A stretch of 64,000 nt of DNA from a virus (lineage: Duplodnaviria > Heunggongvirae > Uroviricota > Caudoviricetes), in IMG/VR virus record IMGVR_UViG_3300020171_000017, positions 48,685 to 112,684 of that record; one strand, given 5' to 3'. Position 1 is the first letter of the stretch; each line of letters begins with the position of its first letter. The position numbers were made by a program, and so were the translations under genes. The notes under the pieces were generated by a model. It saw nothing but the letters and a program-made list of their open reading frames with translations, ran no database searches and was not told where the DNA came from. Positions 1 through 64,000 of the stretch are shown here, one piece after another.

Positions 1-1
1 T

Positions 2-117
2 ACCGCACAAAAAAAAGATGTCCAAATTTCTTGTGATTCCATTAAATTTAGGGTAGATCGCGTTATTGACTGCGAAAATAGCAATGAGATTGTAATTCAT
101 GCATCCCGTTTAGAGTA
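2..117 (+). CDS. C-terminal fragment of upstream ORF (runs off window start)
   Basis: open frame from window edge to TAA 115-117, directly followed by AAGGAG RBS of next gene. Confidence 0.3.
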
Positions 118-133
118 AAGGAGATATATAAAA

Positions 134-400
134 ATGAACGATATATGGTCAGAAGGTGTACGCAGTATAATGGCAGCGACTAAACGCTCGTTATTAGATT
201 ACATAGACGCATTGGCACGGCAGGTGACACCACAAGAAAAGGCGTTACTTGAGAAAGTAAAATCTAGAGTGCATAATGATGTTTCACAGGCAAGTTTTAA
301 TGTAGGTGTTTTATTAATCACAATGAAATCAGGTGGTGATATCTCCGCATTTGAACAAGATTTAGTAAGGAAAGAAAAAAATGGCGCGGCTAATAATTAA
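134..400 (+). CDS. hypothetical protein (88 aa)
   Basis: RBS AAGGAGATATATAAAAATG; first gene of co-directional structural operon. Confidence 0.5.
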   Translation: MNDIWSEGVRSIMAATKRSLLDYIDALARQVTPQEKALLEKVKSRVHNDVSQASFNVGVLLITMKSGGDISAFEQDLVRKEKNGAANN

Positions 401-1043
401 AGACGCAAAACTAAGTACTGCTGGTAAGGCGCGATTAGATAATATCTCAACTAAATTATCTATGTCAATTCAGGCTATGCTCGAAGAGCAGGTGCCTAGA
501 ATTAAAGACGCGGTAATACAATTCGCGCCTACGGCAGAAGAAGAAGCGAACCTAATTTCTTGGCCTGGGTCGCCTTGGGATTTTTTTCAAGATATTCATA
601 ATACTTTACGCAATGCGATAGAAAGTGAACAGTTTGTAGTGCAAGAGATGAATGATGTAATATCAGTTAATTTAGGAGATACTAAAAAAATAAATCCAGT
701 ACTTAAATTTTCATGGTTTCATGGCAGTAAAAAAGCAGGTACTAGCGAATTGCGCAGTTCTACTGATTCAGACGCAGGCGAAGCATGGTCGCATATGCTT
801 GAAATGTGGGAATATGGCGGTTCAGACCCATTCGTAGTAACAGCAAGAGATGGCGGTAATTTAACACTTTTCGGTCCGAATGAAGATACACATGGTTTAC
901 CGCGTAAAGTTGAAGCGGTTATGAAGCATATACCCTGGATACCACGTGGCCAGCCATTTTCTATGTATCAGTTAGGTGGACAAAAATATAGAGAAACTCT
1001 ATTACGCCAAACAAGAGAAGCGATTAAAAGGGTGCAACTATGA
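381..1043 (+). CDS. hypothetical structural protein (head-tail joining region?)
   Basis: 220-aa ORF, start overlaps upstream stop, position before tail genes. Confidence 0.45.
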   Translation: MARLIIKDAKLSTAGKARLDNISTKLSMSIQAMLEEQVPRIKDAVIQFAPTAEEEANLISWPGSPWDFFQDIHNTLRNAIESEQFVVQEMNDVISVNLGDTKKINPVLKFSWFHGSKKAGTSELRSSTDSDAGEAWSHMLEMWEYGGSDPFVVTARDGGNLTLFGPNEDTHGLPRKVEAVMKHIPWIPRGQPFSMYQLGGQKYRETLLRQTREAIKRVQL

Positions 1044-1588
1044 CGGTAATAGTAAGTAACTATTTAACGGATGTTGTCCAAAGTCTTTATTATTTCCTAA
1101 ACACTGAAACATATACAAAGAGTTCTCTTACTCAAACCTTAAAACAACATTTTAACGATCCACAGTTAGACATCGTATTGGGTTTTCCACCATCATTAAC
1201 TGAACTAATATTACCTACCATAGCATTAGTTCAACAACCTATTGATGTAAAAAAAACAACTACATTCAGAGAACAATATGATGAAAAAATATATTCTTTT
1301 AATTTGTATGGCTTTTGCGGAGGCGAGCAATCATATGAATCTAACCAACGCCAAAGAGATAATCTATGTAATGATTTAGTAACATTACTTGAAGAAACAG
1401 AATATATTAATATCTATTCAGTATCTGATCCGCCAGTTGCGGCAAATTTTGTTACTGCGGCAACAGACGCAGAAATATTAAATGTAAGAAGTAGAAATTT
1501 GCCACCGACGGGTGTGCATGTTTCCGATCGATATAGGTTCTTGATAGAATTTTCGATTGGTTATACAAGATCGATTAAAACAGGTTAA
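1040..1588 (+). CDS. hypothetical structural protein
   Basis: ATGA start/stop overlap with upstream gene, 182 aa. Confidence 0.45.
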   Translation: MTVIVSNYLTDVVQSLYYFLNTETYTKSSLTQTLKQHFNDPQLDIVLGFPPSLTELILPTIALVQQPIDVKKTTTFREQYDEKIYSFNLYGFCGGEQSYESNQRQRDNLCNDLVTLLEETEYINIYSVSDPPVAANFVTAATDAEILNVRSRNLPPTGVHVSDRYRFLIEFSIGYTRSIKTG

Positions 1589-1631
1589 TATTTTATAAAC
1601 AAAAGAAACAAAAATAAGGAGGTGAGACAAG

Positions 1632-2432
1632 ATGCCAGTCCTAAGTTCAGATTTGGTCAAAAGAAAAAAGGAAATTTGTTTTGTCGAAGGTTATTGGATC
1701 GATTGTGCCAATGAATTAACAGGTGCGCTCGATGCTACGCAAGATGTTGTGCATATCTATGGCCAAGATGCTCCTATTCTTGATGTCAATGTGAACAACT
1801 CTACATTAACCCTTGCGGTGTATGATAAAACACAAAACAACATCATGCTTGACGCTTTACAGCAAGATGATCCAGATGATACCACAGCTAAACAGTATAA
1901 CTGGAACAACGTTGTGCAAACTTCTGTTTGGGCGAACCGTATCAATGCGGCGAACACTCAGTACACACGTTCAGTGTTTTATAAAAACTGGATACCCGTG
2001 CCTGGTTTATCGCAAGGCGATCCAGCGGCTAAAGGCACGCGTTCTTTCGCCGGCAACGCCGAAGTAGCGAAAGAGTTCACGCAGCCGATTATCGGCCAGA
2101 AGATTCATTTAACTTCCGGCGCGTCAGGTTACACAGGCACGTTAGCGTATGTGCCGGTACAAGTGCCTGATGAAACGGTATATGCTCTGCGCGTAGTAGC
2201 GATTAGAGACAATCGTACAGGTACGCATATTTCTACGTTCGATACTGAAGATTTAACAATTACAGCGGCGATGGTTACCGTGGATAAATCGGTTGTAATT
2301 CCGCAAGCTTCATTAGTCAGTGGTTTGTTAAACAAAGGTCCAAATGCGGCGTATGTGAATTATCTGTATGACAAAACATTAGGTGTGTACCCAACCTTAA
2401 CAGGTTCAGGTATGTTTACAACTAAGTATTAA
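1632..2432 (+). CDS. putative major tail protein
   Basis: strong RBS AAGGAGGTG; 266 aa; sits immediately upstream of chaperone pair and tape measure (conserved synteny). Confidence 0.45.
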   Translation: MPVLSSDLVKRKKEICFVEGYWIDCANELTGALDATQDVVHIYGQDAPILDVNVNNSTLTLAVYDKTQNNIMLDALQQDDPDDTTAKQYNWNNVVQTSVWANRINAANTQYTRSVFYKNWIPVPGLSQGDPAAKGTRSFAGNAEVAKEFTQPIIGQKIHLTSGASGYTGTLAYVPVQVPDETVYALRVVAIRDNRTGTHISTFDTEDLTITAAMVTVDKSVVIPQASLVSGLLNKGPNAAYVNYLYDKTLGVYPTLTGSGMFTTKY

Positions 2433-2454
2433 ATTGGTTTTTTAGGAGGATCGA

Positions 2455-3192
2455 ATGGCAGACACCAAATTGATTGAAAAGAAAAAGGTTGATATTTATT
2501 CGTTGTACAAAAAAGAAAAAACTATACACATTGAAGATAATGAAGGCAACTATATCGATGTGTTGCTAGTGAAAATGACACAAGGCCAACGTATCGACGC
2601 ACTTGATTCTTATAGTGTGTATATTGAAAAAGAACGCGTAAAGTTGCGAGAGCAGGAAGAGAAAACTCACCAGCTTGCTCTCGCTACTGAACGATATAAA
2701 CCAGAAGATATAATTGATAGTTTAATCGCTTTTGAACTCGCGCAATATAATGAGATCATAGATTTATACCCTAGTTTAGAAGGAAAGACAGAAGAAGAAA
2801 AAACTAAAATTATCGAAGAAGAAACCGCTAAGTTCAAAAATACCAGGAAAGAAGAATTAACGAAAAAACCGAAAGAAGAAGTAATAAAACTTTTTCTTGA
2901 TATGTCGCTAGAAGCGCAGGCGTTGTTAAATTCAGTACGAATATTGAATTACGCGAGTCTGGTTTATATGTGCCATGACGCTGAAACTCGAAAGCCGATT
3001 TTTGGGTCTATAGACGATATAAACAAGGTTTTAGATAAAACTGTTATTGAACAGTTGATTGATGAAATGACCGAATTTCGTAAATTCGAAACGCAGAAAA
3101 GAATCAGAGAAATAGCGTCTAAAGATCCAGGTTTTTTGGAAGTTGGGGTGTCGCCAAAAAGCTCAATAGACTCCCCTGTTATAGTGAGCTAG
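2455..3192 (+). CDS. tail assembly chaperone (gpG-like)
   Basis: acidic 245-aa protein directly upstream of tape measure; slippery T_TTT_TTG near 3' end with -1 frame open downstream. Confidence 0.55.
   Translation: MADTKLIEKKKVDIYSLYKKEKTIHIEDNEGNYIDVLLVKMTQGQRIDALDSYSVYIEKERVKLREQEEKTHQLALATERYKPEDIIDSLIAFELAQYNEIIDLYPSLEGKTEEEKTKIIEEETAKFKNTRKEELTKKPKEEVIKLFLDMSLEAQALLNSVRILNYASLVYMCHDAETRKPIFGSIDDINKVLDKTVIEQLIDEMTEFRKFETQKRIREIASKDPGFLEVGVSPKSSIDSPVIVS
3132..3138 (+). promoter_or_regulatory. candidate -1 programmed ribosomal frameshift slippery heptamer (T TTT TTG)
   Basis: in-frame codons ggT TTT TTG of chaperone ORF; -1 frame has no stop from 3132 to 3479. Confidence 0.45.
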
Positions 3193-3239
3193 AGGTATAT
3201 GAACTGCCTGTAGATTTTTTTGGTATCGCGCAGTTTAGA

Positions 3240-3479
3240 ATGTACTTAGATTCAATAGAAGAAACGTTATCTTATTATGATAATATCAGCGAACCTTATG
3301 ATTATGTTAAGTATACGCCGTCTTTATTTAATAAATGGTGCGATTGGGCTCGAAGTTATAAAGCGCCAGAACATGATATGTCTATGCGGCCTTTTGGCGA
3401 AAAGGCCGGGCCTGATTGGATGAAGGGCGAGTTTTTAGATATTAAAGGGTTTTACGAGTATTATACGGATATAATTTAA
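3240..3479 (+). CDS. -1 frame extension (gpT-like) of tail assembly chaperone; annotated from first ATG but frame is open from 3132
   Basis: -1 frame relative to 2455..3192; classic G/GT arrangement before tape measure. Confidence 0.45.
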   Translation: MYLDSIEETLSYYDNISEPYDYVKYTPSLFNKWCDWARSYKAPEHDMSMRPFGEKAGPDWMKGEFLDIKGFYEYYTDII

Positions 3480-3595
3480 AAGAATTTAAATTAATTCTAA
3501 TTTAAATAGGTGAAGACAAGAGGCAACAATTTTATATAAAAAATTTGAGAATCGAGTCTCTTGTTCTTCATCTGTTGATTAATTGAAAAAAAACC

Positions 3596-6500
3596 ATGGC
3601 AAACGAAGATATATTACTTACAGTAGGCATTAGCCTTGAATCGATAAAGAAAGCCAAACAGCAGCTTATTTCTGAAATTGCTCAGATAAAAGTTCCTGAT
3701 GTTGGTGGTATTGATGATACTGTACGGTCGCTAAAAGAACTTACTAAAGAGAGACAAGCACTTAATACTGCCGCTAAATCTTCGAAACTTATCGACGCGA
3801 ATAACGTAAAATTTGCCGCTGATGTCGCTAAAGCTATTGATAAAGAAATAACTTCTACGTACAAAGCTGATGAAGCTAATAAGAAACTGGCTATTTCTAC
3901 CGCTTTCTATACGAAAGTAGCGCAAGAAGAGGGTAATACTCTTGCTAAATTAACTGCTGAAAGAAATATTTACTATAAAGCTACTGCACAAAACATTAAA
4001 TTAGACGAAAAAGGTGCCGCGCGATTAAAAGAAATAGAGTCTTTACGCCAAAAAGCAATCCAATCACAATTAACGCAAAAGCAAGATACTCCGAAAGCCG
4101 AAGAGTTCATGAAGGCTAACCAACAGGTTGAAAATCTTGCTAAAACTACCGCGTATTATTCTGAAAAGAACAAGATTATGGGCACTACTTTAAATAGCGT
4201 TACTTCAGAACTAAATGCTTATTTAAAGGTAGAAGCTGACGGTATTACATTAACCGGCGATGCTCTCGCGCAAAAAGAAAAGTTGACTACGCAGTACGCT
4301 AAATTAGCAAAAGCACAGAAAGGTTTTTTTCATGGCATAGATTTAGGCAGGTTGATGCTCTGGGCCGTAGGCTGGAAGGTAATTTACGGCGCGTTGAATA
4401 TAGTATTAAATAGTTTTGGTGAAGTATTTACTATAGTCGGTAAGGTAAATGAAGTTATTCTTCAATCAAGAATCGTTAATCAAGAGACTGCTGCTATATT
4501 TACTAAAGATTATGATCAAATGCGGAAGGCGATATTTAATTTTTCTAAAAATTCTTCTGTGTCTGTAGTACAATTAGCCAATGCATATAAAATACTCACT
4601 TATGAAGGTGCGAAACTTAGTACTTCATTAGCGGCATTACCGAATGTACGTAATCTGATGGTTATTACCGGTGAGAAAGAGAATGTCGTCGCACAGGCTT
4701 TAATTGAGACTTATGAATTGTTTGGTAATAAAGTAAGATCAGCAGGCACTGAAAGCGCTAAATTAACACGCATAACAGATATACTTGCCACTGTATTTAC
4801 GAAAGCGCATATCTCTTTGTCTGAATACCAGAATATAATGGGGTTTATTGCGCCTATAGGGTCTGAAGCAGCAGAGAGTTTCGAGTTTCTTGCTGGTATG
4901 CTTATTTTTGCTGACGCACAAATGTTAGGCGGTAGGCGCGCGGGTATGGCGCTAATGGAGACGCTTGTAGGTTTGACAGTGAATACAGGTAAGTTGTCAG
5001 AAGTATTTGGTATTACCTTTCAGCCCGGAGAAATGATTACCGTAGAAAAAGTATTGAATAAGATTAGATATCATATAAAAGATTTATCTGATCCACAAAA
5101 AAGATACTTACTGTCTAATATATTTAAAGGTTCAGCATTAGAGTTAATGATAAAAGCGCTTAAAGAAACTAACGAAGGTATTGTTGATTTAACAAAGAAT
5201 GCTGATGGATTAGGTGAAAAATTAAATGAAAGTATGAGAAAAGCACATCCTGCCACAATATTTTTTAGTAACATCTGGAAAGATATTGCTAAAAACATGG
5301 AAAAAGCTTCTACTGATGCAGGCAATGCTGCTGATGATTATCGTGAAATGGTGCGAGAGCAAGGTAAGTTACGGCGTGAACCTGCAATGGAGAGAGAGTT
5401 CCCAGAACTTAAAGCAAAAGGTTTAGAATCAAGTACTGAGTTTGGTAAATCTCCATTAGGCGCGAGTATCGGTTTTGGTAAAGAGCAGTTGGCAAACTTA
5501 AAAGAAAGTAAAGATTTATGGTCAGGTAATAATGAAAAAGTTAAAGAAATGGCAAAGAATGTTAAAGAAATGGTTAAGGCTGAATTTGTTTATACATACG
5601 AATTAAAAAGCCAATTATCTTTACTTGATAAAAAACAACAGCTAACTCTTGCTGAGGCTGCGGGAGCGTCTTTTTCTTATTTAAATCAACAAAAGATGAA
5701 TATCGCTTTAGAAGAAAGTGTGTCTTGGATTGAAGATGAATCAAAGAAACAAAAAATAATAAATGAAATTTTATCTTTAAAAGAAGCTACAGCAAAAAAT
5801 ATTTATGATGTTTTTGCCGAAAATGTTGATATTCACGAGCATGAAAAACAAATTCTAGCGTCTACTAACGAGATTCTAGCTGAGAAGTATGCTTTGCAAG
5901 TTAAGATGACCGAAGAAATTAGAGCTTTAGCCGACGATTTACAATCTAAAACCGCTGATTTCGCGAAAAATTTAATGACTGGGACTGGTAATATAAAAGA
6001 ATTTTTAAATGGAATTACAGATAGTTTTAGAACTACTTTCGCTAATAATTTAGTGCAGATGTTTGGAGAAAAAACAGGGATATTTGCGAGTATGGCGGGT
6101 ACGTTTATGTCGCCAATTGCTAAAGCTCATTATAATGGCATTCAGTCAGCAGTGCCTAGTATCATAGCCGCCCATGTAAAAGGAATTACCGATGGTATGG
6201 CTAGTGCACAAAGTGGTGGATCACCAGGTGTTGGGGCACAAGGTGCAGGTCAATTTGGTGCAATGACTGGTTTTATGGGGAATATAGGTAGTATTTTTGG
6301 AGGTCAAAAAGGAGCACAAACAGCTACCGTTTCACCAATGAAAGCAGCAGGTGGTTCTACTCAGGTACCAGTAAAACCAGCGGGAAGTAGATTAAATCTC
6401 GCGGCTGCTGGTAGAGCAGGAGGACAAGCTCTAGGTGCTGCTGGAGCTCTTTACGGAGGATACCAAGGCGTAATGGCGCAAAGAGGGCAAGGTTCTGGTA

Positions 6501-6832
6501 CTGGTGCGTTAGGTGGAGCGATGTCGGGAGCAATGGCGGGGAGTATGTTTGGTCCATGGGGTATGGCTATAGGTGCCGTAGTGGGCGGCGTAATGGGGGC
6601 GATACAGAGTGGTAAGAAAAAAAAGGACATACCTCCTGAAATAAAACAACAAACCATTGAAATTACGTCCAGACTAAACGTGAGTAACCGCGAATTGCAG
6701 ATTGTAAACAGGAATTTAGAAAATATAAGAAAAGGTTTTGAGGGTTTTATTTTTCAACGGTCCGCTTATTTTTCTGAGAGTCGTGCCAGTGAAGAGTTTG
6801 CTTCAGATAAAAGTAGAGGGTATATAGGATGA
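3596..6832 (+). CDS. tail tape measure protein
   Basis: 1078 aa, coiled-coil-rich N-terminal two-thirds, Gly/Ala-rich C-terminal region, downstream of chaperone pair. Confidence 0.8.
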   Translation: MANEDILLTVGISLESIKKAKQQLISEIAQIKVPDVGGIDDTVRSLKELTKERQALNTAAKSSKLIDANNVKFAADVAKAIDKEITSTYKADEANKKLAISTAFYTKVAQEEGNTLAKLTAERNIYYKATAQNIKLDEKGAARLKEIESLRQKAIQSQLTQKQDTPKAEEFMKANQQVENLAKTTAYYSEKNKIMGTTLNSVTSELNAYLKVEADGITLTGDALAQKEKLTTQYAKLAKAQKGFFHGIDLGRLMLWAVGWKVIYGALNIVLNSFGEVFTIVGKVNEVILQSRIVNQETAAIFTKDYDQMRKAIFNFSKNSSVSVVQLANAYKILTYEGAKLSTSLAALPNVRNLMVITGEKENVVAQALIETYELFGNKVRSAGTESAKLTRITDILATVFTKAHISLSEYQNIMGFIAPIGSEAAESFEFLAGMLIFADAQMLGGRRAGMALMETLVGLTVNTGKLSEVFGITFQPGEMITVEKVLNKIRYHIKDLSDPQKRYLLSNIFKGSALELMIKALKETNEGIVDLTKNADGLGEKLNESMRKAHPATIFFSNIWKDIAKNMEKASTDAGNAADDYREMVREQGKLRREPAMEREFPELKAKGLESSTEFGKSPLGASIGFGKEQLANLKESKDLWSGNNEKVKEMAKNVKEMVKAEFVYTYELKSQLSLLDKKQQLTLAEAAGASFSYLNQQKMNIALEESVSWIEDESKKQKIINEILSLKEATAKNIYDVFAENVDIHEHEKQILASTNEILAEKYALQVKMTEEIRALADDLQSKTADFAKNLMTGTGNIKEFLNGITDSFRTTFANNLVQMFGEKTGIFASMAGTFMSPIAKAHYNGIQSAVPSIIAAHVKGITDGMASAQSGGSPGVGAQGAGQFGAMTGFMGNIGSIFGGQKGAQTATVSPMKAAGGSTQVPVKPAGSRLNLAAAGRAGGQALGAAGALYGGYQGVMAQRGQGSGTGALGGAMSGAMAGSMFGPWGMAIGAVVGGVMGAIQSGKKKKDIPPEIKQQTIEITSRLNVSNRELQIVNRNLENIRKGFEGFIFQRSAYFSESRASEEFASDKSRGYIG

Positions 6833-8205
6833 AAATTAATATGAAAAAAATAAAAGTTTGTTGTAATTATTGTAATAAAATAATATTTACATCTAATTGG
6901 TCATTAAAAAATTATAAACATCATTTTTGTAATAATCTTTGTATGCGTAAATTTTATAAAGGTAAAAATCACCCTAGGTTTTCTAAAAAAGTATTAGTTC
7001 ATTGTAAAAATTGTAAAAAAGATATTTTAAGAAAAAAAAGCCACATAAAGAAAAATAAATTTAATTTTTGTAATTTAAAATGTAGAAGTATTTTTTATAA
7101 AATTAATCTTGGATTAAATAATCCAAGATATTGTAAAATTAAAGTTAAATGTTTATATTGTAAAAAGGTTATTTTTAGAAAACCTAGTCGAATTAAAAAA
7201 CAAAAAAATCATTTTTGTGATAAGGATTGCTTAACAAAATATCAAACTAAACAAATAAAAATTAGTTGTGATGTCTGTGGTAAACAATTATTTAGAAAAA
7301 TTTCTGATTTTAAAAAACATAAACATCATTTTTGTAATAAAAAATGTTATGGTAAATCTATTATTGGAAAAAATAATCCTAATTATAAGAATATTACAAA
7401 AATTCATATAAATAAAAAAGCAACAAAAAAAATAAAGCCTTTGATAAAATCACAAAAAAATAAAGAGGTAAAAATAAAATGTACTTGTTGTAAAAAAATA
7501 ATTTATAGAACAATTAAGCGTATAAAAAAGAATAAGAATAATTTCTGTAGTATAAAATGTTGCAATACTTTTTATAAAAATGAAAATAGTCCAAATTATA
7601 CTAAAATAAAAGTACTTTGTAAACAGTGTAAAAAGATTTTATTTAAAAATATTTCTTGTGTAAAAAGACAAAAACATCAATTTTGTGATAGAGTTTGTTT
7701 TAGTAAATGGCGGGATAAGGTATCAAAAGTTAAAGTTATTTGTGCTTGTTGTAAACATACTTTTTTAAGAAAAAAATGCCATTTAAAAAAATTCAAAAAT
7801 TATTTTTGTAGTAATAAATGTAGAAATATTTTTTTTAAAGATCATTTACCTTTTGTTCCTACACAATTAACAGGCAAAGATCACCCAGGTTGGAATAATG
7901 GTTCATCATTTGAACCGTATGGTCTAGATTTTAATAATAATTTGAGAGAATTTATTCGTAAACGTGATAAGTATATTTGCCAAAATCCTAATTGCGGCAT
8001 ACCTGAAAAAGAATGTTTTAAAGATTTAATTTCACATCATATCGACTATAATAAAAGGAATAATCATCCAATAAATTTAATAGCCTTGTGCCAAAGTTGT
8101 CATAGTAAAAGTAACTTTAGCAGAGGTTATTGGAAAACTCTTTACGAAGATATACAGATTAAACGTAAAGTACATATGTTAGAAAGAGCTGCAGAACAAC
8201 CTTAA
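6829..8205 (+). CDS. HNH endonuclease with seven N-terminal tandem Cys-rich (zinc-ribbon-like) repeats
   Basis: 7 repeats of C-x2-C-K-x-I/L-F-R-K...K-K-x-K-x-x-F-C-x3-C (~45 aa each); C-terminal HNH motif ...SHHIDYNKRNNHPINLIALCQSCHSK; extreme Lys/Asn/Ile codon bias versus neighbours. Confidence 0.7.
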   Translation: MKINMKKIKVCCNYCNKIIFTSNWSLKNYKHHFCNNLCMRKFYKGKNHPRFSKKVLVHCKNCKKDILRKKSHIKKNKFNFCNLKCRSIFYKINLGLNNPRYCKIKVKCLYCKKVIFRKPSRIKKQKNHFCDKDCLTKYQTKQIKISCDVCGKQLFRKISDFKKHKHHFCNKKCYGKSIIGKNNPNYKNITKIHINKKATKKIKPLIKSQKNKEVKIKCTCCKKIIYRTIKRIKKNKNNFCSIKCCNTFYKNENSPNYTKIKVLCKQCKKILFKNISCVKRQKHQFCDRVCFSKWRDKVSKVKVICACCKHTFLRKKCHLKKFKNYFCSNKCRNIFFKDHLPFVPTQLTGKDHPGWNNGSSFEPYGLDFNNNLREFIRKRDKYICQNPNCGIPEKECFKDLISHHIDYNKRNNHPINLIALCQSCHSKSNFSRGYWKTLYEDIQIKRKVHMLERAAEQP

Positions 8206-8221
8206 AAAGGAGACTTAAAAA

Positions 8222-8512
8222 ATGGAAATAATTAATAAAAATGGTGAAAAAAAGAATAATGTATATCCAGTATCTGACTTCTATCTTGCGGCATTTTTAA
8301 AAGCACGCGGTTTAAAACTAAATGAAACTCAAAGAGAAGGCCGCAGAGTTACTTTCGTTTTTGAAGATCGTGAAGACAGACCTAATTTAACTAAAGATTT
8401 TTATAATGACGGCAGTGTGCAGGTTAATCCGTTTATTCATGCAATACAAGATCTAAAATCTATAATCTACAACGTTCCTGATGAGGTGATAAAAAAGGCT
8501 TCGCCAGCCTAA
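8222..8512 (+). CDS. hypothetical protein (96 aa)
   Basis: RBS AAAGGAGAC; co-directional. Confidence 0.4.
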   Translation: MEIINKNGEKKNNVYPVSDFYLAAFLKARGLKLNETQREGRRVTFVFEDREDRPNLTKDFYNDGSVQVNPFIHAIQDLKSIIYNVPDEVIKKASPA

Positions 8513-8531
8513 ATAAAAGGGAGATGTAAAA

Positions 8532-9062
8532 ATGGAAAACAAAGAAGTGATAAAAGAAGCGAGTAGGCTCGCGATGGAAGAGATGAAAAACGAAGAAATA
8601 AACCGTATCAAATTAGTAGTAAAAACAACATTAGAACAACTTCAGAAAAAAGAAGCGGCACGCAAAGTTCTAGACGAAGAAATAAAGATTCTAAACCGTG
8701 ATATTGCCGACTTAAAAGAAGGCCGTATCGACCGTATTAAAGAACGGCAAGATATCGATCCGAAAGCGAAAGAAGTTTCGGTGATAATAATTAAAGAAAA
8801 GATAGTCGAGCGTCAAGTGCCTAGTCCTTGGTATATACCATGGGTAATTGAAGTTAAACCACAATATATACCAATATATCCAACAGTTAATCCTATATGG
8901 TGTGGTACAAATCTTACTTTATTGGATAGTAGTGCGACAATAAATGGTATATCGAATTTAACACTTACCAGTAATTCAATATTCACAACAACTAATTCGA
9001 TGACACATATGTACACTGGTGGCACATATCAATTAGAAAATGGCACAATAAAGAATCTTTAA
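8532..9062 (+). CDS. hypothetical tail-associated protein with N-terminal coiled coil
   Basis: RBS AAGGGAGATG; 176 aa. Confidence 0.4.
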   Translation: MENKEVIKEASRLAMEEMKNEEINRIKLVVKTTLEQLQKKEAARKVLDEEIKILNRDIADLKEGRIDRIKERQDIDPKAKEVSVIIIKEKIVERQVPSPWYIPWVIEVKPQYIPIYPTVNPIWCGTNLTLLDSSATINGISNLTLTSNSIFTTTNSMTHMYTGGTYQLENGTIKNL

Positions 9063-9090
9063 AAACTAAAGGCTGGCGAGGCTATATTAT

Positions 9091-9534
9091 ATGGGAATAA
9101 TAAAATATTGGAGTGTAAATTTTTTTGATAGTGGTGCAAGTTCCGGGACTGGCGATTGGGTTAAAGATACCCAAATCCCTCGTGGTGGCATTGACCCTTT
9201 TACTCGTATAAAAGAAAGTACAATCGGATTTCTTACTTTAGCCGATGGTTCAGAAACTAAAATCTCTAGCGAAACTACAAGTAACTGGGGTGATATAACT
9301 TTGACTTTCCCTAAACAAGTAATAACTGAGGCGGTAAAAACGCAACTGCAAGGATATATAGATAATGAACAAGGCGTGCAAATAGTAATACCTATTACTA
9401 CAGGCGCTTCTAGTTATACCGAAAAAGTTATTGAAGGTTATATTACTAAATATGATGAGAAATGGGAACTTGATTCTAGAAGTAATATCAGATATACAGT
9501 ACATTTAACATTGCATGAATTTGCAGTAGATTAA
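9091..9534 (+). CDS. hypothetical tail protein
   Basis: 147 aa, tight spacing within the tail operon. Confidence 0.4.
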   Translation: MGIIKYWSVNFFDSGASSGTGDWVKDTQIPRGGIDPFTRIKESTIGFLTLADGSETKISSETTSNWGDITLTFPKQVITEAVKTQLQGYIDNEQGVQIVIPITTGASSYTEKVIEGYITKYDEKWELDSRSNIRYTVHLTLHEFAVD

Positions 9535-9536
9535 TT

Positions 9537-11219
9537 ATGGCGAAATCACTTTCAGCTAAAGCTCAGAATCTTATAGATCGTAAGTCTATTACACGCTCTT
9601 TTGAAATTCAGATCAATGGCGTTAAGAATAACCATGTGATTACTTACTCTCAAGATTTTACCGCTGATTTCGGTATCGCGCAATTAACAGTAGCATTAAA
9701 CAATGACAATGGCATCTACTCTATCGGCGGTACATCAGAAATAAAATTAGGTACTTCAGTAAAATTAATAGAACGATTTTACGCTACAGGCAGTGATGAA
9801 TTTACTAATTTTACAGGTTATGTAAGGCAACGCAATGTATCTCACGCTTTTAAATCAAATACTATAACTTTAACTTGTTTAGATTATATCTGTAAGTTAG
9901 AAGATACAGATATAAACTTGATCGAAGAAGCAGATAAAATACAAGTAACTAATGAAACTTTAACACCAACATATCTGCCTGCACCTAATGATAGCATGGC
10001 GGTAATTTTTAATTTTAATCACGATACTTTAGCTAGTAAACCACCGATAACTATAGTAATTAAAAATACTGATACTTTGATAGAAACACCGCAATCTGAT
10101 GGATTCGAATGTAATTATGAAACAGGGCAGTTAGTATTAGGCAGTGCGTTAAATGCGTTATATAATTACAGTATTATTTGTAAAAGTTATTATTTTTATC
10201 CTATAGGCCTATATGTTGAAGATATACTTGAAGATCTAATTATCACCCAGGACGGTTATGGAAATTTTCTTTTTAATGAAACATCAGCGCAAAATTTAAT
10301 TGACAACCATTTAACCGAAACGCTTTTAAATGTAGAAGGCAGGTCTACCGACACATTAGTGCGTAATATGTTTACTGAAACAAAAGCTATACATACAACA
10401 TTAACTGCTGAATGTGGTGCTGGTGAAACATCAATTAGTGTGGCTGATACAACAGGTTTTCCTACTTCAGGCACGGCAGAGGTCAACGGTGATGTGTTTA
10501 CTTGGTCAGGAAAAACATCGACTACTTTAACAGGCATACCGTCTAGCGGTGCATCTGCGTTAAAGACGCATCCAATAGATGCGAATGTTATTTATGAAAC
10601 TACATATGCGGCGGGTAGGATTTGGTATCTCTCATATTCAAATTTAATTACTGATTTAACAGCAGACGATTTTACGGTAGTGCCTTCAACAAGTGCGACT
10701 ATAGATTATATCAGTAAGAGAGGTGACCAAAGCGGCAGCTACATTATTTTTAGTGCGGCAGTGCCTTCGACTTCGACAGTGACTTGCGATGTTGATTATA
10801 GTTTTTCCACACTTCAGTCTACCGGCATTGAAATTAACAAAGTGACATTCACAGAAGAGAAAACAGAGAATAGATTAGAGGCAATAAAAGATTTACGGGA
10901 ATTTTTGGCGCCTAACTATCTCATACGTACAATCGGTACCGATAAGATCTGGGCTTCGTACGTCAGGCAAAAAACTATAGCCGATTATACGTTAGAATTA
11001 AAAACAAAATTGGATTATGCGGAGGATTCGGATATCTATACTCGAACTAAATTTTTCGGTAAATCGCAAAATCCTAAGAATGTATGTCTTGAAGAAGATG
11101 TCACTATTAATGCCAGTAACCAAGTCTACTCTGTTACGGTAAATAATCAGGAGTTAACATATATAGGTGATGAAGGTAATTTTAGAGTATATTCAATAGG
11201 TCTTTCTGAGGAGACATAA
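9537..11219 (+). CDS. putative distal tail / baseplate protein
   Basis: 560 aa, follows tape measure region, Thr/Ser-rich. Confidence 0.4.
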   Translation: MAKSLSAKAQNLIDRKSITRSFEIQINGVKNNHVITYSQDFTADFGIAQLTVALNNDNGIYSIGGTSEIKLGTSVKLIERFYATGSDEFTNFTGYVRQRNVSHAFKSNTITLTCLDYICKLEDTDINLIEEADKIQVTNETLTPTYLPAPNDSMAVIFNFNHDTLASKPPITIVIKNTDTLIETPQSDGFECNYETGQLVLGSALNALYNYSIICKSYYFYPIGLYVEDILEDLIITQDGYGNFLFNETSAQNLIDNHLTETLLNVEGRSTDTLVRNMFTETKAIHTTLTAECGAGETSISVADTTGFPTSGTAEVNGDVFTWSGKTSTTLTGIPSSGASALKTHPIDANVIYETTYAAGRIWYLSYSNLITDLTADDFTVVPSTSATIDYISKRGDQSGSYIIFSAAVPSTSTVTCDVDYSFSTLQSTGIEINKVTFTEEKTENRLEAIKDLREFLAPNYLIRTIGTDKIWASYVRQKTIADYTLELKTKLDYAEDSDIYTRTKFFGKSQNPKNVCLEEDVTINASNQVYSVTVNNQELTYIGDEGNFRVYSIGLSEET

Positions 11220-11927
11220 ATGGCTAGTACTGTCGCAAAATATCCAAGGACTGTAGAAAGTGCTTTTACATGGGCTAATGATATAGATAATGTTAAAATA
11301 GCTGACAATATTTCTTCTACACGTAATGGTAATGGTTATATAGTTGCGTCTAATTTTGATTTTAATATCCCTAACGGATCAACTATAAAAGGTATAGTAG
11401 TAGAAGTATATGCAAGTTCTGCTGGTTTATATGGTGATAATTCTGGTGGATTAACTAACGTTTCTTTAATGAAAAATGGTTTTTTTACTGGAGGTGTTAA
11501 CAGAGCATCTGATGACCCTAGCCCTTGGTCGCCAGCGACAATGGAAATTAGAACATATGGTAGCCCAATTGAATTATGGGGATTTGAATGGACTGCTGCT
11601 GATATAAATGAATCAATCAGAGATATATGGGCAAAAACTGGTTTTGGAGTAGAAGTACTTTTTAATTCTTCTCCAGGACACTTTTCAATATCCATTGATG
11701 CTATTCGTATCACTGTTTATTATGTTCCGTCACCTGTTATTGATATTACTAATGCTAATCCATATACAGGTAAAACTCTTACAGGTAAAATATTGACTGA
11801 TACAGTTACGCCAAAAGTAAGAATTAATGGTGTATTAATAGATAATAAAGCGCATGAAATGTTATTACAACCAGTTACAGTTTTAGTTACTACAAAAACT
11901 ACTTACGAACAAGCGAAAGGTAAATAA
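11220..11927 (+). CDS. hypothetical tail/baseplate protein
   Basis: TAAATG overlap with upstream gene; 235 aa. Confidence 0.4.
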   Translation: MASTVAKYPRTVESAFTWANDIDNVKIADNISSTRNGNGYIVASNFDFNIPNGSTIKGIVVEVYASSAGLYGDNSGGLTNVSLMKNGFFTGGVNRASDDPSPWSPATMEIRTYGSPIELWGFEWTAADINESIRDIWAKTGFGVEVLFNSSPGHFSISIDAIRITVYYVPSPVIDITNANPYTGKTLTGKILTDTVTPKVRINGVLIDNKAHEMLLQPVTVLVTTKTTYEQAKGK

Positions 11928-11930
11928 TAT

Positions 11931-13256
11931 ATGGGTGGTGGAGGCGGCGGAGAAATAACTGTTACAACATTTTTTTATTATAAAGTATATTTGCCTTCAA
12001 AAGGTATTGTACGTACAGAACCAATTTATTTATATGATGCTGGTGGTCTTTTATTATATACACTAGCACCTAATAATCCTCGAGTAGATTATGAAAATGG
12101 TATGTGGGAAGTACCTGGTCAAGAACAAAGTACTCTTATTGAACGTATATCAACTGCAAGTTATTGGCTTATGTATTCATCAGATAAATTAGAGATAGAT
12201 TATAATAACATTTTATTTAAAATAGATAAAAGTTTAATCTTAAATGTAGCAAATACTACTATTACCGCTGATTTTGAATATGCTACGGCATTAGCTCCAA
12301 TCTATTCTGGCCGTAATATGTTTGACGGCAGATGGGACACCCAATCTCATGTAGTTTTTTATTCAAAACCTCCAGCAGGTTATGCTTTTGCCGAAATAGA
12401 TCTCGGTCAGGCATATACTATACAGGCGATAGACATAATTCATGGTTTTTTTAAACCTGATGAAAAACGATCTTTTGATATTAACAATAAATATTCATTA
12501 GAATATTCTACTAATGGCATTAATTATTATCCTATTTGTAAAGAAGCAACTAACTTTAGTTTAAGTGGTGGTGCCTCGATATCATTTGAACGTGATAAGA
12601 TTGGTGATGATTTCAGTGTTAGATATTTTAAACTTATCGTAAATGATATGGAAAAAATAGATTATAAGAATGGTTGTTGGGTTGTGGCATTTACAGAATT
12701 CGCGGCTTTTAAAGAGGTGATTTTGAAGGGTGAGGCTACACTTATTTCTACTACACATCTTAGTTCTGCCTATACATCAGGCACAACTTTGAATGTAGAT
12801 TCTACTGTAGGATTTTCAGCTTCAGGCACAGCCTATTTAGAAGATGAAACGGCGTTTACTTACACATCGACAACAAGTACAGCGTTTCTAGGTTGTTCAG
12901 GCCTAGTAGCTGCGGCGATCGATTCTAGAGTAAGTTCTTCATTAGAAACTTCTACAACGGTGTATGATGAATTTTCGTTATTACCGAATATAGGGGATAA
13001 GGTTTTCAAAGAATCTGCTCTTAATGATTTTTTAGATACGACAACCCGTGTGGAAAAAAGGGCAAAAGATTTTTTAGTAGAGTTCAACAAGGACCATTCG
13101 AAGGCAACTATAAGTTCAACTTACGCGCCTCATGTTAGAGTAGGGCAAACGATTAAAATTGTAGATTCTACAAATCACATTTCAAGAAATTACTTTGTCG
13201 AATCAATCCGTGGATCGGATAATGGAATAGATATTGTGTTGGCGTATTATCCCTAA
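11931..13256 (+). CDS. hypothetical tail/baseplate protein (poly-Gly N-terminus)
   Basis: 441 aa, starts MGGGGGGE. Confidence 0.4.
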   Translation: MGGGGGGEITVTTFFYYKVYLPSKGIVRTEPIYLYDAGGLLLYTLAPNNPRVDYENGMWEVPGQEQSTLIERISTASYWLMYSSDKLEIDYNNILFKIDKSLILNVANTTITADFEYATALAPIYSGRNMFDGRWDTQSHVVFYSKPPAGYAFAEIDLGQAYTIQAIDIIHGFFKPDEKRSFDINNKYSLEYSTNGINYYPICKEATNFSLSGGASISFERDKIGDDFSVRYFKLIVNDMEKIDYKNGCWVVAFTEFAAFKEVILKGEATLISTTHLSSAYTSGTTLNVDSTVGFSASGTAYLEDETAFTYTSTTSTAFLGCSGLVAAAIDSRVSSSLETSTTVYDEFSLLPNIGDKVFKESALNDFLDTTTRVEKRAKDFLVEFNKDHSKATISSTYAPHVRVGQTIKIVDSTNHISRNYFVESIRGSDNGIDIVLAYYP

Positions 13257-13272
13257 AAAAAGGTAAATAACT

Positions 13273-13728
13273 ATGGACATTTCATTATTAAATAAAATTC
13301 AAAGTTACATTAAATCAGGCATTGACATCAGCGACCTGATAAAAAACCAAGATATCCGTAATTTAGACCTGTCCTACGCTCTTATTTCTGATTTCAATGT
13401 CTCGAAACAAGATATTTCAGGCTGTAGATTAATTTGTGCGAAGATACAGAAGGCACAGATGATCAAGACTACAGCGCGTAATGTCCAATTTAATTACGCT
13501 GATATGACAGATGCGGATATATCGTATATTGACGCTAGAGATTCTAATTTTTTGAACACTAACTGTACTCGCACAATCTATAAATACGCCGATCTACGTG
13601 GCTGTAACTTTTGTAAAGCTACCATAACGTTAGGTCCAGAGTACGGGTATAAAGCTAAGGTAAACAATACCTTAATGAATTTATTGGATAAGATTTGGGA
13701 AATAACGCCTGATGCCGATAAAAAATAA
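13273..13728 (+). CDS. pentapeptide-repeat protein
   Basis: repeated A(D/N)(L/M)xx-type pentads (DISGCRL..NVQFNYADMTDADISYIDARDSNFLNTNCTRTIYKYADLRGCNF). Confidence 0.5.
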   Translation: MDISLLNKIQSYIKSGIDISDLIKNQDIRNLDLSYALISDFNVSKQDISGCRLICAKIQKAQMIKTTARNVQFNYADMTDADISYIDARDSNFLNTNCTRTIYKYADLRGCNFCKATITLGPEYGYKAKVNNTLMNLLDKIWEITPDADKK

Positions 13729-14248
13729 ATCAAAACCAACTATTATCGCAATCTTTTCTTTAATCGCAGGCATTTTAGGCGGTTTAAGCGGTGCAGATAA
13801 TTCATCTAAATTCTTTAGACGAATCGCATTACCGTTATCGCTGTACATCATTGGTCTTATATACCAAAACTATTATTCGGTATTTATATTAGCTTGGTGT
13901 GGCATACTTTATATTGGTTATGGTGTGCCTGATGAAACCGACAAAGGTTCAGTTTTAGGCAGGTTCTTCTATAAAATTTGTAAGAGAAATCAATGGTGGA
14001 CTAATTTTATGGTTAAACTTTGTTTAGGCATACTTTTTAGTTTAGTATTAATACCAATAGCGATATTTAATAAATCTATAAACTTACTTTGGATTACTGC
14101 TCCTTTAGCGGTACTTTCACAAGTACTTTTTGGCTCTTTAATTAAAGGGCTTGGCGAAATAACTTTATTTAAACGTAAAATACTTATTATCGAAATTGCT
14201 AGATATGCAACTTTATTTTTAGCTGGTGCGATACAACTAACCACATGA
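13712..14248 (+). CDS. integral membrane protein (4 predicted TM helices)
   Basis: hydrophobic 178-aa ORF overlapping upstream stop. Confidence 0.45.
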   Translation: MPIKNKSKPTIIAIFSLIAGILGGLSGADNSSKFFRRIALPLSLYIIGLIYQNYYSVFILAWCGILYIGYGVPDETDKGSVLGRFFYKICKRNQWWTNFMVKLCLGILFSLVLIPIAIFNKSINLLWITAPLAVLSQVLFGSLIKGLGEITLFKRKILIIEIARYATLFLAGAIQLTT

Positions 14249-16158
14249 AAACATACGAAAATTTATTTCCTCAGATAATTCGTGAGATCGAAAAACGTTC
14301 TGGAAAAGTTGGAGCTACTACTGGTTCGCGTTTCTCTGTACAGCCTGGCGGCGAAGGCGGGTCTCTAGATTCGCGCGCATTAGCCGAAATTATAACAGGT
14401 ATCGCTTCTGATTTTGCTATTCTAATCAAACCACGTATTATTTCAGGTTTCGATGTTACTGCTACAACACCGCCTTCGGCTACTGTTAATGTCTCTTTAG
14501 GTACAGGCACATCTAACGGCAAGAAATGGGAAATCGCCGCTGATAGTACTTTAAATATACCTTTAGATTCGACAACTTATGTTTTTTATATCACGGTGTA
14601 TAACAATGCTTTTGAAATCAGCAGGTCACATGATGATACTAAATGCGAGATATGCAGGATTATAGTGCCGCAGCCAGGCACAACATCTGCAATTGAAGAT
14701 GATAAACCTAGTGATAGTTATAACGGCTATATAGTCTCGGCGAAAGACGCGGTATACGACGAAGATCAGGAATTTGACGACGCTTCAGTAGAAAAATTGA
14801 GAGACGTAATTGGTGCGGTGTTAGCCGATAATTTAATAGGTAATATCAAACTATCAGAAAATTTAAAGATAACTAACACGCAAGGTACATTAGAATTAGA
14901 TAGTAAAGAAATTAGAATTTTAAGTGCAAATGAAACTACTCTTGCAAAGTTTAACCGCAACGGCACTTTCTTCTATGATGATAATGGCGTAGAAATAGCC
15001 AAGTTTTCTACTACAGGTGCTAGAATCGGGAATATAGAAGTTTTAACAAATGCTCTAAAATCTAGCGATTATGTCGCAGGTACTACAGGTTTTAAAATAT
15101 CCGATAGTGGTATAGTAGATTTCTTATCGGGCACTATCGGTGGTATTACAATTGTGAATAACTCATTGCGTTCTAGTAACTTTGTATCTGGTACATTATT
15201 AGGAGCGGGTTTTGAAATAGCTAGCGATGGTAGTGCGGAATTTCAAAATATTAAAGCTAGAGGAAGAATTGCTACCTCAGTTTTCGAGAAAGACACCATA
15301 TCCAGCGTTGGCGGTAATTTATTAGTTATGGACTCAGATTCGTTAAGCATTGATATGACCTCTAGAGAAGATTCTATTTTAAATATCGTTGGTGATACTA
15401 CTTTTCCTACTGGATCTATTTTACGAATAAAAGACGGTATTGATGATGAATGGCTAGAAGTAACTGCAGTCAACGGTACTGCTTATACCGTTACTAGAGA
15501 TAAAGCATCCCTCTATACACTAAATAATAATCCAGTATGGACAAAAGGCACATGTGTAGTCAATTATGGTACGTCTGGGAAGGGTGGGATATTTATGACA
15601 TCTTCAGAAAGTAATTCACCGTATATGCATTTTTTTACCCACTTAGGTTCTCCTTGGTCTACTACTACGGCAAAAACACGAATAGGAAATTTAGATGGTG
15701 TGGCAGGCTGTTCTGGGTATGGTATTTGGGCAGGTAGTGGCTATTTAGGTGAGTTGTCAGTTATAGATTTGATTACCATATCGGCAGAAGGTAGTATTAG
15801 AAGTAACGCCCTGGGTAGTTATCCATATGTAGAATTTTCTCAATCGGGATTACAGTTAAGGAATAGTGATGTGGGGGGAACTTATTCTACAGGATTATAT
15901 AGCACGGACAAGTATGGGAGTGGGGCTTTAGTTTGGATAATGAATGCTACATACGGTATTCCTTGGATGGAAATGAAAGAACCAAGTAGTGGGGGCTATA
16001 CAGTTCCTAGTATGCGATTTTTCAATAGAGACGTTGACCCAACAAGTGCAGCAGAAGTTGGTGATTTAGCAGTAGTGGGTGGTAAATTAAAAATATGTAC
16101 AGTTGCAGGTGATCCTGGTGCAGCAACCTGGACAGTGGTGGGTGCACAAACAGTATAA
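14245..16158 (+). CDS. putative tail fibre protein
   Basis: 637 aa, Gly/Ser/Thr-rich with repeated beta-rich segments; ATGA overlap. Confidence 0.5.
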   Translation: MKTYENLFPQIIREIEKRSGKVGATTGSRFSVQPGGEGGSLDSRALAEIITGIASDFAILIKPRIISGFDVTATTPPSATVNVSLGTGTSNGKKWEIAADSTLNIPLDSTTYVFYITVYNNAFEISRSHDDTKCEICRIIVPQPGTTSAIEDDKPSDSYNGYIVSAKDAVYDEDQEFDDASVEKLRDVIGAVLADNLIGNIKLSENLKITNTQGTLELDSKEIRILSANETTLAKFNRNGTFFYDDNGVEIAKFSTTGARIGNIEVLTNALKSSDYVAGTTGFKISDSGIVDFLSGTIGGITIVNNSLRSSNFVSGTLLGAGFEIASDGSAEFQNIKARGRIATSVFEKDTISSVGGNLLVMDSDSLSIDMTSREDSILNIVGDTTFPTGSILRIKDGIDDEWLEVTAVNGTAYTVTRDKASLYTLNNNPVWTKGTCVVNYGTSGKGGIFMTSSESNSPYMHFFTHLGSPWSTTTAKTRIGNLDGVAGCSGYGIWAGSGYLGELSVIDLITISAEGSIRSNALGSYPYVEFSQSGLQLRNSDVGGTYSTGLYSTDKYGSGALVWIMNATYGIPWMEMKEPSSGGYTVPSMRFFNRDVDPTSAAEVGDLAVVGGKLKICTVAGDPGAATWTVVGAQTV

Positions 16159-16167
16159 GGAGTAATT

Positions 16168-16467
16168 ATGGAAAAAACAATAATAGGAGATACACGAACA
16201 TTTGAAAATTTATCTGGTGTTTGGATTATTACGGAAATACATAAGAATCAAAATATGCATCTTATTTTGACGTTGAATCTACTAAAATGTCATAAATGCG
16301 GAGAATCAGTATTTGAACCTAGAGGTTATATATTTAATTATTTAGAAAAAATAGAATATCATGGCGTAACTAAATATTTGGGAATAAGCAAAAAAGATGA
16401 ACGGTGTGTTATATTAACAGATCATCTATCTATTGATGAAATAGAAAGTAAAATAAAAAAGGAGTAA
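16168..16467 (+). CDS. hypothetical protein (99 aa)
   Basis: RBS AAGGAGTAATTATG. Confidence 0.35.
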   Translation: MEKTIIGDTRTFENLSGVWIITEIHKNQNMHLILTLNLLKCHKCGESVFEPRGYIFNYLEKIEYHGVTKYLGISKKDERCVILTDHLSIDEIESKIKKE

Positions 16468-16470
16468 AAT

Positions 16471-16917
16471 ATGGCTACCAATTATCCTACATCACTTGAT
16501 AGTTACACAACAAAAAATAGTGGGGATACTATATCAGAATCACATGTAAATAATGTACAAGATGCAATAGAAGCTCTAGAAACAAAAGTCGGTGTTGATA
16601 GTTCTGCTGTTAATACTACTATTGATTATTTTTTAAAACATGCATCTGGTGCATATAGAATTCATCAACATGATAGCTCAAGCGATGATGGTGCTACATT
16701 AGATTGGGATGTTTGTTGGGCGGATGCGGTGCATGCACATAGTAGTGCTGGTGAAGGAGGAACATTAGATTGGGATACTTGTTGGATAGATGCGGTACAT
16801 ACTCATGATTCTGACGCTGAAGGTGGGGCACTTACCACACTTGCAATAACAGAAAAAGTAGTTATACCACTAGATCAACCATTAAGTTTGGAAAATGGTT
16901 GTATTTGGTTAGCATAG
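16471..16917 (+). CDS. tail-fibre-associated protein with internal duplicated motif
   Basis: TLDWDVCWADAVHAHSS / TLDWDTCWIDAVHTHDS tandem duplication; RBS AAAAGGAGTAAAATATG. Confidence 0.4.
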   Translation: MATNYPTSLDSYTTKNSGDTISESHVNNVQDAIEALETKVGVDSSAVNTTIDYFLKHASGAYRIHQHDSSSDDGATLDWDVCWADAVHAHSSAGEGGTLDWDTCWIDAVHTHDSDAEGGALTTLAITEKVVIPLDQPLSLENGCIWLA

Positions 16918-16926
16918 GGAATAAAT

Positions 16927-17751
16927 ATGCCTAATTTAACTTTTGATTATACAGATGAGGTTAATTTTGTTCAATTAGCTTCTACAGATACTTGGGCTAA
17001 TCGGAGAACTGATACTGATGCTGATTATGTTCGTAGAGTTCCCACATATGATTTTGAAATTGGTTGGGGGTGTTCTACTACTACAAATTTATGGTATTAT
17101 ATTTTAAGAGGCGGTGTGACATTTGATACGTCTACTATACCAGATTATACTACTATTACTTTAGCAAGATTGGATTATCGAACTTCCTCTTCTGCAGGAA
17201 CAAATTCTCTTCCTTGGGGATCAGAAGCAGATGTCCATATTACTGCATTTACTCCAGATAATTATACTTCTATTGCTGTCGCTGATTTTAATAACTTTGG
17301 TGATGCTTCTTTTGGTTCAGTAGCGGTTGCGACTGCTGATAATGCTAATCAAACAATAAGTATAGGCCTTAATGCTTCTGGAATAGCAAGTATTTCTAAA
17401 ACAGGTTATACTGGATTTATGCTTAGAGCAGGAGCAGATGTAACAGGAAGTCAACCAACATGGCAATCAGGTGGTAATCTTATTTTAAACTGTGTGCCCG
17501 ACAATGCGACACAGAAACTTCAATTATATATTGAATTTACGTATCCCGATGCTGCTGGTTTTAGATATAGAAGTGGTGGAGCAACATATAGTGTGTGTAC
17601 TACTTCAACTGATCCTGGTGGAAACAGGCTATTATTAAGAAAGGGTGGTGCAACATATTATATGCCCTTAGTGGCAGTAGGTCATGCAGATCAGAGTATT
17701 TTTGCTGTAAGATCAGGTGGAACTACCTATAGAGGAGTATTAATAACATGA
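16927..17751 (+). CDS. hypothetical tail protein
   Basis: 274 aa, RBS TAGGGAATAAATATG. Confidence 0.4.
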   Translation: MPNLTFDYTDEVNFVQLASTDTWANRRTDTDADYVRRVPTYDFEIGWGCSTTTNLWYYILRGGVTFDTSTIPDYTTITLARLDYRTSSSAGTNSLPWGSEADVHITAFTPDNYTSIAVADFNNFGDASFGSVAVATADNANQTISIGLNASGIASISKTGYTGFMLRAGADVTGSQPTWQSGGNLILNCVPDNATQKLQLYIEFTYPDAAGFRYRSGGATYSVCTTSTDPGGNRLLLRKGGATYYMPLVAVGHADQSIFAVRSGGTTYRGVLIT

Positions 17752-18145
17752 TAAAAAAGATTATGGATTTTATGTGGAAATATATTAAAATAATGGCTAT
17801 TAAATTAGTAATATTATTTAAACTCGATAAAAAGAAGGAAACTAAATATGGAGATAAATATGGAGAAGGAAAATATTAAGGAAGATGAAAAATTTAATAA
17901 CTCTTTGGTTTGTCCTTGATGTGATGTCTAGTAATGCCCCTGTTTATTAGGACAAAAATGCATTAGTGAAATGTGTAAAATGTTTATAGAATTTAAAACA
18001 ACTGATTTATCCACAAAAAAATATTTTTTATTTTATTAATATGTATATGTATAAACACCATTATTATTGATAGAGGTAATACAAGGATTAGTTAAGATAA
18101 AATAATAACTAAATAGTTTAAATAATATAAAAGGAAAGACAAAAA

Positions 18146-18286
18146 ATGCAAATCGAGAATCTAGAACAAGAATTACAAGCACGTGAAAAAATGTATCAAC
18201 AAACTTTAATCATATTGCATCAACTTGAAGGGCAACTCACATTACTACGTGATTTGATTAAAAAAGAAAAAGCACCTACAGAATAG
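18146..18286 (+). CDS. small coiled-coil protein (46 aa, below ORF-track cutoff)
   Basis: RBS AAAGGAAAGACAAAAAATG; MQIENLEQELQAREKMYQQ... Confidence 0.3.
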   Translation: MQIENLEQELQAREKMYQQTLIILHQLEGQLTLLRDLIKKEKAPTE

Positions 18287-18295
18287 AGGTAACCC

Positions 18296-19441
18296 ATGTC
18301 AATCTACAAAATTAATGCATCACTTCCCGTCTCTGAGAAAATATCTACACTTTCAGATCAGATTATTGAGTTATCAGGCTTAATTGATCAAGCTAAATTC
18401 AATCTTACAGAAATAGCCCATCTTTACTCTGGTTCTGGTTTATCTCGTAAATTCAAACGCAATGTTTCATTAGGACACGATATTAGCGGAGATGAAGCCT
18501 ATGCCAGTTGGGACCACTTACATGCTGAGTCAGGATATTCAATTTGGCAATACTCCCCACCAAATTATACTTACAACGCAGACAATCAACTTTATTTCGA
18601 TAATAAGGTTTTAACTAATAAAGGTGAGGCTTCCGCCGAAACTGCCGAAACGTTTGATATTGCCTACCTATACGATGGCGCTGCATATATAACTAATACA
18701 ACAGAAGCCAGTACTGAAGGCGGCACAGCATTTAACTTAATGGACGCGACAGGAGAGTATCTTTATGTAGGTGATGCTGCTACTTTTAAAGGAATAAAAT
18801 TCGAATTCGGTACTCGTGGTTCGAATTATGATCTGATACCTGAAATATTTACATCAGGTGCGAGTGCTTATACTTGGTCAGGTTTAACACCTACAGTTGA
18901 CGGTGTTGTTGATAATACGTCTAATTTTGAAAGTGATGGCGCGATTACTTGGAACTTAGATTCAGCCACAGGTGCAGGTTGGGTACAAAACGTAGTTAAT
19001 TCTAACACTAAATATTGGATGCGTATTAAAACTATCACCACGCCAGTTACTACTGCTACGGCTAATTATATAATACCTGCAACTAGTGTAATCGGTCTAT
19101 TAGCTCTTTCAAGTGGAGAGATATTAAACGAGTCTTGGACATGGTGCACATATCTTACCAATATTTATGTTACGATACGCAATACAGGCAATTCTACGTA
19201 TGAAGGTGATTATTATCTTACTTCTTCATCTTCTGATACGAATAAGCAAAACTATTTCGTATATAATCACGAATTTAGTGCCGATTATGAAGATAGTGCG
19301 TTTGATCCTGATATTACAGCGTATTATTATGGAGACCCCGCAACTAATGATTCTTGGAAATCAGTGCGTTCAGGATCTTCGTTAACTTTTCAACGCAGAG
19401 AAAGTGGTGTCTATACAATAAAATCTATTATTGCGCCTTAA
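18296..19441 (+). CDS. putative tail fibre / receptor-binding-like protein
   Basis: 381 aa; RBS AGAGGTAACCCATG. Confidence 0.4.
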   Translation: MSIYKINASLPVSEKISTLSDQIIELSGLIDQAKFNLTEIAHLYSGSGLSRKFKRNVSLGHDISGDEAYASWDHLHAESGYSIWQYSPPNYTYNADNQLYFDNKVLTNKGEASAETAETFDIAYLYDGAAYITNTTEASTEGGTAFNLMDATGEYLYVGDAATFKGIKFEFGTRGSNYDLIPEIFTSGASAYTWSGLTPTVDGVVDNTSNFESDGAITWNLDSATGAGWVQNVVNSNTKYWMRIKTITTPVTTATANYIIPATSVIGLLALSSGEILNESWTWCTYLTNIYVTIRNTGNSTYEGDYYLTSSSSDTNKQNYFVYNHEFSADYEDSAFDPDITAYYYGDPATNDSWKSVRSGSSLTFQRRESGVYTIKSIIAP

Positions 19442-19688
19442 TTATCGCACCTTAAAAATAAAGGATTTTATTATGCAAATCAGCCTAGACCAAAAACATG
19501 TTTTTTGTCATATCTGTCAAGAATGGAAAAATATCTGTGTGGATACTTATATATTTTCTCATGAGAATCAGGATAATTTCGAGCATGACCAAATACGTTG
19601 TTTGAAGTGCGATGACGATAATAGATTAGGCGCTTTGTTAGGCTATCGCAAAGATGTAATTTGGATGTGTCACCATGAATCAGACTGA
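19431..19688 (+). CDS. hypothetical Cys/His-rich protein
   Basis: 85 aa; CHICQEW...CLKCDD motifs. Confidence 0.35.
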   Translation: MRLNYRTLKIKDFIMQISLDQKHVFCHICQEWKNICVDTYIFSHENQDNFEHDQIRCLKCDDDNRLGALLGYRKDVIWMCHHESD

Positions 19689-19950
19689 AAAAGTTTTATG
19701 CGTTGAAATTCATAAAGCAAAACATATCTGCCAATTATTAATTGAAATTGAGCAGATAGTCGCGCATATTCAAACTACGCATATGCTGAAAGAAAGAATA
19801 CAAAATAATATTACCGAAATAAAAAAAATTTTAGATAAAGGCAGGCTTTTAGAAGTTAAAAATGAAGATATATTGATATTGAAGGAAGGAGGTCAAAACG
19901 AAGTGACTTTTATTAACCCTATTAAAATTAAGGAGGACTATAATGTTTGA
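19675..19950 (+). CDS. hypothetical protein
   Basis: 91 aa, overlapping starts in compact cassette. Confidence 0.35.
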   Translation: MNQTEKVLCVEIHKAKHICQLLIEIEQIVAHIQTTHMLKERIQNNITEIKKILDKGRLLEVKNEDILILKEGGQNEVTFINPIKIKEDYNV

Positions 19951-20194
19951 TGCAATTGCAGTAGTAATAATACCGTTTATAGTTGCAGGTTTAAAAAAGT
20001 TAAAATTACCTTCTAAATTCGCACCGATCGCAGCATTTGTTATTGCGATTATCATCGTTGCAGGTGGTAAGTTTCTAGGGTATGAACTTGATACACAAAC
20101 AATTCAACAGGCGTTACTTAAGGCGTTAGGTATTGCAGGCGTTTCGGTATTAGGTTATGACCAGTTAAAGAAGTTAACTGAACCAAAAGTGTAA
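19943..20194 (+). CDS. holin-like membrane protein
   Basis: 83 aa, two hydrophobic helices, charged C-terminus; RBS AAGGAGGACTATAATG. Confidence 0.45.
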   Translation: MFDAIAVVIIPFIVAGLKKLKLPSKFAPIAAFVIAIIIVAGGKFLGYELDTQTIQQALLKALGIAGVSVLGYDQLKKLTEPKV

Positions 20195-20367
20195 TGACTA
20201 CAATAATCAGTGGTATTTTACAGCTAATCTTGTTGATTTTTTCAACTTGGTTAGAAAGCAATAAAGAAAAGAAAGCTAAAAAGAAAGAAATTGTTGATGC
20301 GTTAGCCGAGGGGATTAAGAATAACGACCCAAGCGCTATTACTGTAGCATTAACAAAACTAAAATGA
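20195..20367 (+). CDS. i-spanin-like single-pass membrane protein (57 aa, below ORF-track cutoff)
   Basis: MTTIISGILQLILLIFSTW N-terminal TM helix; stop overlaps downstream lipoprotein start (Rz/Rz1-like arrangement). Confidence 0.35.
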
Positions 20368-20576
20368 TAAAAAATTATATAATAATTGTAATTACGCTGT
20401 TTCTTTTGTTAATAACAGGCTGCGCCAGAGTTATAGTGTTTTATCCTATCGAAAAATCTGATTTTTTTCGTATCACAAAAGATACGAAGGTAGGTAATCT
20501 GACCGCTGAAAAAGATGGCTGGTTCATGAGCGATCTGTACTTAACAGAAGTAGCTGGCGTTAAAAAAGTAAAGTAG
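20364..20576 (+). CDS. o-spanin-like lipoprotein
   Basis: signal peptide + lipobox LITGC. Confidence 0.45.
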   Translation: MIKNYIIIVITLFLLLITGCARVIVFYPIEKSDFFRITKDTKVGNLTAEKDGWFMSDLYLTEVAGVKKVK

Positions 20577-20585
20577 TTACTACAA

Positions 20586-20640
20586 AAACAGCTATATTTT
20601 TATGCATAATATATTAAGCATAATTATATGGCTGTTTTTA
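20586..20640. terminator. bidirectional hairpin terminator between convergent plus and minus gene blocks
   Basis: imperfect inverted repeat AAAAACAGCTATAT...ATATGGCTGTTTTT with T tracts both sides. Confidence 0.35.
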
Positions 20641-21261
20641 TATTTCTATTTCTACTGGTTTATTCACTAACTGATATGCTTCGTTCATTAAGCTAGCGTT
20701 AATGAAAGTAGTATGTTCGTTTTTAAAAATGCCATAGGAAAAATGTATATGGCCAAAAAAATGGAATCGTGGTTTTATGAAGTTAATTCTTTCTAATAAT
20801 CTAGGACAACCAACATTGTTTTTAGTGAAAACTGCATAATCTAAAATCCCGAACGGCGGGCCATGCGTGATAATTATGTCGCTGAATACGGATATTTGAT
20901 CCCAATATTTTGATATCTTATCTCGATCGCACATGAAAAACCAATTCTGGAACTCCGGCGTTATCGGTGATCCCCAGAATTTCAAGCCTCGGATTTCACA
21001 GCCAGAGTTCTCAAGATAAATAGCATTGGTGAGTTGCTTTTGGATAGACTTCATACCGCATTGGAAAGCATATCGATCATGATTGCCGCAAATACAAACC
21101 TTATAGTCAAAAGGTTGTTTCTCTAACCACCGATTAAAACGCCACAAATCTGCCTGGTTCCATATTCCTATGTCTCCGCAAATGATTAATATGTCTGCAG
21201 GCCTTAAGTCTAAAAGATAGTAGTCGCCATGAAGATCGGAAATTATTGTGAGTTTAATCAT
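20638..21261 (-). CDS. calcineurin-like metallophosphoesterase
   Basis: motifs DLHGD, GDIG, GNHD, GHIH in canonical order. Confidence 0.7.
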   Translation of the reverse strand: MIKLTIISDLHGDYYLLDLRPADILIICGDIGIWNQADLWRFNRWLEKQPFDYKVCICGNHDRYAFQCGMKSIQKQLTNAIYLENSGCEIRGLKFWGSPITPEFQNWFFMCDRDKISKYWDQISVFSDIIITHGPPFGILDYAVFTKNNVGCPRLLERINFIKPRFHFFGHIHFSYGIFKNEHTTFINASLMNEAYQLVNKPVEIEI

Positions 21262-21274
21262 TGTAATTTTATAG

Positions 21275-21345
21275 TGGCTATAATTGGAATTAAACCAATA
21301 CTCGAAACTTATGAAACTTTTGTTCTGTCGTTAAACTATATAGCT
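21275..21345 (-). tRNA. tRNA-like gene, weak anticodon stem (loop could read CAU or UCA)
   Basis: acceptor AGCTATA/TATAGCC, perfect T-arm ATTGG-TTTAATT-CCAAT; anticodon stem poorly paired. Confidence 0.3.
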
Positions 21346-21357
21346 GTTGTTGTTATT

Positions 21358-21429
21358 AGCAGAAGTGGGATTCGAACTCACAATAACTTGTTTCTAAAAC
21401 AAGTTCCTTTTCCAATTAGGATATTCTGC
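21358..21429 (-). tRNA. tRNA with anticodon UAG (Leu-decoding) but short variable arm
   Basis: acceptor GCAGAAT, anticodon stem CTTGT/ACAAG, loop TTTAGAA, T-loop TTCGAAT. Confidence 0.5.
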
Positions 21430-21448
21430 TGTTAAATTATAACTTAAA

Positions 21449-21523
21449 CGTGCTCGGAAAGAATTGAACTTTCACATTCCTATTTTAGAAGAATAGTGGC
21501 TTATCCATTTTGCCTACGAGCAC
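21449..21523 (-). tRNA. tRNA-Arg (UCU)
   Basis: acceptor GTGCTCG/CGAGCAC perfect, anticodon stem CTATT/AATAG, loop CTTCTAA, T-arm GAAAG-TTCAATT-CTTTC. Confidence 0.65.
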
Positions 21524-21528
21524 AAATC

Positions 21529-21888
21529 TTAGCAATTAACAAAATCCTCGTCGTCGCTCTCATCTTCCACTAAATCGCGCAATTCGTTTAACGTCGCTCT
21601 TAAAGCTTCTTTATTGCCATAGGCTAACATTCTATCTTCAGCTATATCGTGATCGCACTCTTCTTTACATTCAGGGCATATCGTACCTGGCACTTCTTTG
21701 AATGCTACAAAACTTGCAACGAAACATACATTGTTTTTGTTCGCTTCAGTGTATCTTTCGATTGCGTCAATTATATCTTGTAGTTCTTTACTGATTACCT
21801 CATCGTTCTCGTCTGGCATATTGTCTATCATTTTTTGTTCTCCTAAATATGTTTTGGGTAACAGTTTACCCTGATACTTTTTGCTCAA
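21529..21888 (-). CDS. hypothetical acidic protein
   Basis: 119 aa, CPECKEECDHD motif. Confidence 0.4.
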   Translation of the reverse strand: MSKKYQGKLLPKTYLGEQKMIDNMPDENDEVISKELQDIIDAIERYTEANKNNVCFVASFVAFKEVPGTICPECKEECDHDIAEDRMLAYGNKEALRATLNELRDLVEDESDDEDFVNC

Positions 21889-21938
21889 GTTTATGCGTTT
21901 TGCATATAACCACGACCATAAGTTTTAAATTTTTATTT

Positions 21939-22130
21939 TTAATATACTAAAATTTTCAAAATCCATTCACCGTAAGGATATTCTGGATTAGTTATCCATT
22001 TTTCCTTATATTGTTCTATGAATTTAACTTCATAAGTATGCATCTTTCTAATACTCTGTTTAGCTTTTTCTAATGTCCTATAAACTGTTTTAAGATGCCA
22101 CCCCTCCTCAAAAACTACATATACATACAT
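21939..22130 (-). CDS. hypothetical protein (63 aa)
   Basis: ORF in minus-strand block. Confidence 0.3.
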   Translation of the reverse strand: MYVYVVFEEGWHLKTVYRTLEKAKQSIRKMHTYEVKFIEQYKEKWITNPEYPYGEWILKILVY

Positions 22131-22372
22131 TTAAAATCCTTTCTTTTTAATGCCCAATTAGAATATCAGACTCCAATTATTTTTCGTTGTAGGCGAAGTG
22201 CCATAACCAATTAGGCGAACAGGGCAAAATTTCACGTGCAGAGAGTTAAACTTTGCAACTTAATTAATTTATAGAGCCATTTTTGCAATGATCAATTGCT
22301 ATTCACAACTCAAAAATAAAAAAAGTCAGGCACTCAATTGGTATGCATCCCTTATGCCTACGCTAAATTAAA

Positions 22373-22772
22373 GTGGATCTGGTGGGAATCGAACCCACGT
22401 CCTAAAATATCCAAATATAAAACCCTACATACATAGCTTATTATTTTCACCTTTACATTAATGATTGAATAAGCACGATCATCAATGTGCAAATCTTTAT
22501 TTGATTACTTCTATCGCAAAGATTAATCAATAGAATTAGCATAATAAATGACCTTCTTTAGCTCTTATGCCGAACTGAAGAAGGTGCTTTACCTAAATTT
22601 AGGCAAAGACTGGGTCCCCAGCAAAGATAGGTGCTACAATATCTTCAGCCGAAGCTAATAACCGCTGATTTTCGTCTGCGTTTATTTTTGTGCAAGATTT
22701 TTTACACAGCCAACTTGCGTCTGTGATATGCGTTTTATATTCGACCTATTTCAGTCTAACCCGATCAGACCC
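22373..22772 (-). ncRNA. ssrA: tmRNA-like (ssrA-like) gene, tentative
   Basis: ~400 nt without ORF; 5' GGGTCTG pairs with 3' CAGATCC adjacent to T-arm GTGGG-TTCGATT-CCCAC; internal ...AAAAAUAAAC GCA GAC GAA AAU... resembles canonical resume region, open tag frame ADENQRLL...VFA-UAA. Confidence 0.45.
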
Positions 22773-22801
22773 AAATATATTCAAAGAACAGTGTTAAATA
22801 G

Positions 22802-22888
22802 CTGTGGCGGTTGGATTCGGACCAACAATGAGAATTTCTTCTAATAGCTTAACAGGCTATCCCCTGCAACCAATTCGGGTACACCACA
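22802..22888 (-). tRNA. type-II-like tRNA (87 nt, long variable arm), identity unresolved (anticodon loop CUGUUAA)
   Basis: acceptor TGTGGTG/CGCCACA, anticodon stem ATAGC/GCTAT, variable-arm hairpin AGAA-GAAA-TTCT, T-arm GTTGG-TCCGAAT-CCAAC. Confidence 0.4.
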
Positions 22889-22893
22889 ATATC

Positions 22894-23124
22894 TTATTTT
22901 TTTCTATCTTCCATTAATTCACCAATAAACAATATTATATCACTTAAACAATCTTTATTCCAAATAGTATCATAATTTGGAAAGAATGCGTAACATCTCC
23001 AATTCACGTACCATTTTATAATCCCTAACCGATCACTGTGCATCTTCGACACCACTTCATAAACATTTGTTTTTTCTTTCTTCTCTAAAAGATTAAATGT
23101 TAAGTATTTTGATTGCATATTCAT
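22894..23124 (-). CDS. hypothetical protein (76 aa)
   Basis: small ORF, minus-strand operon. Confidence 0.3.
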   Translation of the reverse strand: MNMQSKYLTFNLLEKKEKTNVYEVVSKMHSDRLGIIKWYVNWRCYAFFPNYDTIWNKDCLSDIILFIGELMEDRKK

Positions 23125-23345
23125 CTCCGTTTAATATCAGAATAATAATAAATATCAATAAGCATAGCAACTACTGTGTAATATAATTCTTCTTGTGTGT
23201 TTATATCTAATTTTTTAAAAATATGTTTGAGGTTCTCTCTAGTATATTTTGGGATAGCACACAAATTGTCTATGGCATCAATATCTTCATATTTAATTTT
23301 TAATAATTTATGCACATAATTCCAATCTTTGAATTTTTTCTTCAT
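23121..23345 (-). CDS. hypothetical protein (74 aa)
   Basis: start/stop overlap with downstream gene. Confidence 0.3.
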   Translation of the reverse strand: MKKKFKDWNYVHKLLKIKYEDIDAIDNLCAIPKYTRENLKHIFKKLDINTQEELYYTVVAMLIDIYYYSDIKRR

Positions 23346-23359
23346 ATATCTTTTATTCT

Positions 23360-23436
23360 TGGTGCCACGACTCAGTGTCGAGCTGAGATCTCTGCGCCTT
23401 CAACGCAGCACTTTTGACCAGTTAAGTTATCGTGGC
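23360..23436 (-). tRNA. tRNA-Phe (GAA), CCA encoded
   Basis: acceptor GCCACGA/TCGTGGC-A-CCA, D-stem ACTT/AAGT, anticodon stem CTGCG/CGCAG loop TTGAAGG, T-stem CTCAG/CTGAG. Confidence 0.7.
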
Positions 23437-23715
23437 GTACATCTTATCAATTACCAACTGCATCTTCTGCCTCACAGAAGCGTTATCAGTTACTAAAACT
23501 ATTTCTTCAGGCAGATATTGTTGGTTTTGCTCTAACCAACAAAGTATATCATAACCTGTATATTCTTTGCCGTTATAGAAATCAGCCAAATCATGATCTA
23601 AGAGAAGGAGATTATATGGTTGTGATTGCAACGCCAATACGCCCTCAATATAAGACCTTGCTGTATGGGTCGCTACTTCTAAATTTCTTTTGTCATCAAT
23701 TAATAGTATGTTCAT
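23422..23715 (-). CDS. stand-alone response-regulator receiver (CheY-like) domain protein
   Basis: MNILLIDDKRN...LLLLDHDL...GYDIL pattern typical of REC domains; 97 aa. Confidence 0.45.
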   Translation of the reverse strand: MNILLIDDKRNLEVATHTARSYIEGVLALQSQPYNLLLLDHDLADFYNGKEYTGYDILCWLEQNQQYLPEEIVLVTDNASVRQKMQLVIDKMYATIT

Positions 23716-23745
23716 TTTTTATACAACTCCTTGTATGGTTTTAAA

Positions 23746-23817
23746 AGCCCCAATCGGGATTTGAACCCGAACCTTCTCGGTGGAAACGAGATATGCTGCC
23801 AAAAACACTTTTGGGGC
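23746..23817 (-). tRNA. tRNA-Gly (UCC)
   Basis: acceptor GCCCCAA/TTGGGGC, anticodon stem TCTCG/CGAGA loop TTTCCAC, T-loop TTCAAAT. Confidence 0.7.
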
Positions 23818-23833
23818 GTTGTTATTCTTTTAA

Positions 23834-23905
23834 AGCCCCCTGACAGATGTGCGCTGTCCTGTCAAGTTTACAAAACTTGTCCTTCGCTGTCTAAGGTTAG
23901 GGGGC
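23834..23905 (-). tRNA. tRNA-Thr (UGU)
   Basis: acceptor GCCCCCT/AGGGGGC perfect, anticodon stem CAAGT/ACTTG loop TTTGTAA, T-stem GACAG/CTGTC. Confidence 0.65.
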
Positions 23906-23924
23906 AGTCTTAACTTAATATCAG

Positions 23925-23995
23925 AGCCAAAGACGAGAATTAAACTCGTGCCTGAACATTGGCAATGTTCGATACTATCACTATACGACTTTGGC
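23925..23995 (-). tRNA. tRNA-Gly (GCC)
   Basis: acceptor GCCAAAG/CTTTGGC, anticodon stem GAACA/TGTTC loop TTGCCAA, T-arm ACGAG-TTTAATT-CTCGT. Confidence 0.6.
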
Positions 23996-24140
23996 ATATA
24001 TTCAGTCGAGCAGTACGATTCACACGTAACTTTTTGCACTACGGCAAACTTGCTGTATCTATTACCCTAATGCCTTGAGCCAATTCCCGGGATGCTCGGC
24101 ACCTACTCTTATAGATTTACAACACTGCTCGGATTTTCAG

Positions 24141-24214
24141 TGGAGCTGGAGCGAGTTGAACGCTCACTTATATTGATTGCAAAGCAATTGCCTTCCCAAT
24201 TAGGCAACAGCCCC
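24141..24214 (-). tRNA. tRNA-Ala (UGC), probable
   Basis: acceptor GGGGCTG/CAGCTCC (G3-U70 wobble), D-arm GCCT-AATTGGGA-AGGC, loop TTTGCAA, T-arm GAGCG-TTCAACT-CGCTC. Confidence 0.5.
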
Positions 24215-24218
24215 ATAT

Positions 24219-24692
24219 TCATTCATTTTCAATTATATGATACACAACTTCTTTACCTAATTTTCTAGCTTCTTTCGCTGTCCAACATGCACCAGATTTC
24301 ATATGATCATTAGTATGACAATGGTAACATTTATTAAATCGCATGCCATTATATCCTTTAGGATATTTATCAACTAAAATTACATGTAATATGTCTGAAT
24401 CTTTAGCAATATCTAAATTACGTTGTTTAAAACCATATTCAGCGTCCCAAATATTTTGTTTTGGGATTTTAAGATCTAATAAAAATCCAAGCCGCTTCGA
24501 TTCTTCTTCCCCATAAATGTCTATACCACCTACAGGTGAATGACCTGAAACAAAATAAATAGGTTCTATTTTTTTATTTTTTAAACAATTTAAAGAAAAA
24601 TCAATTAAAATACTTGTGAGTAATTCTTTAGCTTCTATTTTACTTTTTTCAGTGAATTTATCCTCACCATGACCTATTATGCCTATTTTCAT
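24219..24692 (-). CDS. Rossmann-fold protein (SLOG/LOG/DprA-like?), function unknown
   Basis: MKIGIIGHGED...YFVSGHSPVGGIDIYGEE pattern. Confidence 0.35.
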   Translation of the reverse strand: MKIGIIGHGEDKFTEKSKIEAKELLTSILIDFSLNCLKNKKIEPIYFVSGHSPVGGIDIYGEEESKRLGFLLDLKIPKQNIWDAEYGFKQRNLDIAKDSDILHVILVDKYPKGYNGMRFNKCYHCHTNDHMKSGACWTAKEARKLGKEVVYHIIENE

Positions 24693-24706
24693 AGTTCCTT
24701 TCTTAG

Positions 24707-24789
24707 TGCGTGCTGATGGATTTAAACCACCGAATCCCGAAGGAACCCGCTCTACAGGCGAGTGCGATTAGTCTCTCTGCCAAGCACGC
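24707..24789 (-). tRNA. tRNA-Tyr (GUA), type II
   Basis: acceptor GCGTGCT/AGCACGC, anticodon loop CTGTAGA, long variable arm TCC-TTCG-GGA, T-stem GGTGG/CCATC. Confidence 0.65.
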
Positions 24790-24798
24790 ATAATTTTT

Positions 24799-24872
24799 GG
24801 GTGGATAACGAGAAATCGAACTCGCTCCTAAAGAGCCACAATCTTCCGTGCATCCTCTACACTATATCCACC
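24799..24872 (-). tRNA. tRNA-His (GUG) with encoded G-1
   Basis: G-1 opposite discriminator C73, acceptor GTGGATA/TATCCAC, anticodon stem GAAGA/TCTTT loop TTGTGGC; T-arm slightly atypical. Confidence 0.6.
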
Positions 24873-24877
24873 ATATT

Positions 24878-25396
24878 TTATTCATTCTCAATCCCCAAGT
24901 ATTTGCACCACAATTCGTGAATAAATCCTAACTTCATTTTTAAGATCATCTTAAACCCATGTGGTTTAGTTGGTATTTTTAACAACTTCATACCTGCTTC
25001 TTTTGGTGTTCTATTATCTTTAATACCATTACAAATATTACATGCCGTCGTACAATTTTCCCAAGTTGTTTTCCCGCCCTGAGATTCTGGCAAAACATGG
25101 TCTATAGTCAATTTTCTAGGCTCGAATTTCACGCCGCAATACGAACAAGTAAAATTATCGCGAATATGTATATTATGTTTTGAGTAAGAAACAAAAGCTA
25201 TTTTTTCAAACGCTACTCGCACATATCGTTTCAATCTTATGACTGCAGGAATTTTCATAGTAAGTGAAACACTATGTACCTCCTGCTCATAAGAGGACTC
25301 AAGAATAGCTTTTTCTAAATAAATTAAATTAATAGATGATTGCCAACTACAAAACCCAAGGAACGTAAAATCTTGATTCAAAATTAAGACACGCAC
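24878..25396 (-). CDS. HNH endonuclease
   Basis: CSYCGVKFEPRKLTIDHVLPESQGGKTTWENCTTACNICNGIKDNR = HNH/McrA-type motif. Confidence 0.65.
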   Translation of the reverse strand: MRVLILNQDFTFLGFCSWQSSINLIYLEKAILESSYEQEVHSVSLTMKIPAVIRLKRYVRVAFEKIAFVSYSKHNIHIRDNFTCSYCGVKFEPRKLTIDHVLPESQGGKTTWENCTTACNICNGIKDNRTPKEAGMKLLKIPTKPHGFKMILKMKLGFIHELWCKYLGIENE

Positions 25397-25399
25397 TTC

Positions 25400-26155
25400 T
25401 TACCCTTTCCTTTCTTTCCAAAACTCTTCTAATAACTCTATTTGTAATTTATTTATCGCTTCTTGATCAGCACCATATTGTAAATCTGATTGCACATATG
25501 CCAAATCAACTAATTTCTCTATCTCTTCAGCTTTATTCAATACCCAAGTCAAATCATATTTACCTAATTTCACATCCCGTACTAAATTATGCTGCGGTAA
25601 TGGAAATGTTAAAGCCTTTTCAGTTAATAATTGGAGACATTCTAACAAAAGCCTAATCAAATGGGATCCGAACTTAACATCATATCCAAACTTTAATGCT
25701 AATTCTTTTCTACCTGTCATATTATCACGTTTAATTTCTAACTTTTCTCTTTGCGAATACGAGTATCCTTTAAAAGTATGATACGCTTTTTTAGACAAAA
25801 ACAAATGCCTATTCTCAATCAATTTATTAGCAAACTTATCTCTATATAATACGCAATTTTCTGGTACATAAAGGAACTCTATAACATTGGGATTATTTGC
25901 CATTGCTAATGGTATAAATTTCGTTAACGCATAGACCATATAATCAGTATCGCCTTTTTGATTACGAACCGATTTAGAAATCTTCTCAGACAACTCAACT
26001 TGTTCTACATTTTTAATACCTAGTACATAGTCTTTATCAGGTATGAATATGCCGCCTAAATCTTCGTCTGAAGTTTCTGTTCTCGTCCCATATAAATTCG
26101 AGCCGATTCTGATTTTATATATCGTATTTCGTAACGCCATATCTCGTTCTTGCAT
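25400..26155 (-). CDS. Pol-beta-superfamily nucleotidyltransferase
   Basis: IGSNLYGTRTETSDEDLGGIF = GS-x10-SD-x-D NTase signature followed by ~150-aa helical domain. Confidence 0.55.
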   Translation of the reverse strand: MQERDMALRNTIYKIRIGSNLYGTRTETSDEDLGGIFIPDKDYVLGIKNVEQVELSEKISKSVRNQKGDTDYMVYALTKFIPLAMANNPNVIEFLYVPENCVLYRDKFANKLIENRHLFLSKKAYHTFKGYSYSQREKLEIKRDNMTGRKELALKFGYDVKFGSHLIRLLLECLQLLTEKALTFPLPQHNLVRDVKLGKYDLTWVLNKAEEIEKLVDLAYVQSDLQYGADQEAINKLQIELLEEFWKERKG

Positions 26156-26172
26156 GTTTATAATCCTTTTAG

Positions 26173-26258
26173 TTAGGCGAGGCAGAGTCGAACTGCCGTT
26201 TCCACCCCTACAAGTTGCAACTTTACGGGTGACGACTTACCGTTAGTCGATCAGCCTA
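26173..26258 (-). tRNA. tRNA-like gene, type-II size, unusual expanded anticodon region
   Basis: T-arm GGCAG-TTCGACT-CTGCC, acceptor AGGC(T)GA/TCGCCT with one bulge, D-arm CGAC-TAACGGTAA-GTCG; stem CACCC/GGGTG encloses 19 nt containing palindrome AAGTTGCAACTT. Confidence 0.4.
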
Positions 26259-26266
26259 AATTTTTA

Positions 26267-26341
26267 TCGGCACAGGAAGACTCGAACTTCCACTATTCAT
26301 CGCCCCAAACGATGCGGTCTACCAATTTGACCAATGTGCCG
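26267..26341 (-). tRNA. tRNA-Pro (UGG)
   Basis: C1-G72 acceptor CGGCACA/TGTGCCG, D-arm GGTC-AAATTGGTA-GACC, anticodon stem CATCG/CGATG loop TTTGGGG, T-arm GGAAG-TTCGAGT-CTTCC. Confidence 0.7.
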
Positions 26342-26686
26342 TTATATCTTTTTATTTCTTCCTAATTTTTTATCAATTTCTAACCTATCAAAACCGTAAT
26401 ATTTATCACCCTTAATAAATGAAGTAGAATTCGATAGATAGACAAGAGAAGATAATAAACTACGTAATTCACAAAATAAACCTTCACTTATATCAAGTTT
26501 TTTACCAATATCAGATTTATCTAAAAATATCTTTAAAGTATTTACAATCACTCTAAATCTTTCTTCAGTTTTAATAGGCAGTACAAATGCCTCATCTATA
26601 GCGTAACCTAGTGCATGAATCTCTTCTGCCTCATCTTTATCGAGTTTCTCACTATCAATATGAATTAATCTAACCTCATCTTTCAT
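26342..26686 (-). CDS. hypothetical protein (114 aa)
   Basis: ORF ends one base from tRNA-Pro; minus-strand operon. Confidence 0.4.
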   Translation of the reverse strand: MKDEVRLIHIDSEKLDKDEAEEIHALGYAIDEAFVLPIKTEERFRVIVNTLKIFLDKSDIGKKLDISEGLFCELRSLLSSLVYLSNSTSFIKGDKYYGFDRLEIDKKLGRNKKI

Positions 26687-26710
26687 TTCTTCATCTCCAT
26701 TTAAAGTAGT

Positions 26711-28288
26711 TCATAATTTATCTTTATTCTGTTCTCTAAATTCTTTCAATTCCTTATCCCGCCTTTCTTCGATTTCTTTAGGAAAGCCACGATTTAAACA
26801 TCTTGGGCAAGCAGCTTCTTTTGTTTTGTTTTTAGGGTCTTGCGTAGTTTGAATATAACCACTACATATTATAACTTCATCCGCAATATAATTTTTGCAC
26901 AATTTTCTAGAAACATAATAACTACACTTTTCCCAATCTTCTTTTTTCATTTTTTCATCTCCATTTTTTTCTTCTACCCACTTCAGATACACTTCTTCAT
27001 TCTCACCTAACTTCAGTTCACCATTAATCACTGCATTTAGCACCATCTCTTTAATCTCACCTACCTGCCTTACCTGACCGAGATTAAAATATCGCATAAT
27101 GGCGTTACCATTTAAGGGCGATTTTGGTGATTCTTTAAAGTTTCGTTGTTCTTCAATACGGCGTTTGAGATCCATGAGAGAATCTAAATGCTTTTTGATT
27201 GAAACGGGATTGTGAGAAGTTATGTCACTTTCACTCAATTGCAATAATTTTCCACAATATTCTCCAGTTTCAAAAATAAAACGCCTAACAGCACTATCTG
27301 AAAAAGATTCGGTGTACGTATTAACACGCATATGATTTTTCACCAGGTATGTGATATCTTTTATCATTTTAGTTGGTAGACCTAATCGCTGTAAGATTGA
27401 GTAAGTCATCCGAGATCCGATTTCATCGTGATCATAAAAATGTATTTTACCATTCTCATTAGAGAAGGTACATTGCTTTCCAATATCGTGAAATAATGCA
27501 CTAAAACGAAGTACTAAATCTTTTGGAGTATTCTTTACAACATCAATTGTATGGAGTAAAGCATCTTTATGGTGAAACTCACTTTCTTGTTTTATAGATT
27601 TTAATGCTACTAATTCAGGTATAAAATAATTTATAAGCCGATACTCAAATAAATCATTGAGAGCAAGATCGACATTATCGGTCATTAATATTTTGTTTAC
27701 TTCGTCTAAAATCCTTTCTTTTGGCAAAATTAACAAACGTTTTGCGCATGATTTTAATGCCATTTTCACTTCTTCACTATATTCAAAACCTAACTTCGCT
27801 CGAAAGCGCACGGCGCGGATTAATCTTAACGGATCGTCAGCGAAAGATTTTCCTGCCTGTATAGGTGTAGAAATTATTTTATTCTTAAGGTGCTCTACGC
27901 CCCCAAATAAATCCTTGATTTCCCTCTTACTATCTAAGCACAAACAATTAATTGTGAAATCCCTTCTATGCAGATCATCCTCTATTGTTTGTCCCCACTC
28001 GACTACGGGGTTCCTATTACTTCGTTGATAAGATATATCCCGCCTATATGTCGTGCACTCCACCTTATATCCATCCACTATCGCACCTACAGTCCCGAAC
28101 GCTATGCCTACGGTGTAAGTTTTATACCCCGCCTTCTGCAATATCTCTAAAGTAACTTCAGGCACGCAGGAAACCGCGAAATCTAAATCTTGAGTTTCGA
28201 GACCTAAAAGTTGATCCCTGCACGCACCGCCGACTAAATATATAGAGTGACCATTCTTACTAAATAACTCAAATATTTTATTTTTCAT
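26711..28288 (-). CDS. cca: tRNA nucleotidyltransferase (CCA-adding enzyme) with HD phosphohydrolase domain
   Basis: GGACRDQLLGLETQDLDFAV head motif; HD motif HHKDALLHT...FSALFHDIGK; 525 aa. Confidence 0.8.
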   Translation of the reverse strand: MKNKIFELFSKNGHSIYLVGGACRDQLLGLETQDLDFAVSCVPEVTLEILQKAGYKTYTVGIAFGTVGAIVDGYKVECTTYRRDISYQRSNRNPVVEWGQTIEDDLHRRDFTINCLCLDSKREIKDLFGGVEHLKNKIISTPIQAGKSFADDPLRLIRAVRFRAKLGFEYSEEVKMALKSCAKRLLILPKERILDEVNKILMTDNVDLALNDLFEYRLINYFIPELVALKSIKQESEFHHKDALLHTIDVVKNTPKDLVLRFSALFHDIGKQCTFSNENGKIHFYDHDEIGSRMTYSILQRLGLPTKMIKDITYLVKNHMRVNTYTESFSDSAVRRFIFETGEYCGKLLQLSESDITSHNPVSIKKHLDSLMDLKRRIEEQRNFKESPKSPLNGNAIMRYFNLGQVRQVGEIKEMVLNAVINGELKLGENEEVYLKWVEEKNGDEKMKKEDWEKCSYYVSRKLCKNYIADEVIICSGYIQTTQDPKNKTKEAACPRCLNRGFPKEIEERRDKELKEFREQNKDKL

Positions 28289-28290
28289 TT

Positions 28291-28716
28291 TTAGAATAAA
28301 AGATTTTGTTCTAACGCTAAATTATATATGTCTTGCATAGGAATTCGACAAAAATTAGGTATTTCTCTAAATTCGTACATAGAAGAATAGATTAACTGAA
28401 TAGCTTCAAATAACCCCACATTTCTCGCAATTAAAGCTAAAAGAGCTATATGTGGACTTCTAGTCACACAACATTGACAATGTATAAATATATCATCAGT
28501 CCCTTTTAACTTTTCATATAATTCATATAAAGGAATATTCATTTTATATAAACTATCACCATCTTTGTAATCTATTTCAATATCGTTATTTCTAAGCATA
28601 CTACATCTTTGATCTGGGTAATCATTTCGCCATATGTGGATTGTTCGCATAATTGAATTACAACATGATTCTTTGTCCCCTAACCAAATATTTTTATTTA
28701 GATAAATTTTTTTCAT
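28291..28716 (-). CDS. cysteine phosphatase (dual-specificity/PTP-like P-loop)
   Basis: IHCQCCVTRSP matches HC-x5-R-S/T catalytic loop; 141 aa. Confidence 0.5.
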   Translation of the reverse strand: MKKIYLNKNIWLGDKESCCNSIMRTIHIWRNDYPDQRCSMLRNNDIEIDYKDGDSLYKMNIPLYELYEKLKGTDDIFIHCQCCVTRSPHIALLALIARNVGLFEAIQLIYSSMYEFREIPNFCRIPMQDIYNLALEQNLLF

Positions 28717-28988
28717 TTTAAAAATAGCTCATGCATTTCTATCTTCCAATCTTTAATTTCATCGAAACTATCAAAACATATTGGATACATTCTGCTATCA
28801 CCTTCTTTTTTTATGCACCAGAAACCTTTGTTCCAACCGCTTTTAATTATCATTTTAGGCGAAAGCTGAAAGTCTGTCTTTCTTACTGATTCAGACACAA
28901 TTAATGTAGTGCCTACTAATTGAAAGTCTGCTGGTAAATCTTTAATTTTAATAGTTTTCATTTCGGGACCTTTCTTTTTGGCTACCAC
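28713..28988 (-). CDS. hypothetical protein (91 aa)
   Basis: overlapping stop/start with phosphatase gene. Confidence 0.35.
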   Translation of the reverse strand: MVAKKKGPEMKTIKIKDLPADFQLVGTTLIVSESVRKTDFQLSPKMIIKSGWNKGFWCIKKEGDSRMYPICFDSFDEIKDWKIEMHELFLK

Positions 28989-29053
28989 ATAAGGATCCGA
29001 TCCTTAATCTTCAGCTTCAGAGGCTGACGAATTACCAGTTATTCGATGTGGTA
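28982..29053 (-). tRNA. tRNA-Gln (CUG)
   Basis: U1-A72 + discriminator G73 (Gln identity), anticodon stem TCAGC/GCTGA loop CTCTGAA, T-stem TAAGG/CCTTA. Confidence 0.7.
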
Positions 29054-29056
29054 ATA

Positions 29057-29251
29057 TTATACAATATAATGCACAAAAGCTTCTATTTTGCCACAATCAC
29101 ATCGATGCATAATTTCATATTGCACATCAAAAAGATATTCATCTAATTTTGCAATAATCTTTTCTAAATGAGAGTGGTTTTTAGCTTTAATCCAACATCC
29201 TGAACGTTCTGTCATTTTTAATCTCCAATCATAGCTACGGGAGATGAGCAC
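29057..29251 (-). CDS. hypothetical protein (64 aa, Cys/His-containing)
   Basis: small ORF between tRNAs. Confidence 0.3.
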   Translation of the reverse strand: MLISRSYDWRLKMTERSGCWIKAKNHSHLEKIIAKLDEYLFDVQYEIMHRCDCGKIEAFVHYIV

Positions 29252-29306
29252 GATTCATCATTAACAGCTTCAAAGGCTGCTTGCCTACCTATTAGCAGAT
29301 CCCGTA
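29235..29306 (-). tRNA. tRNA-Gln (UUG)
   Basis: U1-A72, G73, anticodon stem GCAGC/GCTGT loop CTTTGAA, T-stem GATGA/TCATC (non-canonical T-loop ATCGTGC). Confidence 0.6.
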
Positions 29307-29312
29307 ATTCTG

Positions 29313-29385
29313 TGGGTGCAGAAAGCCTTAAACTTTCAATCTATCGGGTAAGAACCAATTGCTTTATCAATTAAGCTATGCACCC
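29313..29385 (-). tRNA. tRNA-Lys (CUU)
   Basis: acceptor GGGTGCA/TGCACCC, D-arm GCTT-AATTGATA-AAGC, anticodon loop TTCTTAC, T-arm GAAAG-TTTAAGG-CTTTC. Confidence 0.6.
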
Positions 29386-29398
29386 GTTATTTCCTTAA

Positions 29399-29469
29399 TG
29401 AGCGTACCAGAATTCGAATCTGGATAGACACATTAAAAGTGTGTTAATCTGCCCTTGATTTATACGCCC
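29399..29469 (-). tRNA. tRNA-Lys (UUU)
   Basis: acceptor GGGCGTA/TACGCTC, anticodon stem ACACA/TGTGT loop CTTTTAA, T-arm CCAGA-TTCGAAT-TCTGG. Confidence 0.7.
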
Positions 29470-29481
29470 GTTAACTATTAG

Positions 29482-29555
29482 AGGCGATAACTGGATTCGG
29501 ACCAGTGATTGTACTGTTTTGCAGACAGTTCGATTAGCCACTCTCGCACACCGCC
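29482..29555 (-). tRNA. tRNA-Cys (GCA)
   Basis: acceptor GGCGGTG/TATCGCC (two G-U), discriminator U73, anticodon stem ACTGT/ACAGT loop CTGCAAA, T-arm ACTGG-TCCGAAT-CCAGT. Confidence 0.6.
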
Positions 29556-29562
29556 ATAACCT

Positions 29563-29901
29563 TCAATACAACGCCCAACCGCTGCCTTTTTCTTTTCTTG
29601 GTTTACTGCCTTTACCGCCAGATTTTGTGTTATATGTATCGTTATTTTCTATAAAATCTCGGTTAACCAATTCTTGCTCTTTATTCTCCATATCTATTTT
29701 GTTGTTATAGATAAACAAGATCTCTTTCTTAAAGTTATGTATGCCATAATATTTATGGGCATTTTTCATTGTGATGCCAGAACCTTTGTAATCGTCATTT
29801 ACATCTTCGGTCGCATGCTTACCGATGTATATCTTGCTGTTAATCAGATTTGTGATCTTATAGACTATGTAGTATGTCATAATATTTTTAAGCACAGGCA
29901 C
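29563..29901 (-). CDS. GIY-YIG homing endonuclease (stand-alone catalytic domain)
   Basis: YIVYKITNLINSKIYIGKH ... R ... E ... N motifs of GIY-YIG; 112 aa; embedded in tRNA array. Confidence 0.7.
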   Translation of the reverse strand: MPVLKNIMTYYIVYKITNLINSKIYIGKHATEDVNDDYKGSGITMKNAHKYYGIHNFKKEILFIYNNKIDMENKEQELVNRDFIENNDTYNTKSGGKGSKPRKEKGSGWALY

Positions 29902-29946
29902 CAGGACTTTAACCTAGGCCAACTGTTCCAATATTCTTCAACATTA

Positions 29947-30021
29947 GCGCCTCCTGTCGAATTTAAATCGACGATATCTTGATCGACAATCAAGTGCATT
30001 GAATCGCTATGCTAAGGAGGC
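29947..30021 (-). tRNA. tRNA-Asp (GUC)
   Basis: acceptor GCCTCCT/AGGAGGC, G73, D-arm GCAT/ATGC, anticodon stem CTTGA/TCAAG loop TTGTCGA, T-stem GTCGA/TCGAC. Confidence 0.7.
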
Positions 30022-30031
30022 AATTTTCAAG

Positions 30032-30102
30032 TGACGCTACGGGGAATTGGACCCCGACATTCTGGTCGAAAGCCAGATATACTGCCTTTATATGATAGCG
30101 CC
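30032..30102 (-). tRNA. tRNA-Glu (UUC)
   Basis: acceptor GGCGCTA/TAGCGTC, anticodon stem TCTGG/CCAGA loop CTTTCGA, T-stem CGGGG/CCCCG. Confidence 0.65.
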
Positions 30103-30349
30103 ATAAAAACAAAAAAACCGATTCAGTTTTAGTAGTTCGTAGCTTTTAATCTATGCTGCTGATTGCTACTTACTACTTTGTTGAGTCGGTATAATTCGCA
30201 ATCAGCACAGATAGTTTAGGCATAATGCCTGTCGAACATAAAAAGGCTCTATGCCAAAACTTGCGGTTTTGGTTCGGCGTTTCTTGTATCTGTTCTGGCG
30301 TTTTATGTTGTAACATTTTCTATGCTTTCGTTACGATGTGAAATTTTAG

Positions 30350-30421
30350 TAGCGGGTTACGAAATCGAATCGTATTAAAGTTGGTTATGAGCCAACCAAG
30401 ATTCCAAACCTTCCACCCGCA
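30350..30421 (-). tRNA. tRNA-Met (CAU) with unpaired 1:72 (U.U)
   Basis: acceptor (T)GCGGGT/ACCCGC(T), D-stem AAGG/TCTT, anticodon stem GTTGG/CCAAC loop CTCATAA, T-arm TACGA-TTCGATT-TCGTA. Confidence 0.55.
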
Positions 30422-30498
30422 AATATAATAAACCTATAGCTCAAATATATAAAATGCTTGCCTATTAATAATATATTATAGCACAATTATACAAAAAG

Positions 30499-30927
30499 TC
30501 AAGGCAAAACTTCAACTTTTTTCTCTTTAAATTTTCTATCTCTTTTATCAGCTAGAAACAATCTTAACTTATACATCTCACCATTAGTGAATAGTCCGAT
30601 ATATCGTTTTTCTTTCTTTTTAGGGTCTTTACTTCTGCTTATAAACGATATTCTATCTTTATCGGTAAACGCTTTTAGAACTTGTGTCGCATGAATGTAA
30701 GTCTTATTAAATTTCTGTTTTATCTTCTCGCGTTCTAATACTTTCGGCAACCGTTTTTGTATATAATACCGATGGTTCGATAGTATTTGAGTAATCTTGA
30801 TTCTCAACGCTTTAATCTGTAAAGATTGATTATCTAGCCGTACATACAATTGAGCCAAGGTTTTTGGATCTTCTACATAATACGGCTCGCTATAAACCGA
30901 TTCAACTAATTTTGGTTTCTGGTTCAC
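30499..30927 (-). CDS. hypothetical basic protein (142 aa)
   Basis: Lys/Arg-rich; overlaps downstream gene start. Confidence 0.4.
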   Translation of the reverse strand: MNQKPKLVESVYSEPYYVEDPKTLAQLYVRLDNQSLQIKALRIKITQILSNHRYYIQKRLPKVLEREKIKQKFNKTYIHATQVLKAFTDKDRISFISRSKDPKKKEKRYIGLFTNGEMYKLRLFLADKRDRKFKEKKVEVLP

Positions 30928-31291
30928 TACTTTTGTCTCCTAAAATTTTAGTTACTACTTCTGGCCAGGTTGTTAGAGATATGACGTCTTTTCCCCCCAC
31001 GTAAAAGTCAGCTATAGGCTTACCTGCCGCCGCGAAATCTATGCCTGTAATTAGATCATAAGGAATCTTATTCAGATCTAGAAATGCTTTCATTTCAGCC
31101 AGAGATTTTTCTACAGTACCAACCTTTTTGCGATAGGCATTAGTACGATTTGAATCGATAAGAATAAAACAATTATTATTCTTTAAAGTTTCTAGTGCTT
31201 CTTTAGTACCGTCAATAAGAACCAATTGATCATCAACTTTATTGGCAATCGTGCCATCGAAATCCACAGCTAAAAATGTTTTTGTTTTCAC
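30902..31291 (-). CDS. HAD-superfamily phosphatase (nucleotidase / polynucleotide 3'-phosphatase-like)
   Basis: motif I LAVDFDGTI (DxDGT), 129 aa. Confidence 0.55.
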   Translation of the reverse strand: MKTKTFLAVDFDGTIANKVDDQLVLIDGTKEALETLKNNNCFILIDSNRTNAYRKKVGTVEKSLAEMKAFLDLNKIPYDLITGIDFAAAGKPIADFYVGGKDVISLTTWPEVVTKILGDKSSEPETKIS

Positions 31292-31436
31292 GGATATCTC
31301 CGATTATATTAAATTATAATGGTGCTGGCAGTTGTCTGCAACAATATACCCTGCGACAATATAAGGCAAAACGCCATTTTTTTTTGCTACGGGTCAATAT
31401 ATTATTAGGCTACAACGCCACAGCACCGTTTAATCC

Positions 31437-32543
31437 TTATTTACTATCCTCACTCGATAATAACACACCACCAGCCTTGCCAATTTGCATAAAAGTTTTT
31501 TCAGGTAAAACCGTTACTTTGTCTAGAAGTGCTCGCATCGTTTCGGCTTGGTATTTCTTAATTTCTACTTCAGCACGGCGTGCACCAGATTCGCCTTCAT
31601 ACAAAGAAACACTTTCTAATTTTTTAACTTCGGCTCTAGCCTTACCAACTGCAAGTTCACCGCTTGCTCTTGCCAAGTTAGAGTCTCTTTCGGCTTCTGC
31701 ATCAAGCACAGTCTTTCGCGCTTTGGCTTCAGCGTCTGTAACTTGGGTGATTTTAGAAGCTTCGGCTATCTGCCTAGCTTCTTCTACTTTAGCTTGGGAC
31801 ATAGCAAAAATTCTTTTGGCTTCTTCTTGCGCGGCTAAAGTTTCTTCAACTTTACGTAACTTTTGTTGTATAGCAATTTGTTTGCCTGCTATTTCTGCTT
31901 CATATACAGGATCAAGATAAACTTTATATAAAATTGTATTTTCTATAACTAAACCTCGATCGATCAAAACGTGATTAGCTTTCAGTGATTCTTCGATGTC
32001 ATTTTTAAATTTTACAAAACCTTCGCCAGAATAAATTGTTAAAGCTGTTCTTGGTCTCGCGATCTCATTAACTACATCTATAATCTCTCTTTTTAAAACC
32101 ACTGATTCATAAGTCTTACCTATGCCTTGTTTATGTAAAGTAATCGCTTTGTCTGGATTTAAATGATAATTAACCGACATAGCAATCCATGCCTTTTGAC
32201 CGCCGCCTTCACCAATATCTAAAACTATGCGTGGATATTCAGATTCAGAATTAACAGTCACATCGTCAAAAGTTATCTTTTGTGTTCCTATATTATATTT
32301 ATGCACATCTAATATGAAATTATTATATATATGTGTGCCTGGCAACATTAAATTATTTTTTACGCCTGACCAATCTTGTTGCACGCCTACCTCATTACCT
32401 TCAAGTTTAATAAACGCAAAAAATCCTATAAAGGTGAAAAGTATTAATAAACTTATTACGCCTATTGCGATTAACGTACCGAGTTTCATTTTCATTGTTA
32501 TCCCCTTTCTTTTTATAAGTTTCATTTTTATTGTTTTCCGCAT
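31437..32543 (-). CDS. SPFH/band-7 (prohibitin/HflK-like) membrane protein
   Basis: N-terminal TM helix then SPFH-like core and long Ala/Glu-rich coiled-coil tail; 368 aa. Confidence 0.55.
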   Translation of the reverse strand: MRKTIKMKLIKRKGITMKMKLGTLIAIGVISLLILFTFIGFFAFIKLEGNEVGVQQDWSGVKNNLMLPGTHIYNNFILDVHKYNIGTQKITFDDVTVNSESEYPRIVLDIGEGGGQKAWIAMSVNYHLNPDKAITLHKQGIGKTYESVVLKREIIDVVNEIARPRTALTIYSGEGFVKFKNDIEESLKANHVLIDRGLVIENTILYKVYLDPVYEAEIAGKQIAIQQKLRKVEETLAAQEEAKRIFAMSQAKVEEARQIAEASKITQVTDAEAKARKTVLDAEAERDSNLARASGELAVGKARAEVKKLESVSLYEGESGARRAEVEIKKYQAETMRALLDKVTVLPEKTFMQIGKAGGVLLSSEDSK

Positions 32544-32643
32544 TATTTGTTTATTTCCTTTTTAATCTTTTTAATTATTTTATAAATTATCCAAATGAAG
32601 AAAATAAGTATTACTAAATCTACTAATGGCACTAATCTACCCA

Positions 32644-32859
32644 TTACTTTACCTCCTTCCAACTAAACCAGCCCCAAACGGCTAGACCAGTATATATCGC
32701 AAACAAACAACCTTGCTCTGGTATGCCTTTTTTAAAATCAATTATCATCCACAAAAAATTTGTGCACATCCAAATCAAAAAACAAATGCGTTTTTTTTTG
32801 ATGTTAAAAATAACACCGATCAGAGATAGAATCGTTAATAACCAGAACATAGATTTCAC
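32644..32859 (-). CDS. small membrane protein (71 aa)
   Basis: two hydrophobic segments. Confidence 0.35.
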   Translation of the reverse strand: MKSMFWLLTILSLIGVIFNIKKKRICFLIWMCTNFLWMIIDFKKGIPEQGCLFAIYTGLAVWGWFSWKEVK

Positions 32860-33239
32860 ATGTATTCTATATATTTTTTATTTAAAGTGACATTAAACTT
32901 TTCTTTCACACTATCAATTAAATCATCTTCAGTTACTTCCCCGCGATAAAGTTCTTTGAAATTGTATTCATAAAAATCTGTAACAAAAGATTTTATTTCA
33001 GGGTTATTTTTCCAAAAGAACAATGCTTCTGATTTTATATTCTGTATTTTCTGTTTACCGCCTTTGAATCGGTACCATATCACTTTCTGCGCCGCGTTAA
33101 TAGTTTTATAGCCGTATCCTTGCGCATTATCAATAACTTTTCCAGAATCACCTATGATCATAAAACGATTTTCTGATTGTTTTTCTATCGGCATCTTTAC
33201 AATTTTTAAATCAGGCATTTTTAGCTGTTTTCTCCACAA
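32856..33239 (-). CDS. hypothetical protein (127 aa)
   Basis: stop/start overlap with downstream gene. Confidence 0.4.
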   Translation of the reverse strand: MWRKQLKMPDLKIVKMPIEKQSENRFMIIGDSGKVIDNAQGYGYKTINAAQKVIWYRFKGGKQKIQNIKSEALFFWKNNPEIKSFVTDFYEYNFKELYRGEVTEDDLIDSVKEKFNVTLNKKYIEYM

Positions 33240-33290
33240 ATACTCGTTTAAAGGTGGAAAAAGGTTTGATCTTTTTCCACCTTTAAATTA

Positions 33291-33458
33291 TTATTTTACT
33301 ATTTCATTCTCCTTTTTTAATAATTTCTTTAATGTCGATTTATTCACTCCATATCGAGCGATAATCGTTTTTTCGCCTTCAGTATAAATTGAAACTAAAC
33401 CTTCTAGTTGTTCTGCTAAATTACCGTCTACCGCGACAATGTATGGTACCTTTGCCAT
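33291..33458 (-). CDS. small protein (55 aa, below ORF-track cutoff)
   Basis: RBS GGAGGTGGCAAAATG; MAKVPYIVAVDGNLAEQLEGL... Confidence 0.3.
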   Translation of the reverse strand: MAKVPYIVAVDGNLAEQLEGLVSIYTEGEKTIIARYGVNKSTLKKLLKKENEIVK

Positions 33459-33485
33459 TTTGCCACCTCCTTGGTTATGTTGCTA

Positions 33486-33752
33486 TTATTCCACTATCAT
33501 CCAATCTTTCGCAAACAAATCACCGTCAGTCACAATCCATTGGTAATTGTTACCGTCGGCTTTGTGCAACGATAACGTATCTTTATTCAAAAATCCATAA
33601 AGTTTAGTGTCGTCCCATTCGAACCTAGTGACCTTTTTGCCGCGCATTATCGCTTTTATCGCTTCTGGAAAACTATGGCTGTCTTTAGTTTTTGGAGTTT
33701 TATTTAATGTCACAAAAATCTCCTTTCTATTCCGTTCTGACCGGTAAAGCAA
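33486..33752 (-). CDS. hypothetical protein (88 aa)
   Basis: ORF in compact operon. Confidence 0.4.
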   Translation of the reverse strand: MLYRSERNRKEIFVTLNKTPKTKDSHSFPEAIKAIMRGKKVTRFEWDDTKLYGFLNKDTLSLHKADGNNYQWIVTDGDLFAKDWMIVE

Positions 33753-34812
33753 TATAAATATAGCCGTTAATTCTGATCACCCCTGGTTTATCAGAAGCAA
33801 CAACTTCAAATTCAATTACCTCATCTTTTAATACTTTCAATACATCAATAAGGTAAGCAGGGTTAAAACCGATTACTACCGATGTACCGCTATATTCTAT
33901 ATCTATCTCTTCTACGAAATCACCGACATCAGGCGTTACTTTAGAAATGATTAATTTATTCGGCATAAACTCGAATTTCGTGGCCTGATAATCTGGCGTA
34001 ACAAGTAACGCCGCTTTTTTTACCGCTTGTAAAAAAGCGTCGCGGTTAATCTTGGCTTTTTGTTCTACCGGCGCAGGTATTACGCCTTCATAATTCGGAA
34101 ATTCACCTTCAATTAATCGTGATATAATTTGTGTTTTACCGAAATCGAATAACGCCTGGTTTTCCGCGAAAATTAACGAAACTTCTTTATTAGAAGCGAT
34201 GTTCACTTGGATTTCAACCGCGGTTTTAATCGGTATGATTATGGTTTTTTCTTGGTTAAATGTGATAGGTTTTTCTATTACCGCTAATTTCTGGCCGTTG
34301 GTCGCGACCATAATAAGTTTATCTTTATTGATTTTGCATAAAATACCGTTAAGCGTATATCGTGCTTCGTCTGTAGACGCGGCGAAGGCAGTAAGCTGCA
34401 ACATCTCAGCCAAAATCGATGCATCTAATTTTAATGCTTCTGTTTGATCAAATTCAGGTAGTTTTGGGAATTCTTCGTAAGAAATCCCCATAATTCTGAA
34501 TTTGCATTTCGATGCGGATATTTTAATCTGATTCTTTTCGCTTACTTCAATATTAATTGTATCGTCAGCGATAGAAGAAATGATCTCATAAAATTTCTGT
34601 GCCGGCACGGTAACAGCACCGTCAATTTGCGATTCGACTTCAAGAGTTGAGGATATACTGATATCAAGATTTGTTGCGGTTAATTTTAGGGTATTAGATT
34701 TAGCTTCAAGCAAAATGTTGGAAAGGATGGGTAAAGCGACACGTGTACCGATAGCTCCCTGAACAGTTTGTATTGCGGAAATTAGTTTAGATTTATTAGT
34801 TGTAAGTTGCAT
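33727..34812 (-). CDS. dnaN: DNA polymerase III beta sliding clamp
   Basis: 361 aa; N-terminus MQLTTNKSKLISAIQTVQGAIGTRVALPILSNILLEA typical of DnaN; three-domain length. Confidence 0.75.
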   Translation of the reverse strand: MQLTTNKSKLISAIQTVQGAIGTRVALPILSNILLEAKSNTLKLTATNLDISISSTLEVESQIDGAVTVPAQKFYEIISSIADDTINIEVSEKNQIKISASKCKFRIMGISYEEFPKLPEFDQTEALKLDASILAEMLQLTAFAASTDEARYTLNGILCKINKDKLIMVATNGQKLAVIEKPITFNQEKTIIIPIKTAVEIQVNIASNKEVSLIFAENQALFDFGKTQIISRLIEGEFPNYEGVIPAPVEQKAKINRDAFLQAVKKAALLVTPDYQATKFEFMPNKLIISKVTPDVGDFVEEIDIEYSGTSVVIGFNPAYLIDVLKVLKDEVIEFEVVASDKPGVIRINGYIYIALPVRTE

Positions 34813-34825
34813 ATTTATTTCTCCT

Positions 34826-35086
34826 TTACTTTTTTAACGCAAATTTACATATTTCCATCGCTTTAAATAATGGAAATTCGGTTTTTGGTTCTTTGGCATT
34901 TAACTTTTCCAAAAATGCATATAAAGTATCTTCTGATATATCTTTTTTTATAATCTCGCTCTCATGTTCAATTAAAATTTGAGCGATTATTTCCCGCCAA
35001 ATTTCGGTATCATCAATTATTTGGCAATCTGTCAATCGTCCGCAATGATCTTTTAAAACCCGTTTAATTTGAGATTTATCTAACAT
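34826..35086 (-). CDS. hypothetical protein (86 aa)
   Basis: small ORF. Confidence 0.35.
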   Translation of the reverse strand: MLDKSQIKRVLKDHCGRLTDCQIIDDTEIWREIIAQILIEHESEIIKKDISEDTLYAFLEKLNAKEPKTEFPLFKAMEICKFALKK

Positions 35087-35309
35087 TATATTTTTTTAAT
35101 TTGCCTTGCTCAATTGCCCTGAACATTATTTCTTGTGCCGAATTTATGTATGGCCCTGGATTCTGTTTTTTCCATTCATCTATAAAATTTCTTACTTCTT
35201 CTTTTGTTTCGTATTCTTCAAAAATATCCATTCTGTCAGAAAATGGAAAACCTAAAGATCGCAATTCTTCTTCAAACAAATTCGCAAATTCATAAATATC
35301 CATAGCCAC
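35076..35309 (-). CDS. hypothetical protein (77 aa)
   Basis: small ORF. Confidence 0.35.
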   Translation of the reverse strand: MAMDIYEFANLFEEELRSLGFPFSDRMDIFEEYETKEEVRNFIDEWKKQNPGPYINSAQEIMFRAIEQGKLKKYNVR

Positions 35310-35317
35310 CCCATTAA

Positions 35318-37213
35318 TTATTTTTTCGCCAACAATTTAATAATCGTATCTTTCTCCAAACTTTCAACCGATAAATCTATATCCGCTTTTTCTTTATCCG
35401 TCACAATATTAGCACCAGCACTCACCAATATCTCGTTTAAGCTAATCGCATTCTCATAAAAATTAAACAGGTATTTTCTTGCCTGCTCGGTATGTTCAGA
35501 ATTACTAGAAGAAATCTGGTTGCCTAATCCAGTTTCAGTAAAGTAAAATCTATTTTCTTTTTTAGAGGTTACTAACAAACCCAAAACTTTTTGTTTCTCT
35601 TTCATCACTGATTTAGCAGAAACGATAACTTTGTTTGGGTCAAGCATATAATTTCTACTGAAATTCATCACCAAATCAGCAGCTATCAATATCTTAAATG
35701 GCACAGGTATAGTTTCTTCATAGTTGAAATAATTCAATGATAATAAGTAGGAACTATCTTTTTGTTTACTAATATAAAACAATTCAGTAGCGCCATTAGG
35801 CAACTGTGCATCTGTCATATCTCCTGAAAACAAAGTTTCACCACGATCAGAACGATAAGAACCATCCCACCCTATCTTGCCACCACAATGAAGTAACGAT
35901 AAATCCAAGTCTATCCGATTATCCTCTACATTATTCCAATGCACGCCAAGCACTAAATTACTAATCACAACAACATAAGATCCCGAAGGTAGATTGCCTG
36001 TGAATTGTTTCTCGGTTGCAGGTAAGGCATAAGTTATATTATTAGGTAAGTAGATCTTCTTACCTTTAATATTAGCTTTAATATCTTCGGTAATTGAAGC
36101 TAGAACAACCTCTAGCAGTGATTGTGCTGCTTTTTGACGATTAAATTCAAATGTAGTCGCAAAACTCTTACCATTCCGAATACGATAAAGTATCGAATCG
36201 TTGTTAACTGTTCTAAACTTAAGCGCATAAGCAAGCCTTATCTTGCGGAATATGTTCACTTTCTTTAACTCTTCTTTTAATTCTCTAATATGTACAAGTC
36301 TACCAAGTTTAATTTTCGCCGTAACTTCATTCAAATAATCTTCCTTCATCGGCTTATGGTGCTTAACCGCTAATTTTCTGATCTTGTTTATCAAGGTATT
36401 TACCTTTTTATTAGTCTTAAATGCCAGAAATAAAGGTTTAAATCTAAGAAATATCTCGGCTAACCGTTCTAAACCGTATTTATCTTTATATGCAGTTAAT
36501 AACTTCACTATTTCTTTCTTGTCACTAGCCTTGATCTCTGCTATAACAGCGTTATTCTTGATTATTAAAGTCTTGCTGGTTGCTTTATATATTAGATATC
36601 TTAAAAATTCGATTGGTTGCTCTGGAAATATCTTTAAAATATCGTAAAGCACGCATTTTACTTCTTTATTTCTAATTTCGCGTATCTCGTCTTTATCGAA
36701 TTCAACAAAAGCAGCAACATCAACTACTGCCTGTTTAGTCTCTTCTTTTAACGCAATACCTGCCGCTAATAAATCAATTAATTTAGCCTTTAATTCTTTC
36801 TTTGTATAGCCATGGATAATTACTAACTTGATTTTATCAACATCGATTTTAGGAATTTCTAACTTTTCAGCAGGGATATAAACCGCGTCTTTATCATAAA
36901 CGCCTAAAGATTCAAAACCGTAAGTTGTAATGTAATGCACAATCTGCTCTATTACTAATTGCTCGATTGGCGCGTCATGGATTTTTTTCCAAGATTTATG
37001 AAAAGAGTTGTTCATTTCTGAACCGGTTAAACTGATTTCAGAAGATACTACTTTAATTAAATCGTCTAACTCTTTTTCAGAATAATTAAAAACGACTTCA
37101 GGCGAAAAGATGAAACCTGAATTTATTGTCTTTTTTAACAATTCTTTACTTGTTTTTTTCTTGCCGGATTTGCTAATAGGCAGGGCGTGAAACAATGTTA
37201 ATGTACTTTTCAT
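35318..37213 (-). CDS. large hypothetical protein (631 aa)
   Basis: long uninterrupted ORF preceded by ~350-nt structured leader. Confidence 0.5.
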   Translation of the reverse strand: MKSTLTLFHALPISKSGKKKTSKELLKKTINSGFIFSPEVVFNYSEKELDDLIKVVSSEISLTGSEMNNSFHKSWKKIHDAPIEQLVIEQIVHYITTYGFESLGVYDKDAVYIPAEKLEIPKIDVDKIKLVIIHGYTKKELKAKLIDLLAAGIALKEETKQAVVDVAAFVEFDKDEIREIRNKEVKCVLYDILKIFPEQPIEFLRYLIYKATSKTLIIKNNAVIAEIKASDKKEIVKLLTAYKDKYGLERLAEIFLRFKPLFLAFKTNKKVNTLINKIRKLAVKHHKPMKEDYLNEVTAKIKLGRLVHIRELKEELKKVNIFRKIRLAYALKFRTVNNDSILYRIRNGKSFATTFEFNRQKAAQSLLEVVLASITEDIKANIKGKKIYLPNNITYALPATEKQFTGNLPSGSYVVVISNLVLGVHWNNVEDNRIDLDLSLLHCGGKIGWDGSYRSDRGETLFSGDMTDAQLPNGATELFYISKQKDSSYLLSLNYFNYEETIPVPFKILIAADLVMNFSRNYMLDPNKVIVSAKSVMKEKQKVLGLLVTSKKENRFYFTETGLGNQISSSNSEHTEQARKYLFNFYENAISLNEILVSAGANIVTDKEKADIDLSVESLEKDTIIKLLAKK

Positions 37214-37565
37214 TTTTTACTCCTTTTTTTATAAAACAAGGCGGGCACTACTTTCTTTAACAGAGAGTTTAATAGGAAGCGCCTGTGCCTTAAGTTTTAA
37301 GAGGCGAAGCGTATTCTACGCCCTTTTAGGGCGTTTGCGATGGAATAGGAACGATTGATGCCTCAAATTACTTCTTTGTTTAATTTTAAAGTGGAATAAT
37401 CAAGATTTCTAAAGTATTTTCCACTTCTAATCTTAAAAAGGGCGGAAAGTATTTTTCATCCAAGAATTTTATAGGAACTTTCGTTGCCCAAAAATTTACA
37501 ATGAATAATTGCGGTGTGAAATTCTACGGTTGTTAATTCTTATCTATTGATTCCTAAAATAATAT

Positions 37566-37757
37566 TTATGTCGTTAATTCCTTTTTAGTTTTATCACTTA
37601 AAAGACTAGACGCAAAACTTACCTTTGAACCACATGGTGCATAACCTACAGTAACATTACCTATATATGCCATGGTTCTTGTGATATTTTTTGAATCATA
37701 TTTAATTTCTTTTTTTATGATTTTTTTTAAGTAAGATTTTTTTGCGAGTTTTTTCAT
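37566..37757 (-). CDS. small basic protein (63 aa), doubtful
   Basis: ORF in otherwise non-coding 600-nt region. Confidence 0.25.
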   Translation of the reverse strand: MKKLAKKSYLKKIIKKEIKYDSKNITRTMAYIGNVTVGYAPCGSKVSFASSLLSDKTKKELTT

Positions 37758-37830
37758 TTTTATTGTCTTTAATATTCATTTTTCAATTATTCTAATTATA
37801 GCATAAATCTAACTTTTGTCAATATAAATT

Positions 37831-38373
37831 TTATCCTACTAAACTTCTCTCCCAACGTATTTTATTCGCCTTGGATTGCGGTAAATTACGATCTCTATTG
37901 TTCCAATCTACAAAAGCAGTTTCATTACCGATATGCCAACCACTTGCTTTATAAATCGTACCAGTATGTACTTCTGTATCTTGATATGAAATTAAACGTG
38001 TTATTTCTGGCATCTTCTTCTTAATTAGTTTAATCATAACACTTATCATTCTACTAGCAGTATTCTTAGGGCATTTCTCAGATATAGCCAATCTTCTTAA
38101 CTCTAATATCTTTTTGCCATTTTTAAATCTGTTTTGCGCTACAGGACTTGACCAAATACCTACAGCTAAACATATATTGTCGAAATACGCACCATAACAA
38201 ACATAATGCGTATTTCTAGTAACATTAGAACAATCTATTATGGGTAATCTTGAGTGCCATAAAGCATTCATACGGCAAGCGTTTTGTGGTCTTATCTCTC
38301 GCACTATCATTTCAAGCGGAGAGGTCGGAATCGAACCGCCATTAATATTTTGGAATAAATCTTGTTCTACCAT
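37831..38373 (-). CDS. hypothetical protein (180 aa)
   Basis: ORF; no family recognised. Confidence 0.4.
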   Translation of the reverse strand: MVEQDLFQNINGGSIPTSPLEMIVREIRPQNACRMNALWHSRLPIIDCSNVTRNTHYVCYGAYFDNICLAVGIWSSPVAQNRFKNGKKILELRRLAISEKCPKNTASRMISVMIKLIKKKMPEITRLISYQDTEVHTGTIYKASGWHIGNETAFVDWNNRDRNLPQSKANKIRWERSLVG

Positions 38374-38390
38374 TAAACTATCTCCGCAAT

Positions 38391-38660
38391 CTATATTTCC
38401 AATATCCTTTTACAAATCTCGCTATCAATCTTTTTATTTTCTTTAAACCTTATTAACAATAGTTGCAATATACGATCCCAATCTTTATAGCAAGAACTAC
38501 AAACGCCGAATTGTATATTCTTAATGACAATCGAATAGAAACCTAATGTTAGATCATCAGTAGCTGTAAGTATCATTTCTTGTTCTAGTTTAGAATCACA
38601 AATATAGCAGATCATTTCTGTGTATCTCCGTAGTAAGTTGCTATTGCCAAAGCAGACCAC
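38391..38660 (-). CDS. Cys-rich zinc-finger protein (89 aa)
   Basis: CYICDS...CSSCYKDW. Confidence 0.35.
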   Translation of the reverse strand: MVCFGNSNLLRRYTEMICYICDSKLEQEMILTATDDLTLGFYSIVIKNIQFGVCSSCYKDWDRILQLLLIRFKENKKIDSEICKRILEI

Positions 38661-39070
38661 ATATCTTTTGAAATTCCATATAACATACCAGGATTTTTTT
38701 TTGTGCCTGGTTCACCGAAACGATCAACAAGCACTTGCCTGATATTAGAATCTTTTGCTTTCATACTATTGCAATGATGAATTTTCACATCTTTACGATA
38801 TACTAAAACTGGATTTTTATCTTGATACGCATGTAAGAATTTACCGATCCACAAAAGAGTTTCAAATACACTTTTACCAACCGCCATGCCGTAACAAGCA
38901 ATCATCTCGACGGGCATTAAGTAAGTTGCTACCTTGTCTTTACCTAATATTTCAATTTTTTTCAACAATTCGGCATTAGGCACAATTCCTTTATCTAAAA
39001 GTAAATTATTCTTATGATCCCAAATTACAAACGCACTTTGTTCAGATCCAGGGTCGATTGCGAAAATCAT
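38612..39070 (-). CDS. RuvC-like Holliday junction resolvase
   Basis: N-terminus MIFAIDPGSEQSAFVIW (RuvC motif I), 152 aa. Confidence 0.6.
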   Translation of the reverse strand: MIFAIDPGSEQSAFVIWDHKNNLLLDKGIVPNAELLKKIEILGKDKVATYLMPVEMIACYGMAVGKSVFETLLWIGKFLHAYQDKNPVLVYRKDVKIHHCNSMKAKDSNIRQVLVDRFGEPGTKKNPGMLYGISKDMWSALAIATYYGDTQK

Positions 39071-39073
39071 AGA

Positions 39074-39250
39074 TTATTCGTTACATTTCCTACAAAAATA
39101 TTCCTCACTTAACTTACTCACATCATTATCATTTAATTCATCTTCATCAGCAAAATGCCAATCTTTATTATTTTCATTCTTTACCACGATTAACCTCGAT
39201 ATTAGTCCAGCACTTATAACTTTACCACAATCAAAACATGTCCGCCACAT
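39074..39250 (-). CDS. small zinc-ribbon protein; start placed at internal Met
   Basis: tracked ORF's first 42 codons read through repeat R1 (39279-39377); MWRTCFDCGK...CRKCNE. Confidence 0.3.
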   Translation of the reverse strand: MWRTCFDCGKVISAGLISRLIVVKNENNKDWHFADEDELNDNDVSKLSEEYFCRKCNE

Positions 39251-39278
39251 ATTATGCGCCTTTCTTTGCCTTAAAATG

Positions 39279-39377
39279 AACAACAGGTCATTGCCTGTTG
39301 TGCCACACCTTACCGGACCATACCAAACCTCACAGGGCCCTACCACACCACACCTTACCCCACCCAACCTCACCATA
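39279..39377. repeat. intergenic repeat copy 1: 9-bp hairpin + ~70-nt CA-rich tract
   Basis: AACAACAGG-tcattg-CCTGTTGTG then caccttaccggaccataccaaacctcacagggccctaccacaccacaccttaccccacccaacctcacca. Confidence 0.6.
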
Positions 39378-39382
39378 ATTAT

Positions 39383-39586
39383 TTATTTAGTATTTTTTTC
39401 TTCTTTAATTCTAATTTTTAACCAGACAAGAAAGGCATCAATTATTTCTCTTACTGTCGTCGGTGTTTTATCTATTGAATTAAAAGTAAAACCTTTCTCT
39501 ATATAGTTGTCTCCATACCTATTCTTTAAAATTTCTTGCATAATAAAATTACATGCATTTTCTAAATCTTTAGAGTCTAATTTCAT
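39383..39586 (-). CDS. hypothetical protein (67 aa)
   Basis: small ORF between repeat copies. Confidence 0.35.
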   Translation of the reverse strand: MKLDSKDLENACNFIMQEILKNRYGDNYIEKGFTFNSIDKTPTTVREIIDAFLVWLKIRIKEEKNTK

Positions 39587-39777
39587 TTTCTTCTCGCTAT
39601 AGTCGCTGGCTCTTCTCCATTGACATGCGAATTAGAAATTCTACATTCGTTACAAATACGGTTTTTTATCCTATCATTAGATAGAAATTTCTTTCTGCAT
39701 TTTAAACAAGGTATTTTTATATAACTAGTATCATTTCGACGACCTGGCACAATATTTCTCCTCTTTTAATTAAATTA

Positions 39778-39888
39778 ACAACAAGTCATCGCTTGTTGTG
39801 CCATACCCCACTACACAGGACCTCACCCCACCGCACCTCACCATACCTGACCGAACTTTAATTAACCATACCTCACCACATTCTTTAA
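39778..39888. repeat. intergenic repeat copy 2: hairpin + CA-rich tract
   Basis: AACAACAAG-tcatcg-CTTGTTGTG then ccataccccactacacaggacctcaccccaccgcacctcaccatacctgaccg...cctcaccac. Confidence 0.6.
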
Positions 39889-39906
39889 ATAATTAAGAAT
39901 TAAACC

Positions 39907-40005
39907 AACAACAAGTCATTGATTGTTGTGCCTTACCGCACCAAACCGCACCGTGCACGACCTAACCGAACCTCACCACACCATACCCCACCGCACCAAA
40001 CCTTA
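39907..40005. repeat. intergenic repeat copy 3: hairpin + CA-rich tract
   Basis: AACAACAAG-tcattga-TTGTTGTG then ccttaccgcaccaaaccgcaccgtgcacgacctaaccgaacctcaccacaccataccccaccgcaccaaacc. Confidence 0.6.
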
Positions 40006-40007
40006 AT

Positions 40008-40514
40008 TTATTCCACAACTTTAAATCTCCCAAACTTCGGTCTGTAATCACCAATCCCCTTAACTTTTCCCGCCTCACTAACAATTTCCAATAAAGTTTC
40101 TTTAGACATTCTATCTGGATCAAAAGTTAAGGTGAATTCTAACTCCCAAGTATTCCATCTTGGTCTATGTTTTATGATCCCGTTTCTTTGTATTCTTGCA
40201 AACCGAGAATCAATTTCATCATATTTTTTATTTAAAGGTATCTTCTCTTCCTCACAAAAAGTAGTTGCAACAACTGTCTCTTTTAAGGTGCGTTTCCCTT
40301 TGGCCTTAAAACTTTTTGCTGCTTCACGGATACTAGATTCTATCCAAGTAGACGGTGCGTAATACCCTATTTTCTCATCGTAGTATACTGCATCAATTAC
40401 ATCATCTTCTTTATTATATATATCTACTTTCTTTTTAGATTTATCTCCATCCATATTATATTTATTCATTAATAATGGAGACACTCCTTTGATCTTTACT
40501 TTAATACTTTCCAT
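40008..40514 (-). CDS. hypothetical protein (168 aa)
   Basis: ORF. Confidence 0.4.
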   Translation of the reverse strand: MESIKVKIKGVSPLLMNKYNMDGDKSKKKVDIYNKEDDVIDAVYYDEKIGYYAPSTWIESSIREAAKSFKAKGKRTLKETVVATTFCEEEKIPLNKKYDEIDSRFARIQRNGIIKHRPRWNTWELEFTLTFDPDRMSKETLLEIVSEAGKVKGIGDYRPKFGRFKVVE

Positions 40515-40867
40515 AAAAAACCTCCAATCAATCTGCGTAATTGATGTTTCGATAAACCATCAACTACATTGTTCATCATATGTAAACATCTACATTTATT
40601 TAGTTCTAACAGCTTAAACTTCCGTGCATCATTCTTATGCTGTTTCTCTTCAAAATGTTGTCCACCTCCTGGTTCAAAGACACATATCGGTTTATCATTT
40701 TTAAATACAACTAAATCAGCAGAACCGTAAGTCCAAATATGTCTTAACCCACTATTCTCTGGTTTAGGAAAAAGATCTCGCAAAGCAACTTCTTTTTGCG
40801 TTACAAATTTTGACCAGGTTTTATTAATGTACTTCTCTAATTGTATCGTCTCTTCAGTTATTAACAT
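40496..40867 (-). CDS. hypothetical protein (123 aa)
   Basis: ORF. Confidence 0.4.
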   Translation of the reverse strand: MLITEETIQLEKYINKTWSKFVTQKEVALRDLFPKPENSGLRHIWTYGSADLVVFKNDKPICVFEPGGGQHFEEKQHKNDARKFKLLELNKCRCLHMMNNVVDGLSKHQLRRLIGGFLWKVLK

Positions 40868-41064
40868 TTTTCTTTTGGCTTATCAAAATATGCAGTTTTA
40901 CACTTAGGACAAAGACGTACCTCTGTTTTTCTTGGTATCCAGGTATGATTACATCGTGCACATTTTAATAAATTTATTTTTATTTTCATTGTTTATTTAA
41001 CTCCTATGATATTACTTATAATATATCTTATATATCTATATTTGTCAAGAGAAAATAGCCTACG

Positions 41065-41406
41065 CTAATCGTCACTTGAAAAAAGTTCATCCCCAATTTC
41101 AAATCCCATTTCTGCCACCTTACCGATAACTTCATCTTCACGTATTAAACGGTATTCGCTGCTTAATACTAGACCTGCTCTCATATTAAAAATTATTTTT
41201 TCACCAATTTTAATTTCTGTTGCATCATAAATTGATTTACCATCATCAGTTTTTTTATCTGATAAATAACCTGGACCAACAGCAACAATCTCACCTATAC
41301 TAGCACTACCTTGAAGACTAGTCCCTTGTGGCAACGCAATACTTTTATAATTTCTCACTTTTGAAACTTTTACTAGCAATCGATTTCCCGTCGGTGCAAT
41401 TTTCAT
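41065..41406 (-). CDS. groES: co-chaperonin GroES-like
   Basis: MKIAPTGNRLLVKV...IGEIVAVGPG pattern of Hsp10. Confidence 0.6.
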   Translation of the reverse strand: MKIAPTGNRLLVKVSKVRNYKSIALPQGTSLQGSASIGEIVAVGPGYLSDKKTDDGKSIYDATEIKIGEKIIFNMRAGLVLSSEYRLIREDEVIGKVAEMGFEIGDELFSSDD

Positions 41407-41631
41407 TTTTTATTCTCCTTTTTTTGTATTATTGTTGTTTAACTTTAATCCCGCCCTTTTTAATCAAATCATCACGTTTTATTTCTTCGGCTGACTTCTT
41501 CGTCCATTTACCATCTTTTCCTTTATGCCAACCAGCACCCTCGGCGGCTGACCATGCAGTAGCAGAACATATATATCGGTACTGAAACACGCACATTAAT
41601 CATAAAAAAAACGACAAGGAAACTCACACAT

Positions 41632-42651
41632 TTATGTGTGCAGAGGAATTGTCGTCCTCCAGTAATTATAAGAAAGAAATACTAAATCCTTCTTATCTAT
41701 GTTTTGAGCTAATCGTTCTCCTGTCTCTAAATTATGCACACTTAATCTATCTTTACTACTGCCACCGACATAACAAATACCGTATTTAGGATGTGTTACA
41801 AGGCTGCCGCGTTTTAATCCAAGTGACATTGTGCTGCCATAATCTTTTCTTATGCCGCCTTTTGAGAAATTAAAACGATGAAGTTGCCTCCTGTGAAACT
41901 GAATTGGAATTAATCTTGTAATTTCTTTGTTTTCTGGAACAGTACCACCTCGCACTGAACTCCAAGCCAATGACCAAGAGTCCACATTGTGCGCGGAAAA
42001 AATTTCGGCTGATTTATTACCTGTCTTTATAAGTCCTAACTCCTGTCTTATTTGGTATGTATCGTAACCAGATTTTAATTCTACTTTTGCAATTTTTTCA
42101 AGTTCTTTATAGAACCACTTCTTACCGACTTCGAGTGGAGAAAAAGATGTATTCCATCTTTTAGCGTTCTTAAATGTAGGTGCTTTTATATCTTCTACTA
42201 CAAATGTCTTAATAGGAAACAACTTCGCGAGAATGACTGCAATCCTTAACTTCGCCTGCCAACGTGCTTTTGTACTTGGTGCTAAAAAGGTTGTTTGAGA
42301 TCTATTGTTTTTATTCTTCCTGCATGGAGTTGTCCTATATCTCCGTACTTTTCTCGCGTTTCTCCTTGTTTCTACCGCTTCTTTTACCCATGAAACAGAA
42401 TTACTTAAAATGTTTAAGTAAGTATGTAATTCTGATTTCACCGTGAACGCTTCTCTCTTGCTGCCAGGATCGATTCCTACCACAATGTCCTGCGTTACAC
42501 CATCAGTACGCTGGATTAACTTGATATAAAAAATCCCAGCCTTGAAACGGCGTTTTGCTCTGTTCTTTTTTATCAGTTCGTTCGCGCGATAATTATTAGT
42601 CGGCATTAATGGTTTCCCTGTCGCGCTGATCACTGGTACAGACTTCTGCAT
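41632..42651 (-). CDS. isrB: IsrB-like RNA-guided nickase homolog (HNH-less IscB; PLMP domain + split RuvC)
   Basis: N-terminal GKPLMPT (PLMP motif), RuvC-I VVGIDPGSKREAF, Arg-rich bridge-helix-like RRNARKVRRYR, ~340 aa, no HNH. Confidence 0.6.
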   Translation of the reverse strand: MQKSVPVISATGKPLMPTNNYRANELIKKNRAKRRFKAGIFYIKLIQRTDGVTQDIVVGIDPGSKREAFTVKSELHTYLNILSNSVSWVKEAVETRRNARKVRRYRTTPCRKNKNNRSQTTFLAPSTKARWQAKLRIAVILAKLFPIKTFVVEDIKAPTFKNAKRWNTSFSPLEVGKKWFYKELEKIAKVELKSGYDTYQIRQELGLIKTGNKSAEIFSAHNVDSWSLAWSSVRGGTVPENKEITRLIPIQFHRRQLHRFNFSKGGIRKDYGSTMSLGLKRGSLVTHPKYGICYVGGSSKDRLSVHNLETGERLAQNIDKKDLVFLSYNYWRTTIPLHT

Positions 42652-42889
42652 TTATTACTCCTTATTATTTAGTTAAGTTACCCTAACCTTACTACAATTT
42701 CTCCCATCCACACTGACTCTCAGAGAGGAAAAGAACTTGGGAAGCATTCTTTACATCTTTTCGAGCTACCACGCTCAGAGAATTCAGTTACTAGCTGTGT
42801 AGTCAATTGTTTAACCTGCTAAGATGATTGGTCTTCTCTTTCGCAAGCCCCTATTTTTAAATAGGGGTTATTGACTTCTCCTTTCTTTT
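42652..42889 (-). ncRNA. candidate omega-RNA of IsrB copy A
   Basis: 238-nt ORF-free region immediately upstream of isrB, conserved 5' segment in copy B, perfect hairpin GCCCCTATTTTTAAATAGGGGT. Confidence 0.35.
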
Positions 42890-43279
42890 CTATATTCCTT
42901 CAGGTATTGTCTTTACTTCTTTTTTCTCGGTCTTAAATTTATAGGTGCATTTATTTGCTATTTTTAAATAAACTAAATCACTAGGTATCGGAAAGTGCCT
43001 GCAAGGTATTGAATATTTTAAGAATATGGGGTTAAAATCTGAATCTATAGCTGGAAAGAAATATTTGATTTTAGAAAAGGAATGTGAATATCTTGATTTA
43101 AAAACATATAAATGTAAAATATATAATAGAAGACCAATACAAGGTTGTCTACTTTCGCTATTCACAATCGAGAATCTACAACATGCGCCTTTGCATTTTT
43201 TAGAGTTACATTTACCAATCCTATTGTATTTTTTCGCTACTTCTTGTGGGTTTGAATATTCTACACAATCTATTCTCAT
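42890..43279 (-). CDS. hypothetical Cys-rich protein (129 aa)
   Basis: ORF. Confidence 0.35.
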   Translation of the reverse strand: MRIDCVEYSNPQEVAKKYNRIGKCNSKKCKGACCRFSIVNSESRQPCIGLLLYILHLYVFKSRYSHSFSKIKYFFPAIDSDFNPIFLKYSIPCRHFPIPSDLVYLKIANKCTYKFKTEKKEVKTIPEGI

Positions 43280-43282
43280 TTT

Positions 43283-43573
43283 TTATTCTCCATCCACTTT
43301 CCTTTTTTTATACACAGGCACAGTCACGCCGAAACGATACTTAAACGCATACCACGCTTTATATCTCTTGTCTTTAGTTTCTTTTCTAAACATCGTTATT
43401 ATTTTCCCGCCTAGAATATCGCACTGAAAGTCTTGTATTGACCGCATCTGTTTTAATATCTGCTCAATGAACTCTTCTTTATTCTGCTCAATCTCATCTA
43501 CCTGATCGTGGTTAAGTTCTATAAGTGTGGTGAAACTCATTTTTACACCTCCAGCCTTAAACAAGTTGGACAT
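43283..43573 (-). CDS. hypothetical protein (96 aa)
   Basis: ORF. Confidence 0.35.
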   Translation of the reverse strand: MSNLFKAGGVKMSFTTLIELNHDQVDEIEQNKEEFIEQILKQMRSIQDFQCDILGGKIITMFRKETKDKRYKAWYAFKYRFGVTVPVYKKRKVDGE

Positions 43574-43938
43574 ATTTTTGCAGGCGTCACTTTAGGTGCT
43601 AATTCAAAATATTCCTCTTCTAAAAAAAACATGCCAGTATCTTTTTGCGCGTCGAATATAACCCCATATCTGAATTTACCTTTGTGCCATTCAACTTCTT
43701 TAATTATTACCCCAGTACCTTCTTTAAAATAACTTCTATAACTCATCCAACCCCACCTTTCTTTTTCACTTATTGTAGGTTCTTTCACCAACACAACTCG
43801 ATCACCTACTTTGAATTTCGAATGCATATACAAAGCCTTTTTATACTCTTCCAGCTTTTCAATAATATATGGTAATTCTATTGTTGGACATGTTTTTATC
43901 CATTCATTTAAAGTTTTTAAATCTTTTATCTCATCCAT
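43543..43938 (-). CDS. hypothetical protein (131 aa)
   Basis: ORF. Confidence 0.4.
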   Translation of the reverse strand: MDEIKDLKTLNEWIKTCPTIELPYIIEKLEEYKKALYMHSKFKVGDRVVLVKEPTISEKERWGWMSYRSYFKEGTGVIIKEVEWHKGKFRYGVIFDAQKDTGMFFLEEEYFELAPKVTPAKICPTCLRLEV

Positions 43939-43940
43939 TT

Positions 43941-44267
43941 TTATGCCTCCTTTGTGAATAGTTCTTTTTCTACCTGATCAATCCTTTTTTTTGCTAAATC
44001 AAAATAAATTGGATTATTCTCAATTCCTATAAAATTACGATTTAATTGTTTACAAACTATGCCAGTAGTACCGCTGCCTAAAAAAGGGTCTAGAACTAAA
44101 TCAGTTGATTTTGTGTGAAGTTTTATAATCCGTTCTATTTCCTTTTTATCCCAATATTCTTTAGTAGTTAAATAAGGCGGATCGGCTATAATTAAATCGA
44201 TAGAATTATCAACTATTTCTTTTATTTCATTACGGCAATCGCCTAAAATAAGTTTTATCATATACAA
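43941..44267 (-). CDS. minimal DNA methyltransferase (DPPY + FxGxG motifs)
   Basis: IADPPYLTT and LDPFLGSGTTGIV in a 108-aa ORF, unusually short. Confidence 0.45.
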   Translation of the reverse strand: MYMIKLILGDCRNEIKEIVDNSIDLIIADPPYLTTKEYWDKKEIERIIKLHTKSTDLVLDPFLGSGTTGIVCKQLNRNFIGIENNPIYFDLAKKRIDQVEKELFTKEA

Positions 44268-44281
44268 AACCTATGTGTTTA

Positions 44282-44629
44282 TCATTCATTCTTAAATTTC
44301 TCACATATTTTACCTTCATGACAACTTTTTTTATATCCATATCGTTTGCCAAAAAAGTAACTATTAAAAATAACACCACATTTTAAACAATACCAATGCA
44401 TATCTTCTTCAGGTCTCATTGTTTCAGCATTAATTAAACCACAGCCAGTAGGATAGATATCGTATTCTTTTGAATGACATTTTGGACAACAAATTTCAAA
44501 ATTATCATTAATAGTATCTTTCAATTCCTTCTCTGCCAATATAAACTCGGCTTCTGAAATTATATTATTCTCTTCTGGCATCAACATTTTCTCCAAACAC
44601 CATGCTCTAAAAATCCATGGTATTGCCAA
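44282..44629 (-). CDS. zinc-ribbon protein (115 aa)
   Basis: CCPKCHS...CLKCG. Confidence 0.35.
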   Translation of the reverse strand: MAIPWIFRAWCLEKMLMPEENNIISEAEFILAEKELKDTINDNFEICCPKCHSKEYDIYPTGCGLINAETMRPEEDMHWYCLKCGVIFNSYFFGKRYGYKKSCHEGKICEKFKNE

Positions 44630-44886
44630 CCAGGAACTATCTCATCGAAATCCTTACCTTTCTTTACTTTTGGTATGCCAATAGAAGGTGAAACTGTAAT
44701 CGTGCCATCTTCATGCTCAATAACCCGCCAATCGGCATTAGCACTAATGCCAGTAATCATAGTACCAGCACATCCTTCTTTCGGCGGTCTTACCCACCAA
44801 TTACCATCTGCGTCTTTACCGAAATCACCAATATCTAATCTCGGAATATATTGCTCGCCAATCCCATCGACACGTTTACCTCGCAT
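44581..44886 (-). CDS. hypothetical protein (101 aa)
   Basis: ORF. Confidence 0.35.
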   Translation of the reverse strand: MRGKRVDGIGEQYIPRLDIGDFGKDADGNWWVRPPKEGCAGTMITGISANADWRVIEHEDGTITVSPSIGIPKVKKGKDFDEIVPGWQYHGFLEHGVWRKC

Positions 44887-44898
44887 ATTTTTATCTAT

Positions 44899-45780
44899 TT
44901 ATATTCCACAATTGCACTTTTGATACAACATTCCAACCAAATTATAACATCCTATCGTTTCTTTACAAATCGCAACCTGTTTACATTGAAGATTTTGTTT
45001 AAACCATTTATACATCTCAACTCGTTTTTCTAGCGGTAACCTTAATTTATGGTCGCCGTCTTTATGGTCTACGCCATATTTAAAAACATCTCGATCTTTT
45101 TTTAGATAAAATAAATTATTAAAGAACCGTAATGAACCTAGTGTTATTCTTTCCGGTTTAAGAAAATCATTAAGCACATCTACTACCGGTTGATACTCGG
45201 TTTTGAAATCTTTGATTTCGATTATCGGGTCTATTCTAATTCTCACATGCTGATTTTGTTTCTTAAGCCTATACGCCGCTGCAATTCTATCGAAAGGGCC
45301 AGGTGCGCCTGTTTCGTATAAATCTGCCACAGTCTGGCTGTTGACCGAAAAACTGAAAATCGTTTGGTTATATACCTTATTATAAGCATTAGTCTCGATT
45401 TCTTTCGGTATAACATTGTTTTTCGTGACAAAAAGAAGTTTATGCTTTGTCTGCGTTTCAAATAAATCCATTACATCAGCAAGTAATTTATTCTCAATCT
45501 CCATAAAACTATCGCTTAATTCCCCTGCATTTAATACCGACGGCCTTGTGGTCTTTGTCAACCATTTTTGTACTTCATTTAAAACTTTTAACGATGAATA
45601 TACTACAGGATCTTTTGTATACCGAAATGTTAAACTCAAGAAACAATAACTGCATTTCGGCTCAAACACGCAATTATTCGCCCATGCGAATACATAGAAA
45701 GATGGACAGATTATATCTTCTGCCTTATTGGTGAATTGATGTATGAACTTTGATTTTCGGATTCGATGAACTAAAGGCAT
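44899..45780 (-). CDS. hypothetical protein, possible Fe-S cluster binding (C-x5-C-x2-C)
   Basis: ANNCVFEPKCSYCF near N-terminus; 293 aa. Confidence 0.35.
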   Translation of the reverse strand: MPLVHRIRKSKFIHQFTNKAEDIICPSFYVFAWANNCVFEPKCSYCFLSLTFRYTKDPVVYSSLKVLNEVQKWLTKTTRPSVLNAGELSDSFMEIENKLLADVMDLFETQTKHKLLFVTKNNVIPKEIETNAYNKVYNQTIFSFSVNSQTVADLYETGAPGPFDRIAAAYRLKKQNQHVRIRIDPIIEIKDFKTEYQPVVDVLNDFLKPERITLGSLRFFNNLFYLKKDRDVFKYGVDHKDGDHKLRLPLEKRVEMYKWFKQNLQCKQVAICKETIGCYNLVGMLYQKCNCGI

Positions 45781-45909
45781 TTTTTTTCTTTAATCTTGTA
45801 TTTAGCCGCAGTTTCTAGCATCTCGATTAAAGCTTCATCTGACGGCAGTTTTTTCGCTATTATTTTGTCCATGATTTTGTTGTATTGTTTAATAGAGATG
45901 AGTTTCATG

Positions 45910-46971
45910 TTAAAAGATCTTATCAACTAATGAAACTAGATACGGTAAATCCATTACCCAATTCTCATTTTTAGCCTGTTCTTGCTGAAGATAATCAATA
46001 ATCATTCTGAAATATGCCTGGTCTACTCCCGTTAATTGATCCTCCAGCGTCGGGATATCACTTAAATCTAATTTCGAAATCTGAAAGCACATCTTAAGTA
46101 TTTGACCTGCGTCACAACTCCAGCCGCGTTTAATAAACTTACGCATACGAATTAATGAACAAAGCGGATATCGCGACCCCATGTAAAAAAGTTGTTTTGT
46201 TAGTAGACTTTCTAATGCTTCGGCATGCAACACTAACTCCTTATTGCTAGATTTCCAATAATTCGTGCAATGCACGTAATCATAGTTTCGATGGATTTCT
46301 TCAGCATCGCCATAGAATCTAATAATTAATTGCGCTTTATCACTCAGAGTGATTGCATTATCTGTCAAATAAATTGGCCTAAATCTTCCTTGTTCTGTGC
46401 CATGACCATGCAGGTTACCGATAGATTTAGCGTCAACTTCATCGGCTTTAGTTAATACTTCAGTTGGATTTGCATTAGATTTCTCTATATAATCTTCTTC
46501 ATCTTCCGAAAGTTGTATAGTGCTTTTATCATCGCCTGCCACGCCAGCAGATTGAATTCTTATTCTAACTCTATTTTTTAGGTTTACTTCTTCTGCTTCA
46601 GTAACTTCAGCAATTTTACCATCTTCACTATGCATGTTTTCTGTAGTTATTATAACTTCAGGCTTAACTTTACAATCAGTATGTTCTTTTATAAATTGAT
46701 TCACATAATAATATGCTACCGCTTTACAGGTCTCGAAATTAGTGAAATAAAAATCAAAATCTTTGATCTCTTCTTTTAGAAGTATACTCGCAATCGCACC
46801 GCCTGTAATAATACTATTTTTTTGTACCAATTCCTTTACTTTTTCATCTGTTATGCTATCAACTAATGCTTTGTGTTTTGCATTTAATATTAATTTCATC
46901 ACTCTTTTACTCATTTTTTTCTCCTTTTTAGAATCTTGGGCCGTCCGTGCCTCTCGTTTTATATTTCTCAA
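45910..46971 (-). CDS. nucleotidyltransferase-fold protein (Pol-beta-like GG...D-x-D)
   Basis: IITGGAIASILLKEEIKDFDFYF motif; 353 aa. Confidence 0.4.
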   Translation of the reverse strand: MRNIKREARTAQDSKKEKKMSKRVMKLILNAKHKALVDSITDEKVKELVQKNSIITGGAIASILLKEEIKDFDFYFTNFETCKAVAYYYVNQFIKEHTDCKVKPEVIITTENMHSEDGKIAEVTEAEEVNLKNRVRIRIQSAGVAGDDKSTIQLSEDEEDYIEKSNANPTEVLTKADEVDAKSIGNLHGHGTEQGRFRPIYLTDNAITLSDKAQLIIRFYGDAEEIHRNYDYVHCTNYWKSSNKELVLHAEALESLLTKQLFYMGSRYPLCSLIRMRKFIKRGWSCDAGQILKMCFQISKLDLSDIPTLEDQLTGVDQAYFRMIIDYLQQEQAKNENWVMDLPYLVSLVDKIF

Positions 46972-47230
46972 TTTTCTTAATCTTTAATTCCTTTAATTTT
47001 TTTATTTCACTCTCATCACGCATCCTTTCCAAAAAACCATTTTCTTTGAGCAAATCTATCACCGTTAATATATCTGCCAATTCATGCACTAACCTGTCTT
47101 TATTTTGAACTTTATACAAATCATCCGGATGCCAATCTTCTGGTCCAAATCTGAAAATTTTAGATACGATTTGAATTACCTCGGCACATTCTTCTTGCAA
47201 AATAGTTAAATATAGTTGTGTCTCATCCAT
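46928..47230 (-). CDS. MazG-like nucleotide pyrophosphohydrolase
   Basis: LQEECAEVIQ ... ELADIL EExxE/D motifs; 100 aa. Confidence 0.55.
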   Translation of the reverse strand: MDETQLYLTILQEECAEVIQIVSKIFRFGPEDWHPDDLYKVQNKDRLVHELADILTVIDLLKENGFLERMRDESEIKKLKELKIKKIEKYKTRGTDGPRF

Positions 47231-47232
47231 AT

Positions 47233-47469
47233 TTATCCTTTAAAATTTTCCTTCAACCATTTATTTATCTTTATGCCTGTAATTTGTTGTTCGACAGTAT
47301 CATTGCTATTTAATATTAATAAAGTTGGCACACTCATAACTCCATACTTACTTGCTAATTGTCCATCCTTATCAACATCAACCACGCCAATTTCTTCATG
47401 CCGCATAATCTTCGGTTTAATCGCCTGGCACGGCGCGCAATTCTTTGATGTAAAATATAAATATCGCAT
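47233..47469 (-). CDS. thioredoxin/glutaredoxin-like protein
   Basis: CAPC active-site motif near N-terminus; 78 aa. Confidence 0.6.
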   Translation of the reverse strand: MRYLYFTSKNCAPCQAIKPKIMRHEEIGVVDVDKDGQLASKYGVMSVPTLLILNSNDTVEQQITGIKINKWLKENFKG

Positions 47470-47481
47470 AATTTAGTCTCC

Positions 47482-47673
47482 TTAATTATCAATTGGTTCT
47501 AATTCCCATTCATAAAAATACACTTCTTGCGGTTTGCATTCCCAAAAATATCGCACTTCGTATTTGATGCCTTTAATTGTGATCCAAATCCCTACCACTA
47601 TGCCTTCTAAATTTTTATGCAATAAAGGTAATTTAACTATCTGTTCAAGAGAAAATTTGGTTTCTATATTCAT
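47482..47673 (-). CDS. hypothetical protein (63 aa)
   Basis: small ORF. Confidence 0.3.
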   Translation of the reverse strand: MNIETKFSLEQIVKLPLLHKNLEGIVVGIWITIKGIKYEVRYFWECKPQEVYFYEWELEPIDN

Positions 47674-47757
47674 GTTTTTTTTCTCCCTTAAAATAATATA
47701 TCCGCAAACATTTCTTTAAATTCTGTTTTATAGGGACCGCCTTTTTGTTTTTCATTT

Positions 47758-48600
47758 TTAAAATAATTCCACTTCTTTCTCAACCTTAAAATCAAAATTC
47801 GTAACCAATATTTCTTGTGTTATGTTTTTTGTATCTTTTGAATAACCACCAACCTTAGCATTATAGTTTTTATTTATTTGTATTAAATTATATTTATTCG
47901 CAAAAGTTTTTAATGCTTCATTTATTTCACCATTTTTATTTATAATATTAGATAATGCCCATTTACATTCTAAAGTTTTTAACCAATCAAGAAATTTCCG
48001 TTCTTCTTTAATATCCCATTCTTTCGCATGGTAACAATCATTTGACAGCAAATACGGCGGATCACAATACACAAATGTATTTTCTATACCTACTATTTTA
48101 TCATAACTTCTCGCATAAATATTAAAGTTTATATTGTTAAGTTTATCCCTTAATTCGTTAGTTAAATATTTTAATGGCTGTGCCTTACGTTTTCCCCAAG
48201 TTTGGTTAAATTCATTAGATTGATTAAACCGCGCTAAATTGTTTGTACATGCCCCTAATAACACAAATAATAATACCGATTTTAATATCGATTTCTCGCA
48301 ATCGTTATATCTCTGCCGTAATTTATTGTATTCCACCTGATTGGTCTTAATCAAATCTAAATCTATTGCAGCCAATATCTCATTAAATTTATCCCAATCG
48401 TTCTTTAAGTATAAGAAAAGGCCTATTACTGCTTCATTCTTATCCGAAATCTCATAATGTACGGCTTTAGTATTTAAACTAAATACCGCGGAACCGCAAA
48501 ACGGCTCGATTATTCTGTCACATTTAGAAGTAATATAGGCATCTTGTATGATAGGTAATAAATCTTTCTTATTGCCTGCCCACTTAAAAGGGTAGATCAT
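47758..48600 (-). CDS. dam: DNA adenine methyltransferase (Dam family)
   Basis: PFKWAGNKKDLLPII, EPFCGSAVF, VYCDPPY motifs. Confidence 0.8.
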   Translation of the reverse strand: MIYPFKWAGNKKDLLPIIQDAYITSKCDRIIEPFCGSAVFSLNTKAVHYEISDKNEAVIGLFLYLKNDWDKFNEILAAIDLDLIKTNQVEYNKLRQRYNDCEKSILKSVLLFVLLGACTNNLARFNQSNEFNQTWGKRKAQPLKYLTNELRDKLNNINFNIYARSYDKIVGIENTFVYCDPPYLLSNDCYHAKEWDIKEERKFLDWLKTLECKWALSNIINKNGEINEALKTFANKYNLIQINKNYNAKVGGYSKDTKNITQEILVTNFDFKVEKEVELF

Positions 48601-48779
48601 CGGTTAACCACCTTAATTTGCCTTAAATTTAAGCCGCAATTGGCACAAAACTGCCAGTTTAAGCCTGTTGCCTGCTTGCATATAGTACATAGCCGTAACG
48701 CTTGATCTTGCACACTGCCACACTGATGGCAGAAATTCGCGGTATCGGCTAGATTGTAGGTGCAATTGGCGCAGGTCAT
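48597..48779 (-). CDS. double zinc-ribbon protein (60 aa)
   Basis: CANC...CHQCG...CTICK...CANCG. Confidence 0.4.
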   Translation of the reverse strand: MTCANCTYNLADTANFCHQCGSVQDQALRLCTICKQATGLNWQFCANCGLNLRQIKVVNR

Positions 48780-48784
48780 AAAAA

Positions 48785-49513
48785 TTAACTACCTATCTTA
48801 AATTCTGGTTCACTCCAATCAGTTTCCCAATCAAGTGGTTCTGAAAGTGCAAAAATTTGGCAAAATTCGTTATAATATGCTTCTGCAATCTTATTATTTT
48901 TAATCAAAACAACATTTTCAAGACTGTTTTCAGCATTTTTTGTTAAATTATATGAACCCGTCCAAACTTCTTGATAATTAATTATTGGCTCAATAAAATT
49001 ATCGCCTATTTGTTTACCTTCAATATAATTACTAAACACTAAAAATTTATTATGCATTCTTGGAAATGCAGGTTTCTTATCCCTATTGTAGTTGCCTATG
49101 CAACGAATAGCAGCATTATTACCTGTATCTAACATATATGATAATTCACTTAATAATCCACCATATCCATCTAACCTAAAAAATACAGATAATCCATTAT
49201 ATGCTTTTCTTAAATCATTTTTCCAACTGTTACCAGCATTCAAATCAGACCGCAAAAAATCTTCTTTCTGAACTATAATGCTGATATGTTCAACTTTCGA
49301 AAATGCTTTAATAATCTCAAAATCTGTCAGCCAGGCGATACAACCTACTATATAATTATATTGACTAATTTTCTGAAGAAGCAATTCTTTATGCCCCCTG
49401 AAAATAATCGAAACATTTGCATTAATATCCCTAATAGAATTGTCTATTAATTTTCTATTTGGTCCTTCTCCATTCACTATTTTTGCTCGATTCAAATCAA
49501 CATTTTTTGACAT
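48785..49513 (-). CDS. PLD-family (HKD) nuclease
   Basis: RMHNKFLVFSN ... WTGSYNLT (HxK...GSxN). Confidence 0.55.
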   Translation of the reverse strand: MSKNVDLNRAKIVNGEGPNRKLIDNSIRDINANVSIIFRGHKELLLQKISQYNYIVGCIAWLTDFEIIKAFSKVEHISIIVQKEDFLRSDLNAGNSWKNDLRKAYNGLSVFFRLDGYGGLLSELSYMLDTGNNAAIRCIGNYNRDKKPAFPRMHNKFLVFSNYIEGKQIGDNFIEPIINYQEVWTGSYNLTKNAENSLENVVLIKNNKIAEAYYNEFCQIFALSEPLDWETDWSEPEFKIGS

Positions 49514-49640
49514 TTTTTATCTCACTTTTTATACTCATTTTACATATTTCTGTAAATATATATATCTGTATTTCTCATTTTTGTTAATAACTCTGTTGAT
49601 AACCACTATAATTATATGAAACTACATAAGAAAACTACTA

Positions 49641-49812
49641 TTGCTATCTAATCTTCTATATAGAAGATTGAATCTGCGCGGTTCTCACTGCCCCCAAAAT
49701 TCCTGACACCACTTTTTTTTTTTTTCAGCCAATTTTTTTTTTCAGCCACAACTTTTTGGGAGAAGTGATCAGACCCCGCAGATTCAATCTTCTATATAGA
49801 AGATTGAATCGA
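49641..49812. repeat. long inverted repeat with poly-T core (candidate origin / regulatory element)
   Basis: TCTTCTATATAGAAGATTGAATCTGCGCGG ... CCGCAGATTCAATCTTCTATATAGAAGATTGAATC; arms include palindrome TCTTCTATATAGAAGA; spacer has T13, T9 and 2x TTCAGCCA. Confidence 0.55.
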
Positions 49813-49969
49813 ATTATATAATAACTATTTGCAATTAAATTATTTAACATAGATATTAACAGGATTATTAACTTTTTCGCTTTTTGTCTAAATTTATGGA
49901 TATAACCATTTTTATTTTTTCGCTCATTCTTATAATTTAACACAGTTATCTTCCTATTCACTTATATTG

Positions 49970-50716
49970 CTATTCTATTATCACTAATCCACACAATTTA
50001 TTGATAGAATCCAGGTATATTTTTATCTCATTTATATCATCTTTAGTCAATCTAAACCATTCACCTTTAACTCTTTTATCTTTATATTTATTATGTAATA
50101 TTTTTTCTATCTTAAAAGGATTTTTAAGTCTAATTGAATAGCACAAATTTATGTCTTCTGCCAATAAATAATTTAACATTTTCATTCGTGTATTTAAATC
50201 TTTTGAAGCGCCTATTTTTATGTTACCGCTCATTTCTAATAGATATAAATAACCTATATCATCAAAAATATTGGCGTTATTTTTTTGTTTAGGGTCTTTT
50301 ATAGCATTTAAATATTCTCTGTTTTGTTCTATTATAGATAAACCATGCTTTTTTTTGAATAAAATAGGACAATGAAAATCACTTTTTAGAAAAAAAAGAG
50401 TCGTTTCTAAATCTTCATTTTTAATAAAATAATAACAAATTTCATTAGTTTGTTGATCCCTCTTCCTTCGGCATAAACCTATCTTTCTAAAGGTATTTAT
50501 ATACCTTAAAAAAGTACTCTTTGTCATATATCCAATCTTTTCTTTTACAGTTATAAAAGAAAGTTTTTTATCTTTTATAAGCAGATCCAACACTTTTGAT
50601 AATTGTTTTATAAAATGCCCTTTTTGCCGAGAATGCGCGAAATTTGAAACCATTTCTTTTATAGCATCAGGTATACAACACTTTTTCTCTATTTTATCCT
50701 TCTTTAAGGTCATCAT
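49970..50716 (-). CDS. T5orf172/MUG113 (GIY-YIG-like) domain protein with N-terminal DNA-binding region
   Basis: YLYLLEMSGNIKIGASKDLNTRMKMLN C-terminal motif. Confidence 0.45.
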   Translation of the reverse strand: MMTLKKDKIEKKCCIPDAIKEMVSNFAHSRQKGHFIKQLSKVLDLLIKDKKLSFITVKEKIGYMTKSTFLRYINTFRKIGLCRRKRDQQTNEICYYFIKNEDLETTLFFLKSDFHCPILFKKKHGLSIIEQNREYLNAIKDPKQKNNANIFDDIGYLYLLEMSGNIKIGASKDLNTRMKMLNYLLAEDINLCYSIRLKNPFKIEKILHNKYKDKRVKGEWFRLTKDDINEIKIYLDSINKLCGLVIIE

Positions 50717-53700
50717 CTATATCTATAAGATTTTCTATCTTTTTATTAATATTAAAAGTAATTTCAGTCTCTTTATTATCTTTAACCTTATTAAACTCTA
50801 CTTTTTTATTTTCTGTTATAGAAGCCCCTTCAGCAAATCGTTTAAAAAAAGATACGCCAGCAGCAGATAATCTAAACCCTTTTGCTACTGTTTTAATTAA
50901 ATTATGAGCATAAAACATCTTTAAAATATTTTTAACATCTTCTCTATCATAACCGAGTATTTCTTCTAAAATATTTTTACCAAAAATAGGTGTTTTTACT
51001 AATGTTTCTGCAAGCATTTGATTATCACTGATAGTTAGCATCATTTTATATGCGTTATCATATTCAGTTTCCATTAAAGCAGTTTTTTGTGTTTTGCTAA
51101 AATTAAAATAATCTAAAGAATGACTATCATATTGGCTTTCTAAAAACCATTTTACAAATTCAACATGTTCTTTATTTACATGAACTATATTAAAATCTTC
51201 TTCGGTTGAAAAAAGCCTGACTGCCGTAGCCACACTTAATCTAGCAATTTTATTTCTTTGATCTGCCGGCTCTACTAAAGGTATTAAAGAACTATACTTT
51301 TGTGACATTAATTTAGAAGCTTCAAGAATCTCTTTCTCTGCCTCTTCTGTAATATGAATTTGATCTGCTTTTCTAGTCCAAGCCCAAAGAATAAGGTTTT
51401 TACATGCTGTTGAAATATAAACATGTTCTACCTTTTCTTTATCAGAAATTAATTGATGAATAACATCATTTCCAACATCACCAGATTTAACAGCTATAGC
51501 TAAATCAAACCTTCTAATATCTTCTGAACGTTTAAAAATTTCGGTTATTGCTTTAACTGGATAAGGATATTCGCTAAGTGGATGCCCTGATTTTGTATTA
51601 CTCATCCAAATTATTCTTGTTCTTGCATGAGTTTTTGCTGGCATAGGCCCATTTATAGCATCTGCAACTCCTTCCGAACGCATATCTGTTAATTTTGAAA
51701 GTTCTTCTGGATCTATCCCGCTGGCTTCATCAATAATTACAAGCCTTCTATCATTCCTCGGTATTGTACCAAAAGAAACTGACCATCTTTCACCTATTTT
51801 ATGCCAAGTAAATGCTAACCCTGTTCTACGCGCACCTTCACCATTAATACGATAACCAAAATTATAATGCCGACAAATCCTCTCTATACCAACGCTTTTT
51901 CCCTGTCCAGAATCCCCTAATACAAACAATTCAGTCCAACCACGCTTTAAAAATTCTTTCTGAAAATAAAAATTTAATACTGAATGATATACAAGATCAA
52001 TCGCAATAAATAATGGCGTTCTTTGCCAAATATGATGTACGTTAAATTCAAAATCTTTATGAATTTCAAAAAATTTCTCTTTTACAGATTGATTTTGTTT
52101 TTTTTTGAATATTGAGAGTTCTTTGGCCTTTCTTTCATCAAATTTAAAACTATTTAAAGAAGTTTCCGCAGAACTGTAATCAGAAAATAGATGTATTGCC
52201 TGCTGTGTTTTAGGCGCCGGATATGTATAACAAGATATTTCTAATTCTTGGTTTATAGGCATACCATGCCCGATATAATACGCTTTTCTCGTAACAAAGT
52301 CATCATTGCCTTCAGTATAAGAAATTTGACTATCAAGCTCTGGTGTTAATTCTAATTCTTCTAAATTACCTTCTTCTAACGTAGATACGGTTATTTTAGC
52401 GCAATTTTTCTCTCCAAACATTTGTTTTAAAGCTTGATTTTTTTGTGTTTCAGAACATTGTATGCATTGTAAAAGTATCGGGTGCCTTTCTGTTAAAACA
52501 ACTTCAAACCTCCCGCCATGTTTTATTAATTTACAATTGTTACATTTATTGCCTTCTTTATCTAATTCTGGTTTACATAATAATTGTATTCTTTTTGGAA
52601 TTATATACGGCAAAGTATCTTTGCCTGTCACTAATACTTTAGTTTTTAATTTTTTACCTCTGTAAATAGCATCAGAAGCTTCAGCTAAATGCACAATAAT
52701 TTCTCGTTCAGGTTTTTGATCTTCTTCATTAGCAATTGCACATTGTTCAAATTCACATTTTATTTCATCACTTAAACTACGCATAACAGAACAAATAAAA
52801 TGATAATTTTCGTTTGAAAGTATTGCCCTTATACAACCGATAGTAGATGCTTTCAATTTACGTTCATCATGCGTACTGGTAAAATTCTTTGGAGTACGCT
52901 GCGCCCAAGGTATTAAAAGCGCCTCTATCTCTATTTCAGAGAAACCTTGATCTTTAAAATAACACGCCAATACCATTGTTGCTAAATTACGCGAACCGGA
53001 TTTTTTAATATGATTTTCTAATAAATCTTTAACACATACTGCCATTTCACCTGATTTTTGAATTAAATTTATCGGTTTTAATTTCTCAATTCTTTCTTGC
53101 CCTTTAAATACATCAACGAAATGTTTATAGAATATCGACGCTGGTTCTACAATAGCTACATCACGTAAATCTTCATCTTGCCATAACTGGCCGCGAGGTT
53201 CTTTTGCTAGTTTGGTAATTTCATCAGCGCTTTTATTAAGATCATCATGATATAATTCAATTTTAAATAAACCTGTACTTTGATGTATTGAATCAAGTAA
53301 TCTTAATTGCCTGGGTTTAGAATAAATTGAAGCTGAATCTAGTGTTTTTAATTCTAAATACGATTCTAAATATAATGCTATTAATTTAAATATATGATTG
53401 AGTTTTAATTCTGGAGAAATATCTAAAGTGCTAGGGTGCACTATTATATGGAAACCTTTCTTACCACTAAAAAAAAGCCTTACATGCGATTGGTGTATAC
53501 AAAGACCTTTAACAAAAAAATCAATTATTTTTCGGGCGTCTTCTTTAACAAAATCTAAAAGAAGTTTATCTTGTGTGTCTAAATCAAAATATAACGGGCC
53601 ATATATAAGTTCACTATCGTAATCTTTTGATTTATTAGGTGAAGCAAATTGTTGTATTGTTGCGAAAACATTGTAGTTTTCAGCTTTCTTTTTTAATATA

Positions 53701-53804
53701 TGTAAATCAGTTAGTTTATACCTTTTCCAAGGAGTACCTTTCTCACTGCCTTTTTTCTGATAATAACCATCTACATAAACAAATTGAGTTTCATAAGATT
53801 CCAT
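50694..53804 (-). CDS. primase-polymerase (AEP) / P-loop helicase fusion
   Basis: N-terminal AEP motifs YFDLD and SGKKGFHIIV; Walker A VLGDSGQGKS; 1036 aa. Confidence 0.6.
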   Translation of the reverse strand: MESYETQFVYVDGYYQKKGSEKGTPWKRYKLTDLHILKKKAENYNVFATIQQFASPNKSKDYDSELIYGPLYFDLDTQDKLLLDFVKEDARKIIDFFVKGLCIHQSHVRLFFSGKKGFHIIVHPSTLDISPELKLNHIFKLIALYLESYLELKTLDSASIYSKPRQLRLLDSIHQSTGLFKIELYHDDLNKSADEITKLAKEPRGQLWQDEDLRDVAIVEPASIFYKHFVDVFKGQERIEKLKPINLIQKSGEMAVCVKDLLENHIKKSGSRNLATMVLACYFKDQGFSEIEIEALLIPWAQRTPKNFTSTHDERKLKASTIGCIRAILSNENYHFICSVMRSLSDEIKCEFEQCAIANEEDQKPEREIIVHLAEASDAIYRGKKLKTKVLVTGKDTLPYIIPKRIQLLCKPELDKEGNKCNNCKLIKHGGRFEVVLTERHPILLQCIQCSETQKNQALKQMFGEKNCAKITVSTLEEGNLEELELTPELDSQISYTEGNDDFVTRKAYYIGHGMPINQELEISCYTYPAPKTQQAIHLFSDYSSAETSLNSFKFDERKAKELSIFKKKQNQSVKEKFFEIHKDFEFNVHHIWQRTPLFIAIDLVYHSVLNFYFQKEFLKRGWTELFVLGDSGQGKSVGIERICRHYNFGYRINGEGARRTGLAFTWHKIGERWSVSFGTIPRNDRRLVIIDEASGIDPEELSKLTDMRSEGVADAINGPMPAKTHARTRIIWMSNTKSGHPLSEYPYPVKAITEIFKRSEDIRRFDLAIAVKSGDVGNDVIHQLISDKEKVEHVYISTACKNLILWAWTRKADQIHITEEAEKEILEASKLMSQKYSSLIPLVEPADQRNKIARLSVATAVRLFSTEEDFNIVHVNKEHVEFVKWFLESQYDSHSLDYFNFSKTQKTALMETEYDNAYKMMLTISDNQMLAETLVKTPIFGKNILEEILGYDREDVKNILKMFYAHNLIKTVAKGFRLSAAGVSFFKRFAEGASITENKKVEFNKVKDNKETEITFNINKKIENLIDIDDDLKEG

Positions 53805-53821
53805 ATATGCCTCATTAGAAT

Positions 53822-54010
53822 TTAAATCGTGTTTTTCAATTTAATTTTATCGGGAATTTCTTTTATTTCTGATACAGAAAAAAGCTTACAGAGATATATT
53901 ATTCTTTTTAAAAGTATATCATCTTGCAATATTGGCTTACTTAATTGTTTTATTTGTTTAATCAATTCTTCTTTTGTAAGTGGCCTGCCTGATATAAGTG
54001 GCTTACTCAT
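53822..54010 (-). CDS. hypothetical protein (62 aa)
   Basis: small ORF. Confidence 0.3.
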   Translation of the reverse strand: MSKPLISGRPLTKEELIKQIKQLSKPILQDDILLKRIIYLCKLFSVSEIKEIPDKIKLKNTI

Positions 54011-54221
54011 TACCTTTTAATTCGCCGCACACCGTTAAATGATATTTTTCGTTTTCTTCTAAATCTGCAAAATTCTTTTTTAGGTATTTTTTAGACATAA
54101 AACAGGTTGTGGTTGGATTGAGTGACTGCAAATGCGTGAAAAATTCAATCGTGAATTCATTGCCAAAAAGCCGATTGTATTCGCCTGGCGGAAAGAAGGA
54201 TCTAGAAGTAGGCATTTTCAT
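54003..54221 (-). CDS. hypothetical protein (72 aa)
   Basis: small ORF. Confidence 0.3.
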   Translation of the reverse strand: MKMPTSRSFFPPGEYNRLFGNEFTIEFFTHLQSLNPTTTCFMSKKYLKKNFADLEENEKYHLTVCGELKGNE

Positions 54222-54230
54222 TTCTCCTTA

Positions 54231-54452
54231 TTATTTTAATGATTCTCTATATTTTATAATCAGATTTTTCCAAGTTTCTAAAGTAATAACATCTTTGTAA
54301 TCTATAATTAAATATGGGTCACCTGAACCAAATGATTTTACATTTGTTCTTATATTTATATTTGGGAAATAGTTTCTTGCAAAATCATTAAAAATCTTTT
54401 CATATTGAAATTTCACCTTTTCGTAATGCCTGTTTATCTTCTTCTGTGGCAT
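54231..54452 (-). CDS. hypothetical protein (73 aa)
   Basis: small ORF. Confidence 0.3.
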   Translation of the reverse strand: MPQKKINRHYEKVKFQYEKIFNDFARNYFPNINIRTNVKSFGSGDPYLIIDYKDVITLETWKNLIIKYRESLK

Positions 54453-54972
54453 ATGGAGAGGTTACTATTTCTTTACCTTGATAATATGTACCTTGTCCAA
54501 CATGCGCTCTTTTTGCCGCCTCTTTTTGAGTAGCAGAAACCGCTTCTAACGAATTCGTTAGAAGCGGTTTTCCACCATGCATTCCTTTACCACTAGTTGC
54601 CTGATTTTTCTTCGCTCTTTCCGCTATCAATGGCTCAATCAATACTTGCAATTCTATTCTTTGAAATGGTTGTAAATTCCGCTTACCAATTTGATTCTCA
54701 ATTATCCATATCTTCGCATCATCTCTTGATTCAATACTTTTAATATCAATTGTATCAAATTTAATATTATTCTTTTGACATATTTTATACCTATTATGAC
54801 CATCTAGTAATATATTTTCCCATAAAGATAATGGTTCACGACAACCATCTCTAATAATATTCTGTTCTAATTTACTATATTCTTCTTCTAAAAGATCAGG
54901 CATTATTTTACTAAATTCTTTATCAATTATTATTTCTTTCATTTTATCTCCATTCCAAAATTTAATTTCCAT
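54400..54972 (-). CDS. ParB-like nuclease domain protein
   Basis: EPLSLWENILLDGHNRYKI (DGHxR-type ParB N-terminal motif). Confidence 0.5.
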   Translation of the reverse strand: MEIKFWNGDKMKEIIIDKEFSKIMPDLLEEEYSKLEQNIIRDGCREPLSLWENILLDGHNRYKICQKNNIKFDTIDIKSIESRDDAKIWIIENQIGKRNLQPFQRIELQVLIEPLIAERAKKNQATSGKGMHGGKPLLTNSLEAVSATQKEAAKRAHVGQGTYYQGKEIVTSPYATEEDKQALRKGEISI

Positions 54973-55471
54973 TATATTTTAACTGGTTTTCTTCATAATC
55001 AATCACTTCAATGAAATCAATCAAATGCTTTTTTAATGTTGCGTTAGACACAGTCTTTTTCACTTTAATCACAATCGGCCAGCGACAAATCGCGTAATCC
55101 TCAGCATCGTTATTATGGCAAATGACAGAATTCTTCCATCCCTTAAATTCGCTGTCTTCAAATTCTTCTTTGCTGCCGATCATATATATAGCAATCCGTT
55201 CACCTTGACCAGCCAACGACCTTTGTTCAACTAATAGCATGTAAAGCTCAATCATCTCATCCCGAGATTTAAAACTACGGCAAGTAACTAAACCATTTTG
55301 ATTCTCTGCCGCAATGCCTGCCGCACATCGACTGCAAATATCGACTTCAGGCGCAGGCAACTCGACTTGATAATTATCACCACAATGCTCGCAAACCATT
55401 AAACTAGTATCTGCTTTACCTTTATATCCAGGACCTAAATTTTCTTTTGGCAATAATTTCATCATTTTCAT
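54962..55471 (-). CDS. Cys-rich hypothetical protein (169 aa)
   Basis: CEHCGD...CSRC. Confidence 0.4.
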   Translation of the reverse strand: MKMMKLLPKENLGPGYKGKADTSLMVCEHCGDNYQVELPAPEVDICSRCAAGIAAENQNGLVTCRSFKSRDEMIELYMLLVEQRSLAGQGERIAIYMIGSKEEFEDSEFKGWKNSVICHNNDAEDYAICRWPIVIKVKKTVSNATLKKHLIDFIEVIDYEENQLKYNGN

Positions 55472-56055
55472 TTCTCCTTTATTATTTCGTCCAATTCTTG
55501 TCTTATATCTTTACCATTTATATCATTTCCTATACAATCCCAACCCTCAGTTTTTTGACGGGCAAAAAGCTCTATGCGGGGTAAATCACCTACTAATTCT
55601 ATAATTTTATCTCTAACAATATCCGGTTTTTTTGAATGATTACTACGGGGTGCGAATACTAATTGTTTTATTGGATTTAATCTTTTAGGAAATTTTTTGT
55701 GTGTTGCTAATAAACATAATTCAGGATTCGCTAATGTCCAATGTCCTAAACCTGAATAAATTCCTTCACCTAGTGGATTTTGTTTAATCCAAGTAAATGC
55801 TACTGTTTTATAAATAAATCCCCAAGATTCTATGACTTTAAAAACTTCATTTAATTTTGGCATTGTAATCCATAAAAATAGAATACATGTTTTATCCGCT
55901 ATTTCTTTAACTGGTAATGCACAAATTTGTTCTAAAGACATCGGGGAATAGCATAAACTTCCACACTTACGTCGTAATTTTTCTGTTTTTAATTCTGTCC
56001 AAGTTTCGTACTTCCATGGCGGGTCGGCATAAATTATTTGATATTTCTTATTCAC
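55468..56055 (-). CDS. MT-A70-family N6-adenine DNA methyltransferase
   Basis: IIYADPPWKY (DPPW) motif near N-terminus. Confidence 0.65.
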   Translation of the reverse strand: MNKKYQIIYADPPWKYETWTELKTEKLRRKCGSLCYSPMSLEQICALPVKEIADKTCILFLWITMPKLNEVFKVIESWGFIYKTVAFTWIKQNPLGEGIYSGLGHWTLANPELCLLATHKKFPKRLNPIKQLVFAPRSNHSKKPDIVRDKIIELVGDLPRIELFARQKTEGWDCIGNDINGKDIRQELDEIIKEK

Positions 56056-56306
56056 TTATTCACCTTAAAATTTCTCAACCATGACCTTAAATCATTCAAC
56101 TCACGCATAAAACCGTTAATCGAACAATTATCGCCGCAGTTATAGTAATCGGCTACATATTGATTAACTATTACATCATCCTCAACACTAAAAACAAACA
56201 GAGCCCGATCTGGATCTATCAGATCAGGCTCTAGACGTTCTATTTTTAGATTATATTTTGCTTTTAAAAATGCGGAAAGGTTAAGGTCGGAAGTTTTGAA
56301 TACCAT
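56052..56306 (-). CDS. hypothetical protein (84 aa)
   Basis: small ORF. Confidence 0.35.
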   Translation of the reverse strand: MVFKTSDLNLSAFLKAKYNLKIERLEPDLIDPDRALFVFSVEDDVIVNQYVADYYNCGDNCSINGFMRELNDLRSWLRNFKVNK

Positions 56307-56375
56307 AGCATTTTACTCGTTTCTTTTTTACTCGTTAATTACTAACTAAAAGTATATCTTACTGCGAGTATAGTG

Positions 56376-56699
56376 TCAAGGCATAGTTTCTTCGGTTTTA
56401 GGCGTTTCTGGCGCGTTTGGGGCTTGTTTTTGGCTATTATTCTGTAACGTGGCGAGTTGCATATGCAGGTTGTTAACTTCATTTTTTAATACGGCGATAT
56501 CGGAAGATAAATTAGTATTATCTTCAAGTATCTTGTTATATGCATCAATCACTTCATCCAGCTTAAGCACAATGTCCTTAATATTAATCTCAAGGTAATC
56601 TTTATCCACCACTTTTATAGTATGGCTAAAGTAGATAAGGTTACCTGTCATTAAGTTAATACGGTAGTAACTTGATTCCTTATTTATTAATTTATCCAT
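56376..56699 (-). CDS. coiled-coil protein (107 aa)
   Basis: heptad-rich, Q/N/L-rich. Confidence 0.35.
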   Translation of the reverse strand: MDKLINKESSYYRINLMTGNLIYFSHTIKVVDKDYLEINIKDIVLKLDEVIDAYNKILEDNTNLSSDIAVLKNEVNNLHMQLATLQNNSQKQAPNAPETPKTEETMP

Positions 56700-56840
56700 T
56701 TTTTTACTCCTTTTATATATATATTTTATTTTATTAATTAATTATTATTATTATATATATCCTTTTTCTTAAAAGGCTTTTCAGCTTACACCTCTAGACA
56801 CTCAGAAGCGTGCACTTTTTACAACTATTTTTAACGAACC

Positions 56841-57563
56841 TTAATCGCTAGTCGTAATATCCTCTACCGCCAGATCGTCAGCGGTCAGGTCTACTTTTTT
56901 ACCCTGCATGTTTTTATAAATCACCTCAGCCCATTCTTTTTCGGCCTTAGTTGTTTCGCGAATCTGTATAACGTCGAGATAATAGGCGTCGCCTTTCGGA
57001 TAGCGTTTGAGTTTCGGCGATACCTTCCAGATAAAATACCAAAACGGTTTTCTTGGCAGTGTGTTTTCCACGCTCATGTTCAGTTTCAACGCGGCCTGAG
57101 CCGAAGTTTTCATGAAACTGAGTATTGTAGGTATGATTACTGAACCTACTTCAACAGGTTGAATAGTCAAATAATTGTATATAGTATTACATATCGGTGG
57201 TTTATTATTGGTCCATTTAGCATTACCACATTCTTTACATTTCGTGCCGTCTGAACCGGTCTGCCAATCGTTTGATCGGCATAATGGCGCGCCGCCGCGA
57301 TTATCAGTATCGAACATGATACGTGTTTTGTGTAAGGTAATAGGCATAAACTCTATAGATTCGAGTTCAACGCCGCTTAAGTTATGCTTAATTTTACCAG
57401 CCTTAGTTTCTTGGGATTTAACTTCGGCGGAAGTGTCTTGCAGTAAGCGCCAACGCGCTAGCTGTATATCTTCACTACCGATCTCTTCGGTACCTGGTGC
57501 TGGCTTCATCATCTCGGCTAAATCTGTCAGGATGATAGATTTTACATTTTCATCTTTACTCAT
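56841..57563 (-). CDS. hypothetical protein with Cys4 cluster (240 aa)
   Basis: CRSNDW...CKECGN...CN. Confidence 0.4.
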   Translation of the reverse strand: MSKDENVKSIILTDLAEMMKPAPGTEEIGSEDIQLARWRLLQDTSAEVKSQETKAGKIKHNLSGVELESIEFMPITLHKTRIMFDTDNRGGAPLCRSNDWQTGSDGTKCKECGNAKWTNNKPPICNTIYNYLTIQPVEVGSVIIPTILSFMKTSAQAALKLNMSVENTLPRKPFWYFIWKVSPKLKRYPKGDAYYLDVIQIRETTKAEKEWAEVIYKNMQGKKVDLTADDLAVEDITTSD

Positions 57564-57745
57564 ATTGACCTCCCTTTTTGGTGGTACGGTTTTTTTTCTA
57601 CATATTGAGATAGAGCTTCGTTAATAAAATATTTCAACGGTTGGCGTTTTTGGGTGGATTGAAATGCTTTAAATTGGATATCTAATAATCTTTCATATAA
57701 TGGGAAAGGTATCCGTGTAATAATTTGTTGTAATTTTGTAGTCAT
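57560..57745 (-). CDS. small protein (61 aa)
   Basis: small ORF. Confidence 0.3.
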   Translation of the reverse strand: MTTKLQQIITRIPFPLYERLLDIQFKAFQSTQKRQPLKYFINEALSQYVEKKPYHQKGRSI

Positions 57746-57864
57746 AATTAAAATAAATAAATAGAGTTGTTGAACATACCTAGAAGAAATTTTACCTTAA
57801 AAAACTATACTTGTCAAGTCTTTTTTCACATATTTTTTGCTGAAAGCAAAGTTTTGTATCTTTT

Positions 57865-58170
57865 TTAAAAGAACCAAAAGGAAAAGTTATCGATCCATTT
57901 TATGCCTTTGCCGTTATTCACTAATTTCCAATTAAAATTAATAAAAATTAATATGCCATAAAAAACAATAAAAGATAAAAATAAAGCAATAAAAGTAAGT
58001 ATAATTCCCAAAACGCCCCTAAACCAACAAAAAAACAAACTTGCAGTTGCTGGAATTGGCAATATTTTAGTAAAAAATGTTTGACCGATAAAATAAGGCA
58101 GATAAACTATGGTGCTGATTTCAACGATTTTCATAAAGGTTACTAAAAGTATTTTATTAAGCAGTTTCAT
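57865..58170 (-). CDS. membrane protein (101 aa)
   Basis: three hydrophobic helices. Confidence 0.35.
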   Translation of the reverse strand: MKLLNKILLVTFMKIVEISTIVYLPYFIGQTFFTKILPIPATASLFFCWFRGVLGIILTFIALFLSFIVFYGILIFINFNWKLVNNGKGIKWIDNFSFWFF

Positions 58171-58305
58171 TTTCTTCCTCCTTAATTTTTTTTACAATTG
58201 CCGATAAATTCGAAAGAAATGTTTCTTTTGTAATATTTTTCATTAAAAAATCAGTTGACATAGAAATAAGAAGTTCGGCATATTTATTTAATTTTTTAGG
58301 GTCTT

Positions 58306-58587
58306 TCATTTTTCTCTCCTTAACTTTTCTTCTATTATTTCAATTGCGTCTTGCAAATCGCTTAATGAAAATTGTTTGTTTATTATTCCGTCATAAAGGT
58401 GATCAACTATCGCATGAAAACAAAGATTATTTAAATATTTATTTTCTAAATGTTCTTCAGGCGTATTTTCTTGCAGTTGTTTTTCTAATACTTTAATCCT
58501 TTCTTCAGCTTTGCAAAGGCAGCAATTATCCGGATAAAGTTGGTGCAGCATGATATGTTGATTAATATTTAATGCTTTAGTGGACAT
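58306..58587 (-). CDS. hypothetical protein (93 aa)
   Basis: small ORF. Confidence 0.3.
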   Translation of the reverse strand: MSTKALNINQHIMLHQLYPDNCCLCKAEERIKVLEKQLQENTPEEHLENKYLNNLCFHAIVDHLYDGIINKQFSLSDLQDAIEIIEEKLRREK

Positions 58588-58770
58588 TTAATAATCACCT
58601 CCTATAGCATTTAATTCTTTTTTTATTTCAGCAAATAATTGATTTAATTTAATTATACTAACATCTTTACCGCAGTTACAGATCCATTTGAATTTAGAAT
58701 TTTTATGCAGATTTTCCATAGTAGAAATATTTATCTTACACTTTGGACAATTTAACTTTCTATCTTGCAT
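58588..58770 (-). CDS. zinc-ribbon protein (60 aa)
   Basis: CPKC...CNCG. Confidence 0.3.
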   Translation of the reverse strand: MQDRKLNCPKCKINISTMENLHKNSKFKWICNCGKDVSIIKLNQLFAEIKKELNAIGGDY

Positions 58771-58988
58771 TTTTGCATCTCCATTTCTATTTTTCTTAAA
58801 TCCCTTCTTTTCACCGCGATTAAAAATATATCGGTATTGTCGTCTTGAACATGGTGAAAGAACACAGGTTCTTCAGGCGTAATTTTTTCAAAATACATAA
58901 AATCATCCATCGGCACACAGCCGCCGCATTGATGTGGAAGGATTTTAACACTGTTCATAAAATTTTTAATCTGGTCAAATAGTTTCAT
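58752..58988 (-). CDS. hypothetical protein (78 aa)
   Basis: small ORF. Confidence 0.3.
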   Translation of the reverse strand: MKLFDQIKNFMNSVKILPHQCGGCVPMDDFMYFEKITPEEPVFFHHVQDDNTDIFLIAVKRRDLRKIEMEMQKCKIES

Positions 58989-59303
58989 TTTTTATCTCCT
59001 TTCTGCCGTTTACTTTTAGCTAAACAATAACATTCTTTATTGCAGTACTTAATTTGTCTAGCTATAGATTTAAGCACTATACGCCTTTTAGTTTTATGGC
59101 AATATTGGCATTTAAAAGTTACTAAGATTTTTTTGCAAGGGAACATGGGTAGAATGCAGCTTAATCGCTTGAAGCTATTTTTTCGCCGGTTTCGCCGTAA
59201 ATTTTAGCTTCGCGGTAAGAGAAAGTTTCACTGCATACAGTTGTGTTAGTCACATCTACAAAAGATTTATCGCCAAACCATATAACAACTTTATTGTTAC
59301 TGC

Positions 59304-59522
59304 TCATTTTTTCCTCCTAAACTTATTTTTGAAAGGGATTACTTCGAATCTTCTAAACAAAAACCCAGTATTTTTATTATTAACAATTTCGAACATTTCT
59401 TGATCACTGAACTTCAAAGCCGTAATGCCATAAACTTTATTACCGGCAGTAACCCAATCGTTGCAATATTGCATAATAATTACTTTTTTACCTTTATTCT
59501 TGCCTCGCAGGACGGTTGCCAT
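59304..59522 (-). CDS. hypothetical protein (72 aa)
   Basis: small ORF. Confidence 0.3.
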   Translation of the reverse strand: MATVLRGKNKGKKVIIMQYCNDWVTAGNKVYGITALKFSDQEMFEIVNNKNTGFLFRRFEVIPFKNKFRRKK

Positions 59523-59525
59523 AAG

Positions 59526-59987
59526 TTATTTCTCCTCACTTAAAATAGAATTACCCGCGGGATAATAAGTATAAACATTTTTAAACTTTTCTCTAATTTC
59601 TTTTGTATCTATCGGGACATAACTACAAATAGCAAAAATCTCGTCGGTATCTTTTTTATCCCAAAGATTTAAATAAAATTTAATACTGCAATAAAGATGT
59701 TCTGTGTTTGTTAGTTTTAGTCTTTTATTTGTAGAGCTATCAACCCCAATATATTGTTTGTGATTTATAAAATAATATGATTGCAAGGCACAACAACATC
59801 CTAAATCAATAACCGTATAATGTTTTGGTATTAATAAAGATAAATAATAATAAGTTTCTACAAACCCTAAGAAAGATTCGTCTATTTCACATTTATCTTG
59901 TTTAAAAATTTCTTTTAATTGTTTTGGATATTCTTTTTTTAAATTAGATAATAATTTCGCATTAATTTTTTCAAAATGAACACTCAT
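59526..59987 (-). CDS. hypothetical protein (153 aa)
   Basis: ORF. Confidence 0.4.
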   Translation of the reverse strand: MSVHFEKINAKLLSNLKKEYPKQLKEIFKQDKCEIDESFLGFVETYYYLSLLIPKHYTVIDLGCCCALQSYYFINHKQYIGVDSSTNKRLKLTNTEHLYCSIKFYLNLWDKKDTDEIFAICSYVPIDTKEIREKFKNVYTYYPAGNSILSEEK

Positions 59988-60169
59988 TTATTTTCCTTTC
60001 TACATTTTATTAATCATCCAACCATCACCATCGCAAGTAGGACAAGAACAAAGCCTATCAGTAGTAGAATTAGACGCATTTATCGGTAACCATCCGCCAT
60101 GTTCGGTAATTTTTATTTGGCCTTCGCCATTACAAGTAGGACATTTATAGATCTTCATTTTTTTATCTT

Positions 60170-60391
60170 CTATATCTCGTACTTTGTATTACCTTCCTTA
60201 TCTACCATCATTCGCAACTCAACACCAGGCAGGCCGCTTAACACCGCAACAGCTTTGCCGTAAGACGTGATTATAAACACCTTACCCATAGAGACTTGTG
60301 TTATTATCTCACCAGGCCGGCAGCGCAGTTCCATCATCGTAATTTGTTCTTGTTTATCTTTTAAAACTTTTTCTTCATCTAATCGTTTCAC
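60170..60391 (-). CDS. hypothetical protein (73 aa)
   Basis: small ORF. Confidence 0.3.
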   Translation of the reverse strand: MKRLDEEKVLKDKQEQITMMELRCRPGEIITQVSMGKVFIITSYGKAVAVLSGLPGVELRMMVDKEGNTKYEI

Positions 60392-60451
60392 TTTACCTCC
60401 TTTGTTTTATATATTAAATTATCACGCATTAATCCTTCCGAAATATAAGTC

Positions 60452-60655
60452 TTAATTATTTTTTTGATTAATGCGTATACTCGCATAATCATCTGAAAGT
60501 TCAAAACCACTTTCATTTTTTATAAATAAACCTTTTTCTTTAGATTCTTTTATAAACAATTTTAATAATTCCTGTTTAACATCATAGCCATGCTCACCAG
60601 CGTAAAGTTCAAGATATGGTTCTCCATTAGTGTTGATTTTCAATTCTATTTTCAT
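60452..60655 (-). CDS. hypothetical protein (67 aa)
   Basis: small ORF. Confidence 0.3.
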   Translation of the reverse strand: MKIELKINTNGEPYLELYAGEHGYDVKQELLKLFIKESKEKGLFIKNESGFELSDDYASIRINQKNN

Positions 60656-60861
60656 TTTTTAGCTCCTTTTGTTAGTTTCTGGTAAACAATCCGCATATCT
60701 TTATTTAAATTCAACCTTAAACACTTAACATGCACCTGTTCGGCTTCTGCGTTAAAACCGTCTTGCGTGCCGTCGATAGCGATTAAGGTAACTTCGCCGT
60801 CATCGTTAGTGTTGCAGATAAAACATTTTCCTTCTTTGTTGATATTATCGAAGATTTTCAT
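60652..60861 (-). CDS. hypothetical protein (69 aa)
   Basis: small ORF. Confidence 0.3.
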   Translation of the reverse strand: MKIFDNINKEGKCFICNTNDDGEVTLIAIDGTQDGFNAEAEQVHVKCLRLNLNKDMRIVYQKLTKGAKK

Positions 60862-61066
60862 TTTTCTCCTTTTCTAAATTTAAAATAAACTCTGATAATT
60901 TATTTAAGAATTGCCAATCGTCTAAATCATAAATACTTTTATTTGTTTTAAAGTTACAATGATCAAATCTATTATCGATAAATACAATAGTCGCGTGCCT
61001 ACTATAATCTTTTTCGTCTAATTTAAAATAAAATTCTTTTGTTATTCTGTTAGGTTTTGTAGGCAT
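60845..61066 (-). CDS. hypothetical protein (73 aa)
   Basis: small ORF. Confidence 0.3.
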   Translation of the reverse strand: MPTKPNRITKEFYFKLDEKDYSRHATIVFIDNRFDHCNFKTNKSIYDLDDWQFLNKLSEFILNLEKEKNENLR

Positions 61067-61081
61067 ATTTATTTCTCCTTT

Positions 61082-61285
61082 CTATTTCGTCACCCAAAAT
61101 ACAGGGTAATATCCTTTTGCCATCGCGTCATTTAATTCTTCTTCTTGATCTTTAGTCAATTCTATTTCACCATTAAACGTCGTACCGCTATGAAAATCGC
61201 CTAAAGTCAAATCTATGCCATTAGCAGTAGAATAGACACTTTCACCATTTTTCTGCCAATCTTCGAAAACTAATTTAATTTTCAT
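61082..61285 (-). CDS. hypothetical protein (67 aa)
   Basis: small ORF. Confidence 0.3.
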   Translation of the reverse strand: MKIKLVFEDWQKNGESVYSTANGIDLTLGDFHSGTTFNGEIELTKDQEEELNDAMAKGYYPVFWVTK

Positions 61286-61321
61286 GATTAATAACTCCTT
61301 TCTATTTTAGGAAATATATTA

Positions 61322-61816
61322 TTAAATATCAAACAATGATTTTAATTTTTTTTCTACTGTAACAATAGTATCATTTTTACTTCCACCATGAGGCACTAAT
61401 AAAATTTCCAACATTTCAAATCCTCTGTTTTTTCCTAACCCCATTGAGTTCCAGCCAAAACAAATTGCTATACCTCCAGGTTTTAATATTCTCACAATTT
61501 CATTTTTACAATCTGCCCAATATTTCATAGAACCAAATTCTTTTTTACCATACATTTTTGCTTGAGTAATTGAATATGGCGGATCATATAAACAACCATT
61601 ATAATAATTACTTGTTTGAAATTTTAAAAAACGTAAAGCATCAAAATTATACCCCGCTTTTTCTATAATATCATTAGTTACTTTCGCGGGAGAATTTCTG
61701 CCTGCAAAGGGATCACACCATATTCCTTCCATACAATAACGGTTTAATAATTTTTTAATTGGTTTAATCGTAAATGTCCAACGATTTGGCATTGCCCATA
61801 TTCTATTTATTTGCAT
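61322..61816 (-). CDS. DNA methyltransferase (beta-class order: FxGxG then DPPY)
   Basis: WCDPFAGRNS ... LYDPPYSI motifs; 164 aa. Confidence 0.6.
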   Translation of the reverse strand: MQINRIWAMPNRWTFTIKPIKKLLNRYCMEGIWCDPFAGRNSPAKVTNDIIEKAGYNFDALRFLKFQTSNYYNGCLYDPPYSITQAKMYGKKEFGSMKYWADCKNEIVRILKPGGIAICFGWNSMGLGKNRGFEMLEILLVPHGGSKNDTIVTVEKKLKSLFDI

Positions 61817-61875
61817 TATTTTTTTTGTAATCTGTATCTTTTTTTTAATTCAATATCTGTTAAATTAAAATCCAT

Positions 61876-62175
61876 TTAATAACTCCTTTCTAATGAAGCT
61901 ATCGTTGCCTCATTCATTCTACAATTATAACATAGGCATTTGCAGTTGTATTCAACACAAAACTTAACTTCTTTATCACTATGGCAATTGTCGCAAAGTT
62001 TAGTTTTTAACTTTAAGCAATCGTCGCAATGGCCGTGTTTAATTGATTCAGGGCAAACAGGCAGTTCTTTTAAATCTGTTTTTTTAACTTTGTTACCACA
62101 GAATTGGCAGAAATTAGAATAATTAGGCAGAATTTTATTGCATTTTGAACAAACGTAAGCGGTAGGATTACGCAT
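61876..62175 (-). CDS. Cys-rich zinc-finger protein (99 aa)
   Basis: multiple CxxC pairs. Confidence 0.35.
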   Translation of the reverse strand: MRNPTAYVCSKCNKILPNYSNFCQFCGNKVKKTDLKELPVCPESIKHGHCDDCLKLKTKLCDNCHSDKEVKFCVEYNCKCLCYNCRMNEATIASLERSY

Positions 62176-62334
62176 TTTTATTTTTCCTTTTTTAATTCAA
62201 CATCACTTAAACTAAAATCCATAATAGCACCGCTTTCTTTTAATCTAACCGTGACTCAGAAGACAGATCTATGGATTACCCTACCAGTTAAAATCACAAT
62301 ATCATCTTTTTTAATTTCTTTTGGCATTTTTATT

Positions 62335-62568
62335 TTAATCGTAAACAAATCTGCATTTAACAACCACTTCTTGTCCTTTTTCAAAAGAATGATATCCTGC
62401 TATAATATAAGATCCTTTATCTGTAACAACTAACATTTTATTTGATTCATTAAAAGCTGTTGGTATTGGTGTTACACTAATAAATTTTCCAAGGTTACAT
62501 TCAAGATCTTTAAAAGAACAACTACTCAATAAAAATACGATTAATATAATCAACATTATTTTTTTCAT
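62335..62568 (-). CDS. lipoprotein (77 aa)
   Basis: signal peptide + lipobox LLSSC. Confidence 0.4.
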   Translation of the reverse strand: MKKIMLIILIVFLLSSCSFKDLECNLGKFISVTPIPTAFNESNKMLVVTDKGSYIIAGYHSFEKGQEVVVKCRFVYD

Positions 62569-62728
62569 TTTTATCCTTTCTTAATTAGTAAGGCAGTGTT
62601 GGTAGTTGATCTGCGAATAAACGAATAGATTTATTAGCTCTTGGTGCTAACTTCACCATTTTGTATAGGCATTTTAATCCAACATTTTATTCAGGTTATC
62701 ACACCACAACACCGCCTTATTACCTTTT

Positions 62729-62953
62729 CTAGATTAAACTTTTCTCGTCGATTTCTTCGATTTCAACTAAAGCTAATTGCCTTTGATACTCTAAAATAGA
62801 TTTTTGTGCGGTTGCAATGTATGTTTGCTGGGCAATAATTCCTTGAAGTATAGATTTTATTCTTGTTTTCACTTGAGCTTCTTTTTCCGCTCTTAATTCA
62901 GCGATTACCTCATTTTTTAATTCATAAAAAAAACGGCAAGGAAACTCACACAT
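62729..62953 (-). CDS. coiled-coil protein (74 aa)
   Basis: small ORF. Confidence 0.3.
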   Translation of the reverse strand: MCEFPCRFFYELKNEVIAELRAEKEAQVKTRIKSILQGIIAQQTYIATAQKSILEYQRQLALVEIEEIDEKSLI

Positions 62954-64000
62954 TTATGTGTGTAGAGGAATTGCCGTCCTCCAATAATTATAAGAAAGAA
63001 ATACTAAATCCTTCTTATCTATGTTTTGAGATAATCGTTCTCCTGTCTCTAATTTATGGACACTTAATTTATTATTACTACTGCCTCCGACATAACAAAC
63101 ACCGTATTTAGCGTGTGTTACAAGACTGCCTCGTTTTAGTCCAAGTGACATTGTACTACCGTAATTTTTTCTTATGCCTCCTTTCGAGAAATTAAAATAA
63201 TGAAGTTGTCTCCTATGAAACTGGAGAGGGATTAATCTTGTAATTTCTTTGTTCTCTGGAATAGTATTACCACGCGCCAAACTCCAAGCTAACGCCCAAG
63301 AATCCACATTGTGCGCGGAAAAAACTTCAGCTGATTTATTCCCTGTTTTTACAAGCCCTAGTTCCTCCCTTATTAAATATGTATCATAACCAGATTTCAA
63401 TTCTACTTTCGCAATTTTCGCGAGTTCGTTATAGAACCACTTTTTACCTACTTCTAAAGGAGAAAAAGATATGTTCCATCTTTTAGCATTCTTAAATGTA
63501 GTTGCTTTTATATCTTCTATTACGAATATCTTGATAGGAAATAACTTCGCGAGAATGACCGTAATCCTTAATTTCGCCTGCCATCGTGCTTTTGTGCTAG
63601 GCGCTAAAAAAGTTGTTTTCGATCTGTTGCTTTTGTTTTTTCTACATGGTGTAGTCCTATTTCTTCTTGTTCTTCTCGCATTTCTCCTTATTTCTACTGA
63701 TTTTTTTACCCATGAAACAGAGTTACTTAAAACATTCAAGTAAGTATGTAATTCTGATTTCACCGTGAATGCTTCTCTTTTGCTGCCAGGATCGATCCCT
63801 ACCACAATGTCCTGCATTACACCATCAGTACGCTGGATTAGTTTGATATAAAAAATCCCTGCTTTGAAACGGCGTTTCGCTTTGTTCTTTTTTATCAGTT
63901 CGTTCGCGCGATAATTCGTAGTCGGCATCAATGGTTTCCCTGTCGCGCTGATTACTGGTACAAACTTCTGCATTTGTTACTCCTTACTATTTAGTTAAGT
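62920..64000 (-). mobile_element. IsrB-type IS element, copy B (truncated by window end)
   Basis: 339-aa ORF ~94% identical to copy A; same 3' hairpin with compensatory change (ACGGCAA/TTGCCGT vs ACGACAA/TTGTCGT); upstream 27 nt match copy A leader. Confidence 0.55.
62954..63973 (-). CDS. isrB: IsrB-like protein, copy B
   Basis: GKPLMPT, VVGIDPGSK, RRNARRTRRNR; 339 aa. Confidence 0.6.
   Translation of the reverse strand: MQKFVPVISATGKPLMPTTNYRANELIKKNKAKRRFKAGIFYIKLIQRTDGVMQDIVVGIDPGSKREAFTVKSELHTYLNVLSNSVSWVKKSVEIRRNARRTRRNRTTPCRKNKSNRSKTTFLAPSTKARWQAKLRITVILAKLFPIKIFVIEDIKATTFKNAKRWNISFSPLEVGKKWFYNELAKIAKVELKSGYDTYLIREELGLVKTGNKSAEVFSAHNVDSWALAWSLARGNTIPENKEITRLIPLQFHRRQLHYFNFSKGGIRKNYGSTMSLGLKRGSLVTHAKYGVCYVGGSSNNKLSVHKLETGERLSQNIDKKDLVFLSYNYWRTAIPLHT

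Follow-up and report, generated by a model that had tools for sequence, protein, structure and literature searches.

A tRNA/tmRNA island with RlaP, cREC and phosphatase genes in a large uncultivated phage

The RlaP family of nucleotidyltransferases owes its name to its linkage to RNA ligases, and in E. coli Cca, the HD domain acts both as a phosphatase and as a 2′,3′-cyclic phosphodiesterase. Large-phage tRNA arrays with RlaP, CCA-adding enzyme and cREC genes were already described in 2021; the jumbo-phage toolkit is read as a countermeasure against host attacks on tRNA, it is built around RNA ligases (RtcB or ATP-grasp) together with PNK kinases, and the distribution of RlaP is said to mirror that of the ligases (Iyer, Anantharaman, Krishnan, Burroughs & Aravind 2021, PMC7824862). 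The T4 member of the RlaP family is NrdC.11; the family adds 1-2 nt in vitro to a damaged RNA 3′-OH, and the nucleotidyltransferase of the bacterial RtcB-RlaP-RtcA operons adds 1-2 NMP at such an end (Carruthers, Fatma & Huang 2025 preprint, PMC12776372). For the cREC domain, the predicted role is 2′,3′-cyclic phosphate processing (PMC7824862, PMC9503650). Replacement of cleaved host tRNAs by phage tRNAs is established, as for T5 tRNA-Lys against PARIS (PMC11464382), T5 tRNAs against a retron and PrrC (PMC11555353), and mycobacteriophage tRNAs (PMC10264068).

Here, we describe a locus of a large uncultivated phage within a 64-kb window (the whole stretch of DNA that was analysed), which belongs to a contig of at least 135 kb. 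The tRNA and tmRNA genes, called with ARAGORN and Rfam, form an array at 21275-30421, which exceeds the coordinates first given to the locus (24219-31291):

21275-21345, minus strand, AT-rich tRNA with CAU anticodon (Met/Ile2-type), Rfam tRNA 48.1 bits, ARAGORN only at relaxed threshold
21357-21430, minus strand, tRNA-Leu(UAG), without encoded CCA
21448-21524, minus strand, tRNA-Arg(UCU), without encoded CCA
22371-22772, minus strand, phage tmRNA, tag peptide ADENQRLLASAEDIVAPIFAGDPVFA, Rfam tmRNA 142.5 bits, E 1.6e-56, also ARAGORN
22801-22888, minus strand, tRNA-Asn(GUU), 88 nt, unusual long variable arm, without encoded CCA, called by ARAGORN, no Rfam report at gathering threshold
23360-23436, minus strand, tRNA-Phe(GAA), CCA encoded
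23746-23817, minus strand, tRNA-Gly(UCC), without encoded CCA
23924-23995, minus strand, tRNA-Gly(GCC), without encoded CCA
24140-24214, minus strand, tRNA-Ala(UGC), without encoded CCA
24706-24789, minus strand, tRNA-Tyr(GUA), without encoded CCA
24799-24871, minus strand, tRNA-His(GUG), without encoded CCA
26267-26341, minus strand, tRNA-Pro(UGG), without encoded CCA
28979-29053, minus strand, tRNA-Gln(CUG), CCA encoded
29234-29306, minus strand, tRNA-Gln(UUG)
29312-29385, minus strand, tRNA-Lys(CUU), without encoded CCA
29399-29469, minus strand, tRNA-Lys(UUU), without encoded CCA
29481-29555, minus strand, tRNA-Cys(GCA), without encoded CCA
29947-30021, minus strand, tRNA-Asp(GUC)
30031-30102, minus strand, tRNA-Glu(UUC)
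30349-30421, minus strand, tRNA-Met(CAU)

The 19 tRNA genes cover 15 amino acids, and only two of them, Phe(GAA) and Gln(CUG), encode the CCA end; in the 3′ flank of the CAU tRNA at 21275-21345, the sequence after the discriminator A is CTA. Both tRNA-Lys isoacceptors (UUU and CUU) are present, as the initial annotation had it. They had been called duplicated, but they are dissimilar genes within a broad set, in which Gln (CUG/UUG) and Gly (UCC/GCC) are likewise paired; with 15 amino acids represented in this set, tRNA-Lys does not stand out. A near-consensus promoter-like site was also observed at 30502-30475, just upstream of tRNA-Met, with a total count of such sites not above that of shuffles.

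All five protein-coding genes of the initial annotation were recovered on the minus strand at the same coordinates in the ORF listing, and profile searches confirmed their domains. The first of them lies amid the tRNA genes, with a small neighbour:

26711-28288, minus strand, class-II CCA-adding enzyme with HD(IG) domain, 525 aa, matched in Pfam, PHROG and NCBIfam
26342-26686, minus strand, acidic protein, 114 aa, adjoining the CCA gene on its downstream side, unmatched in Pfam, PHROG and NCBIfam

The assignment of the enzyme is based on Pfam (PolyA_pol head, E 4.9e-29; RNA-binding domain, 2e-14; HD, 5.1e-5) and NCBIfam (CCA tRNA nucleotidyltransferase, 2.1e-102; HDIG, 9.1e-7), the score of 343 bits being under the NCBIfam equivalog cutoff of 438.8. 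Because 17/19 tRNA genes lack the 3′-CCA needed for charging, an ordinary maturation role is suggested: the enzyme would mainly mature the phage's own tRNAs, and its HD domain may additionally heal damaged 3′ ends.

A syntenic relative (L025; L038 on a 175-kb contig) has CCA encoded in 1/29 tRNA genes. Its CCA ortholog, 442 aa long, is 61% identical across residues 1-441 and misses a Cys-rich C-terminal extension of ~85 aa. The relative keeps DnaN, the HAD gene with its neighbour p142, tRNAs, CCA, HNH, SLOG and tmRNA (the last in L038), including a common Cys-Lys-Lys-Gln-Gln tRNA block, and is without RlaP, DSP, cREC, Band-7 and Tad2. The gene set is, in other words, not conserved. With slightly better than even confidence, we read the locus as a translation-supply island (tRNA and tmRNA) of a large phage, in which the CCA enzyme mainly serves the maturation of the phage's own tRNAs and which is an insertion hotspot with acquired cargo. 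The homing endonuclease, RlaP and cREC genes are the following:

24878-25396, minus strand, HNH homing-type endonuclease, 172 aa, Pfam HNH_5 9.6e-15, phrog_16726 1.6e-35
29563-29901, minus strand, GIY-YIG homing endonuclease fragment, 112 aa, phrog_314 homing endonuclease 4.3e-29, SegE_GIY-YIG 1e-4
25400-26155, minus strand, RlaP-family Pol-beta nucleotidyltransferase, 251 aa, Pfam RlaP PF10127, phrog_388
23422-23715, minus strand, cREC protein, receiver-like, 97 aa, Pfam cREC_REC PF20274, phrog_1479

The two homing endonucleases (HNH, GIY-YIG) interspersed among the tRNAs would mark the island as an insertion hotspot; the HNH gene has an ortholog at the same position in the relative (L025/L038; 59% identical). 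The cargo gained in this lineage would comprise RlaP and cREC, two genes of the known phage RNA-repair toolkit. The RlaP protein (IRIGSNLYGTRTETSDEDL), which contains the GS...DxD motif, matched PF10127 with E 1.8e-22 (80.7 bits vs a cutoff of 23) and phrog_388 with 1.4e-54, and its gene is located between tRNA-Pro and the HNH endonuclease, 0.6 kb from the CCA-adding enzyme. The cREC protein matched PF20274 with E 1.4e-15 (58.1 bits vs a cutoff of 27) and retains the Rec-fold acidic residues (ILLIDD, LLLLDHDL); its gene, within the tRNA array, falls outside the region initially annotated, and its predicted activity would be to open 2′,3′-cyclic phosphates. CCA and RlaP also adjoin in L011, L017 and L021-23, three further independent lineages of viruses, of which L017 also has a tRNA/tmRNA island. 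RlaP, CCA/HD and cREC could jointly restore tRNA 3′ ends without a ligase; to re-seal anticodon loops, a ligase from the host or encoded elsewhere would be required.

The gene immediately upstream of the CCA gene encodes the 141-aa protein, confirmed as a true dual-specificity cysteine phosphatase (DSP), and is preceded on its strand by two small ORFs:

28291-28716, minus strand, dual-specificity cysteine phosphatase, 141 aa, P-loop HCQCCVTRS
28713-28988, minus strand, 91-aa ORF (p91), no function call from Pfam or PHROG
29057-29251, minus strand, 64-aa ORF between the two tRNA-Gln genes

The DSP stop codon is 2 nt ahead of the CCA start codon and p91 overlaps the DSP start by 4 nt, a tight coupling that favours shared function over random cargo. 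The annotated GTG start of p91 overlaps tRNA-Gln by 10 nt, thus its true start is probably an internal Met. The PTP-SAK domain, defined in an RNA-repair protein, gave weak matches in 11/55 DSP-family members, and the DSP-family neighbourhoods examined elsewhere contained no RNA-repair genes. As the DSP folds among the matches act on proteins, lipids, glucans and RNA, the substrate cannot be read from the fold. Among viral structures, those of giant-virus DSPs come nearest, and elsewhere the family genes lie among small early-type hypothetical genes; both observations would suit a protein phosphatase used in takeover to rewire the phospho-signalling of the host, like the DSPs of eukaryotic viruses, with no relation to tRNA and only an accidental adjacency to the CCA gene. 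The tight coupling to that gene and a substrate not fixed by fold alone argue against this explanation, which we consider very unlikely. In the translation-supply island that we favour, the DSP, co-transcribed with the CCA gene, would be further cargo, together with the HAD of BT0820 type and the nucleotide/ADPR-binding SLOG domain. These genes and others at the edges of the array are:

30902-31291, minus strand, small HAD phosphatase, BT0820/SPO1 gp30.2-type, 129 aa
30499-30927, minus strand, basic protein, 142 aa (p142), no function call from Pfam, PHROG or NCBIfam
24219-24692, minus strand, SLOG-fold protein, YpsA/DprA-like, 157 aa (SLOG157)
31437-32543, minus strand, SPFH/Band-7 membrane protein, 368 aa, adjoining the HAD gene, Pfam Band_7 4.6e-11
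20638-21261, minus strand, metallophosphoesterase, calcineurin-like, 207 aa, bordering the array downstream, Pfam Metallophos E 7e-7, phrog_1649 E 2.3e-20

The metallophosphoesterase is a possible phosphoesterase. The HAD protein matched the profile of PDB 2obb (BT0820) with E 4.8e-12 and that of Pnkp1 only with E 0.22. Motif I (DFDGT), invariant across the family, is retained along with K91 and D95, and in motif IV the second acidic pair is changed from DD to GG. Its SPO1 homolog lies within a nucleotide/replication gene cluster, and p142 is kept beside HAD in the relative (49% identity). Assignment to pathways unrelated to RNA ends was approached for the HAD protein, and not for the nucleotidyltransferase.

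The 157-aa protein, annotated as Rossmann-fold, is a SLOG domain with a Cys/His insert (C122, H124, C125, H130, C136), whose unannotated family includes >160 clusters on large phage contigs. In L003 and L026 its homologs sit in replication modules (DnaB, primase or PolB adjacent), a setting at least as compatible with a DprA-like DNA role as with an ADPR role. This bears on the possibility of an NAD+/ADP-ribose counter-defence set, in which SLOG would bind or degrade cADPR-type signals, cREC would open cyclic phosphates of ADPR derivatives, DSP and/or HAD would dephosphorylate ADPR-phosphate toxins or signals, and a Tad2-like protein would sponge Thoeris signals, the tRNA array being a mere landing site. 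In its favour, a PnuC NMN-transporter fragment lies 2-3 kb from HAD, as does a Tad2-like domain (E 2.3e-10), and NAPRTase and nicotinamidase are encoded near the Band-7/ligase cluster of the related phage L003. Conversely, none of the usual companions (Macro, NADAR, Nudix or sirtuin; PMC9503650) was seen in the window, no ADPR role is known for RlaP, and the replication setting of the SLOG157 homologs also disfavours such a set; we judge it quite unlikely. In our preferred reading, the SPFH/Band-7 and Tad2-like anti-Thoeris proteins would be adjoining cargo of the island.

The initial annotation had noticed no KxDG ligase, and indeed searches of the 64-kb window revealed neither an RNA ligase nor a kinase of PNK type, with Pfam scans incomplete for ORFs under ~90 aa and for a few of 90-180 aa; as the window takes in 64 kb of the contig (≥135 kb), both could be encoded elsewhere. 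The same annotation had proposed an integrated replace-and-repair module against anticodon nucleases (PrrC, RloC, PARIS). Here DSP and/or HAD would heal the ends, RlaP would restore nucleotides, a phage ligase encoded elsewhere or host RtcB would reseal, and the phage tRNA-Lys would replace unrepairable molecules. Part of this proposal stands: RlaP and cREC belong to RNA-repair-associated families (PMC7824862, PMC12776372), and phage-tRNA replacement is documented (PMC11464382, PMC10264068). The co-transcription of DSP with the CCA gene, the weak PTP-SAK matches in its family and the genomic company of Band-7, which adjoins RNA_ligase in L003 and is grouped with RlaP, CCA and ligase in L021-23 and here adjoins HAD, also point in this direction. 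Other parts lacked support. Besides the ligase and kinase missing from the window and the BT0820/gp30.2 type and altered motif IV of HAD, no RNA-repair link could be demonstrated for DSP, HAD and SLOG157, none of whose families lay 10 kb or less from RlaP in 18 further viral loci or co-occurred with CCA elsewhere; SLOG and DSP genes also had no RNA-repair neighbours at other loci. The CCA enzyme can be explained more simply, the relative keeps both tRNA-Lys despite having no RlaP, DSP or cREC, and Lys receives no emphasis over Gln or Gly. We therefore regard the integrated module as unlikely.

Compared with known systems, the locus resembles the jumbo-phage toolkit (PMC7824862) in combining many phage tRNAs with RlaP, a CCA-adding enzyme, cREC and standalone HAD or calcineurin-type phosphatases, but no ligase or kinase was seen in this window, its HAD is BT0820-type and not identified as PNK-HAD or SAK-type, and the DSP and the present SLOG family are not part of the toolkit as described. 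With the T4 PNKP and Rnl1 repair of PrrC-cleaved tRNA-Lys it shares phage-encoded enzymes for damaged tRNA, an RlaP homolog and a HAD-fold phosphatase; unlike in T4, neither a P-loop polynucleotide kinase nor a KxDG ligase was detected in the window by Pfam and other scans, and the 129-aa HAD stands alone, is of another family and has a degenerate motif IV. The bacterial RtcB-RlaP-RtcA operons (Pseudomonas; PMC12776372) contain the same nucleotidyltransferase family, which here does not adjoin RtcB or RtcA. The CCA enzyme has the class-II head, RNA-binding and HD(IG) domains of the multifunctional E. coli Cca type, but is phage-encoded, lies amid CCA-less tRNA genes and bears the extra Cys-rich extension. 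Finally, Lys is not singled out, and the tRNA-Lys genes and the broad set of tRNAs might substitute for cleaved tRNAs of the host, as in the defence-evading tRNA sets of other phages.

The window is AT-rich (about 34% GC) and phage-like. On the plus strand, the large proteins form a block without significant family matches, which is probably structural; the window also encodes a sliding clamp, a primase-MCM-like helicase, DNA methyltransferases, a Mom-like protein, and homing endonucleases. None of the GenBank phages is closely related to it, and a metagenomic contig of 135,529 bp carries the same proteins. The minus strand harbors 19 tRNA genes (18 detected by ARAGORN, one more by Rfam and relaxed ARAGORN) and a tmRNA gene; the island supplies tRNAs and a tmRNA. 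The five ORFs that the initial annotation had combined into a tRNA replace-and-repair module do lie between these RNA genes. The promoter scan returned 56 sites against 58.9 expected from shuffles and the terminator scan 8 against 7.4; since these counts equal the shuffled expectation, the scans do not define the transcription units. The features of the island and its surroundings are:

21275-30421, minus strand: island of 19 tRNA genes and a tmRNA gene
22371-22772, minus strand: tmRNA gene
22801-22888, minus strand: tRNA-Asn(GUU) gene
23422-23715, minus strand: cREC, a 97-aa receiver-like protein
24219-24692, minus strand: 157-aa protein of the SLOG-plus-Cys/His family
26711-26970, minus strand: Cys-rich C-terminal extension (residues about 440-525) of the 525-aa CCA-adding enzyme
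32644-32859, minus strand: 71-aa ORF matching PnuC
33486-33752, minus strand: 88-aa protein with a Tad2-like (Thoeris anti-defence 2) domain
35318-37213, minus strand: 631-aa ORF beside the sliding clamp gene
37831-38373, 47758-48600, 55468-56055, and 44899-45780, minus strand: DNA-modification/repair set (Mom-like protein, D12-class N6-adenine methyltransferase, MT-A70 methyltransferase, and spore-photoproduct-lyase-like radical SAM protein)
41632-42651 and 62954-63973, minus strand: 339-aa RRXRR-domain (HNH-type) paralogs

The proposed class-II CCA-adding enzyme with an HD domain is supported by its motifs and domains. Its head shows the GGxxRD and RRD signatures (LVGGACRDQ and TYRRD), accompanied by the motif DDPLRLIRAVRF, and Pfam matched the PolyA_pol head (PF01743, E = 4.9e-29), the RNA-binding domain (PF12627, E = 2e-14), and the HD domain (E = 5.1e-5). 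Among the NCBIfam models, the CCA tRNA nucleotidyltransferases were the best (2.1e-102), far before PcnB (7.3e-39), with a score under the equivalog cutoff (TIGR02692, 343.2 bits vs 438.8); addition of CCA, as opposed to CC-, A-, or poly(A)-addition, is its putative specificity. Reading the three bases after the discriminator, we found an encoded 3'-CCA in only 2/19 tRNA genes of the window, tRNA-Phe and tRNA-Gln(CUG), and in 1/29 of the syntenic relative (loci L025 and L038, the latter on a 175-kb contig). Since the phage tRNA genes mostly lack an encoded CCA and could not otherwise be aminoacylated, CCA addition is required, and the enzyme has an ordinary job, the finishing of the phage's own tRNAs. 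A locus search seeded with this enzyme returned only three close relatives. Its C-terminal extension has the pattern C..C...C....CPRC followed by a Lys/Glu-rich tail, is missing from the 442-aa ortholog of the relative, and may be a zinc module.

The RNA genes present some further peculiarities. Both in the window and in L025 (4846-14664), the base next after the discriminator is usually C, and a 3' trailer C-T-A occurs in 7/19 tRNA genes of the window and 15/29 of the relative; this conserved trailer stands in place of CCA and may be a processing signal. The tRNA-Asn(GUU), below the Rfam gathering threshold, has a length of 88 nt and, unusually for Asn, a long variable arm. In the relative, tRNA-Asn is normal at 75 nt but tRNA-Lys(UUU) reaches 80 nt, and the tRNA-Asn of another viral locus, L016, has 89 nt. 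The tag of the phage-encoded tmRNA, ADENQRLLASAEDIVAPIFAGDPVFA, is long and atypical; that of the relative (L038 14275-14667) has the related tag ADENTRLLAEANAIVAHVFADAPVVATI, and the tRNA island of locus L017 also includes a tmRNA.

Phages are documented to replace cleaved host tRNA-Lys with tRNAs of their own (PMC11464382, PMC11555353, PMC10264068), and a duplicated tRNA-Lys had been taken as part of the module. This claim fails: the two Lys genes differ in anticodon and their sequences are dissimilar, which rules out a duplication. The Lys pair is paralleled by Gln and Gly pairs, and the Lys-Lys-Gln-Gln block also occurs in the relative, which has neither cREC, nor the 251-aa nucleotidyltransferase, nor the 141-aa cysteine phosphatase (DSP) of the window. 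Nothing in the array singles out Lys.

The 251-aa nucleotidyltransferase carries the expected GS-x10-SDED catalytic motif and belongs to the RNA-ligase-associated Pol-beta family RlaP (PF10127, 80.7 bits vs a gathering cutoff of 23, E = 1.8e-22; phrog_388, E = 1.4e-54), with relatives in 1,602 GenBank phage records by tblastn. The family, which includes T4 NrdC.11, was named after its linkage to RNA ligases, and for two Pseudomonas members a 2025 preprint shows extension of damaged RNA by one or two NMPs at the 3'-OH (PMC12776372). As regards this linkage, no ligase was found in the 64-kb window; the linkage is seen in loci L021-23 and not in L008 or L017. The closest relative, in L008 (50% identity), is placed among replication genes. 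CCA and RlaP genes are also adjacent in L011, L017, and L021-23, so that this adjacency recurs in several large-phage lineages. L017 also has the tRNA/tmRNA island, with a P-loop AAA_28/KTI12-like protein among its other neighbours and no ligase, while in L021-23 Band-7, RlaP, CCA, and RNA ligase genes all fall within 8 kb. At least one tRNA lies within 10 kb in 9 of 18 RlaP loci, and in the related phage locus L003 an RNA ligase adjoins Band-7. RlaP, CCA, and tRNA genes thus form a loose recurring association, to which Band-7 belongs to a lesser extent; DSP, SLOG, and the HAD protein are outside it. The CCA-RlaP adjacency hints that RlaP may work not only with ligases but also alongside CCA addition, to rebuild 3' ends. 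The concepts of RlaP, SAK, and Band-7 in RNA repair reportedly originate from Burroughs & Aravind 2016 (NAR).

Two side observations concern these loci. In L017 (7794-8231), a nucleoside-deoxyribosyltransferase-like Rossmannoid protein is next to the CCA gene, and similar proteins of L025 (1373-1876) and L038 (3869-4372) are near the HAD gene at the edge of the tRNA island; the window has SLOG in its array. At L003 1-7535, in a 215-kb related phage, one cluster includes NAPRTase, nicotinamidase-like isochorismatase, Band-7, a pilin-like N_methyl protein, an RNA ligase (PF09414), LemA, and TPM phosphatase; it is a candidate for an RNA-ligase system linked to Band-7/LemA, with NAD+ salvage.

The presence of a T4-like pathway was evaluated through its sealing and kinase components. 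That no KxDG ligase is visible holds for all stop-to-stop ORFs of at least 150 aa in the window. The Pfam scan, which covered all ORFs of at least 200 aa except the plus-strand ORF 31276-31920, antisense to the Band-7 gene, returned no RNA ligase, RtcB, or PNK match, and tblastn with the Rnl-type ligase of L003 gave a best E value of 0.099. As for a P-loop polynucleotide 5'-kinase, no kinase model matched the scanned ORFs. Among stop-to-stop ORFs of at least 60 aa, Walker-A motifs occur in four only. Two of these are the primase-helicase and, by chance, the sliding clamp; the others are a plus-strand ORF of 235 aa within the structural block and an ORF of 62 aa that runs antisense to a structural gene.

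The comparison with the syntenic relative (L025/L038) bears on the conservation of the gene set. The two share, at protein identities of 49-68%, a backbone of DnaN, HAD with the 142-aa ORF p142, tRNAs, GIY-YIG, the Cys-Lys-Lys-Gln-Gln tRNA block, CCA, tRNA-Pro, HNH, His-Tyr tRNAs, SLOG, more tRNAs, and tmRNA. RlaP, DSP, cREC, Band-7, and Tad2 are all absent from the relative. Furthermore, profile HMMs applied to 18 other viral loci found no member of the DSP, SLOG157 (157-aa SLOG), or BT0820-HAD families within 10 kb of RlaP. The lack of ligase and kinase, the ordinary job of the CCA enzyme, and the unconserved gene set argue against a complete T4-like pathway in the window.

Several neighbours of the array were absent from the initial annotation. 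The first is cREC (PF20274, 58.1 bits vs a cutoff of 27, E = 1.4e-15), a putative cyclic-phosphate processing receiver domain with predicted catalysis; inspection placed D7, D8, D40, and D42 at Rec-like positions, and the family is further discussed in PMC9503650. An SPFH/Band-7 protein adjoins the HAD gene, a metallophosphoesterase closes the array, and just past Band-7 come a PnuC fragment and a Tad2-like anti-Thoeris domain. The Tad2-like gene (Pfam E = 2.3e-10, over the gathering cutoff) has the sliding clamp gene on one side and the Band-7/HAD genes on the other; the relative has no Tad2, and the position is taken there by two proteins, one of 508 aa and one deoxyribosyltransferase-like. 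The PnuC match covers the last 62 of the 175 positions of the NMN-transporter model (E = 2.5e-8); the ORF is either a fragment or a membrane protein of minimal size. In combination with Tad2-like, SLOG, and cREC, it gives the neighbourhood an NAD+/ADPR flavour. Farther away, the 631-aa ORF has no Pfam or PHROG match, and the two RRXRR paralogs, about 21 kb apart and with Pfam E values of about 1e-28 each, are probably mobile endonucleases.

The cysteine phosphatase was correctly recognized: its HCx5R(S/T) P-loop is present as HCQCCVTRS, in a DSP fold. Word-indexed search returned two relatives vs 84 by exhaustive HMMER search, overturning the view of the protein as an orphan and defining a distinct small DSP family that counts about 84 clusters (50% identity) and occurs on phage-like contigs. 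All 55 aligned members share H79 and C80, at least 90% of them share R86 (consensus VHCAAGxTRSP), and 45/55 match DSPc. D52 (in Y-K-D-G), 28 residues before C80, is invariant in the 10 closest members and D or E in the wider-family rows shown, and is a candidate general acid. Among predicted viral structures, the nearest neighbours of DSP come from giant viruses of eukaryotes and from a few viruses of archaea. DSP was not closer to RNA-specific DSPs (baculovirus BVP, PIR1/DUSP11, capping-enzyme triphosphatase, and PTP-SAK) than to protein- or lipid-directed ones, and the fold leaves the substrate undecided. The loci of the family contain no RlaP, CCA, cREC, or ligase. The CCA start codon follows the DSP stop codon by 2 nt, and the 91-aa ORF p91 overlaps the DSP start by 4 nt; an RNA-end role is kept alive because of this tight coupling to the CCA gene, the sole such feature.

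The 157-aa protein is not a generic Rossmann RNA-modifying enzyme, a possibility that we rejected. Its fold is Rossmannoid, of the SLOG type: strand 1 is followed by a Gly-rich loop, and a conserved GGxD...E region is present. The protein also carries a conserved Cys/His insert. Its family (homologs P0003-P0122) exceeds 160 clusters at 90% identity, has no Pfam model or source annotation, and is found on phage contigs up to 215 kb, often in replication modules. Elsewhere, the homologs lie between DnaC-like and DnaB/primase genes or beside family-B DNA polymerase. Binding of ADPR-type signals or of DNA is the more likely function.

The GenBank phage relatives of the 129-aa HAD protein are SPO1-group gp30.2 proteins only, and a locus search seeded with it gave no hits. 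A six-sequence profile matched PDB 2obb (BT0820) at 4.8e-12, with GmhB (0.03) and Pnkp1 (0.22) both non-significant, and the match of the protein to HAD-SF-IIIA (E = 1.9e-4) is under the cutoff. All six aligned sequences keep DFDGT, K91, and D95; in motif IV, the second acidic pair is DD in the SPO1 group, GG in the window protein, and GH in the L025 ortholog. The SPO1 gp30.2 gene is placed between the dUMP hydroxymethylase/replication gene 30 and DNA polymerase, and action on nucleotides is the more likely. Single-sequence phmmer searches of PDB gave nothing significant for DSP, SLOG, HAD, or RlaP; profiles and structure prediction are needed for these proteins.

The replace-and-repair reading is therefore retained only in part: RlaP and cREC do belong to a known toolkit, but no ligase or kinase was found in the window, the CCA enzyme has an ordinary role, and the gene set is unconserved. 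We infer that damaged tRNA 3' ends could be restored with no ligase involved, by RlaP, cREC, the HD domain, and the CCA enzyme acting together: RlaP would add 3' nucleotides, cREC and the HD domain would remove cyclic phosphate or phosphate, and the CCA enzyme would complete the end. For cleaved anticodon loops to be sealed again, a ligase would have to come from another part of the genome or be supplied by the host.

A broader alternative, which we regard as improbable, is that the operon of p91, DSP, CCA, and the 114-aa ORF p114, with RlaP and cREC, forms a ligase-independent pathway for unblocking and rebuilding tRNA 3' ends, aimed at defences that attack these ends. DSP, and/or the HD domain and cREC, would strip 3'-phosphate, 2',3'-cyclic phosphate, or 3'-pyrophosphate from acceptor ends; RlaP would then restore one or two missing nucleotides and the CCA enzyme would rebuild CCA. 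Such a pathway would counter defences hitting the 3' end rather than the anticodon, acceptor-stem nucleases among them; toxSAS/CapRel pyrophosphorylate the CCA end (PMC9712102, bioRxiv 10.1101/2021.04.30.441581), and MenT-type enzymes extend the 3' end (PMC10435456). If it were true, phages would have in the DSP family (about 84 clusters) their first known cysteine phosphatase directed at RNA 3' ends; a DSP with activity on blocked tRNA 3' ends would represent a novel kind of counter-defence enzyme.

If the preferred reading holds, that of tRNA supply with a possible 3'-end restoration by RlaP, cREC, and the CCA enzyme, the value of these results is mostly annotation. A phage CCA enzyme in a tRNA array would be explained first by CCA-less phage tRNA genes, and conserved linkage should be demonstrated before genes between phage tRNAs are taken for a single pathway. 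Genuinely new pieces are the small DSP family and the SLOG-plus-Cys/His family, both unannotated, and the DSP-CCA operon. As a whole, the island resembles the RNA-repair and tRNA-provisioning toolkit of jumbo phages, which comprises cREC, RlaP, CCA, standalone HADs, calcineurin-like phosphoesterases, and large tRNA sets (Iyer et al. 2021, PMC7824862): it is likewise a large-phage tRNA island with RlaP, CCA, and cREC.

Follow-up and report, generated by a model that had tools for sequence, protein, structure and literature searches.

What is the intergenic element that occurs three times between positions 39279 and 40005 of this 64,000-nt stretch of phage DNA (the window throughout), and what could it do for its carrier? 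Initial annotation of the window described three copies (39279–39377, 39778–39888 and 39907–40005), each with a near-identical hairpin, and proposed small RNA genes, origin iterons, recombination arm sites or transcript-processing sites. Reading of the sequence bears out the copies and their hairpins, and small RNA genes are the best supported of these proposals; iterons, arm sites and processing sites find no support. Each copy is a vrRNA gene, and all three belong to a VIPR (Viral Interference Programmable Repeat) locus. This identification rests on direct tests of four features: the neighbouring protein, the grammar of the RNA, its tail, and the linkage of protein and repeat. The mechanism that we propose for the locus is inferred from homology with the VIPR systems of SUSP1 and P. 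fulva. Taken as a whole, a VIPR locus with an accessory–vipr operon, three vrRNA genes and this homology-derived mechanism is very probably the right explanation.

VIPR was first described in 2026 (bioRxiv 10.64898/2026.04.26.720920,.720927). It combines a minimal RAMP protein, Vipr, with vrRNAs of 9–16 YNNGG units that end in a constant structured tail. One protomer covers each unit and buries GGY, NN pairs with double-stranded DNA at NNx sites with a 1-nt skip, and binding silences transcription, the natural targets being competing phages, satellites and prophages (10.64898/2026.04.26.720920,.720927). VIPR represents a new mode of RNA-based DNA recognition, in which two of five guide bases are read and one of three target bases is skipped, and CRISPR effector complexes have been proposed to descend from it. 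Systems of this kind were already described in the 2026 preprints; new in the window are a plain hairpin tail and a conserved Vsr-like partner gene.

The source looks like a large uncultured phage without a close relative among GenBank phages, against which megablast of 38000–42000 gave no match. The G+C content is 33.6% across the 64-kb window, which carries 19 tRNA genes and a tmRNA gene; 18 of the tRNA genes and the tmRNA gene (tag ADENQRLLASAEDIVAPIFAGDPVFA) are clustered at 21275–30421 on the minus strand, an arrangement typical of very large phages. A borderline Rfam tRNA match at 38316–38387 (30.0 bits against a threshold of 29) is not called by ARAGORN. The window also contains a sliding clamp gene, identified by reading the sequence, and genes for GroES-like, Mom-like and RuvC-like resolvase proteins. 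All genes surrounding the three copies lie on the minus strand.

Repeat tracts and tails

The near-identical hairpins, at 39280–39301, 39778–39799 and 39908–39929 on the plus strand, each adjoin a C/A-rich, G-poor tract of 75–80 nt. This tract had been characterized as conserved in character, with recurring CCTCACC and CCGCACC motifs, a description that misses its exact form: the tract is a strict pentanucleotide repeat, (CCNNA)15–16 on the plus strand and (YNNGG)15–16 on the minus strand, with perfect YNNGG in 40 of the 46 units and four of the six degenerate ones in vrRNA-B. The information content of the five unit positions is 1.74, 0.18, 0.06, 1.31 and 1.85 bits, and Tandem Repeats Finder returns periods of 5, 10, 15 and 20 in the tracts. 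The pattern (ACCNN)4ACC, with at most one mismatch, has 18 matches in the 64-kb window, all within the three tracts, and none in 100 dinucleotide-preserving shuffles; a register scan of the whole window found no further tract. The triplicated element is confirmed as real and far beyond chance. The order of its parts had been read on the plus strand, as hairpin followed by CA tract, which is the wrong orientation; on the minus strand, which is the sense strand for the nearby genes, the functional order is gene, repeat tract, 3′ hairpin. Two features that identify the system had been overlooked, namely its 5-nt period and the protein partner encoded next to it.

With 15, 16 and 15 units, the tracts fit the published vrRNA grammar of 9–16 units, and a direct reading of the intergenic regions of SUSP1 reveals this grammar there too. 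The vrRNA-A tract (39931–40005, minus strand) starts 2 nt past the vipr stop codon and comprises 15 YNNGG units, in one of which TG replaces GG. Its NN code reads AA TT GC GG AT GT GA TC TA CG AC GC TT GC AA, from which the NNx-coded site AAnTTnGCnGGnATnGTnGAnTCnTAnCGnACnGCnTTnGCnAA is derived, and its 3′ tail (39908–39930, minus strand) is a hairpin with a 7–8 bp stem followed by a U-rich stretch. The vrRNA-B tract (39801–39880, minus strand) has 16 in-register units, four of them degenerate (TTAAT, TAAAG, TCCTG and TGTAG), and its tail hairpin (39778–39800, minus strand) is followed by a Shine–Dalgarno sequence and the GTG start of ORF 39583–39750. The vrRNA-C tract (39303–39377, minus strand) begins a few nucleotides past the stop codon of ORF 39383–39586 and has 15 units, one of them degenerate. 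In its tail hairpin (39280–39302, minus strand), a G-C pair replaces the A-U pair of copies A and B, a compensatory change inside the window itself. Rfam revealed nothing relevant, either in a gathering-threshold scan of the whole window or in a permissive scan of 39000–40300.

When folded as whole units, the copies are no more stable than shuffles on either strand (z from +0.28 to −2.48), the hairpin alone being consistent. The initial annotation had also pointed to a G-quadruplex propensity and to a resemblance to Shine–Dalgarno or anti-Shine–Dalgarno sequences. Neither accounts for the sequence, and both ideas were dropped owing to the folding result and once the 5-nt register and the link to the protein had been seen.

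Several open reading frames touch the element. The 55-aa zinc-ribbon-like and 67-aa ORFs that lie between vrRNA-B and vrRNA-C (39383–39750, minus strand) gave no informative family matches and are absent beside vipr in relatives L124–L129, where other genes follow vipr; they are probably passengers outside the system. Public gene calls include a 100-aa protein (39074–39376, minus strand) that reads through vrRNA-C, as does the corresponding call in L122 (4139–4441), and the first ~40 codons of this ORF are the vrRNA-C tract and hairpin. One copy had indeed been noted to run into the start of an ORF. This is correct for the mechanical ORF 39074–39376 only, since the real gene is likely to be a 58-aa zinc-ribbon protein that starts at ATG 39250, downstream of the hairpin. 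Two further entries in the mechanical list, 39962–40123 (minus strand) and 39276–39506 (plus strand), overlap vrRNA-A and vrRNA-C and are spurious repeat artefacts.

Vipr and its linkage to the tracts

The gene immediately upstream of vrRNA-A (vipr, 40008–40514, minus strand) encodes a 168-aa minimal RAMP protein, the predicted vrRNA-binding subunit. One solved structure, deposited as "SUSP1 Vipr protein" (PDB 36pp), was matched by phmmer (E 2.9e-19), and BLASTP against Vipr of Escherichia phage SUSP1 gave 31% identity over the full length (E 9e-28); the product also matches phrog_4652. In an AF2 model (pLDDT 88.6), the closest PDB matches found by Foldseek are Csm3/Cas7 subunits of type III and type VII CRISPR complexes (E ~1e-5, probability 1.0). 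Judged by sequence and model, the 168-aa protein is a Vipr homologue with a predicted Cas7/Csm3-like RAMP fold.

The cryo-EM structure of SUSP1 Vipr bound to vrRNA has H17 and D177 holding G1, R138 and W178 holding G2, and R179 holding Y3 (10.64898/2026.04.26.720927; PDB 36pp). R138, D177 and R179 are kept in the window protein as R117, D156 and R158, and W178 is replaced by Y157, which is still aromatic. Among 27 homologues, R117 and R158 are invariant, while D156 and Y157 are nearly so. The position of H17 falls at a 12-residue indel in the alignment; the N-terminal register would give N17.

Protein and repeat are associated far beyond the window. A DNA-side scan of IMG/VR with the bare pattern (ACCNN)6ACC matched at least 120 viral contigs, many of which have 2–18 tracts whose lengths change in 5-nt steps and which are separated by short, locus-specific punctuation. 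When the window ORFs were compared by BLASTP with all ORFs of the pattern loci, a single recurrent neighbour emerged, the product of 40008–40514. Starting from the DNA, 37 of the loci found by the pattern have two or more long tracts, and 32 of these gave a match to the Vipr profile; 168 of 172 tracts share the sense strand of vipr, and 146 of 172 are located downstream of it. Starting from the protein, 80 IMG/VR loci were retrieved, of which 75 have a GGY tract on the sense strand no more than 1.5 kb away and one has an antisense tract. Linkage in both directions indicates that vipr and the repeat tract form one module. It follows from the scan that the bare DNA pattern suffices to recover VIPR loci from viral metagenomes without a protein search.

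Long arrays of 7–18 period-5 tracts occur in the IMG/VR contigs L098 (1566–2725, minus strand), L010 (4602–5047) and L020 (1234–2421, minus strand), with nothing but short, constant punctuation between the tracts (AACTGCC; CCCATTAGCC; and an AT-rich block of 24 nt). The VIPR preprint names a "staggered" form and further kinds of array, to which these may belong.

Close relatives and the accessory gene

The same layout is found in nine loci whose Vipr proteins are 52–73% identical to that of the window. When units of this close clade are aligned from the tail, identity is 0.91 at the Y, G and G positions and 0.25, the random value, at NN. The tail hairpin (ACARC...GYTGT) is kept after all three window tracts and after those of the nine relatives, with compensatory changes in six of eight stem pairs and 99% of cells paired. 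No shuffle attains the covariation score of the real alignment, and slid registers score well below it; the tail helix is therefore real. Lack of conservation in relatives had been named in the initial annotation as a refutation of its reading, and the comparison does not refute it: the grammar and the hairpin prove to be conserved, though the NN letters do not. More distant clades use other tails. The close relative L128 (= L146), on a 160-kb contig with a 56% identical Vipr, lacks a clean tract: at 3020–3090, after vipr, it has only a degraded GGT/TGT period-5 remnant that overlaps the start of the nuclease-like ORF and may be a decayed or divergent vrRNA.

A second gene accompanies vipr in this clade. 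The candidate vipr-accessory gene of the window (40496–40867, minus strand) overlaps the vipr start by 19 nt and encodes 123 aa with a predicted Vsr/DUF559-like PD-(D/E)xK nuclease fold; its product has no similarity to SUSP1 vap1. Members of this family (122–159 aa, Vsr-like fold) adjoin vipr in all 13 distinct close-clade loci, upstream in some and downstream in others, and this change of side points to functional linkage with vipr rather than mere synteny.

It is possible, though less likely than not, that the clade represents a phage-borne VIPR with an obligate Vsr/DUF559-type nuclease, in which the filament directs cutting or nicking of rival-phage DNA in addition to silencing. Predicted nucleases are restricted to VIPR types III and V, which are regarded as host-defence types, in the preprints (10.64898/2026.04.26.720920,.720927). 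Given that restriction, a phage-encoded, nuclease-coupled form with a plain hairpin tail would either contradict this division of types or make up a subtype not yet classified. Should the Vsr-like partner prove to be an effector, the locus would join targeting by VIPR with cleavage of DNA, and would do so within a phage.

Two observations concern the neighbourhood of the module. A 339-aa ORF (41632–42651, minus strand), 1.1 kb from it, has an RRXRR domain (PF14239, E 3.9e-28), a PLMP-like N-terminus and a DPGSK RuvC-type motif, and it looks like a relative of IsrB/IscB-type RNA-guided nucleases. In relatives L127 (991–1950) and L227 (1–958), a Gad2 (anti-Gabija, PF26128) gene lies directly upstream of the nuclease-like and vipr pair, an adjacency which suggests that, in these phages, the module is part of a region concerned with counter-defence or conflict.

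Target search

The guides were converted into NNx patterns and the matches judged by the published criterion, an NN match of 80% or more. Within the 64-kb window, the best NNx matches cover 19–22 of 30–32 positions (best 22/30), equal to the best of shuffled guides. Self-targets are likewise reported to be absent in the preprints (10.64898/2026.04.26.720920,.720927). Scanning ~1.3 Mb of other loci with the NNx code gave chance-level scores. For larger collections exact seeds of 8–9 units were used, with IMG/VR scanned six times and the JGI metagenomes and GTDB genomes once each; as only exact seeds of this length were used, sensitivity was low and far below that of the published nhmmer search. 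Each seed scan listed 2–23 matches, which is roughly the number expected by chance, and none extends to 80% or more among the matches listed.

The best full-length NN scores among the matches listed are 25/32 (L144) and 23/30 (L240/L242, L269 and L277). L144 was rejected as a target because its contig has 62% GC, which is implausible for a phage of 34% GC. The best sub-threshold candidate target of vrRNA-C is L269 (3271–3314, minus strand, of IMGVR_UViG_3300006256_000326; 100 kb, 26% GC), which scores 23/30 with units 3–11 perfect and lies within an ORF, the skipped bases falling at third codon positions; the match is not significant after correction for 10 seed hits. A peptide shared among vrRNA-B seed hits, SQI(D/E)AGEP, was set aside, as it arises from unrelated frames in high-GC contigs.

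Alternative explanations

Four other readings were weighed against the VIPR assignment. The RNA-binding protein TRAP of B. subtilis binds a period-5 triplet repeat, and a similar triplet repeat is present here. A TRAP-like multimer bound to a (GGUNN)n leader could set termination at the hairpin and thereby regulate the small ORFs after copies B and C; the hairpins at 39301–39280 and 39799–39778 are flagged as terminator-like with U-rich tails, and ORFs bearing Shine–Dalgarno sequences begin right after them. However, the triplet is GGY and not (G/U)AG, and the neighbouring protein is a Vipr/RAMP homologue rather than a TRAP homologue; no TRAP family match was found in the ten ORFs scanned at 35.3–42.7 kb. 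In relatives, moreover, the downstream genes differ or long tract arrays occur without intervening genes, and the NN letters are random, as would be expected of guides but not of a conserved leader. Attenuation of this kind is therefore very improbable.

Tracts of ~70 nt that are C-rich and G-poor resemble rut sites, and the plus-strand RNA would consist of a hairpin and a fully unstructured C-rich tail. A plus-strand small RNA of this form could act as a Rho-loading, rut-like site or as a protein sponge that stops antisense transcription. Tandem short repeats beside a binding-protein gene are, for their part, typical of iteron and centromere loci, and here such repeats adjoin the gene of a putative binding protein, as they would if the element were an origin, a partition centromere or a packaging site bound by that protein as double-stranded DNA. 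Strand polarity speaks against both readings, since the GGY strand of 168 of 172 tracts in other loci is the vipr sense strand, a polarity that is nearly absolute, and most of these tracts follow directly after the vipr stop codon. No plus-strand promoter stands out (nine promoter-like sites, where 11.2 are expected), rut sites are not known to have a strict 5-nt register, and the sequenced vrRNAs of SUSP1 are the GGY strand (10.64898/2026.04.26.720920,.720927). The variable NN positions together with a covarying hairpin point to an RNA, and the homologous SUSP1 protein was solved bound to this RNA (10.64898/2026.04.26.720927). We consider the plus-strand RNA extremely improbable, and grant a DNA-level repeat an equally slight chance. 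The TRAP-like, Rho/rut-like and iteron/centromere ideas, along with that of a primase site, were all demoted once the homology of the protein had been found.

A different question is whether a true VIPR locus is decaying or idle, having kept its protein and grammar while its guides lack targets. The absence of a target at 80% NN match among the matches listed and the degeneracy of six of the 46 units, most of it in vrRNA-B, would be consistent with such a state. The ORFs are nevertheless intact and the contact residues conserved, and the target search was of low sensitivity; internal degeneracy is, moreover, frequent in functional vrRNAs according to the preprints (10.64898/2026.04.26.720920,.720927). 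Decay is thus unlikely, though less so than the three readings above.

Proposed mechanism

For the preferred reading, a VIPR locus, we propose the following scheme. A two-gene minus-strand operon (accessory gene and vipr) would be followed on the same strand by three vrRNA genes of ~100 nt; we infer their transcription, ends and processing at 39280–40005. One Vipr protomer would bind each YNNGG unit, and successive protomers would build a helical filament that buries each GGY and presents the NN dinucleotides. These would pair with double-stranded DNA at NNxNNx... sites, skipping one base per unit, usually at the wobble position of a codon, and the three vrRNAs would each specify a different 44–47 bp site. 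The resulting R-loop triplex would keep a competing phage or mobile element from being transcribed. As a speculation from its fold, the Vsr-like partner may add nicking or cutting of DNA at the bound site.

Comparison with known systems

The tracts resemble the B. subtilis trp leader bound by TRAP, (G/U)AG-NN, in having a conserved triplet with a 2-nt spacer, more than 10 repeats and one subunit per repeat. They differ from it in the triplet, which is GGY, in the unrelated fold of the protein and in spacers that bear information; TRAP has no DNA target.

Likeness to the backbone of Class 1 CRISPR–Cas complexes (Cas7/Csm3 on crRNA) extends to the RAMP fold with its thumb and glycine-rich loop, to a predicted one subunit per fixed length of guide, to periodic gaps in pairing and to a constant handle on a variable guide. 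The period is 5 nt in VIPR, with three bases buried and two read, whereas it is 6 nt with one base flipped in Class 1 CRISPR. In contrast to CRISPR, the target would be read with a 1-nt skip, no identical direct repeats separate unique spacers, and there are no cas1/cas2, Cas5/Cas6 or large subunit genes; no cas family was detected in the nine other ORFs scanned at ~35.3–42.7 kb, where vipr is the sole RAMP gene. A CRISPR array was rejected because the shared blocks are the hairpin tails only, with a pentanucleotide tract between them, and because copy C lies 400 nt off behind two ORFs. The initial view that the copies are neither CRISPR arrays nor promoters nor ordinary terminators has held up.

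The closest counterparts are the type II VIPR systems of SUSP1 and the P. fulva prophage. They share with the window a small RAMP Vipr, GGY/NN vrRNAs of ~100 nt with a constant structured 3′ end, intergenic vrRNA genes beside vipr on the same strand, several guides per locus, carriage by a phage and a lack of self-targeting, checked here within the 64-kb window. The SUSP1 tail is a pseudoknot, whereas that of the window is a simple hairpin of 8 bp, and the window vrRNAs, at 15–16 units, stand at the top of the published 9–16 range. Unlike in SUSP1, all three vrRNAs lie downstream of vipr, one of them set apart by two small ORFs. The partner gene of the window is upstream of vipr, overlaps it and has a predicted Vsr-like fold, whereas SUSP1 vap1 is a predicted DNA binder, and the phage itself is low in GC and rich in tRNA genes, unlike the SUSP1 case. 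To the known VIPR systems the window thus adds a compact example, with three natural guides of 15–16 units, a simpler hairpin handle and a conserved partner with a predicted nuclease fold.

Follow-up and report, generated by a model that had tools for sequence, protein, structure and literature searches.

On the minus strand of the 64-kb window (the whole stretch of phage DNA analysed here; contig of 135.5 kb) lies an insertion that comprises a putative omega-RNA gene, a 339-aa reading frame of the IsrB type and a structured 3′ end (Table 1). Read 5′ to 3′, the layout is a 16-nt flank that would serve as guide, a scaffold of about 180 nt starting with GUCAAU, a Shine-Dalgarno sequence, isrB, the structured 3′ end, and the flanking tetranucleotide ATGA. 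The phage setting supposed in an earlier note on this DNA is confirmed by structural and replication genes (tape measure protein, baseplate protein, primase-helicase) and by 18 tRNAs and a tmRNA in the window; all genes neighbouring the element share one strand. The phage also has a gene for a small, separate RuvC-like protein (38612..39070, MIFAIDPGSE...). No TnpA gene is present within the element, and no Y1 (HUH) TnpA was found among the best 25 of the 29 Pfam families matched by the 104 reading frames of the window.

Table 1. Positions of the element, its parts and its second copy in the window.
Feature	Position	Strand	Remarks
ISC1/IsrB element, copy 1 (putative omega-RNA gene, isrB, 3′ terminal structure)	41604..42875	-	1,272 bp; limits from homology among five independent insertions
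Candidate guide segment 5′-AGAAAAGAAAGGAGAA-3′	42876..42891	-	Flanking phage DNA adjoining scaffold position 1; overlaps TAG stop of upstream 129-aa gene
Predicted omega-RNA scaffold core	42697..42875	-	Covariance model R1, 150.4 bits, E 1.7e-33, model positions 1-182 of 182
First scaffold hairpin CCCCUAUU-UAAA-AAUAGGGG	42848..42867	-	Perfect 8 bp; on DNA also the subterminal hairpin of this transposon end
3′ part of leader	42652..42696	-	Small hairpin AAGGUUA-GGG-UAACUU and Shine-Dalgarno AAGGAG 7 nt before isrB ATG; read from sequence
Predicted isrB, 339 aa	41632..42651	-	PLMP, RuvC-I (D61), Arg-rich bridge helix, RuvC-II (E153), RuvC-III (H221, D224), C-terminal beta-rich TAM-interaction-like domain; no HNH
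3′ terminal structure	41604..41660	-	Fold -19.4 kcal/mol
Outer 7-bp stem of 3′ structure	41649-41655 with 41611-41617	-	Family covariation
Internal loop UUCCUC / GUUUCC of 3′ structure	within 41604..41660	-	Conserved
Inner stem-loop of 3′ structure	41625-41640	-	Holds isrB stop codon
U8 tail of 3′ structure	41604-41611	-	
Mini-ORF MCEFPCRFFYD (then stop)	41596..41631	-	Starts right after isrB stop (TAAATG); TAATG overlap with start of downstream 55-aa ORF (41429..41596)
ATGA, target-site/TAM tetranucleotide	41600..41603	-	Flank, outside the element, immediately 3′ of copy 1
Element copy 2, cut by window end	62926..64000	-	isrB 62954..63973; ATGA 62922..62925; omega-RNA runs about 197 nt past the window

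The ends of the element were defined by comparing five insertions: the two copies of the window (copy 2 being contig L001), L163, L164/165, and L166. Shared homology begins at GTYAAT (GTCAAT in copy 1) and stops at a T-run before RTGA, and the flanks are unrelated. The tetranucleotide directly 3′ of the element is ATGA in four of the five and GTGA in L163, with unrelated sequence beyond. Over these five insertions, the termini of copy 1 fit the ISC1 pattern of fixed ends, a 5′-GTCA, and insertion between N and ATGA without target-site duplication; imperfect subterminal hairpins are present at both ends, the 5′ one lying 8 nt from the end. The same 5′ GTCA, insertion 5′ of ATGA without duplication and imperfect subterminal hairpins are seen in ISC1-1_MA and other ISC1 (IscB1) elements, which are also non-autonomous and encode a single HNH-less protein (Kapitonov et al., 2016; PMC4810608). 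The flanking ATGA of copy 1 agrees with the target published for ISC1-1_MA, whose 5′ end is GTCA and which inserts between N and ATGA (PMC4810608), and with the TAM of IsrB, NTGA, as cited in PMC11237433. The earlier note had given the range 41585-42890; the element is indeed there, but this range adds to it the guide, the ATGA and part of a neighbouring ORF.

The HNH-less protein

The PLMP motif of the 339-aa protein, GKPLMPT (residues 12-18), falls within its match to Pfam RRXRR (PF14239; residues 5-157, E 3.9e-28), and its L15, M16 and P17 are invariant or nearly so among 31 homologues. The RuvC-I motif VVGIDPGSK (residues 57-65) is followed by ETRRNARKVRRYRTTPCRKNKNNRS, and the Arg-rich bridge helix ETRRNARKVRRYR occupies residues 94-106, of which R100, R103, R104, and R106 are invariant in the same 31 homologues. 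The AF2 model (pLDDT 78, pTM 0.73, with loops 106-120 and 252-274 of low confidence) places a helix at 88-104, covering the Arg-rich segment. Also invariant across the 31 homologues is the RuvC catalytic set, which is intact: D61 (GIDPGSK), E153 (VEDI), and H221/D224 (AHNVDSW). The two motifs and the Arg-rich segment had been correctly read in the earlier note, as had the lack of HNH: RRXRR is the sole Pfam match, no HNH family matched the protein in that search, and the NCBIfam guided_IscB model aligns over the N-terminal half only (model positions 3-157 of 314). With no HNH domain, the enzyme would be expected to nick DNA and not to cut both strands.

Among solved structures, the closest in sequence is 8DMB (E 1.6e-35, residues 5-296, contiguous alignment), the complex of omega-RNA with DtIsrB of Desulfovirgula thermocuniculi, a characterised OMEGA nickase. 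The RuvC segments align with it, the top Foldseek match of the AF2 model is 8dmb_P (E 1.4e-25, TM 0.73/0.75), and the predicted overall fold matches IsrB, including the C-terminal TAM-interaction domain. The two systems have in common the domain order (PLMP, split RuvC, bridge helix, C-terminal TAM-interaction domain), the lack of both HNH and REC, an omega-RNA encoded upstream with a 5′ guide, and a TAM, the candidate ATGA here being compatible with the published NTGA (PMC11237433). They differ in that the structural alignment shows no more than 27% identity, that the window has the shorter leader (224 nt, counted from the start of the scaffold to the ATG), and that the window element is phage-borne and its activity predicted. 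RuvC resolvases, the unrelated group to which the protein might have belonged, match it only at E ~1e-3 over roughly 200 alignment columns. Both the sequence matches and the structural model thus support the proposed assignment of the protein to IsrB, in the OMEGA family, rather than to an unrelated RuvC resolvase. The sequence prerequisites of guide- and TAM-dependent nicking of the non-target strand are present, and the activity itself is predicted from family membership.

The leader RNA and the structured 3′ end

The leader (42652..42889) was described in the earlier note as 238 nt free of ORFs and containing a perfect 8-bp hairpin. Both statements are exact: there is no ORF of at least 40 aa on either strand, and the hairpin, in DNA letters CCCCTATT/AATAGGGG, is found at 42848..42867. 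Folding of the single sequence was not significant in comparison with shuffles (z = -1.5) and is uninformative, so that the structure of the leader is evident only by comparative analysis. For this purpose, a covariance model (R1) was made from 32 other IsrB leaders, excluding the window's own copies. The family structure has 92.1% of its cells paired (71.5% after shuffling, 32-42% when slid), and compensatory changes are found in 32 of the 46 pairs. Helix 2, the first hairpin, has compensatory changes in five of six pairs and 93.7% of cells paired. The closing helix GUCAAU/AUUGAC was missed by RNAalifold on the first MAFFT alignment and was then imposed as a constraint, after which three of its seven pairs showed compensatory changes. 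A HEARO-like pseudoknot was also considered; the pairing CUACA/UGUAG is possible in copy 1, but a check by eye revealed no clear covariation. The last stretch before isrB (42652..42696) aligns poorly in the wider family, and its small hairpin has a G-U to A-U difference between the two copies.

The R1 model, although built from other loci, matches the leader of copy 1 along its full length and that of copy 2 (L001 581..759) with 153.5 bits. In IMG/VR, it gives 82 matches across 80 IsrB loci, mostly ending just upstream of isrB, and the leader is homologous by nhmmer to those of about 100 of 160 IsrB loci. The covariance search has therefore a double outcome: strong with the IsrB-specific model (150.4 bits), but with Rfam HEARO (RF02033) the match over 42672..42875 is of 37.9 bits (E 1.2e-5), under the gathering score of 83. 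IscB/HEARO systems are homologous in the N-terminal half of the protein, and their RNA shares the 5′ GUCAA helix and the first hairpin with that of the window, whereas the window protein lacks HNH. The leader RNA is homologous to HEARO but of an IsrB-type branch that is poorly captured by the IscB-based Rfam seed. The earlier proposal that the leader encodes the guide omega-RNA is supported by these comparisons, with the ends of the RNA and the length of its guide being predicted from family membership.

The 3′ end is also structured. The earlier note had remarked on a compensatory change between the two copies in this hairpin (ACGACAA/TTGTCGT versus ACGGCAA/TTGCCGT); the change is real, but the feature is family-wide and not special to the two copies. 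Over 37 loci, the outer stem forms on average 5.97 of its 7 pairs when matched to its own partner strand and 3.31 of 7 when matched to those of other loci; none of 10,000 permutations scored as high. The loci were chosen by a regular expression demanding TTCCTC-like, GYYYCC, and RTGR motifs, so that motif frequencies among them (including ATGA in 31 of 37) are biased, while the complementarity of the stem is not. Column-wise pair counting on the 3′ alignment (A7) was dropped because of a register shift by MAFFT, and the comparison of own and cross partners was anchored instead on the loop motifs. A simple terminator scan picked up the inner stem only. The hairpin is best read, from these alignments, as a conserved family-wide subterminal structure of the transposon end; owing to its U8 tail, it also resembles a terminator in this clade. 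The arrangement of the mini-ORF that follows isrB suggests possible translational coupling to the downstream ORF. In copy 2, the mini-ORF continues in frame into a truncated 69-aa gene, resulting in a called product of 74 aa (P0121).

Guides, insertion sites and related copies

Alignment of the upstream regions of the copies, as the earlier note had advised, shows that homology starts exactly at scaffold position 1 (GTCAAT) and that the sequence 5′ of it is unrelated, in keeping with a variable guide. The guide position of copy 2 holds AGCATTATAGGTACTT, different from that of copy 1, and all five insertions vary in the stretch that precedes the scaffold. The guide length of about 16 nt is an assumption from the IscB/IsrB literature. 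Within the window, the copy 1 guide has a single perfect match, namely itself; a window-wide search with both guides for other NTGA-flanked targets gave only seed-level matches at ribosome-binding sites. A candidate for the genomic target that the earlier note had proposed to look for is present in related contigs (L170/L171), which carry an uninterrupted syntenic AAAGAAGAAAGGAGAA directly followed by ATGA, matching 14 of the 16 guide positions, with the 12 TAM-proximal ones identical. Synteny is given by a CxxCxxCC gene upstream and Cpn10 downstream (91% nucleotide identity). It is important to note that the DNA on both sides of the insertion also differs by missing genes between these contigs and the window, so that the site is not a clean isogenic empty allele. 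At the site orthologous to that of copy 2, in L167, seven of 16 guide positions are mismatched (counted by eye), and a scan of this site for guide matches found none within five mismatches. The reconstructed element-free junctions are AGAAAAGAAAGGAGAA joined to ATGATTAATG and a sequence ending in ATAGGTACTT joined to ATGAATTAAA.

The second copy claimed in the earlier note is present at the end of the window, and its isrB is 88% identical to that of copy 1, in nucleotides and amino acids alike. The remainder comes from L001, which matches window 61251..64000 at 100% identity. A reading of copy 2 as the interrupter of one intact 93-aa gene was rejected, since its homologues in relatives are two distinct genes, one of 83 aa and one of 69 aa; unlike in these relatives, the site in the window has a deletion between two ATGAATT repeats. 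The two copies have a pS of 0.36 (64% identity at synonymous sites), a dN/dS of 0.118, and scaffolds that are 96% identical. When copy 1 is compared with both copy 2 and L163, dN/dS is 0.07-0.12, synonymous differences are 36-50%, and scaffold identity is 93-96%. Purifying selection is shown, as judged from these substitution patterns, to act on the IsrB protein and on the RNA. The phage genome contains at least two anciently diverged copies and, since these are old (dS 0.5-0.8), there is no sign of recent movement within the genome. In bacteria, by contrast, the identity between ISC copies of a genome mostly lies at 91-100% (Table 1 of PMC4810608), the copies here being 85-88% identical and no IS605/TnpA partner being seen in the window.

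As for relatives, those 80-89% identical sit on short metagenomic contigs, and the neighbours of the element in L166 have homologues in the window. The nearest cellular IsrB is at most 59% identical (scan of 185,579 species genomes), and blastn in distant mode against 50,697 GenBank phage records gave no match to the element, so that the genome has no close sequenced relative there.

Function and maintenance in the phage

Taken together, the locus is very probably a complete non-autonomous ISC1/IsrB element that belongs to the IS200/IS605 superfamily, resides in a tailed phage and encodes the RNA-guided nickase IsrB with its omega-RNA. The most likely function, as far as it can be read from the sequence, would be RNA-guided nicking of element-free alleles, favouring homing or retention. 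The omega-RNA would come from read-through transcription of upstream phage genes, and IsrB with its RNA would scan DNA for sites complementary to the guide that have NTGA after them. Such a combination would exist only in an allele that lacks the element, either at the donor joint left by excision or in a related phage that co-infects the cell and has no insertion. The element would not target itself, because at an occupied site it is GTCA that comes after the guide match. IsrB would nick the non-target strand of the element-free allele, and repair of the nick from the element-bearing genome during phage replication and recombination would restore or spread the element, perhaps with co-conversion of the flanks. 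True transposition would require a Y1 TnpA in trans, working on both subterminal hairpins and inserting 5′ of ATGA. A further possibility, put forward tentatively, is that of a transposase-independent lineage of phage IsrB that spreads between co-infecting phages purely by nick-induced homing, with each copy kept functional by selection and with the adjacent gene losses or replacements as footprints of co-conversion or repair-associated deletion.

The proposed biology is like that of the free-standing and intron-encoded homing endonucleases of phages (including nicking HNH enzymes) and of TnpB/IStron systems. In phage homing, the element-free allele is cut or nicked during co-infection and repaired from the element-bearing genome, and the flanks are co-converted (review PMC13565253). 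The IsrB element differs from them in recognising its target by RNA instead of protein; it has no intron, and its insertions are not spliced out.

Among the alternatives, the phage might have domesticated IsrB, retaining enzyme and RNA to its own advantage (for instance, to exclude competing related phages or stimulate recombination) after mobility was lost. Long-term purifying selection on paralogous copies within one genome would suit this, as would the absence of a visible transposase in the window and the fit of the copy 1 guide to a related phage at 14 of 16 positions, followed by a TAM. Nonetheless, both transposon ends are intact and conserved, including the 3′ structure, and the guides are whatever flanks each insertion, which is the setup of a mobile element and not that of a dedicated target. 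Domestication is thus considered unlikely, although it overlaps mechanistically with homing and sequence alone cannot tell the two apart.

It is quite improbable that the element is an ordinary passenger IS, brought from the host chromosome by a host TnpA, as is reported for cyanophage Mic1, with IsrB and omega-RNA playing no part in maintenance in the phage. Decay would be expected of a passive insertion, yet the copies combine 36-50% synonymous divergence with the low dN/dS and conserved scaffolds given above; the distance of the closest cellular IsrB and the neighbouring genes of L166 with homologues in the window, among relatives known from short metagenomic contigs, argue in the same direction. 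On its side are the lack of TnpA in the window, which calls for a trans-acting source, the existence of both subterminal hairpins required by a Y1 transposase, and a published host-to-phage insertion at ATGA. The latter lies in gp49 of cyanosiphophage Mic1, where an IsrB-like ORF, together with about 200 bp on its upstream side and a short tail downstream, is inserted at 5′-ATGA-3′ (PMC11237433). Both are IsrB-like elements inside phage genomes at ATGA, but the Mic1 insertion, in a phage population of the laboratory, was recent, derived from the host and caused loss of function (PMC11237433), whereas that of the window is an old selected lineage with at least two copies. Finally, the reading of the protein as a RuvC-fold phage nuclease or resolvase that works without RNA guidance, its structured 5′ UTR being unrelated, can be practically dismissed, even if the phage has another RuvC-like protein, since the similarity to IsrB is full-length and the leader is homologous to IsrB leaders at the many loci found by nhmmer and R1.

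The element is a further member of an already known family, and knowledge of the family is unchanged. It provides a fully delimited natural example of a phage IsrB/omega-RNA, with predicted guide, scaffold, nuclease, structured 3′ end, and TAM, in which the RNA of anciently diverged copies has evolved several-fold more slowly than synonymous sites. Its compact AT-rich variants (339 aa, with an RNA of roughly 200 nt) are added to the IsrB toolbox. With a near-cognate uninterrupted target in a related phage, it would be a convenient system for the study of OMEGA nickases as RNA-guided homing endonucleases in phage-phage competition.

IsrB protein and omega-RNA leader

The 339-residue isrB product was described in the earlier note as having a PLMP motif, a RuvC-I motif followed by an Arg-rich segment, and no HNH domain. 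The quoted motifs are present: GKPLMPT occupies residues 12-18 and VVGIDPGSK residues 57-65, with the Arg-rich stretch directly after. RRXRR (PF14239) is the sole Pfam match (E 3.9e-28), and the NCBIfam IscB model aligns over the first half only, namely the part before the HNH domain. Among solved structures, sequence comparison places DtIsrB 8DMB closest (E 1.6e-35, residues 5-296); IscB structures come after it at E 1e-6 or weaker and align over the N-terminal part only. A structure predicted by AlphaFold from an alignment of 31 sequences (pLDDT 78, pTM 0.73) also retrieved 8DMB first (E 1.4e-25, TM 0.73/0.75) and IscB structures second. RuvC resolvases appear in the same search only at E ~1e-3. 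Residues D61, E153, H221, and D224 are invariant among the 31 homologues. The family matches and invariant residues thus make this protein an IsrB that lacks HNH and keeps its RuvC active site intact.

The leader upstream of isrB, including its perfect 8-bp hairpin, was found as originally reported. Single-sequence folding of this region was uninformative. The Rfam HEARO model, that of the IscB omega-RNA, matched 42672..42875 (-) with an E of 1.2e-5 and 37.9 bits, below the gathering score of 83. For an independent test, about 160 loci with IsrB proteins 44-62% identical were gathered from IMG/VR and metagenomes; in about 100 of them nhmmer detected homology to the window leader, upstream of the gene and on the same strand. 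The consensus structure of 32 of these leaders, the window left out, comprises 46 pairs, 32 of which show compensatory changes; standard pairs make up 92.1% of pair cells, against 71.5% in shuffled alignments and 32-42% when partners are slid. The resulting covariance model (R1) gave a single full-length match in the window, at 42697..42875 (-), with 150.4 bits and an E of 1.7e-33, and scored 153.5 bits on the second IsrB copy, as read from contig L001. On 80 IMG/VR loci it produced 82 matches (34-165 bits), most of them ending shortly before isrB begins. The interpretation of an IsrB element with its omega-RNA is thus supported.

Coordinates of the IsrB elements and other features of the window
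Feature	Coordinates	Strand	Remarks
isrB ORF	41632..42651	-	339 aa
Complete IsrB element, copy 1	41604..42875	-	ends from aligned insertions
Predicted ATGA target motif	41600..41603	-	adjoins 3' end of copy 1
Leader	42652..42889		238 nt, between isrB ATG and upstream gene stop; no ORF of at least 40 aa
Perfect 8-bp hairpin	42848..42867		within leader
Mini-ORF	41596-41631		11 codons, through 3' hairpin
IsrB element, copy 2	62926 to window end	-	88% identical to copy 1
tRNA gene array	21357-30421	-	18 tRNA genes, plus tmRNA (22373-22772)
CCA-adding tRNA nucleotidyltransferase gene	26711-28288		within tRNA array stretch
HNH endonuclease-domain protein	6829-8205	+	458 aa
Repeated units of ~81 nt	39274-39354, 39772-39852, 39902-39982		68-70% identical

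Element ends, guides, and 3' structure

The upstream part of copy 2 lies outside the window and was read from an overlapping contig, L001, 100% identical to window 61251..64000. When the upstream regions of both copies are aligned, as the earlier note had proposed in search of a variable guide, identity begins exactly at GTCAAT (42875), position 1 of the model; further 5' the two copies are unrelated. Three further insertions (L163, L164/165, and L166; proteins 80-89% identical) have unrelated flanks up to GTYAAT and, at the other end, a T-run, then ATGA (GTGA in L163), then unrelated sequence; the element therefore spans 41604..42875. The putative guide is the flank adjoining the scaffold, 5'-AGAAAAGAAAGGAGAA in copy 1 and AGCATTATAGGTACTT in copy 2. 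Where the element is inserted, GTCA and not NTGA comes after the guide match, so that self-targeting would be avoided. The ATGA beside copy 1 is compatible with NTGA, the target-adjacent motif (TAM) cited for IsrB in a paper on an IsrB-like element of cyanophage Mic1 that likewise lies at ATGA (PMC11237433). Copy 1 also has the arrangement published for ISC1, with 5'-GTCA, N|ATGA, lack of duplication, and subterminal hairpins (PMC4810608). L163 (contig k141_690246) comes from the same sample as the window; its IsrB copy, 86.5% identical in nucleotides, lies immediately before a B12-binding radical SAM gene, with the GTG of GTGA in frame with that gene.

Copies 1 and 2 do show the compensatory change reported for the 3' hairpin (ACGACAA/TTGTCGT versus ACGGCAA/TTGCCGT), and the structure is not confined to this pair. 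A common layout recurs at the 3' end of 37 loci: an outer stem of 7 bp, an internal loop that is conserved (TTCCTC / GYYYCC), an inner stem-loop, and a spacer of 6-20 nt before ATGA or ATGG. Pairing within a locus involves 5.97 of 7 positions of the outer arms, against 3.31 of 7 with the partners of other loci, and 0 of 10,000 permutations reached the observed total. The structure is interpreted as the transposon end's subterminal hairpin. The isrB stop codon falls before, inside, or after it depending on the locus, which is why the aligned proteins vary in their C-terminal tails. In the clade of copies 1 and 2 the spacer is U8, so that the structure (-19.4 kcal/mol) is also terminator-like there. 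Directly behind the isrB stop (TAAATG) comes the ATG of the mini-ORF, whose own stop overlaps the start of the next gene (TAATG, 41594-41598); the corresponding mini-ORF of L164 stops at the TGA of ATGA, and the ATG of this motif starts a downstream 361-aa gene. The arrangement may be one of translational coupling, offsetting the polar effect of the insertion.

Target sites and neighboring genes

The flanking CxxCxxCC gene is also present in the related phage contigs L170 and L171, and L170 has the Cpn10 region as well (91% nucleotide identity). Between those genes, in loci otherwise not isogenic with the window, AAAGAAGAAAGGAGAA followed directly by ATGA matches the copy 1 guide at 14 of 16 positions with the TAM in place, all 12 TAM-proximal positions being identical. 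In L169 and L170, 3-6 genes, including a dNMP kinase, separate the CxxCxxCC and Cpn10-like genes; the window (compared at 41429-41603 and 42876-42895) has only the IsrB element and a 55-aa ORF, the C-terminal part (3' two-thirds) of a 77-aa gene in these relatives. Copy 2 lies within a ~180-bp deletion relative to a related phage (window 62922-62953 and L001 496-580 versus L167 3747-4210). Across the element, between two ATGAATT repeats, codon 28 of an 83-aa gene is joined to the sixth codon of a 69-aa gene; the latter lacks 5 codons at its start and is read in frame from an ATG within the 3' end of the element (MCEFPCRFFY-ELKNEV...). Both insertions therefore coincide with neighboring gene loss. 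In the copy 1 guide, the 9-10 nt nearest the TAM (AAAGGAGAA) equal the phage's own ribosome-binding-site consensus, and therefore several gene starts read ...AAGGAGAA followed by ATGA. Such sites (e.g., 55487 and 54237, - strand) have 3-4 mismatches to the guide, in its distal part, and are potential off-target or seed-only sites.

Phage setting, selection, and proposed homing

The window, from a source contig of 135.5 kb, belongs to a tailed phage, with tape measure and baseplate proteins, a primase-helicase, and the CCA-adding enzyme. The HNH-domain protein, whose gene immediately follows that of the tape measure protein and overlaps its end, carries the domain C-terminally and may be a free-standing homing endonuclease. 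Each ~81-nt unit, between small - strand ORFs, consists of a hairpin (AACAACAGGTCATTGCCTGTTGT) and, after it, a run of 5-nt-periodic ACCNN repeats; an Rfam search of these units gave no match. DNA-modification and counter-defense genes abound window-wide, among them those for Dam-type, MT-A70, and N6_N4 methyltransferases, a Mom-family protein, a Tad2-like anti-Thoeris domain, a DNA polymerase III beta clamp, and a spore-photoproduct-lyase-like radical SAM protein.

Phage-borne IsrB is already known from one published insertion and from frequent elements on viral contigs, IMG/VR giving 101 IsrB matches; a search of 185,579 species genomes gave no IsrB more than 59% identical. The Pfam families listed for 104 ORFs of the window include no Y1 transposase. 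Copies 1 and 2 differ by a pS of 0.36, with a dN/dS of 0.118 and 96% scaffold identity; against L163, either copy gives a pS of 0.46-0.50, a dN/dS of 0.07-0.09, and 93-95% scaffold identity. Thus, protein and RNA of these old paralogues are under strong purifying selection. Whereas copies of active bacterial ISC families are typically near-identical (PMC4810608), the phage copies are old and diverged. Under the OMEGA homing model of nicking and recombinational repair (PMC13565253), the omega-RNA would be made by read-through transcription, IsrB would nick element-free DNA that matches the guide and is flanked by NTGA, and repair by recombination would restore or spread the element, TnpA being needed solely for true transposition.
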